DNA from: Halalkalibacterium halodurans
Lineage (GTDB): Bacteria > Bacillota > Bacilli > Bacillales > Bacillaceae_D
Direction of reading: 5' to 3'
NCBI RefSeq assembly: GCF_004376175.1
Contig: NZ_SNUY01000068.1
Coordinates: forward strand, 1,865-21,088
DNA: 19,224 nt
This document shows, piece by piece, positions 1 through 19,224 of the stretch (positions within the stretch are counted from its first letter, which is position 1; each line of letters begins with the position of its first letter). The position numbers were made by a program, and so were the translations under genes. The notes under the pieces are model-generated. The model had not been told where the DNA came from. It saw only the letters and a list, made by a program, of their open reading frames with translations, and did not search any database.

Positions 1-183
1 CTTTCCTAAAGCCGCCTAGTCAATTTTTAAAAAAATAATGGCAATAGGTTTCTTTGTCATGCACATTTTTGAAAATACAATGAAAATAATGAGTGTGCAG
101 GCCATTCCAATCCAATTTCCAGTAATTTTGGTTCATTTCACCCGGAAAATTGTTATTTATTCCGAGACTCTATCTAATTAAGG

Positions 184-199
184 ATCAGTAGCTACTGAT
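184..199. repeat. Perfect 16-bp palindrome ATCAGTAG|CTACTGAT, function unknown
   Basis: Read directly from the sequence. The two halves are exact reverse complements with no loop. It lies in AT-rich non-coding DNA just upstream of the thiolase remnant. Confidence 0.85.
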
Positions 200-250
200 A
201 CCTCGTATCGTACAGGAGGGCTCTTTCTGTTTCAAACCTCAAATTCTTTC

Positions 251-361
251 ATTACAGGAATGCTCCTTCACGAACTCTTGCGCCGCGGGGAAACCTATGG
301 TTTAGCGACCCTCTGCATCGGTGGCGGGCAAGGCGTAGCGACAATCATTGAAAGAGCATAA
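251..361 (+). pseudogene. 3' remnant of an acetyl-CoA acetyltransferase (thiolase) gene, about 36 C-terminal codons only
   Basis: Translation ITGMLLHELLRRGETYGLATLCIGGGQGVATIIERA* carries the thiolase C-terminal signature (GLATLCIGGGQG). The frame is open only back to a TAA at 179-181. Residues before about 251 no longer resemble thiolase. There is no start codon or RBS, and the upstream DNA is AT-rich non-coding. Confidence 0.6.
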
Positions 362-370
362 CGACAATGA

Positions 371-402
371 AGCCAAAAGGGGATGACTCCTTTTGGCTTT
401 TT
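371..402 (+). terminator. Rho-independent terminator
   Basis: Stem AGCCAAAAGG (371-380) pairs with CCTTTTGGCT (389-398) and is followed by a T-run. Confidence 0.75.
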
Positions 403-420
403 ACACTTTCCTAATTCAAG

Positions 421-455
421 AAGGGTTCTGACTTAGCAGAACGACCTTTCTTTTT
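421..455 (+). terminator. Second hairpin plus T-run (tandem terminator)
   Basis: AAGG-GTTCTG, loop ACTTAG, CAGAAC-(GA)-CCTT, followed by TCTTTTT. Confidence 0.5.
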
Positions 456-516
456 ACGGTAGAAAAAGAGCTTTTTAAAGCGTAACCCCAAACACTCTAA
501 TCATTCAGCATATCTA

Positions 517-545
517 TTTACAGATTGCTCGTCCACGATTATAAT
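517..545 (+). promoter_or_regulatory. SigA-type promoter for the purine permease gene
   Basis: TTTACA (517-522), exactly 17 nt of spacer, then a consensus TATAAT (540-545). It lies about 55 nt upstream of the start codon. Confidence 0.6.
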
Positions 546-601
546 ACGTACTTGTGGATCTTTATGATCGGGCGGGAGAGGGAAACTGAATAAGGACTGT
601 T

Positions 602-1900
602 ATGATGGTCAAATGGATGAAAAACTATTTTGATTTGCCAGGTCATGAAACAACGCTAAAGCGGGAGTTTCTTGCTGGCCTAATCTCGTTCATTACCATT
701 GTGTACATTATTGCTGTGAATGGAGCGATTTTGTCAGAATCAGGAATCCCTTTAGAGGCCGCAATCATTGCAACAATTATCACGTCGTTCGTCGGTTGTT
801 GGTTAATGGGGTTTTGGGCGAATGCCCCCATTATCCTCGTACCGGGCATGGGAATTAACGCAATGTTTTCTTATACGCTCGTTCATTCCATGGGTCTCAC
901 ATGGCAGGAAGCGTTAGCGGTCGTCGTCATTTCTGGGCTTATTGTGACGATCATTTCCTTTACACAACTCGCGCAGCTTTTACTCGATTCGATTCCAAGT
1001 TCACTAAAGCACGGAATTACGGTCGGCCTAGGGTTGTTTTTAGCATTAATCGGGTTAGAAAAGGGTGGTCTAATTACGCGGGGTGAAAATTCCCTACTTG
1101 CGTTAGGGGATTTGAGCAGCCCATTTGTCATTGCGACCTTAATGTCAGTCGTACTCGCCGTCGTTCTTTTCATGCGAAACGTTCCAGGCAACTTTCTTAT
1201 TAGCATAATAGCCGGTACGTCAATCGCAGCGGTTTTAGGCGTGATCAGTTTCGACGAACTCACTACTTGGACTGTACCGCTAGATCAATACCCTAGCCTA
1301 TTTGGGGCCATTTCATTTTCAGGATTCGGCAGCTTTTCGTTTTTCGTTGCTGTCTTTTCTTTAACCATGGTGCTGTTGTTCGAAAACATCGGGTTAATTA
1401 ATGGTCACCTTAATATGACAAATCGTCCTGAGAAGTTTTCCCGTTCCTTTCAAGCAAATGGGGTCTCTATTTTCACGAGTGGAATTTTTGGCACAAGCCC
1501 TACTGTTGCAACGGTTGAAACGACAGCAGGAATTGCAGCCGGAGGAAGAACAGGAGTCACTGCGATTGTTACAGGAAGCTTGTTTTTGCTTTCGCTCTTT
1601 GCGATTCCTTTAGTGAAACTGATTCCAGGCAGCGCCATCGCCCCTGTGCTAATGATCATTGGTGGATTAATGGTACAGCAAGTAAAGCAAATTGATTTCC
1701 AGGATTTTTCAGAAGGATTTCCTGCTTTCCTTGTAATTGTCATGATCCCATTTTCGTATAGCATTGCGGACGGAATTGCATTCGGCTTTATCGCCTATCC
1801 ACTGGTGAAGTTTGCATTAGGAAAAGCAAAAGAGGTTCCCATTCCTCTTTATGTGATCGCAACGTTATTTTTCTTAACGTTTGTTGCACACGTATATTAA
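602..1900 (+). CDS. NCS2/AzgA-family purine (guanine/hypoxanthine/adenine) permease, PbuG/PbuO-like
   Basis: 432-aa ORF, polytopic membrane protein. The N-terminus MKNYFDL..TTLKREFLAGLISFITIVYII and C-terminal AFPAFLVIVMIPFSYSIADGIAFGFIAYPLVKFALGKAKEV match my recollection of Bacillus PbuG/PbuO. The true start may be one of the Met codons at 602, 605 or 617. Confidence 0.85.
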   Translation: MMVKWMKNYFDLPGHETTLKREFLAGLISFITIVYIIAVNGAILSESGIPLEAAIIATIITSFVGCWLMGFWANAPIILVPGMGINAMFSYTLVHSMGLTWQEALAVVVISGLIVTIISFTQLAQLLLDSIPSSLKHGITVGLGLFLALIGLEKGGLITRGENSLLALGDLSSPFVIATLMSVVLAVVLFMRNVPGNFLISIIAGTSIAAVLGVISFDELTTWTVPLDQYPSLFGAISFSGFGSFSFFVAVFSLTMVLLFENIGLINGHLNMTNRPEKFSRSFQANGVSIFTSGIFGTSPTVATVETTAGIAAGGRTGVTAIVTGSLFLLSLFAIPLVKLIPGSAIAPVLMIIGGLMVQQVKQIDFQDFSEGFPAFLVIVMIPFSYSIADGIAFGFIAYPLVKFALGKAKEVPIPLYVIATLFFLTFVAHVY

Positions 1901-1912
1901 TCCTGTGAAACT

Positions 1913-1943
1913 CCACCCTTTCCACTATCCAAGGAGAGGGTGG
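1913..1943. terminator. Hairpin between convergent genes (possible bidirectional terminator)
   Basis: CCACCCTTTCC (1913-1923), loop ACTATCCAA, GGAGAGGGTGG (1933-1943). This is an 11-bp stem with one G-U pair. The flanking T-runs are weak. Confidence 0.45.
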
Positions 1944-1950
1944 GGTAACT

Positions 1951-2229
1951 CTATTGCAGCTCTTTTTTCGTTTTATTAATAGACTTTAACGGGTTGATCG
2001 TCACTTCAATTTCTTGAATCTCCGGTTGGTCTTTGTTATCTGACTTTTTCCATTGTTCGGGATGGAAGCGGTAAAGATAATCACGTACTTGAAAGACATC
2101 GGCTCCTAGTTCCTTCGCCTTGTTCATCGTAATCGTTACTTCTTGTTTGAGCATATCTTCTAGCTCTCTTTTAATTTCCTCAACCGTCATTTGGTTTGAG
2201 GAATAACACTTGTCATGTCCATTTGACAT
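1951..2229 (-). CDS. Hypothetical small charged protein (92 aa)
   Basis: ORF only. I recognise no family and see no convincing RBS at either Met1 or Met14. It converges on the permease gene. Confidence 0.3.
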   Translation of the reverse strand: MSNGHDKCYSSNQMTVEEIKRELEDMLKQEVTITMNKAKELGADVFQVRDYLYRFHPEQWKKSDNKDQPEIQEIEVTINPLKSINKTKKELQ

Positions 2230-2279
2230 CTAAGTGTAGTGTGATTAAATCTAGAAGTGGTAAAGTCGCTTGAGATATA

Positions 2280-3889
2280 CCTGAATCCGTGATAAAAAGC
2301 AGTGGTTCCATCGATTTTGATAAATCCTAATTTTCTTTCATTTCATTGCTTTTTAAGTTAAATACGTTCGTTTTTGAGTACACCAAATAAAACCTGCTCA
2401 GACATTTTTTTACAGGTCTTATTATCTATTCAGTTTCCTAGACTTATGTCGAAAATGAAAGATACAGACGCTTAAAAGTGGAAAACCAAGGACTATAGTT
2501 CCCGAATTTTAAGTAAACTTTCCGAGAGTGCTTAACAACTTTTGATGCCAGTGTAATTAAGTTCTGGATTACTGTTTTTACACGGCGACGAAAAACCTTT
2601 CTTTTAAGTGGTGCATCTCCTGATTTTAGGCTTTCTTGGCCAATAACCCGAAGGAGATTGTAGGTTAAACACCCAAGATGTAAGATCAATTCATTGGTGG
2701 CAAATTTACCCGAAGGAAAACGTTCTAGGTCTAAATCTGTTTTTAATTCACTGTGGAATTGTTCACAAGTGCCATGTTCGTGATATAGGCCAATTATTTC
2801 CTCTGTTTCATTAGGTAGGCTAGTCCAATAGCTCTCAAACTCAACATCTGGGACTAAGAGGATTTGTCCGTTTTTATCGATTGTCCTTTCCGTTACCTTA
2901 TAAACTTGGCGAATGGCTTTTTTCATTCCCTTTGGAGTTGTTTCTAAAGCACCATAGAATACACGTTTTCCTTCTCGCTCCTGAACGCATTTGCCGAATT
3001 GTTCGGCTACCATGAGCCAGTTTTCGGGCTTTTCACGGCGAGGGTTTCGTTTAATTATAAAATCGGCCTTTTCATTGACACAAACTTTTAGATTTTCGAC
3101 ACTATCGTTTCCTGCGTCCATACGGACTAGTAACGATAGGTCCGTAATCATCCGAGAATAGTTAATACTGTTCTCAAGAAATTTCTCAGTATCCTTTTGA
3201 ACGTGTGTGCTTCCTTCCCGAAGTTCCATATTTACAACGTAGCCTTCTAGACCTAAATAGGAAAAGTTAGGGGAATATCCATCACATCCTTTGTATGTGC
3301 GACTAACCCCTTCTTTCTTGGTATTTGAGTTATCAAATGGCGATACATCAATATCTAAAGGCACGTATGTTTTTTTATCACTAGTTACTGTTGGAGTGAC
3401 AGGAGAATCAAATTGCCGTATTAGTTTAGCCGATTCTTCTAGAACAATGGATTTCCATCCAGTCACCTTGGCAATTTGATCGAGACGTTGCCGTAGTGTG
3501 GGACTTGATGGAACCAATTTAATATCCAATGCACGATAAAAGAAGGGATCGTCTCGAAATTGTTCGATATGGTCGAAATCATTCTTACCTTGACACAATA
3601 GACCCACATAAGAAGTGGTAACATCACCATTAAGAATCTTCGGAGATGACTTAATTTCTGGAACCTTCAAGGATGAAAAACGTTTGTGAAACTTTGTCTT
3701 TGATAAAAGCAAACCTATTAAACCAAGACCTGAATGGGTCGTCAATGTATCATCGGAATTTTCTAATATAAACTTAACCAATTTCTACACCTGCCTGGTG
3801 AAATAAAATTATCAACATAAATCAGCTGATAACATTATTATAACAGGCTTTGGAGGCAATGTTGGAAATGATTTCATCACGGATTCAGG
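2280..3889 (-). mobile_element. IS element, IS1380-like (IS4 superfamily), 1610 bp
   Basis: Terminal inverted repeats: CCTGAATCCGTGAT at 2280-2293 and its exact reverse complement at 3876-3889 (14/14, 17/18 when extended). They are flanked by a 5-bp direct repeat ATATA (2275-2279 and 3890-3894). The element has a single transposase ORF filling the interior and is visibly more AT-rich than its neighbours. Confidence 0.85.
2444..3781 (-). CDS. DDE transposase, IS1380-family-like
   Basis: 445-aa ORF. N-terminal ..LTTHSGLGLIGLLL.., central ..GCDGYSPNF.. and ..RMDAGNDS.., and C-terminal ..EQFHSELKTDLDLERFPSGKFATNELILHLGCLTYNLL.. fit my recollection of IS1380/IS4-type DDE transposases. TTG start preceded by GGCAGGTG. 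Confidence 0.85.
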   Translation of the reverse strand: MVKFILENSDDTLTTHSGLGLIGLLLSKTKFHKRFSSLKVPEIKSSPKILNGDVTTSYVGLLCQGKNDFDHIEQFRDDPFFYRALDIKLVPSSPTLRQRLDQIAKVTGWKSIVLEESAKLIRQFDSPVTPTVTSDKKTYVPLDIDVSPFDNSNTKKEGVSRTYKGCDGYSPNFSYLGLEGYVVNMELREGSTHVQKDTEKFLENSINYSRMITDLSLLVRMDAGNDSVENLKVCVNEKADFIIKRNPRREKPENWLMVAEQFGKCVQEREGKRVFYGALETTPKGMKKAIRQVYKVTERTIDKNGQILLVPDVEFESYWTSLPNETEEIIGLYHEHGTCEQFHSELKTDLDLERFPSGKFATNELILHLGCLTYNLLRVIGQESLKSGDAPLKRKVFRRRVKTVIQNLITLASKVVKHSRKVYLKFGNYSPWFSTFKRLYLSFST

Positions 3890-3918
3890 ATATATTCAAT
3901 CATACATTTTTAGGAGGA

Positions 3919-4068
3919 ATGAACTTGGAAGTTTTTGCAGAGTATTTAAAAGGCATCGATCACCCTGATCACCGCGATCGAACAGAGGAGATATTATCGT
4001 GGGTTGCTGCTACATTCCCAAATTTAGAACCTAAAATGAAGTGGAATACGCCGATGTTTTCCAATCAA
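3919..4068 (+). pseudogene. DUF1801/YdhG-like protein, N-terminal half (50 codons) of a split gene
   Basis: Strong RBS TAGGAGG, then ATG at 3919. Translation [50 protein letters not shown], after which family similarity stops abruptly and the frame runs into unrelated residues to the stop at 4134. The missing half is at 11212-11427. Confidence 0.8.
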
Positions 4069-4163
4069 TCACAACCTTATCCAATAAGAAAAAAGGACAA
4101 ACCACTCAATTTGTCGAAGTTCTTCATCTATTAAACCTCTAACAAACAGCAAAGGAGCCCTAT

Positions 4164-5161
4164 ATGATCGCCAAACCTCGCAAAATCCCTATTCATATAT
4201 TGACAAATTAGAAGCTCTCCTCCGCCGAATCCCCGCTCATCATCCTAAAAAACTTCAAATTGAAGCCGATCTCGCCAAACGAAAAGCCGGTTACAAAGGA
4301 GAGTCCGCCCTCGATTATCATCTCAGCTTTCTGCCGCCAAAAGAGTACATCATTCTCCATGACCTTCGTCTACAAAGCGGCGAATATTTCTTTCAAATTG
4401 ATACACTCATCCTCACTCCAACTTATATCCTCATCATCGAAGTGAAGCATCTCTATGGAACGCTCTCATTTGAACCCGAATTTCAGCAGCTCATCCGCAC
4501 AACTCCTGATGCAGAAGACACATTTCCAGACCCCATTATTCAAGTCCAAAAGCAAGCTAGTCAACTGCGTCAATTTTTAAAGAAACTTAAATTCCCGGAT
4601 ATACCGGTTGAAACGCTGGTTGTGATTACGAATTCGCAAAGTCGTATATCCCTTTCCGACTCCACGACCTATACAAGAAAACATGTAATACGCGACACGG
4701 TATTGGTGAAGCGAATAGAGAAGCTGACCTCGCAATATACCACACTCATTTTCGACCCAAAGCTACTCAGAAAAGCAACTAGGATCTTACTTACCTCACA
4801 TATGCCATCAACATTTGAACCGCTCGAATTTTACCGAATTGAGCTAGACCAACTATTAGGTGGGGTTCACTGCCCGAAATGTGATGCCCTTCCTATGCGG
4901 AGATTACACGGGAAGTGGGTATGTCCAAGCTGCTACTACCAATCAAAATTAGCGCATATAAATAGCTTAGTAGATTATGTGTTACTCGTAAGTGACACGA
5001 TTACGAATAGGGAAGCGTGTGAATTCCTGAAAATAGCGAAAGATACTGCGAGGAGAATGTTAAAATCATTAAAAACTGTAGAGACTGGTACTACGAAGGA
5101 TAAAAAGTTTGAGTTGGTCATAGATAATCTAGTAAAAAGCATAAAAAAAGAAGACATCTAA
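4164..5161 (+). pseudogene. NERD-domain protein with C-terminal Zn-ribbon/HTH, disrupted by a 1-nt frameshift
   Basis: RBS AAAGGAG, then ATG at 4164. MIAKPRKIPIHILTN hits TAG at 4209-4211. The -1 frame continues KLEALLRRIPAHHPKKLQIEADLAKRKAGYKGESALDYHLSFLPPKEYIILHDLRLQSGEYFFQIDTLILTPTYILIIEVKHLYGTL... to 5161. One extra A in the A3 run at 4205-4207 would restore a single ORF. CPKC..CPSC Zn-ribbon near the C-terminus. Confidence 0.8.
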
Positions 5162-5175
5162 TGAAGAAGATGTCT
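5152..5175 (+). terminator. Hairpin overlapping the NERD stop codon
   Basis: AGACATCT (5152-5159), 8-nt loop, AGATGTCT (5168-5175), followed by CCTTATT. Confidence 0.45.
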
Positions 5176-5204
5176 CCTTATTGGAACTACAGAAGAGTGT
5201 AGAC

Positions 5205-5326
5205 GCTTAATTCTAGCAAACGAAACTTTTTATTTAGCAAACAACATAAGCATTCTAGCAAATAATTAAATAATCCAGCGAAAATCATCATTATTTTAGC
5301 AAACCCATACATTTAATGGGAAACAA
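5205..5326 (+). repeat. Phased direct-repeat module 1: five ATTyTAGCAAA-type cores every 20-21 bp plus a TGGGAAAC tail unit
   Basis: AGC(A/G)AA cores start at 5215, 5236, 5257, 5277 and 5298, giving spacings of 21, 21, 20 and 21. The fourth unit is the CCAGCGAAAAT variant. The tail TGGGAAAC begins at 5317. All units are on the same strand. Confidence 0.85.
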
Positions 5327-5354
5327 AAAGGCTGCAGCATCAACTGCAACCTTT
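5327..5354 (-). terminator. Rho-independent terminator of hmp
   Basis: On the minus strand: AAAGGTTGCAG, loop TTGATG, CTGCAGCCTTT, followed by TTGTTTCCC. It lies immediately after the hmp stop. Confidence 0.7.
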
Positions 5355-5362
5355 CCCCCTCA

Positions 5363-6586
5363 CTACTTCGCCTCAACCTCAGCATCCAAACTCGCCGCTG
5401 GTCCAAAGAACTCATAATGTACGCGTTCGTCGCTCACGCCCATCTCAGCTAAATACTGCTTCATTACTCTCATAAATGGAACCGGTCCGCAGAAGTAGAA
5501 GTCAGCCTCAGCCGCCACGTCACCTGCTGCAGCTTTGAGCCATTTCAAATCAATCAAGCCTTTAAGATCAAACGCACCGCGCTCAACATCAGCTGTCGTC
5601 GGATTAGCATACACAGTGTAATTCTTCACCTGATGATTCGCACTAGCCAGCTCTTCCACATGCTTGCCAAATGCTTGCACCGCACCGTTTTCAGCTGCGT
5701 GGATGAAAATTACTTCACGCTCAGGCTGCACTTCAACCAATGTGTTCAGCATGCTCAACATTGGTGTCACGCCGACACCGCCGCCAATGAGGACAACCGG
5801 CTTCTCAGAATCTGTATTTAAAACGAAATCTCCGGCTGGTGCTGTCAGTTCAACTTTATCGCCTTCAACCACTTTTTCATGCAGGTAGCTTGATACGACG
5901 ACATCATTTTCATGTTTTACGCTGATGCGGTAATAATCTTTTCCTGAAGCATCAGATAAGCTGTATTGACGTAGATGAGTATACTCGCTTTCCTCAGGCT
6001 TCACTTTAATCGTCACATATTGGCCCGCTTTAAATTCAGCAATCTTTCCACCGTCATATGGCTGTAAGTAGAAGGAGGTAATCACATCGCTCTCGACTAC
6101 TTTTTTAGCGACGACAAATTCACGGAAATCAGCCCAGCCGCCAGCTTGATTTTCAGCTTCTTCATACATTTCTTTTTCCACGCCGATAAAGGCATTAGCA
6201 ATCACGCCGTACGCCTCGCCCCAGGCAGCAAGAATCTCATCAGTGGCCGCATCGCCCAGCACCTCAACCATCGCATCAAGCAATGTTTCACCGACAATCG
6301 GATAATGCTCAGCTTTAACGCCAAGACTTCTATGCTTGTGACCAATCTGCTTTACAATCGGAATGATCTCTTCTAAGCGGTCGATATGAAGAGCTGCCGC
6401 ATACACTGAGTTTGCCAACGCTGTTTGCTGACGGCCTTGTTTTTGATTCGCATGATTAAATATATTTAATAGTTCAGGGTGACGCTCGAATAATAGTTGA
6501 TAAAAACGAGTCGTAATCTTTGTTCCGTGGACTTCCAATACAGGAACCGTAGACTTTATAATAGAAATAGTTTCTTTAGATAACAT
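5363..6586 (-). CDS. hmp: Flavohemoglobin / nitric oxide dioxygenase
   Basis: N-terminal globin domain (MLSKETISIIKSTVPVLEVHGTKITTRFYQLLFERHPELLNIFN...) fused to an FAD/NAD-binding reductase domain (RQYSLSD, GGGVGVTPMLSML). ATG at 6586 lies 9 nt after AAAGGAG. The ORF-track start at 6592 is an upstream GTG. Confidence 0.93.
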   Translation of the reverse strand: MLSKETISIIKSTVPVLEVHGTKITTRFYQLLFERHPELLNIFNHANQKQGRQQTALANSVYAAALHIDRLEEIIPIVKQIGHKHRSLGVKAEHYPIVGETLLDAMVEVLGDAATDEILAAWGEAYGVIANAFIGVEKEMYEEAENQAGGWADFREFVVAKKVVESDVITSFYLQPYDGGKIAEFKAGQYVTIKVKPEESEYTHLRQYSLSDASGKDYYRISVKHENDVVVSSYLHEKVVEGDKVELTAPAGDFVLNTDSEKPVVLIGGGVGVTPMLSMLNTLVEVQPEREVIFIHAAENGAVQAFGKHVEELASANHQVKNYTVYANPTTADVERGAFDLKGLIDLKWLKAAAGDVAAEADFYFCGPVPFMRVMKQYLAEMGVSDERVHYEFFGPAASLDAEVEAK

Positions 6587-6615
6587 ATGCACTCGCTCCT
6601 TTTCGTCTCTGTTTT

Positions 6616-6633
6616 CTACACTTATAAGTATAG
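6616..6633. promoter_or_regulatory. 18-bp imperfect palindrome overlapping the putative hmp -10 and transcription start (candidate repressor operator)
   Basis: CTACACTTA|TAAGTATAG, with half-sites matching 8 of 9. The minus-strand TATACT -10 candidate (6632-6627) lies inside it. Confidence 0.4.
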
Positions 6634-6653
6634 TCGGCTGAGAAGTGGGAGGG

Positions 6654-6669
6654 TGTGATATACATCACA
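6654..6669. promoter_or_regulatory. Crp/Fnr-family (or Rex-type) operator, TGTGA-N6-TCACA
   Basis: Perfect TGTGATATACATCACA in the divergent hmp / crp-fnr intergenic region. Its centre (6661.5) is about 41.5 nt upstream of the transcription start inferred from the TATACT -10, which is class II activator geometry. Confidence 0.7.
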
Positions 6670-6718
6670 ATAGATGTGACTAACTGGTGAAATCGAACAG
6701 GTGAAAGGAGGGACCTAC

Positions 6719-7420
6719 GTGCTAAATAACGATAAGATTAAGGAATTACTAACTCATTTTCCACTCTTTAAACGGCTAAACGATACGGCGCTCGATCAGA
6801 TTGTTGATATCTCAATATATCGAGAGTGGGGGCGGGGCAGTTATATTTTTATGCAGGATGAGCCGATTGAAAATGTGTATTTCATTTACAGGGGCCGCAT
6901 CAAAATTTATAAAGCTGATAACCGCGGACGCGAGCAGATTGTGGCGATCTTGCGAGAAGGCGAGATGTTTCCTCATGTCGGTTTCTTCAGAAAAGGTGGC
7001 TATCCGGCTTATGCGCAGGTGGTCGATCATGCCCAGCTTGTCGTTATTCCGATTGGTGATTTTGAAGACATTCTCCGCAAAAATCCAGAGCTGTGCATCC
7101 AAGTGTTCCGTGTGCTAGGGGAGAAGATCGTTGACTTGCAAGACCGTCTTGAAGCACAGATCGTCAACAATACATACGAACAAATTATTAAACTGATTAT
7201 CCGCCTCGGAGAAACGAACGGCGAGCCTGCAGAAGACGGAATAACAGTGATGAAATCTGATTACACCAATCAGCAGCTAGCAAAAATGATTGGTACGACG
7301 AGAGAAACGGTTAATCGCACGCTGACCAAGCTCCGTAAAGAAGGCCTATTAAAAGAAAACGAAGGAAGCAGGCTCTGTTTTGTTCGCGAAGAAATGGAGG
7401 GGAAGCTCTACGGCGAGTAG
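6719..7420 (+). CDS. Crp/Fnr-family transcriptional regulator without an Fe-S cysteine cluster
   Basis: cNMP-binding-like beta-barrel (..YIFMQDEPIENVYFIYRGRIKIYK..) plus a C-terminal HTH (QQLAKMIGTTRETVNRTLTKLRKEGLL) with the RE..R recognition motif used by CRP/FNR for TGTGA half-sites. Only two Cys residues in the protein. GTG at 6719 lies 6 nt after AAAGGAGGG. The ORF-track start at 6701 is inside the RBS. Confidence 0.88.
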   Translation: MLNNDKIKELLTHFPLFKRLNDTALDQIVDISIYREWGRGSYIFMQDEPIENVYFIYRGRIKIYKADNRGREQIVAILREGEMFPHVGFFRKGGYPAYAQVVDHAQLVVIPIGDFEDILRKNPELCIQVFRVLGEKIVDLQDRLEAQIVNNTYEQIIKLIIRLGETNGEPAEDGITVMKSDYTNQQLAKMIGTTRETVNRTLTKLRKEGLLKENEGSRLCFVREEMEGKLYGE

Positions 7421-7521
7421 TGTTTCCTCTATAATAAATAAAAAAGACCTAGTCACTCCTATCTTTCGACACCCCGTCCTTCCCCCTTTGTGCAACCGAT
7501 TGCCTATTTTTCAGAAAATTG

Positions 7522-7551
7522 TTGCATTATAAACCAAGACCATGCTACAAT
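7522..7551 (+). promoter_or_regulatory. SigA-type promoter with extended -10 for the amylase gene
   Basis: TTGCAT (7522-7527), 18 nt of spacer, then TGcTACAAT (7543-7551). Confidence 0.5.
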
Positions 7552-7558
7552 AAAAAGC

Positions 7559-7572
7559 AGTAAGCGGTTTCA
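7559..7572 (+). promoter_or_regulatory. Candidate catabolite-responsive element (cre, CcpA site)
   Basis: AGTAAGCGGTTTCA against cre TGWAANCGNTNWCA has one mismatch, at the first T. It sits just downstream of the -10, the position I recall for amyO of B. subtilis amyE. Confidence 0.5.
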
Positions 7573-7609
7573 AGACTGCTATAATTCAAGAAAAAGAGAG
7601 GAGAATAAG

Positions 7610-10285
7610 ATGAAAAAGAGTGTAGTCTTAATCATGGTATTAAGCCTTTTATTATCGCTGTTTGTGCAACCGTTTGCACAAACGAACACCGCGGAGGCGG
7701 CAGGCGACCAAGTATACGATAAGGTTGTGCTGCGCGGGGAATCACCGCTGAGCTGGGACGGGGAGAATCACCCGCTCACATTTGATGAGTCAGAAGGCTT
7801 ATGGAAAAGCGAGCCTGTTACTCTATCCGGCGGAATTCAGTTTGAGTATAAATTCGTCATGGATAACGAGTGGCTCGCTGGTGACAATTTGCGATTCCAG
7901 GTGCCGCAGACAGGTGACTATGAATTTTATTTTGACCCAAGCGACCAGCGTAAAGTTGACGTAAGGCCAGCTACCGAGTACGACGGCTCGATTACGCTCC
8001 AATTAACGGTGCCAGAAGAAACACCAGATTGGGCCGTACCGACAGTCGCAACGAGCAATAACAGCTTCAATTACAGCGTGACACCGCTAGAGCGGGAAGG
8101 CGAGACGTTCACCGTTACGTTAAATGGCCAGGCGGGGGAGGAGCTAGAGTACCGCTACGGGCTAGGTGATTCGAAGTATCGTGAAGTCATTGAGGCTAAC
8201 CGCACCGCAACGTTTACTGAAGAAGGCACCGTTGTAGAAGACACGGTGACAGAATGGACAGGCCTTCCTGTGGCTAAAAATGTCTCTCACAACTTTAACC
8301 ACAACCCGTTCATCCCATCGCCTAATGATGATGTTGAGATTACAGTAGAAGTGGAGCATTACGGCCCGATTGATGAGGGCGGAATCTACTTTACAACAGA
8401 TGGAAGCACTCCGGCTGGCGCACGCGGGGAAGCAAGTTCTGGTGAGTTCTCTCCATTAGAGGTAGTCGAAACAAAAACAGAAAATAACTTGCAGCGCTCT
8501 ACTTTAAAAGGAGTGATCCCTAAGCAAGCAGACAGCACGCCGGTGAAATATGTCGTTGACGTGTGGGCAGCTGACGGCGAGGGGTCTCAATATGCCGATA
8601 CAAACAGCTTAACAAGCGCAGAAGCAACTGAGTTTGCCTACTATGTTGAGAATTACAGCTCACCAGACTGGGCGAAGGATGCAGTGATTTATCATATTTT
8701 TGTCGATCGATTTTATGATGGCAATCCAGATAATAATTTCGGGGTAGACCCAAGCCTTCCATTAGAAGAAGCATTAAAAGACTGGATGGGCGGAGATCTT
8801 GAAGGTGTACTTGCAAAGCTTGATTACATTGAAGAGCTTGGGGTAGATACGATTTGGCTGTCGCCAGTATTTGAAGGTCCATATTCGCACGGTTATCACC
8901 CGACAGACTTTATGGGGATTGATCCGAATTTCGGCACGCTTGAGGTATTAAAAGAATTAATTCATGAAGCGCATGATCGCGATATGAAAGTCATTTATGA
9001 TTTTGTCCCGAATCACACTTCAAGCGAGCATCCGTATTTCCAAGATGCGCTTGCAAACGGGGAAGACAGCCCGTATTACGACTGGTATACGTTCTATGAA
9101 GACGGCACTTACGAGACATTTTACGGCATTGAAGAGCTGCCGCAATTTAATAACGACCATCCGGAAGCACGTGATTATATGTTAAATGAGGTTGTTCCAT
9201 TTTGGTTAGAAGAGCTTGAATTTGACGGCTTGCGCTTAGATTATGCCAAAGGACCGAGCTACAGCTTTTGGGTCGATTTCCGTGATAAAGTGAAATCGAT
9301 TGATCCTGACATGTACGTATTTGGAGAGGTGTGGGATAGCCGCGAGAAAATCTCGAGCTATGCTGGAAAGCTTGATGGTTCACTGGACTTTGGTTTCCAC
9401 GATACATTTAAAGGAACATTTGCTTTTGACGGTTCGATGCAGTCTGTCGTGAACTATGTCGAAGAAAACGAAGCCGTGTACCACCCGGAATACATTATGA
9501 CGACATTCCTAGATAACCATGACTTGCCGCGCTTCTTATATGAAGCAGGCGGTAACACAGACAAGCTGAAGTTGGCATCATTCACGCAATTTATGCTGCC
9601 GGGCTCACCTGTTATCTATTACGGAACAGAAGTCGGTCTCTCGCAAAGTGCGAACCATAATGAGTTTAACGACTGGAAAGACCGCTGGTACCGCGAGTTC
9701 ATGATTTGGAATGAAGAAGAGCAGGATCAAGAATTGCTCAAACATTACCAAGAAATTATCGAGCTGCGCCAAAACCACTCAGCTCTTCGCACCGGTGACT
9801 TCCATGCGCATTCTGCAACGCGCGATGCTCTTCTGTTTGAGCGCAGTAATGAGGGAGAGCGTCTAATTGTTGCTGTTAATAAAGGAGCAGAAGCCGTGCT
9901 CGCATTAGATGAAGAGCTTGAGTTAGAGAATCTAGTAACAGGAGAGAGAATGACGGGTGACGAGTTGACTGTAGGAGCGAACTCATTTGCTGTGTATCAA
10001 GTTGTTGAGGAAGAAAAGGACATTGAACATGTCGTGCTGCGAGGCGTTCATGCTCAGGACATTGCTCTATCTTATGACGAGGCAGCAGGTGTGTGGCGTT
10101 CTGAAGGCATCCACTTGAAAAATAAGCAGAAGGTTACGTTCGAGTATGTGATAAACGGAGCGGAATCGACTAGTGAATTAACATTTACGCCTGATCGAGG
10201 CGGGAAATTCGAATTTATCTTTAATCCGGTGGAGCCAGAGCAAGTAACGGTGCTCCATCCGAGTGACAAGCGAGGTCAGAAATAA
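7610..10285 (+). CDS. Secreted multi-domain GH13 alpha-amylase-family enzyme (891 aa)
   Basis: RBS AGAGAGGAG, then ATG at 7610. Signal peptide MKKSVVLIMVLSLLLSLFVQPFAQTNTAEA|AG. GH13 conserved regions DFVPNHTS, GLRLDYAKG, VFGEVWD and FLDNHDLPRF. N- and C-terminal beta-sandwich, CBM-like modules. The ORF-track start at 7490 has no RBS and precedes the signal peptide. Confidence 0.9.
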   Translation: MKKSVVLIMVLSLLLSLFVQPFAQTNTAEAAGDQVYDKVVLRGESPLSWDGENHPLTFDESEGLWKSEPVTLSGGIQFEYKFVMDNEWLAGDNLRFQVPQTGDYEFYFDPSDQRKVDVRPATEYDGSITLQLTVPEETPDWAVPTVATSNNSFNYSVTPLEREGETFTVTLNGQAGEELEYRYGLGDSKYREVIEANRTATFTEEGTVVEDTVTEWTGLPVAKNVSHNFNHNPFIPSPNDDVEITVEVEHYGPIDEGGIYFTTDGSTPAGARGEASSGEFSPLEVVETKTENNLQRSTLKGVIPKQADSTPVKYVVDVWAADGEGSQYADTNSLTSAEATEFAYYVENYSSPDWAKDAVIYHIFVDRFYDGNPDNNFGVDPSLPLEEALKDWMGGDLEGVLAKLDYIEELGVDTIWLSPVFEGPYSHGYHPTDFMGIDPNFGTLEVLKELIHEAHDRDMKVIYDFVPNHTSSEHPYFQDALANGEDSPYYDWYTFYEDGTYETFYGIEELPQFNNDHPEARDYMLNEVVPFWLEELEFDGLRLDYAKGPSYSFWVDFRDKVKSIDPDMYVFGEVWDSREKISSYAGKLDGSLDFGFHDTFKGTFAFDGSMQSVVNYVEENEAVYHPEYIMTTFLDNHDLPRFLYEAGGNTDKLKLASFTQFMLPGSPVIYYGTEVGLSQSANHNEFNDWKDRWYREFMIWNEEEQDQELLKHYQEIIELRQNHSALRTGDFHAHSATRDALLFERSNEGERLIVAVNKGAEAVLALDEELELENLVTGERMTGDELTVGANSFAVYQVVEEEKDIEHVVLRGVHAQDIALSYDEAAGVWRSEGIHLKNKQKVTFEYVINGAESTSELTFTPDRGGKFEFIFNPVEPEQVTVLHPSDKRGQK

Positions 10286-10290
10286 GAAAA

Positions 10291-10314
10291 AGTGCGCTGC
10301 GGCGCACTTTTTTT
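10291..10314 (+). terminator. Rho-independent terminator of the amylase gene
   Basis: AGTGCGC, loop TGCG, GCGCACT, followed by TTTTTT. Confidence 0.85.
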
Positions 10315-10325
10315 GTGTTGGGATA

Positions 10326-10455
10326 AGTCGATTTTAGCAATATAGGTGGTTATTTTAGCAAATTGAAGAGCGATTCCAGCAAATCAGCCATTTAACTAGC
10401 GAAAATCCAAATCATTTTAGCAAGCGCAGCAATATATTGGAAACTACTAATCTGC
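10326..10455 (+). repeat. Phased direct-repeat module 2, collinear with module 1
   Basis: AGC cores start at 10336, 10357, 10378, 10398 and 10419. The spacings 21, 21, 20, 21 are identical to module 1, and the fourth unit is again the AGCGAAAAT variant. Tail ATATTGGAAACTAC at 10434-10447. Confidence 0.85.
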
Positions 10456-10463
10456 TCAAGCCG

Positions 10464-10590
10464 GCCGTAATTCGAACAGACACCTCGATAATTCAAACAA
10501 ACAAATAGATTATTTGAACAAACCCCTCATTAATTCGAACAACTTTCCACTTAATTCGAACAAACGCAACTAAATATTGGAAACTAGCTC
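10464..10590 (+). repeat. Phased direct-repeat module 3: TAATTCGAACAAAC-type cores every 21 bp plus a TGGAAAC tail
   Basis: (C/T)GAACA cores start at 10473, 10494, 10515, 10536 and 10557, all spaced 21 bp. Tail ATATTGGAAACTAG at 10574-10587, 140 bp after the module 2 tail. Confidence 0.85.
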
Positions 10591-11086
10591 GTGCCATCCA
10601 CCAAATTCCCCGCTTCTATCCGAACTAATAGTAATTATAAGGAACTTGACGATACCATCCTCACCTTTTTCATCCCAACCTTCCTCATTTTCCTAATCTC
10701 AAAACCGATTTATCCCATATTGGTCGCATAGTACGTGAATGTGGAAAAATGTCGATAAATCTGAATCGCCCCCGAGTAAACCGCGTCCTTACAGCCTTTA
10801 ATGTGGAAAGGTTATCTATGTCCTACCAACTCATCACCCAAACTTATAACCATTTTCTCATATGTTACTTTAACGCACGAAAGTAATAACTTGATTTATA
10901 AGCCGGATGTTCTACTTTTATTCAGCTCGATGGACGGACAGCCAAAAGGGCAGTCGTTTGATTATAATGTGCTATGGCAAGCCATTGTTCATGAATATTT
11001 CAAATTTGTGAGCTTTCGGGGACTCGGTGCTAATGCACCAATAAATGTCCTGCGATGGTTAAAAAAACAGAAAAGAGGTATATGAA

Positions 11087-11211
11087 ATGGCTTTTATACC
11101 GATCTTCATTTTTGTCATTTTTATTTTGGTGCTTGGAATCAGAGAGAAGATCATTCACAAACGAAACATCGACTCCATTCCCGTACGCGTCAACATTAAT
11201 GGAATCAGAGG
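11087..11211 (+). pseudogene. 5' stub (42 codons) of a poly-gamma-glutamate synthase PgsB/CapB-like gene
   Basis: RBS AAGAGG, then ATG at 11087. [42 protein letters not shown] matches my recollection of the B. subtilis PgsB N-terminus (..[27 protein letters not shown]..). Similarity ends exactly at the junction with the DUF1801 C-half. The frame then runs 13 unrelated codons to TGA at 11252-11254. Confidence 0.65.
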
Positions 11212-11427
11212 GGTACATTTATCATTGGCTTCTCCACCTCGAAACATCATTTGAGCGTTTCACCCGAAGAAATAGGCATTTCGCAATTTGCCGATGCTAT
11301 TGCACAAGCGGGCTACAGCGCGACCAAAGGCTTGTTTCGAATTCCAGTCCATTACGAACTGCTTAAACAAATGATTGAGTTTAATATTCAGGATAAGGAA
11401 GGCTATTCCACTTTTTGGCGTAAATAA
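11212..11427 (+). pseudogene. DUF1801/YdhG-like protein, C-terminal half (72 codons) of the split gene
   Basis: [71 protein letters not shown]. It has no start codon or RBS of its own and is on the same strand as the N-half at 3919-4068. Confidence 0.8.
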
Positions 11428-11504
11428 AAGGTATCCATGTTGTCGACTTCCTTCAGAGTTCCGCGATAAAATTTGACTGCAAACTTTCTGAGAGTGTTCA
11501 CAAA

Positions 11505-11537
11505 GAAGCCTTGTTTCGTTTGTTGAAACGAGGCTTC
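11505..11537. terminator. 13-bp stem hairpin downstream of the DUF1801 C-half
   Basis: GAAGCCTTGTTTC, loop GTTTGTT, GAAACGAGGCTTC (one G-U pair). There is no clear T-run on the plus strand. Confidence 0.4.
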
Positions 11538-11662
11538 CCGTAATCAATACAAGGTTTATAGCCGCTCGTGTGAAGGATCGTCTGCACTATCATCTTAAAT
11601 AGATACATTCTACCCCCGATTATTTCACAAGAAGTGTAAATTGGGGTTTTGCACCTGAAAAT

Positions 11663-12811
11663 TTGGCATCAAATGACATGCTAGGGGGCGACCGCTATGC
11701 AGGCATACCAGCTGCCCTATTAACGCTCGGTTCAGCTGCGGCTGCCTTTTTTGTTGGTCGATTATCCGATCGGTTCGGTCGACGAATGGGGCTAGGAACT
11801 GGCTTCTTGTTAGGGGGGGTCGGTGCGATCATCGTTATCTATGCGGCCGTAAGTAACAGCGTCATCCTTCTCTTTCTTGGACTGCTTCTAAACGGTGCAG
11901 GAAACGCCACCAACCTGCAGGCGCGTTATGCAGGGACTGATTTAGCAAAACCGAAACAACGAGCAACCGCCATTAGTATGGCGATGGTCGCGACCACTTT
12001 TGGTGCCGTTGCTGGTCCAAATCTAGTGAATGTGATGGGAGATGTAGCTGATTCCTTCGGTGTTCCAACTCTCGCTGGACCGTTTATATTAGCAACGGTC
12101 GCTTATTTACTAGCTGGATTCATCTTTTTTGTGTTTCTCCGTCCAGATCCATTTCTCGTTGCAAAGCAATCGTCAAACAAGAGGCTGATCACGAAAAACA
12201 TAACCATTCAGCCAAAACAACAGAGAAGCAACTTATGTCAACCATCGCAAAACGGGGGATCATTGTTGGAACGACGGTCATGGTCTTAACCCAAATGGTC
12301 ATGGTAGCGATTATGACGATGACACCCGTCCATATGCAACACCACGGGCACGGGCTACAAGAGATCGGTCTTGTCATTAGCATTCACATTGGAGCCATGT
12401 ACCTTCCATCTCTTGTGACAGGTGTTCTCGTCGATAAGCTCGGACGAACAACAATGTCGGTAACCTCTGGCGTCATTTTACTTAGTGCAAGGACTGCTCG
12501 CTGCGGTTGCCCCTGGTGATTCGTTAGCCGTTTTGATCATCGCACTCGCCTTGTTAGGACTCGGATGGAATTTAGGGTTAATCAGTGGAACAGCTATGAT
12601 TGTCGATGCAACCCATCCTGCAACCCGAGCGAAAACGCAAGGAACAATTGATGTTCTCGTCGGACTGTCGGGCGCAGCAGGAGGGGCTCTGTCCGGTATG
12701 GTCGTCGCCCAATCTAGCTATGCTACTTTGTCGCTTGCAGGAGGGACACTTGCCCTTGCTCTCGTCCCGGTCATGATTTGGTATTTGAAGAAAAATGCAA
12801 GAGCATCATAA
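11663..12811 (+). pseudogene. MFS transporter, 5'-truncated with two frameshifts
   Basis: Three consecutive overlapping ORFs (11663-12289, 12235-12519, 12485-12811) together read as one 12-TM-type MFS protein, with motif GRLSDRFGRR between TM2 and TM3. Frame changes occur near 12165 and near 12488 (extra A in AGTGCAAGGACTG). There is no TM1 or start codon, and an in-frame stop sits at 11600-11602. Confidence 0.75.
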
Positions 12812-12822
12812 ACCTAACTATG

Positions 12823-12861
12823 AAAAAACATGTTTTGTTACACTCGCAAAACATGTTTTTT
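12823..12861. terminator. Bidirectional rho-independent terminator
   Basis: AAAACATGTTTTG (12825-12837), 9-nt loop, CAAAACATGTTTT (12847-12859). The 13-bp stem is perfect, with A/T runs on both sides, and lies between convergent genes. Confidence 0.8.
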
Positions 12862-12922
12862 CTAGATTAACGACAGATGCCGCGATTCCATTAAGAAATT
12901 AAAAAAAGAGAGGGAGTTCCTT

Positions 12923-13267
12923 TTATGCAAAAAACAAAAAAGCTGTCATTCCAAACACGAGCCAGTGGGCAGCATCAAACAAATAAAGAAGATGTCGCTT
13001 CGAGTCTCTCTTATAAATCCATTGTTCGACTGAAAAAAGGAGATTAACAAGCACACCGATAAACGGGAACAGTAAAAAGAAGTTTACGGTTGGATAGATA
13101 AGAGGGACAAGGGCACCAACGGCGATCACAACATAAAAAAGAATCGCAAACTCTTTCCTTTCATGTTTATAGCTCCAATTCTTTTTTGAGATTTGTAGCT
13201 TTGTCTTTAAAAAGAACCTCAACATAATCCACAAACTGAGCATAATTAATAAAACAATTACTCTCAT
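12923..13267 (-). CDS. Small integral membrane protein (114 aa, about 4 TM), possibly DUF4181-like
   Basis: ORF with RBS AGGAG 8 nt upstream of the ATG. Hydrophobic segments run throughout. The family assignment is tentative. Confidence 0.55.
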   Translation of the reverse strand: MRVIVLLIMLSLWIMLRFFLKTKLQISKKNWSYKHERKEFAILFYVVIAVGALVPLIYPTVNFFLLFPFIGVLVNLLFSVEQWIYKRDSKRHLLYLFDAAHWLVFGMTAFLFFA

Positions 13268-13409
13268 CTCATTGGCTCCTATCTTGGTTTTGGAAATGTA
13301 TCTTAATGTAAGTATATCGTAGCTCCATCCTTTGAACAGGGGGGAAGTAACATCTCATAAAAGATAGGGAACTTTTTCAAAATTTATGTCTAAAAAATTA
13401 TGTCGAATT

Positions 13410-13425
13410 TGTGATATTTTTCACG
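13410..13425. promoter_or_regulatory. Second TGTGA-N6-TCAC(G) box (Crp/Fnr- or Rex-type) upstream of qoxA
   Basis: TTTGTGATATTTTTCACGTAA, 15/16 to the TGTGA-N6-TCACA palindrome. It is flanked by TT..AA as in Rex operators and lies 134 nt upstream of the qoxA start. Confidence 0.45.
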
Positions 13426-13558
13426 TAACCGTTTTAATTTCGGGCACTTTTTTTTCGAAAATGATAGGATGAGTACACATCCATAATGGCTCAGGATTTC
13501 GTCAACCGTTTTAGCTCTACATATTCATTATTTTATTGTCAAAGAAAGGTGATTACAG

Positions 13559-14548
13559 TTGAGTACACCATCGATCATTTTCAAGTGGATGGCTCTAGCG
13601 ATGGTCGGTCTCGTATTAACTGGTTGTGGTAATTTAACTGTCCTAGACCCACAAGGTCCAGTGGCTGAACAGCAAAGCGATTTGATCATGTTATCCATTT
13701 GGTTCATGATCTTTATTGTGTTAGTCGTATTCGTACTGCTGACAGTTATGCTCGTTAAATACCGTGACCGCGGGAACAATGACAATTACGACCCGTCAAT
13801 CGAGGGGAGCCACAAGCTCGAAATTATTTGGACTATCGTGCCAATCATCATCGTTACCATTCTTTCGATACCGACCGTGACGACCATTTATAGTTTAGAA
13901 GAGGCGCCAGAGGTGTCTGAGGTAAATGCCGAAAACATCCAAGTTGAGCCGCTTGTCATTCATGCGACGAGCGTGAACTGGAAATGGATTTTCAGTTATC
14001 CTGAAGAAAACATCGAGACTGTCAATTATGTTAACATTCCCGTTGATCGTCCCGTGCTGTTTAAATTAACATCTGCTGATTCGATGGCATCTTTTTGGGT
14101 ACCGCATCTCGGTGGACAAAAATACAGTATGGCCGGCATGGAAACGGAATTGTATTTGATGTCTCATAATACAGGTACTTTTAACGGTCGCAACTCAAAT
14201 TTCACAGGTGAAGGATTTGCTGAGCATCGCTTTGTTGTCAACGCCCTCACCGCAAGAGATTATGATGCTTGGGTCGAAGAAGTTCAGACGGAAGCTCCGC
14301 CATTATCGGAAGAAGAGTACGCACATCTGATGGTTCCTGGCCATGCAGAGGAGATGACATTTTCTTCTACGCATCTTGAGTTTGTCAATCATGCGGATGA
14401 TCCCACATACTCACTTGAGAAACGAGCAGAACTCGGATATGAGGCATTAAATCCGCACTCAAGGGAAGGAAAAGCATATGAAATGCCTACACTTAGTCAA
14501 CCGATCGACACGACTAGAACGTATGAAGTCGAATTGGATGATGAGTGA
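13559..14548 (+). CDS. qoxA: Cytochrome aa3 quinol oxidase subunit II
   Basis: Lipoprotein signal (LVLTGC). LDPQGPVAEQQSDLIMLSIWFMIFIV, VKYRDR and SADSMASFWVPHLGGQKYSMAGM closely parallel my recollection of B. subtilis QoxA. TTG start after AAAGGTGA. Confidence 0.93.
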   Translation: MSTPSIIFKWMALAMVGLVLTGCGNLTVLDPQGPVAEQQSDLIMLSIWFMIFIVLVVFVLLTVMLVKYRDRGNNDNYDPSIEGSHKLEIIWTIVPIIIVTILSIPTVTTIYSLEEAPEVSEVNAENIQVEPLVIHATSVNWKWIFSYPEENIETVNYVNIPVDRPVLFKLTSADSMASFWVPHLGGQKYSMAGMETELYLMSHNTGTFNGRNSNFTGEGFAEHRFVVNALTARDYDAWVEEVQTEAPPLSEEEYAHLMVPGHAEEMTFSSTHLEFVNHADDPTYSLEKRAELGYEALNPHSREGKAYEMPTLSQPIDTTRTYEVELDDE

Positions 14549-14581
14549 TGGTGCAAACAGCGGAAGAGAGGAGTTTTACCG

Positions 14582-16525
14582 TTGAGATGGGATGAATTTA
14601 TTGTAACGGGTGACCCGTTAATCCTTGCTGCGCAAATTTCTATCGGACTATCCGTGATTTTGACAGTGGTCGCCCTTACGTACTTCAAAAAATGGAAAGT
14701 GCTTTGGACAGACTGGATCACAACGGTTGACCATAAGAAAATCGGCATTATGTATATCGCGTGCGCCTTGTTAATGCTATTCCGTGGTGGTGTGGACGCC
14801 GTCATGATGCGCATGCAGTTGGCTGCTCCAAACATGACGTTTTTAAATAGCCAACATTACAATGAAATCTTTACGACCCATGGCACAATCATGATTATTT
14901 TCATGGCGATGCCGTTTTTGATCGGCTTAATGAACGTTGTCGTTCCATTGCAAATTGGGGCGCGCGACGTTGCTTTTCCGTTTTTGAACAATTTAAGTTT
15001 CTGGACGTTCTTTTTCGGAATGGCCCTTTTTAATATTTCCTTTATTATCGGGGGCTCCCCTGCTGCAGGTTGGACGTCCTACTTTCCGCTTGCCTCAAAC
15101 GACTTCAGTCCTGGGGTCGGACAGAACTTTTATGCGCTCGGACTGCAACTTTCCGGAATAGGAACTCTGGCAACAGGAATTAACTTTCTCGTCACGATCT
15201 TAAAAATGCGTACAAAAGGCATGACACTCATGAAAATGCCGATGTTTACATGGACGGTTCTCATTACATCGCTCATTATCGTCCTCGCATTCCCGGTATT
15301 AACGGTCGCTCTGGCGATGATGACGTTTGATCGGTTATTCGGCACAGCCTTCTTTACGTTACAAGGACAAGGACTTGATATGCTTTGGGCGAACCTGTTC
15401 TGGATTTGGGGTCACCCTGAAGTGTATATTGTCATCCTGCCGGCTTTCGGGATTTTCTCGGATATTATTTCGACCTTTGCCCGTAAGAAGCTGTTTGGCT
15501 ACAACGCGATGGTCGCTTCAATTGTTGTGATTTCCTTTTTAAGCTTCCTTGTATGGGTGCACCATTTCTTTACGATGGGGAATAGTGCAGCTGTGAACTC
15601 CTTTTTCTCAATCACAACGATGGCCATTTCGATCCCAACCGGCGTGAAAATATTTAACTGGATTTTCACGCTCCATAAAGGAAGGATTCGCTTTACCGTA
15701 CCGATGCTTTGGTCCATTGGGTTTATCCCGAACTTTGTCATTGGTGGGGTAACAGGGGTCATGCTCGCGATGGCCGCAGCTGATTACCAATATCACAACA
15801 CGTATTTTCTCGTGTCACATTTCCACTATGTACTCATAGCTGGAACCGTATTTGCCTGCTTTGCTGGTTTGATTTACTGGTATCCGAAAATGTTCGGGCA
15901 CCGTTTAAATGAAACGATAGGTAAATGGGTATTCTGGGTTTTCATGATCGGCTTTAACGTATGTTTCTTCCCGCAGTATTTCCTAGGACTTGATGGAATG
16001 CCGCGCCGGATTTACACGTATTTAGAGTCGGACAACTGGTTCTCGCTTAATGCAATTTCGACGGCAGGTGCCTTTATGATGGCCATCGGATTTGCCCTAT
16101 TTGTCTACAACATTTATTACAGCTGGCGTTATGAAAAGCGAGAAACGACGGGAGACCCTTGGGACGGTCGTTCGCTTGAATGGGCAACATCGTCTGCAGT
16201 ACCACCATTTTATAACTTTGCAAAGTTACCGGAAGTCACTGATCGTGATGCCTTTTGGACGATGAAAGAGAAGGGCATTCGTCTACATGCCGATACGAAT
16301 TATGAGAAAGTCCATATGCCAAGCAACACATGGCTTGGGTTTGTGATGAGCTTTATAATGTTTATTGCTAGCTTTGCCCTCGTCTTTAGCTGGTTTCCAC
16401 TAGCGATCATTAGTGGCATCGGGATCTTTATTTGCATGATCATTCGTTCGTTTGATTACGATGAGGGGTATTACGTAAGCGCAAAAGAAATTCAAGAAAT
16501 CGAAAGCAAAGCGAAGGGGGCGTAG
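14582..16525 (+). CDS. qoxB: Cytochrome aa3 quinol oxidase subunit I
   Basis: 647 aa, heme-copper oxidase subunit [46 protein letters not shown] and [13 protein letters not shown] are near-identical to my recollection of B. subtilis QoxB. Confidence 0.96.
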
Positions 16526-16528
16526 CGA

Positions 16529-17143
16529 GTGGCGGCACATGAAACGATAAATCCGAATCAACCTCTTGAATATCAATCAGCTGAAGGCCGCAACAATATT
16601 TTAGGCTTCTGGATCTTTCTCGGTGCTGAATTCGCTTTGTTTGCAACATTGTTTGCTTCTTATTTCGTCCTTGTGGATCGCAATGCTGATGCTGTCCGAG
16701 CAGCAGACTTGTTTGATTTGAACCTTGTGCTCATCATGACATTTTTGCTGTTAACAAGTTCGTTCACATGCGGGCTCGCGATTCACGAGATGAGAGCCGG
16801 GCGAATGAACCGGATGTTCGTCTGGATTGGCTGGACTCTCCTTTTAGGTCTTGGCTTCGTCGGCTTTGAGATCTACGAATTTGTCCATTATGCCCATGAA
16901 GGAGCAACACTATCAGCAAGTGCCCATTGGTCTGCGTTTTTCCTTCTCCTCGGGACACACGGCTTGCACGTATCCATTGGAATTGGCTGGATTGTGCTTC
17001 TCGTCATCCAAATGAAAAAGCGCGGATTAACGCCACGAACAACATCGAAGTTTTTTATCGCAAGCCTTTATTGGCACTTTTTAGATGTCGTTTGGATTAT
17101 GATTTTCACAGGCGTATACTTGCTTGGAATGGAGTGGATGTAA
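16529..17143 (+). CDS. qoxC: Cytochrome aa3 quinol oxidase subunit III
   Basis: 204 aa. LEYQSAEGRNNILGFWIFLGAEFALFATLFA and SLYWHFLDVVWIMIFTGVYL. GTG start 8 nt after GAAGGGGG. Confidence 0.93.
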   Translation: MAAHETINPNQPLEYQSAEGRNNILGFWIFLGAEFALFATLFASYFVLVDRNADAVRAADLFDLNLVLIMTFLLLTSSFTCGLAIHEMRAGRMNRMFVWIGWTLLLGLGFVGFEIYEFVHYAHEGATLSASAHWSAFFLLLGTHGLHVSIGIGWIVLLVIQMKKRGLTPRTTSKFFIASLYWHFLDVVWIMIFTGVYLLGMEWM

Positions 17144-17545
17144 ATGGCGCATGAAAAAGAAACAACGGCCACTCACAGTCACAGCTTTCCTTGGATGCAC
17201 GTTGTTGGCTTTGCCCTTTCGATTATTTTTACGCTTTTGGCCGTATGGGTTATGAGTCAGACGCATTGGTCATGGAATGTTCGTGTGATCGTCATTTTCA
17301 TCTTTGCCTTCATCCAAATGACGGTCCAGCTTCATATGTTCATGCATATGGGGGAAGGGAAGTCAGGAACCGTACAGATCGGTCATACGTGGTTTGCCAT
17401 CGCCATTGCGGTTATTATTGTCGTTGGCTCTTATCTCGTATTAACGACAGGGCACCTTCATACCGATCATGAAAATCACTTGGATCATGGAGGTCATGAA
17501 AATCACATGAACCACGGGGAGCACGAAGATCACTCAGGACACTAA
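17144..17545 (+). CDS. qoxD: Cytochrome aa3 quinol oxidase subunit IV
   Basis: 133 aa. HSHSFPWMHVVGFALSIIFTLLAVW, three TM segments and a His-rich tail. The ATG directly abuts the qoxC stop. Confidence 0.88.
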   Translation: MAHEKETTATHSHSFPWMHVVGFALSIIFTLLAVWVMSQTHWSWNVRVIVIFIFAFIQMTVQLHMFMHMGEGKSGTVQIGHTWFAIAIAVIIVVGSYLVLTTGHLHTDHENHLDHGGHENHMNHGEHEDHSGH

Positions 17546-17550
17546 ACATG

Positions 17551-17584
17551 AAATGACCTCGGTATTAGCCGAGGTCATTTTTTC
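17551..17584. terminator. Bidirectional rho-independent terminator
   Basis: AAATGACCTCGG (17551-17562), loop TATTAG, CCGAGGTCATTT (17569-17580), followed by TTTT. It lies between convergent genes. Confidence 0.85.
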
Positions 17585-17592
17585 TATAAACC

Positions 17593-17874
17593 CTAGTCCA
17601 TTGATTCCGTGAATGTGCGAGATTTTGGACGAATGTGCGGATATGCATACAATACAAGAGCTGCAAAATGGGCAATAATAACGTTTACAAAAAAGGCGGT
17701 AAGAAAAACGGAGTGATGAAGGTCAAATAAAAACCCTTCAAACATGTGACTTAAAGCCAACAGCCACATGATAATAATAAACGGGATACTCGTTAACGCT
17801 ATTTTTCGATGTTCAAGCCACAAAAATAATGGTGTGGCGCTTGCAACTAGCATATAAGCAAAAAACAAATCCAT
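17593..17874 (-). CDS. Small integral membrane protein (about 93 aa, 3-4 TM), hypothetical
   Basis: ORF with AAAGGAG 9 nt upstream of the ATG at 17874. The ORF-track TTG at 17880 is too close to the RBS. I recognise no family. Confidence 0.55.
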   Translation of the reverse strand: MDLFFAYMLVASATPLFLWLEHRKIALTSIPFIIIMWLLALSHMFEGFLFDLHHSVFLTAFFVNVIIAHFAALVLYAYPHIRPKSRTFTESMD

Positions 17875-17911
17875 AGACAACTACTCCTTTCAGGCTTGAG
17901 CACACGAACAA

Positions 17912-17968
17912 ATTGTGTCTAGATTGTGTCTTTAGCTAACTGTATCTTATCACAAATTTGTCACAATT
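17912..17968. promoter_or_regulatory. Four-copy ATTGTG(T/A)C motif, two direct plus two inverted, each pair 11 bp apart (candidate operator)
   Basis: ATTGTGTCT at 17912-17920 and 17923-17931. Reverse-orientation copies ATCACAAAT at 17949-17957 and GTCACAATT at 17960-17968. The region lies just upstream of the 17874 (-) gene. Confidence 0.4.
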
Positions 17969-18249
17969 GGAAGCGTTTACTGAAAATGAGGCTGATGCTT
18001 ATCACTCATGAAGTCATAAAAAAGAAGGAGAGACACGTGAACTATCCCATACGAAAGTGTTGCTTGCTTCGATTTGTGTCCAAGACGTTTGTCATATTTT
18101 GAAAAAATACGTAAAATTCATAGGTTTATTGCCCAACGATAAATTTCTGTTTACACTTTAAGAATGCTGCACTTCTATAAAAAGAAGAAAGGATTAGAAA
18201 CAATCGCTTTATCCTCTAATGATTCTATTACATAAAGGAGAAGAGAACT

Positions 18250-19086
18250 TTGTTTCAATGGAAAAATCTTTTTAAAGGAATGGCGATGGGAATTAGCGAT
18301 CTTGTTCCCGGAGTCAGTGGCGGAACGATTGCATTAATTCTCGGAATTTATCAATCTCTAATCACCGCCATTAATGGTTTAACAACAAAACAATGGAAAA
18401 AGCATGTCATGTTTTTAATTCCACTTGTGATTGGAATCGGTTTAGCCCTGCTGACTGTTAGCCATATTATTAGTTGGTTGCTGAACGAATACCCTCAGCC
18501 GACGTTATTCTTTTTTATCGGCTTAATCATTGGAATCGTGCCGACCTTGTTAAAGGACATTAACTTTATACAATCATTTACCCCTATTCATTATGGGGTG
18601 CTACTTCTCGGTGCGATCATTGTTGGTGCTACAACCCTTCTAAAGGACAGCTCGCCTACCACCATTATGGACCAGCTTGCTATAGGGGATTATATCCTGT
18701 TGTTTTTTGCCGGTTGGCTAGCGAGTACTGCGATGATTTTACCAGGGGTCAGCGGATCGTTCATTTTTTTACTCTTAGGGGTTTATCCAACAGTTATTCA
18801 AGCTCTATCTACCTTTAACTTAGCTGTTCTATTCACCGTTGGAATCGGAATTATTCTCGGACTTGGGATTACGAGCCGGCTTATTTCCTACCTGTTTGTA
18901 CAGTACAAAACAGCCACATACGCGCTTATGATTGGTTTTATCGCTGGGTCTGTCTTTGTCATCTATCCTGGGATGGCTGGGGACTTTTTTCTTATCTCAC
19001 TTAGCGTGATTGCTTTTGCTCTCGGCGGAGGAACAGCGTATATGCTGCATATATATAAGAATAAGCAAGCAGGGGCGAATGGATAG
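18250..19086 (+). CDS. DUF368-family membrane protein (family proposed as polyprenyl-phosphate transporter, PopT-like)
   Basis: 278 aa, polytopic. It has the duplicated signature GISDLVPGVSGGTIALILG and MILPGVSGSFIFLLLG typical of DUF368. TTG start 6 nt after AAAGGAGAAG. Confidence 0.8.
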   Translation: MFQWKNLFKGMAMGISDLVPGVSGGTIALILGIYQSLITAINGLTTKQWKKHVMFLIPLVIGIGLALLTVSHIISWLLNEYPQPTLFFFIGLIIGIVPTLLKDINFIQSFTPIHYGVLLLGAIIVGATTLLKDSSPTTIMDQLAIGDYILLFFAGWLASTAMILPGVSGSFIFLLLGVYPTVIQALSTFNLAVLFTVGIGIILGLGITSRLISYLFVQYKTATYALMIGFIAGSVFVIYPGMAGDFFLISLSVIAFALGGGTAYMLHIYKNKQAGANG

Positions 19087-19224
19087 GGTGAAGAATAAGG
19101 TAGTGTCAAAAGTTCTATGAAAAACTAGCACGGTTCATACTACCTACCATTTATTAGGTGGAAATGCCACGCTATCGCTCTTGACAAACACACCAATGGT
19201 TTATTCAGAGGTCAATCAAGGGCG

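Follow-up and report, generated by a model that had tools for sequence, protein, structure and literature searches.

Phased 20-21-bp repeat arrays flanking NERD nuclease genes of Bacillaceae: probable cognate binding sites of a winged-helix protein family

Introduction

Tandem arrays of short repeats occur in several well-described bacterial systems. Plasmid iterons of the P1, F, RK2 and pPS10 type are read by a Rep initiator with a WH1-WH2 architecture. In ParR-parC (4 x 20 bp in pSK41) and TubR-tubC, a small adaptor protein of the RHH or winged-helix type binds the upstream repeats cooperatively, forms a filament and belongs to an autoregulated operon. The ends of Tn7 (TnsB sites) and Mu carry multiple subterminal transposase sites, and TnsA of Tn7 is a PD-(D/E)xK enzyme.

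A further group comprises the 20-21-nt tandem repeats of constant size and variable sequence found in Bacillus, which were described as "enigmatic", no function or partner protein being assigned to them (Subirana and Messeguer 2021, PMC8161180). B. subtilis lacks these repeats, which abound in the simplex/muralis group, and a nucleoid protein or small RNAs were suggested to be involved (PMC8161180).

Results and discussion

Three phased modules

The window, i.e. the whole stretch of 19,224 nucleotides of Halalkalibacterium halodurans DNA analysed here, contains three modules, M1, M2 and M3, each composed of five 12-bp cores with a period of 21 (once 20) bp and followed by a conserved end unit, ATATTGGAAAC.

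Module M1, 5208-5325, + strand: five ATT(C/T)TAGCAAAC cores and the end unit TTTAATGGGAAAC (periodicity scan, phased-pattern test)
M1 cores, ATTCTAGCAAAC-type: 5210-5221, 5231-5242, 5252-5263, 5272-5283, 5293-5304; spacing 21, 21, 20, 21
M1 sixth unit, 5312-5324: TTTAATGGGAAAC
Hairpin terminator of the alpha-amylase gene, 10287-10312, no strand assigned: directly before M2 (terminator scan and sequence)
Module M2, orphan array, 10330-10447, + strand: word as in M1, end unit ATATATTGGAAAC (sequence, phased-pattern test)
M2 cores: 10331-10342, 10352-10363, 10373-10384, 10393-10404, 10414-10425; spacing 21, 21, 20, 21
M2 sixth unit, 10432-10444: ATATATTGGAAAC
Module M3, orphan array, 10466-10590, + strand: word TAATTCGAACAAAC, end unit AAATATTGGAAAC (Tandem Repeats Finder, periodicity scan)
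M3 cores, ATTCGAACAAAC-type: 10470-10481, 10491-10502, 10512-10523, 10533-10544, 10554-10565; strict 21 bp
M3 sixth unit, 10572-10584: AAATATTGGAAAC

The first-pass annotation of this DNA had placed the repeat units of all three modules correctly, its coordinates marking the AGC or CGA inside each core, and the related sixth unit that it described is indeed present in every module. The idiosyncrasies that it ascribed to both M1 and M2, namely the spacing of 21, 21, 20 and 21 bp and the variant fourth unit (AGCGAAAAT), are likewise real. The word of M1 and M2 is identical to that of M3 at 10 of 12 positions. Conservation is confined to the cores, with free spacers between them, so that only about 12 of the 21 positions of a unit are conserved.

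Because Tandem Repeats Finder detects only M3 in the window, we wrote a word-independent periodicity scanner, which looks for five units at 21±1 bp with at least 9 of 14 columns identical in at least four of the five. Over the whole 19 kb, M1, M2 and M3 are the sole places found. The top score in block-shuffled 11-kb loci did not exceed 10/14, compared with 11 for M1 and 14 for M3; M2, with 9-10, is borderline by that statistic alone, but orthologues in other strains support it (see below). The phased pattern AGCAA-N16-AGCAA has four matches in the window, where 0.09 would be expected (four or more in 0 of 200 shuffles), and all of them fall in M1 and M2; TTNRAACA-N13-TTNRAACA has four, all in M3, with an expectation of 0.00. 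It is only the phased pattern that is significant, the single word TTNTAGCAAA with one mismatch allowed giving 13 matches versus 8.8 expected. The window contains no Rfam match at the gathering threshold, and blastn of the M2 and M3 DNA against plasmid and phage collections returned none. CRISPR, REP and MITE identities were considered and rejected on grounds of unit size and anatomy.

The initial view that the modules belong to no recognisable class proved too strong. Like the Bacillus repeats of PMC8161180, they are non-coding tandem arrays with a period of 20-21 nt, and the arrays described below share with those repeats a sequence specific to a species or family and a short signal in each repeat, every locus having its own word. 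The TCGCGG signal of B. weihaiensis reported there corresponds to the TTTCGCGGATATA word group in our data. In contrast to that survey, the present comparison links the arrays to a single gene family, and the word of each array to the recognition helix of the family's protein.

A nuclease gene family flanked by the arrays

M1 lies downstream of a gene whose product has a NERD domain at its N terminus, a winged helix (wHTH) at its C terminus and, in addition, a Zn ribbon.

NERD-Zn-ribbon-winged-helix gene, 4164-5161, + strand: Pfam NERD match; by tblastn 90% identity to P0122 and 88% to P0123
Sigma-H-like promoter of the NERD gene, 4094-4119, + strand: AGGA-N18-GAAG, the -10 element one base off GAAT
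Hairpin terminator after the NERD gene, 5148-5179, no strand assigned (the terminator scan lists the - strand): just before M1

One insertion of two base pairs (AT, positions 4195-4196, codon 11-12) inactivates the gene, whose frame is otherwise open to the stop codon; the same site is the sole indel relative to the counterpart of the gene in locus L092. Pfam identifies only the NERD domain in the local protein. An AF2 model (pLDDT 93) predicts a nuclease domain together with a Zn ribbon and only one wHTH, at residues 263-316. The residues D79, E92 and K94 are invariant or nearly so in the family, which is large and fast-diversifying (1129 clusters at 50% identity, E<=1e-30). A Foldseek search against the PDB gave weak PD-(D/E)xK matches only (TM 0.2-0.3), a PDB sequence search with the family profile gave no match below E=0.09, and the anti-phage defence models of PADLOC and NCBIfam produced only sub-threshold NERD-domain matches to PglW and MADS6.

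An array with a score of at least 11/14 is found within 400 bp of the gene in 75 of the 80 genomic loci encoding NERD-Zn-ribbon-wHTH homologues. It lies upstream in 58 loci and downstream in 24, counting in both cases the seven with arrays on both sides (51 upstream only, 17 downstream only). None of the 80 loci has an array inside the NERD-family gene, and arrays are almost absent from the remaining ~9 kb per locus, with essentially none in 200-bp bins more than 2 kb away. Among metagenomic relatives at 34-46% identity, some of them on contigs with too little flank, an array is present in 31 of 46, and among distant NERD homologues at 25-29% identity in 0 of 11. No other gene is conserved as a neighbour within 3 kb across the 80 loci, the most recurrent family occurring in at most 10. 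Although the first-pass annotation stated that no partner gene was evident, the candidate that it hesitantly named, the NERD-Zn-ribbon-HTH gene ending 44 bp before M1, is thus the probable partner, the more so as the word covaries with the recognition helix. Our literature search found no paper linking NERD to 20-21-nt repeats.

The architecture seen in the window recurs in the related loci, where 377 of 414 intervals measure 20 or 21 bp and the number of units per array has its mode at 4-6. Orientation relative to the gene is variable, the upstream array being inverted in Alkalihalophilus and FJAT-45037 and direct in most genera. The upstream arrays mostly stop 70-110 bp short of the start codon, beside the -35 element of a conserved sigma-H-type promoter; 35 of the 58 end 68-125 bp before the ATG. 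The pattern AGGA-N17-18-GAAT, which matches the SigH motif (AGGA / GAAT, spacer 17-18 nt; PMC12456013), occurs 55-61 bp before the start codon in 34 of the 80 loci, against 0.5 loci expected. The loci are chromosomal: tblastn detected a homologue on one of 72,556 plasmids (a 571-kb record) and on no phage.

The core word follows the recognition helix

Each gene has its own core word. Where arrays occur on both sides of a gene, the word is common to both (11 of 11 loci), and paralogues within one genome have different words (10 of 10 genomes). In a partial Mantel test over 74 loci, with the identity of the N-terminal domain controlled, the word covaries with the wHTH (r=0.19) and with its recognition segment (r=0.23; both p<=0.0005), the coefficients being modest at about 0.2; the Zn ribbon, the linker and the N-terminal domain are not significant in the same test. 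Certain pairs of helix motif and word recur, namely AKK/VKK with GACCGA, ASR/VSR with TTGCAAA, and K[RH] with CGCCGATA.

In the genus Alkalihalophilus three allele classes, with the words TATAAAC, TAGCAAA and CGAACAA, occupy one locus. Between L008 and L092 the DNA identity is 80-100%, save for the upstream array and for the part that starts at codon ~283 and takes in the recognition helix and wing as well as the downstream array. Comparison of these sequences indicates that the wHTH and both flanking arrays switch together between allele classes. Linkage alone could hold the wHTH and the downstream array together, but it is insufficient here, because the upstream array switches too, across the conserved N-terminal domain.

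The local wHTH belongs to the TAGCAAA class, and M1, judged from its word and position, appears to be the downstream cognate array of the frameshifted gene. In L092, whose array is orthologous to M1, one word stands on both sides of the gene. The upstream array of the local gene has been lost, beside a fragment of a DUF1801 gene and an IS4 element, whose DDE gene (2444-3781, identified with Pfam) is a separate insertion. M2 appears to be an orphan site with the specificity of M1, and M3 an orphan site with that of another allele class of the same NERD gene, the word TAATTCGAACAAAC of M3 being the one that flanks the P0124/P0125 NERD allele class. No remnant of a NERD gene was found near M2 or M3 by tblastn. 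Because the local NERD gene is frameshifted, the arrays in this genome may be relics.

Orthologues of M2 occur in L006, L008, L090 (with two units deleted), L092 and L094, and those of M3 in L006, L008, L090 and L092, with a single unit left in L094. Both modules are orthologous across Alkalihalophilus species and therefore old, in agreement with the original judgement that they are not a recent duplication. Strain As8PL keeps an M2 orthologue, though both its NERD genes use another word, and L009 has three orphan arrays, which like M2 and M3 are without an adjacent gene. Within orphan arrays, variable columns make up 19% of the cores versus 31% of the spacers, which is no more than a trend towards purifying selection on the cores (p=0.052).

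A proposed mode of binding

We therefore regard the modules as, probably, cognate DNA-binding arrays of a stand-alone Bacillaceae family in which an N-terminal NERD (PD-(D/E)xK) nuclease is combined with a Zn ribbon and a C-terminal winged helix. One wHTH would bind each core, its recognition helix reading the variable G+C-rich 4-7 bp, while the wing or the Zn ribbon may read the conserved A/T-rich flank. Five or six protomers would assemble cooperatively and head to tail, and they would lie on one face of the DNA because the period equals two helical turns. Such a filament may autoregulate its own gene, beside that gene's sigma-H-type promoter, and might place the nuclease domains at defined chromosomal addresses at stationary-phase entry, sporulation or competence.

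A protein-binding array on one helix face, similar to iterons or centromeres, had been proposed from the repeats, and the comparative evidence lends this proposal support. Kinship in general layout holds; membership in the plasmid iteron, partition-centromere or transposon-end families does not, since their defining features fail. With plasmid iterons the arrays have in common about five direct repeats at a two-turn period within 17-22 bp, a position adjoining the gene of the presumed binder, a proposed autoregulation of that gene and a specificity co-evolving into distinct groups. Unlike in iterons, however, the binder would be a PD-(D/E)xK nuclease with one wHTH rather than a WH1-WH2 Rep protein, the loci are chromosomal rather than extrachromosomal origins, and a replication function is not indicated. 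Type II and III partition centromeres likewise have tandem upstream repeats, a cooperative, filament-forming binder (here proposed) and autoregulation. In contrast to them, no ParM, TubZ or ParA motor gene is adjacent, the 80 loci sharing no conserved neighbour family within 3 kb, the candidate binder has a conserved nuclease domain, and its gene is chromosomal, with several paralogues per genome.

Alternative explanations

A different interpretation, which we consider unlikely, sees in the arrays the ends of a mobile or selfish element, or the sites at which it recombines. As its transposase, recombinase or homing enzyme the element would then use the NERD protein, with five subterminal sites beside a terminal unit, ATATTGGAAAC, read by the conserved catalytic part, and with the orphans as footprints or landing sites. 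Tn7 and Mu ends also have several ~20-bp sites with a ~21-22-bp period and a distinct terminal sequence, and both a restriction-enzyme-like nuclease and, in the Alkalihalophilus clade, an inverted layout complete the likeness. There, and in FJAT-45037, the two arrays carry the conserved sixth unit at their outer ends, being inverted with respect to each other, and this unit, unlike the cores, is conserved between allele classes and between species. The family's size and rapid diversification would also suit such an element, as would the several paralogues per genome, which in some cases are clustered: C. oceanisediminis has three in a 130-kb stretch, and in As8PL two are separated by 12 kb. 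In L012 the upstream and downstream arrays are near-identical, spacers included, and L065 has tandem copies of the array, the promoter and the first ~12 codons. However, most loci have a single array, and paired arrays outside the alkaliphile clade are direct, so that inverted arrays at both ends are a peculiarity of Alkalihalophilus and FJAT-45037. The sole gene between the arrays is NERD, without a DDE partner. One syntenic locus is found in all Alkalihalophilus strains, and its variation is allelic, not positional. The near absence of homologues from plasmids and phages also speaks against mobility, and neither identical multi-copy insertions nor target duplications were seen in a non-systematic look.

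It is still less plausible that the arrays are promoter-upstream architecture for a host factor such as Spo0A, or intrinsically curved DNA, and merely hitch-hike with a gene whose product is not their binder. The upstream arrays do mostly end near the -35 element of a SigH-type promoter, and T-rich and A-rich flanks accompany each unit at the two-turn period. Moreover, TGTCGAA in the arrays of L012 and L017 matches what we take to be the Spo0A box. Yet the core words differ among paralogues in one cell and among alleles at one locus, so that no single host factor could read all arrays; the words instead follow the gene's own recognition helix, which bent DNA cannot account for, and downstream and orphan arrays would be left unexplained. 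A Spo0A-box reading of the TTCG-containing cores was rejected, the words being too diverse.

We give very little credence to the idea that the arrays act as RNA, either as a ToxI-like repeat antitoxin that the NERD protein binds or processes, or as a small RNA whose repeats sponge a protein. As in the type III toxin-antitoxin system ToxIN, a nuclease gene is directly preceded by tandem repeats, here mostly co-oriented with it, and transcription into small RNAs is among the possibilities raised in PMC8161180. On the other hand, Rfam matches are lacking, and the folding z-scores of M1-M3 on both strands, -1.4 to +0.8, give no structure signal. Unlike in type III antitoxin repeats, only about half of each unit is conserved, with free spacers; no terminator separates the array from the gene in L016, L059 and L089. 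One clade has its upstream arrays in inverted orientation with respect to the gene, and a terminator precedes many of the arrays. The protein, unlike that of ToxIN, has DNA-binding domains, the part covarying with the word being the winged helix, and its nuclease fold is PD-(D/E)xK. Finally, neutral tandem duplication, with the modules as functionless slippage products, is the least credible reading. Whole-unit changes (a 42-bp deletion in M2 of L090, an 84-bp deletion in M3 of L094) and higher-order amplification in L026 and L083 speak for it, but the 20-21-bp period and 4-6 units recur beside ~100 independent genes with unrelated words, cores are conserved between free spacers, and the word covaries with the protein.

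Implications

For repeats called enigmatic in the sole survey found by our literature search, the association with the NERD family supplies a candidate partner protein, along with a mechanism that can be tested. It also defines a large uncharacterised protein family that combines a conserved nuclease site with a stationary-phase promoter and putatively private DNA addresses. Recognition helices and core words form many natural pairs, which would be a ready-made specificity code for a winged-helix scaffold, and Alkalihalophilus, with its three allele classes at a single locus, offers what is in effect a natural swap experiment.

Rather more tentatively, the modules might belong to a new kind of sequence-addressed nuclease system of spore-forming Bacillaceae, an idea that we put forward as a speculation less likely than not to hold. 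A sigma-H-timed PD-(D/E)xK nuclease would form a polar filament on its private array and would act at or from that site, either as a selfish element of the homing or gene-conversion kind or in self or kin recognition while the cells sporulate or are competent. Under diversifying selection of the conflict type, wHTH and arrays would change specificity together, and orphans such as M2 and M3 would be the chromosomal targets of the nuclease. Should the nuclease act at the arrays, the modules could represent a selfish or self-recognition system of a new kind, tied to competence or sporulation.

Phased repeat arrays in the window

The three plus-strand modules located by the first-pass annotation are borne out by reading of the window sequence:

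5208-5325, plus strand: module M1, AGC anchors at 5215, 5236, 5257, 5277 and 5298
10330-10447, plus strand: module M2, AGC anchors at 10336, 10357, 10378, 10398 and 10419
10466-10590, plus strand: module M3

M1 and M2 each contain five copies of ATT(C/T)TAGCAAAC, and the idiosyncrasies said to be common to them, i.e. a spacing of 21, 21, 20 and 21 bp and a fourth unit AGCGAAAAT, are likewise found in the sequence. In M3, TAATTCGAACAAAC is repeated five times with an exact 21-bp spacing; the M3 word (the 12-bp core sequence repeated in an array) is identical to that of M1/M2 at 10 of 12 positions, and the end units of the three modules, TTTAATGGGAAAC, ATATATTGGAAAC and AAATATTGGAAAC, are near-identical. 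The phased patterns give four matches each versus 0.09 and 0.00 expected, far above chance, and a word-independent periodicity scan singled out M1, M2 and M3 as the sole such places within the 19 kb. M2 is borderline by the periodicity statistic alone, but its orthologues in other strains are clear; of the three modules, Tandem Repeats Finder reported only M3. The modules have no match in Rfam, a search of 72,556 plasmids and 50,697 phages turned up nothing related to the module DNA, and both their strands fold as RNA no better than shuffled sequences (z-scores -1.4 to +0.8). On the minus strand, the fifth core and sixth unit of M1 and M2 (5293-5322 and 10414-10443) read as a promoter-like site (TTCCCA or TTTCCA, 18 nt, TG-n-TAAAAT) from which transcription would run back through the array; in the upstream arrays of Alkalihalophilus, which are inverted, this direction faces the NERD gene.

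The repeats had initially been assigned to no recognisable class. In fact, they belong to the constant-size 20-21-nt tandem repeats described from Bacillus with no function or partner given (PMC8161180), and the TCGCGG signal of that study is the TTTCGCGGATATA word of the present arrays.

Association of the arrays with a family of NERD genes

The same module anatomy, i.e. five phased units followed by a ATATGGAAA-type end unit, occurs with other words (including TATAAAC(G/A)AA, TTCGAACA, TTCGTCGGAATAA and TT(T/C)CGCGCGAA) at orthologous loci of A. marmarensis, A. pseudofirmus, Alkalihalophilus sp. As8PL and Bacillus sp. FJAT-45037. There, a 332-aa gene encoding a NERD nuclease domain, a Zn ribbon and a winged helix (wHTH) is closely flanked by one array downstream and another upstream. 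We fetched 80 loci (one genome per species) with an alignment of 14 homologues and called arrays at a threshold of at least 11 of 14 columns, the maximum in block-shuffled loci being 10. An array lies within 400 bp of the NERD gene at 75 of the 80 loci (58 upstream, 24 downstream, 7 on both sides), and at 76 when the threshold is lowered to 10, so the NERD gene, cautiously proposed as a candidate by the first-pass annotation, is the partner. Across the 80 loci no array occurs inside the NERD gene, hardly any 200-bp bin more than ~2 kb away from it contains one, and no other gene recurs beside it. Independent metagenomic contigs carry an array in 31 of 46 relatives with 34-46% identity, several of the array-less ones having too little flank. 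Distant metagenomic NERD homologues (25-29% identity) provide a negative control, with an array in none of 11 cases; a second, distant NERD-like gene in L009, the Bacillus sp. FJAT-45037 locus (13686-14549; 28% identity, 299 aa, no Pfam match recorded), also lacks an adjacent array. On these comparative sequence data, we regard the array-gene association as established.

Neighbouring units are 20 or 21 bp apart in 377 of 414 intervals, with a mode of 4-6 well-matching units per array. For 35 of the 58 upstream arrays, the distance from array end to start codon is 68-125 bp; the others lie 11-46 bp or 131-548 bp away.

Some loci bear additional copies. In Cytobacillus firmus (L065, 3850-5000), four tandem ~215-bp copies of the array, the promoter and the first ~12 NERD codons precede a complete NERD copy, and similar multi-module amplification is seen in L026 (five contiguous 5-unit modules), L083, L050, L037, L052, L077 and L082. 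The arrays on both sides of one NERD gene in Fictibacillus terranigra (L012, 4748-4880 and 6001-6130) are near-identical including the spacers, which suggests a recent duplication or gene conversion between them. L009 contains three orphan arrays, i.e. arrays without an adjacent NERD gene (943-1070, 3418-3520 and 11246-11360), which lie no more than 10 kb from the NERD gene there and have the common word TT(T/C)CGCGCGAA; their spacers are ~85% identical in pairs, an indication that arrays can be copied locally. Three NERD paralogues cluster within ~130 kb of the Cytobacillus oceanisediminis contig NZ_QGTW01000004.1 (L016, L057, L061), and two paralogues of Alkalihalophilus sp. As8PL (L093/L094) lie 12.6 kb apart, on either side of a uxu/dct operon.

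Covariation of the words with the winged helix

Each locus has a private word of the general form T-rich, 4-7 variable G+C-rich bases, ATA(A/T)A-like. Arrays on both sides of a gene have the same word (11/11 loci), and paralogues of one genome have different words (10/10 genomes). Among 74 loci, with N-terminal-domain identity controlled for, core similarity is correlated with wHTH identity (r=0.19) and with recognition-segment identity (r=0.23); in 2000 permutations neither observed value was reached, hence p<=0.0005. At the same loci the core shows no significant covariation with the Zn ribbon, the linker or the N-terminal domain (wHTH controlled for). Distantly related proteins with a common word have common helix motifs:

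Helix motif AKK/VKK: word GACCGA
Helix motif ASR/VSR: word TTGCAAA
Helix motif K(R/H): word CGCCGATA

The sharpest case of specificity is that of Alkalihalophilus, where a single syntenic locus (adh_short / NERD / hmp) exists in three allele classes, listed by protein or locus:

P0121 / L008: flanking word TATAAAC
P0122 / P0123 / window: flanking word TAGCAAA
P0124 / P0125: flanking word CGAACAA

The L008 and L092 loci are 80-100% identical except for the upstream array and the part from nucleotide +849 (codon ~283) onward, which takes in the recognition helix and wing together with the downstream array. That the upstream array switches despite ~900 bp of conserved sequence before the wHTH argues for functional matching over mere linkage. 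As far as sequence comparison can tell, both the private word per gene and the word-wHTH covariation are established; together with the gene association, they support the initial reading of the modules as protein-binding arrays.

The NERD protein and its promoter

The N-terminal domain of the AF2 model (pLDDT 93) is of alpha/beta type; the model also shows a CxxC...CxxC Zn ribbon and, at residues 263-316, a winged helix. Residues D79, E92-x-K94, Q77 and Q108 are fully or almost fully conserved, which fits an active PD-(D/E)xK nuclease. Foldseek retrieved weak matches alone (Bax1, Can2, the R2 endonuclease domain, McrC and Hjc-type nucleases), and a PDB search with the family profile found no solved structure related by sequence. 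Defence-system libraries yielded nothing above threshold, the sub-threshold NERD-domain matches being to PglW and MADS6. The family, comprising 1129 clusters (50% identity) at E<=1e-30, is chromosomal, with one plasmid match and no phage match.

At 34 of the 80 loci (0.5 expected), AGGA-N17-18-GAAT occurs ~57 bp (55-61 bp) before the NERD start; AGGA/GAAT with a 17-18 spacing is the SigH motif (PMC12456013). The window copy (4094-4119) is AGGA-N18-GAAG, i.e. with GAAG for GAAT. Upstream arrays end mostly close to the -35 element of this motif. A SigH-type promoter would imply that the NERD genes are expressed as cells pass into stationary phase, sporulation or competence.

The NERD gene and orphan arrays of the window

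The DNA of the window comes from an Alkalihalophilus chromosome, the encoded Hmp being 96% identical to that of A. marmarensis. Genes and modules are arranged in the order IS4 transposase, DUF1801 fragment, NERD gene, M1, hmp (minus strand), fnr-like gene, alpha-amylase gene, M2, M3 and capB fragment; the terminators of the NERD gene and of hmp converge on M1, and the amylase terminator is followed by M2 and M3. Compared with L092, the NERD gene (4164-5161) has a single indel, a 2-bp insertion at 4195-4196 (AT within a CATATATTG run, codon 11-12), and is otherwise open. The gene is therefore a pseudogene of very recent origin, or the indel may be a sequencing error; the lesion could represent a very recent frameshift, slippage in the short AT run or such an error. 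M1 is the downstream array of this gene. The upstream array is missing: homology to other strains ends ~75 bp before the ATG, where the DUF1801 fragment and the IS4 element start.

No NERD remnant was found near M2 and M3, which are orthologous in every Alkalihalophilus strain examined, regardless of the NERD allele of the strain. The M2 word belongs to the TAGCAAA class and the M3 word to the CGAACAA class. Unit number varies by whole units (-42 bp in M2 of L090, -84 bp in M3 of L094), and variable columns make up 19% of cores versus 31% of spacers (p=0.052).

With its capB, gerAC and DUF1801 fragments and the IS4 element, the window is unusually rich in gene remnants:

1951-2229: gerAC fragment
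2444-3781: IS4 element
3850-4134: DUF1801 fragment
11088-11211: capB/pgsB (poly-gamma-glutamate synthase) remnant, first ~40 codons alone
11212-11674: ~460 bp without assignment, between the capB remnant and the cut MFS gene
11663-12289, 12235-12519, 12485-12811: MFS transporter gene, split ORFs

The qox part of the window is 99% identical to Logan/JGI contigs. The stretch 11675-19099 is 99% identical to contigs L001-L005 (compare L001 4522-11956), the homology breaking off abruptly at both ends; the MFS gene is truncated 190 bp into its coding sequence, and that of L001 is intact (444 aa, marR upstream). The short NERD-hmp interval is a strain-variable hot spot (L006 11342-13692, L090 11329-13620, L092 11164-12207), holding SLH and DUF418 genes, Zn-ribbon and TcaA-like genes, an SLH gene alone or, as in the window and L008, nothing. 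The amylase gene is absent from L092.

Comparison with known systems and possible role

Functionally, the arrays may be likened to iterons with Rep and to ParR/TubR centromeres, as phased direct repeats beside the gene of their putative binder; the likeness would extend to cooperative binding by a winged-helix protein, to autoregulation and to co-evolving specificity. The arrays belong to neither system, as a Rep fold, a replicon and a motor gene are all missing. A reading as transposon ends or as a type III toxin-antitoxin system is contradicted by orientation, gene content and RNA features. Our literature search found no paper connecting NERD proteins with these repeats.

We envisage that the protein would bind head-to-tail and cooperatively on the array, that the bound array would autoregulate the NERD gene at its SigH promoter, and that the nuclease may act at the arrays. 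The biological role of the system could be regulation only, that of a selfish homing/recombination element, or self/kin recognition.

Follow-up and report, generated by a model that had tools for sequence, protein, structure and literature searches.

Theta-plasmid iterons, as bound by P1 RepA (incC/incA) and by F RepE (with its flanking 19-bp repeats), are repeats of ~19-22 bp that are private to each replicon and take part in autoregulation. Type II partition centromeres include parC of plasmid R1, with its binding protein ParR, and parC of pSK41, with its 20-bp tandem repeats. TnsA combines a nuclease with a winged-helix architecture. I-TevI is a site-specific nuclease that doubles as an autorepressor, and RTP of B. 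subtilis is a fork-arresting protein whose oriented Ter sites flank its own gene.

A stretch of 19,224 nt from Halalkalibacterium halodurans (the window) contains a gene for a NERD (PD-ExK nuclease), Zn-ribbon, winged-helix protein and three repeat modules, named M1, M2 and M3. The modules are probably iteron-like arrays that serve as cognate binding sites of the adjacent NERD protein, as judged from sequence comparison; the hmp, crp/fnr and amylase genes between M1 and M2 would then be resident DNA, and the system would be decaying in the window.

NERD loci resemble theta-plasmid iterons in their roughly five direct repeats at two-helical-turn spacing directly upstream of the gene for the putative binding protein, in the presence of more arrays downstream of the gene, in their private repeat sequences and in the autoregulation proposed for NERD. 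A total of 80 species-representative loci were surveyed for 20-22-bp periodicity up to 350 bp upstream or 300 bp downstream of NERD. The phased five-unit repeats of 20-21 bp that characterize iteron replicons lay upstream of the gene in 55/80 loci, periodic arrays were found downstream in 14/80, and 60/80 had one in either position. Unlike a Rep protein, however, the NERD protein combines a PD-ExK nuclease with a Zn ribbon and a single winged helix; no Rep initiator domain was detected by Pfam and NCBIfam, which find only NERD. The family is also chromosomal, has a sigma-H-type promoter and shows no origin features, and a plasmid Rep or phage origin was rejected because the family is nearly absent from plasmids and phages. 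Type II centromeres share with NERD loci the phased direct repeats that surround the binding-protein operon's promoter in blocks of five, and also the cooperative coating and autoregulation proposed for NERD. In contrast to them, NERD stands as a single gene, lacking any motor gene (actin-like or other) and any conserved partner (the largest neighbour cluster occurs in 9/80 loci), it has a nuclease domain, and several diverged chromosomal paralogues are found per genome. Tn7 and Mu ends, together with TnsA, are comparable in their arrays of ~20-bp sites with a constant sequence at the terminus, in the inverted, tails-out orientation seen in the Alkalihalophilus clade and in the restriction-enzyme-fold nuclease, but NERD loci have no DDE transposase partner, most genera show direct orientation or a single array, no recent copies or target duplications were seen, and the family is nearly absent from mobile replicons. 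Like I-TevI and RTP, the NERD protein would be one that cleaves DNA or arrests forks and that also binds at the promoter of its own gene, whereas its arrays consist of five phased monomer sites rather than one operator or paired A/B sites, and its specificity is hypervariable, with many paralogues and no intron or terminus context.

All three modules lie on the + strand and contain five ~11-bp cores spaced 21/21/20-21/21 bp, plus a tail (ATATTGGAAAC). M1 (5205-5326) has five type-A units with the core ATTYTAGCAAA, starting at 5210, 5231, 5252, 5272 and 5293, and the tail CATACATTTAATGGGAAAC. M2 (10326-10446; cores at 10331, 10352, 10373, 10393 and 10414; tail GCAGCAATATATTGGAAAC) is an orphan array of type-A flavour, and M3 (10466-10586; core AATTCGAACAAA, starts at 10470, 10491, 10512, 10533 and 10554; tail GCAACTAAATATTGGAAAC) is an orphan array of type-B flavour, the units of which contain the palindrome TTCGAA. 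M1 ends at 5324-5326, directly against the hmp terminator, and the amylase terminator is located just 5' of M2. M1 and M2 are unit-for-unit collinear, since they share the odd 21, 21, 20, 21 spacing and a deviant fourth unit (AGCGAAAAT). The preliminary description had located the modules around hmp, crp/fnr and amylase correctly to within 1-2 nt; its view of M1 and M2 as collinear copies in direct orientation on either side of this block was borne out by the core starts and spacing, as was that of M3 following M2 in tandem by their start-to-start distance of 140 bp.

The pattern ATTYKARCARA, with up to one mismatch, has 16 matches in the 19.2-kb window (9.7 expected, both strands). The three modules (~360 bp) account for 13 of these, which share the + strand and the 21-bp phase. 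No arrays (0) were found in a lag-20-22 autocorrelation scan of 1.15 Mb of shuffled sequence. The overall identity of M1 and M2 is 60.5%, concentrated in the cores, and the longest identical run is 11 nt. Within M2 and M3 the cores are less variable than the spacers (22/110 vs 30/79 columns, p = 0.008); compared with the neighbouring pgs leader, conservation of the cores was not significantly higher (p = 0.12). Wherever a contig of the marmarensis/pseudofirmus group extends far enough, both modules are kept, always M2 in the allele-A and M3 in the allele-B flavour, and an orthologous M1 was found in the relatives L001-L003. The modules were not regarded as a CRISPR array, given the whole period of 21 bp, only five units and no cas genes.

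Colinearity of the window with L001 starts only at 4067, and just to the left of this break is an IS transposase (DDE_Tnp_1_4; 2444-3781, - strand; Pfam match 2e-34). The segment 4067-4163 (+ strand), aligned to L001 9905-10000, contains a remnant of the upstream array M0 (last unit only), the NERD promoter region and the RBS. The promoter has sigma-H-like -35 and -10 elements (AAAGGACAA, 12 nt, GTCGAAGTT) and overlaps a Spo0A-box-like TTTGTCGAA motif. The NERD gene itself, of allele type A, maps to 4164-5161 (+ strand) by tblastn of the protein P0001 and by Pfam NERD. It is full length at the DNA level but thrown out of frame by 2 bp inserted near 4197: P0001 residues 1-12 and 11-331 match in different frames, at 90% identity. 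The ORF at 4442-5161 was rejected as the NERD gene, being merely the in-frame remainder; the window ORF scores 21.9 bits against Pfam NERD, just under the curated cut-off of 22.1, because it holds only the C-terminal part of the domain. Over the NERD stop codon there is a terminator-like stem-loop (hairpin at 5148-5179, no strand assigned). The system in the window is decayed, with NERD frameshifted and the upstream array lost at the rearrangement next to the IS.

Beyond M1, the hmp terminator hairpin (5327-5350, - strand) adjoins the tail, followed by hmp, encoding a flavohaemoglobin (5363-6586, - strand; Pfam Globin, FAD_binding_6 and NAD_binding_1), with orthologues 72-96% identical in all relatives. 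Next are a crp/fnr-family regulator (6701-7420, + strand; Pfam cNMP_binding and HTH_Crp_2), for which orthologues were also found, and a secreted alpha-amylase family enzyme (7610-10285, + strand; Pfam Alpha-amylase 3e-70; orthologues of 886-902 aa), whose start is likely MKKSVV, inside the 7490 ORF. The amylase terminator hairpin (10287-10314, no strand assigned) is present even in L003, where the amylase is deleted. The first ~42 codons of pgsB/capB were found at 11087-11211 (+ strand), with a tblastn match to residues 14-42 only of L001 PgsB. Blastn colinearity with relatives spans 5325-11211 and ends there; the poly-gamma-glutamate operon is therefore missing from the window.

At 50% identity the NERD, Zn-ribbon, winged-helix family forms no fewer than 1,117 clusters, nearly all of them chromosomal. 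Full-length relatives carry PF08378 (NERD), and in the family alignment D79, K94 and four Cys are invariant and E92 is near-invariant. The AF2 model (pLDDT 92) ends in a C-terminal helix-turn-helix-wing. Foldseek retrieved only PD-(D/E)XK nucleases, matching in the nuclease core only and with E above 1e-3, and the PDB sequence search returned nothing meaningful. PADLOC and NCBIfam gave only sub-threshold matches of the NERD region (~100-150 residues) to PglW, MADS6 and MkoA; with no full-length match and no conserved neighbours, the known NERD defence systems (BREX PglW, MADS6 and MkoA) were rejected. The neighbourhood of the window is not conserved throughout the family, hmp/crp being found beside NERD only in Alkalihalophilus and FJAT-45037. 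NCBI sources label the proteins only as 'nuclease-related domain-containing protein', and no description of a NERD gene-array association was found in the literature covered, which takes in few of the subscription journals. Most likely, this is a large gene-plus-array family in Bacillus relatives for which the literature has no description that we could find.

In the surveyed loci, arrays beside NERD reach a density of 13 per 10 kb, compared with 0.42 per 10 kb in the remainder of those loci. Arrays usually have five units, core sequences vary between loci, and each NERD paralogue has a private core. About a quarter of the loci have no array at the threshold used, and the autocorrelation matches of L017, L030 and L082 were discarded as coding repeats. 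The upstream array usually precedes a sigma-H-type promoter. A strict pattern, based on the sigma-H consensus as quoted in PMC8510167, was found in 39/80 upstream regions, vs 0 in reverse complements and 2 in shuffles, and the promoter motif seen in the window recurs upstream of NERD family members. Many arrays have Spo0A-box-like TTTGTCGAA motifs next to or inside them, and some arrays sit between convergent genes (3'-3' intergenic).

Evidence that the arrays are recognized by the NERD protein comes from co-variation. Alkalihalophilus has four NERD alleles (A-D), distinguished by their winged helix and by the arrays on either side, while the ~900 bp in between are 72-100% identical. Alleles at one chromosomal site were compared by DNA identity in 40-nt windows, with L001 (type A) set against types B and C. 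Flank, terminator and tail were 84-100% identical except in three windows, of which two correspond to extra sequence in L091, and the promoter and NERD residues 1-195 were 72-98% identical. In contrast, the M0 units were 35-69% and the NERD C-terminus 38-62% identical, and M1 was diverged. Allele C departs from A only at the winged helix, from about residue 288 on (protein identity 91% in the N-terminus, 86% in the middle and 49% in the C-terminus), yet both of its flanking arrays are in the switched flavour. That M0 and the winged helix change together, although the ~900 bp between them are 72-100% identical, argues against simple linkage. The orphan arrays, too, follow the specificity of resident NERD genes: the M3 flavour is that of the arrays flanking the allele-B NERD genes in L089 and L091, in A. 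lindianensis the single post-amylase array has the flavour of its own NERD, and in FJAT-45037 the NERD gene is surrounded by four modules of one flavour.

Across the family, a PWM-based partial Mantel test related array-motif similarity to winged-helix identity with N-terminal identity controlled (rho 0.13, reached by 2/2000 permutations), whereas similarity of the motifs did not correlate with N-terminal identity (rho 0.005). In a cruder test, loci with the same top 7-mer did not have C-termini that were clearly more alike.

Under the proposed mechanism the NERD protein, with its N-terminal PD-ExK nuclease, Cys4 zinc ribbon and C-terminal winged helix, would meet five ~11-bp recognition cores every 21 bp. 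This spacing equals two helical turns, so the cores would all lie on one DNA face, where about five protomers may load side by side through their winged helices, with a constant tail of ~20 bp after the units in the Alkalihalophilus/FJAT-45037 clade. Placed just upstream of a sigma-H-type promoter, the array would provide NERD autoregulation at entry into stationary phase or sporulation, and distant cognate arrays, such as M1 downstream of the gene and M2 and M3 between the amylase and the pgs operon, would be extra docking or target sites. Several observations count against this proposal. Across the family the correlation is weak (rho 0.13), arrays between convergent genes could not sensibly be operators, and a purely regulatory role leaves the conserved nuclease active site unexplained. 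The loci without an array (about a quarter) are a further point, as are the allele-C and allele-D strains, which retain M2 and M3 without the matching allele, and L006, whose upstream and downstream arrays are somewhat different in flavour.

If the arrays are indeed bound by NERD, a family of more than 1000 clusters would gain a concrete DNA partner, a private five-unit array that tracks the winged helix, and with it a natural library of orthogonal protein-DNA pairs for the study of the winged-helix recognition code and for synthetic biology. It would also give a conserved multi-copy Bacillaceae nuclease a candidate stationary-phase or sporulation function, because the NERD promoter is of sigma-H type, and would account for conspicuous intergenic repeat arrays that annotation pipelines pass over. 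It is possible, though doubtful, that the family goes further and consists of Bacillaceae-wide, sigma-H-timed, array-directed site-specific nucleases, each with a private docking array of five sites, in which the loaded oligomer would cut or recombine at the tail and the arrays would be hot spots that remodel the gene content beside them, such as that between the M1 tail and hmp. That would represent a previously unrecognised kind of programmable system for DNA transactions, in which orthogonal specificities occur naturally by the hundreds.

NERD and its arrays could also be a present or past transposon-like element, with the tail as cleavage terminus, the units as subterminal sites, M0 and M1 as inner ends, M2 and M3 as alternative outer right ends and the block as a captured passenger. 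This is unlikely. The arrays are inverted with tails outward in Alkalihalophilus (M0/M1) and in FJAT-45037, where four modules of the same flavour surround the NERD gene and all point away from it, but in most other genera the flanking arrays are direct (L011, L012, L031, L032, L041, L060, L066, L067, L077, L079 and L083) or the upstream array is alone. Tail and nuclease domain are both constant across flavours, and a gene insertion or deletion beside M1 (described below) stops exactly at the tail; however, the tail is confined to the Alkalihalophilus/FJAT-45037 clade, and was rejected as a family-wide feature. The TnsA-like combination of nuclease and winged helix is not accompanied by a DDE or other strand-transfer enzyme. 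Several paralogues occur per genome, but they are ~40% identical, with no near-identical copies, and some orthologues are neighbours of core genes, which their N-terminal sequences provisionally identify as rnr and smpB. Moreover, the insertion context is unchanged across four Alkalihalophilus species, and the family, with one full-length match in 72,556 plasmids, is absent from 50,697 phages.

Binding of the arrays by some other factor, or tuning of nearby promoters (for example that of pgs or the NERD sigma-H promoter) by phased A-tract curvature, is improbable. Under this explanation the co-variation with the C-terminus would reflect linkage in a fast-evolving segment, a view to which the conserved DNA between M0 and the winged helix is opposed, as are the private core of each paralogue and the correlation with the winged helix but not with the N-terminus. 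Many units do end in A-tracts in 21-bp phase, M2 and M3 are located 5' of the pgs operon leader, and the Spo0A-box-like motifs occur near or within many arrays; the location of some arrays in 3'-3' intergenic regions is a further point against this explanation.

The preliminary description had proposed that the modules act as attachment-like sites, with the three-gene block brought in either when a circle integrated in Campbell fashion or when DNA was inserted into a tandem module array, between its units. This is very improbable and largely refuted. Collinear direct modules do stand on both sides of the block; in FJAT-45037 hmp/crp are also between two modules of the same orientation, but on the other side of NERD, and As8PL has a second copy of NERD, module and hmp remnant 12 kb away. 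However, all 12/12 other Alkalihalophilus loci have NERD, M1, hmp and crp in the same order, with the amylase present wherever the contig extends far enough, save L003, so that the relatives expected to be without the block were not found, nor was a locus with NERD followed by tandem modules among the Alkalihalophilus loci examined. The only amylase loss, in L003, is an internal deletion that leaves the 3' end of the gene, not a module-to-module event. Near-identical direct repeats of the attL/attR kind are absent from the block ends, where M1 and M2 show the low identity given above, and the flavour of M1 follows the NERD allele, whereas M2 remains type A whatever the allele. Divergence from L001 is alike in block and flank (88.9% for the block, 90.5% for the NERD segment), and the G+C content of the block is ordinary and matches the flanks. 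The domains that Pfam shows in the block are limited to globin/FNR, Crp and amylase, with no integrase or recombinase, and the sole transposase is that of the IS outside it. The modules, moreover, probably belong to the NERD gene, which in relatives has them on both sides. An integron-like cassette array was likewise rejected, as there is no IntI-type integrase and the repeats are direct, with no folding signal on 5/6 strands. The block is thus most likely resident chromosomal DNA that lies by chance between the gene-proximal M1 and the orphan arrays, rather than integrated cargo, which would caution that direct repeats around genes need not signal insertion.

It is scarcely credible that the modules are a small RNA or transcribed repeat, read from a minus-strand promoter in the tail and unit 5 back to a bidirectional hairpin: M1 and M2 have a promoter-like TTTCCA-18-TGCTAAAAT in their minus strands and terminator-like hairpins on their left, and in M3 the minus strand gives a better fold than its shuffles (z = -2.65), but the Rfam scan of the window gave no match, 5/6 strands fold no better than shuffles, the promoter-like match is lost in other flavours (e.g. 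CGCGCGAA), and the 21-bp phasing and winged-helix co-variation point to recognition of duplex DNA. By eye, spacing and order in the tail did not fit a sigma-54 promoter or a DnaA box.

The DNA that really varies is at the junction between the M1 tail and the hmp terminator, and not the three-gene block. Among relatives this junction has four states with 0-2 extra genes: nothing, an SLH gene, DUF418 plus SLH genes, or a Zn-ribbon gene plus a TcaA-like gene. The breakpoint of the SLH indel against the window is the exact end of the M1 tail, 5324|5325. Of the earlier idea that the modules are hot spots, this leaves one module edge that coincides with variable DNA, and variable gene content at this edge would also be expected of an attachment site, but the block is not variable cargo. 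Downstream of M3, a degenerate tail-like sequence, CCGAACTAATAGTAATTATAAGGAAC, was found at 10620-10646 (+ strand), where relatives have ACAAACAGTAATATTTTGGAAAAA; with low confidence, it could be the remnant of a fourth module.

Three repeat modules of the same design occupy the plus strand of the window: M1 (5205-5326), M2 (10326-10446) and M3 (10466-10586). Each contains five cores of ~11 bp, ATTYTAGCAAA in M1 and M2 and AATTCGAACAAA in M3, and a constant end sequence (tail), which is GCAGCAATATATTGGAAAC in M2, a close variant of it in M3 and a looser variant in M1. Direct reading of 5100-5420 and 10240-10860 gave core spacings of 21, 21, 20 or 21, and 21 bp. Since the 20-bp step and a deviant fourth unit (AGCGAAAAT) are common to M1 and M2, these two modules are collinear unit for unit; the distance from M2 to M3 is 140 bp. 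Modules of the same flavour (core-sequence type) are 56-63% identical, with 60.5% for M1 versus M2, and those of different flavours 42-52%. This pattern is far beyond chance: of the 16 matches to ATTYKARCARA (one mismatch at most) in the window, 13 fall inside the 360 bp of modules, all on the plus strand and in phase, against ~9.7 matches expected on both strands of the whole 19 kb, and an autocorrelation scan at lags 20-22 found no arrays in 1.15 Mb of shuffled sequence.

As the preliminary description recognized, M1 and M2 bracket hmp (5363-6586, minus strand), a crp/fnr regulator (6701-7420) and an amylase gene (about 7610-10285). The hmp terminator starts at the end of M1, and the amylase terminator (10287-10314) precedes M2. 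The proposal that this block is cargo acquired by Campbell-type integration was not supported when the locus was compared in 12 other Alkalihalophilus sources (L001-L006, L009, L010 and L089-L092), which comprise isolates of A. marmarensis, A. pseudofirmus and A. lindianensis, strain As8PL, and metagenome and SRA contigs. Wherever the contig sufficed, all 12 had the order uxu operon, inverted module (M0), NERD gene (encoding NERD nuclease, Zn-ribbon and winged-helix domains), M1, zero to two extra genes, hmp, crp/fnr, amylase, one or more modules, a ~450-bp leader and pgsB. An empty site, with NERD followed by tandem modules and no block, was found in none of the 12 loci. The amylase was lost only in L003, by an internal deletion that kept the last ~100 bp of the gene and the terminator, and therefore not by a module-to-module event. 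The modest M1/M2 identity also opposes integration, as do the divergence of the block from L001 (88.9% identity, versus 90.5% for the NERD segment), its flank-like G+C (0.43-0.47) and the lack of any recombinase gene within it; no signature of Campbell-type insertion was found in the three-gene block.

The idea that the modules are recombination hot spots flanking polymorphic DNA survives at the M1 tail junction only: there is polymorphism between the modules, but it adjoins the M1 tail and does not involve the hmp, crp/fnr, amylase block as a whole. Four gene-content states were found between the M1 tail and the hmp terminator: empty (window, L004, L005, L006 and L009), an SLH-domain gene (L001-L003), DUF418 and SLH genes (L091 and L092), and a Zn-ribbon gene with a TcaA-like gene (L089 and L090). 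The 1,125-bp SLH segment of L001 is absent from the window exactly where the M1 tail ends, between 5324 and 5325; in strains with NERD allele B, the divergence point lies about 30 bp past the tail. Because insertions are common between convergent genes, this variation alone does not identify the module as its cause. In A. pseudofirmus the variable region next to M1 contains a small ORF that has a good RBS (MKKLLPTICGTYSLEEVFELYLHSIK), and in the A. marmarensis copy the ATG is replaced by ATA (L089 11195-11290 and L091 12400-12470).

The window derives from an Alkalihalophilus chromosome; the closest relatives of its NERD protein are from A. marmarensis and A. pseudofirmus (87-89% identity). 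In the relatives the gene has 331-332 codons and modules on both sides, with M0 80-190 bp upstream, inverted and with its tail outward, and M1 downstream. The window is colinear with L001 only over 4067-11211, limits that are not module edges, and this 7.1-kb segment therefore lies in a rearranged context in this genome. Only the last unit of M0 remains, next to an IS transposase (2444-3781). In the NERD gene (4164-5161), a 2-bp insertion near 4197 (ATTCATATATTGAC versus ATTC--ATATTGAC in L001) shifts the frame after codon ~11, reflecting either a pseudogene or a sequencing error, and pgsB is cut after codon 42. The window copy of the system has therefore decayed.

To the left of 4067, a permease, the IS transposase and an unrelated ORF stand where the relatives have the uxu operon, and to the right of 11211 unrelated DNA follows the truncated pgsB. 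An MFS transporter gene at 11663-12811 is broken up into three successive ORFs (11663-12289, 12235-12519 and 12485-12811; Pfam scan of the first) and looks like another frameshifted gene. The breaks in NERD, pgsB and the transporter suggest a pseudogene-rich genome or an error-prone assembly. A tandem 27-nt repeat at 17458-17511 (TCATACCGATCATGAAAATCACTTGGA, second copy 78% identical), at the 3' end of ORF 17144-17545, is unrelated to the modules.

The decayed copy in the window belongs to a widespread gene-plus-array system, and no description of this gene-array association was found in the literature searched. A profile search detected at least 552 loci in species-representative genomes, of which the 80 best were kept, some genomes giving more than one; all 80 were from Bacillaceae and close relatives. 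At 50% identity and E <= 1e-30, 1,117 clusters were obtained. Among the 80 best loci, an array with a 20-22-bp period was present within 350 bp upstream of the gene in 55, within 300 bp downstream in 14, and on either side in 60, with a density of 13 per 10 kb near the gene versus 0.42 per 10 kb in the remainder of these loci. The typical array has five units, some loci have multi-module runs (L053, L074 and L083), and the core differs in almost every locus (for example CGCGCGAA, GGCCGGATTAT, TTCGTGCRGTT, TTGGATCATAAA, CCGTGAGTAA, GCCGATA and GGTAATA). Long runs of consecutive modules with a 20-21-bp period, up to ~1 kb, were seen in L053 (4877-5886), L074 (4823-5651 and 9426-10194) and L034 (780-1086), some with flavours different from that of the adjacent NERD gene.

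No conserved partner gene was found among the 80 loci, and plasmids and phages are essentially devoid of the family, the one full-length match being on a 571-kb megaplasmid. In a 28-homologue profile, D79 and K94 of the D...ExK nuclease motif are invariant, E92 is near-invariant, and four Cys are invariant. The AF2 model was confident (pLDDT 92.3), and Foldseek retrieved, via the N-terminal domain, only PD-(D/E)XK nucleases (VC1899, Bax1, Can2/Card1, R2 endonuclease and Hjc).

Most loci have a promoter of the sigma-H type between the array and the start codon (consensus quoted in PMC8510167: RNAGGAWWW, 11-12 nt, RNNGAATWW). The strict pattern occurred in 39 of 80 upstream regions, versus 0 reverse complements and 2 shuffles. 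Many loci also contain TTTGTCGAA, which resembles a Spo0A box.

At least four NERD alleles occur at the single Alkalihalophilus locus, with units of TAGCAAA (A; window and L001-L003), TTCGAACAAA (B; L089 and L091), TATAAACGAA (C; L004 and L009) and TTCCGACGAAA type (D; L006 and L010). Sliding DNA identity in 40-nt windows, with L001 (type A) compared with types B and C, is a mosaic: the upstream flank, terminator and tail are 84-100% identical in all but three 40-nt windows, two of which reflect extra L091 sequence; the M0 units 35-69%; the promoter and codons 1-195 72-98%; and the C-terminus 38-62%, with M1 also diverged. Between alleles A and C the differences start only at about residue 288, in the winged helix (protein identity: N-terminus 91%, middle 86%, C-terminus 49%), yet the flavour is switched in both arrays of allele C. 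Thus the upstream array and the downstream winged helix co-vary even though ~900 bp of conserved DNA separates them, a pattern unlikely to arise by simple hitch-hiking. Family-wide (63 loci), array-motif similarity correlated with winged-helix identity, controlled for the N-terminus, significantly but weakly (rho 0.13, 2/2000 permutations), and not with N-terminal identity (rho 0.005). The system most likely consists of a NERD nuclease and private five-unit arrays that co-evolve with it.

M2 has the flavour of allele A and M3 that of allele B, and both are present in every marmarensis/pseudofirmus-group locus reaching past the amylase, regardless of allele, save for loss of units in some strains (M2 in L089, M3 in L006). 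A. lindianensis has one post-amylase array, with the flavour of its own allele. The M2/M3 cores are less variable than the spacers (22/110 vs 30/79 columns, p = 0.008), and their conservation is not significantly higher than that of the pgs leader (p = 0.12). In our reading, M2 and M3 are putative orphan cognate arrays that either act as distant docking sites or persist as relics. Bacillus sp. FJAT-45037 (L008) carries four modules, all of the CGCGCGAA flavour and placed symmetrically in pairs on either side of NERD with tails away from it (3621-3741, 5822-5941, 6978-7132 and 11408-11555), and its hmp and crp are on the other side of NERD than in Alkalihalophilus.

Each protomer may bind a single core through its winged helix, so that five would line up along the same face of the DNA; autoregulation of the sigma-H promoter would be through the upstream array, and the other arrays could be further docking or target sites. 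The arrays may be likened to iteron or centromere-type arrays, and the system appears to belong to none of the families tested. A role of the nuclease in cleavage or recombination, to which the pairing of a constant tail with a constant nuclease domain and the indel ending exactly at the tail could point, is rather improbable, and an RNA role of the modules is unlikely. That the gene and its arrays form a transposon-like element, as the inverted, tails-out layout of the Alkalihalophilus/FJAT-45037 clade might suggest, fails on several counts: elsewhere arrays are in direct orientation or one-sided, there are no recent copies, and the chromosomal context is stable.

The modules of FJAT-45037 surround hmp and crp to one side of NERD and a 5'-nucleotidase of 1,281 aa to the other, and a second NERD homologue lies at 431-1288. 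As8PL (L007, 6999-7421) and A. lindianensis (L067) likewise have a second paralogue, about 12 kb upstream of the main gene. The As8PL paralogue is followed by a module of its own and, by eye, a short minus-strand ORF like the hmp 3' end, so the NERD, module, hmp segment appears duplicated; in A. lindianensis about nine GCACATA units lie upstream of it. The ~450-bp leader between M3 and pgsB (window 10600-11086; also L001, L003, L004 and L006) shows good conservation between species, has Spo0A-box-like TGTCGAT/TGTCGAA motifs (e.g. window 10738-10760) and may be the regulatory region of pgs; the call of a 68-aa ORF on its minus strand in L001 is probably spurious.
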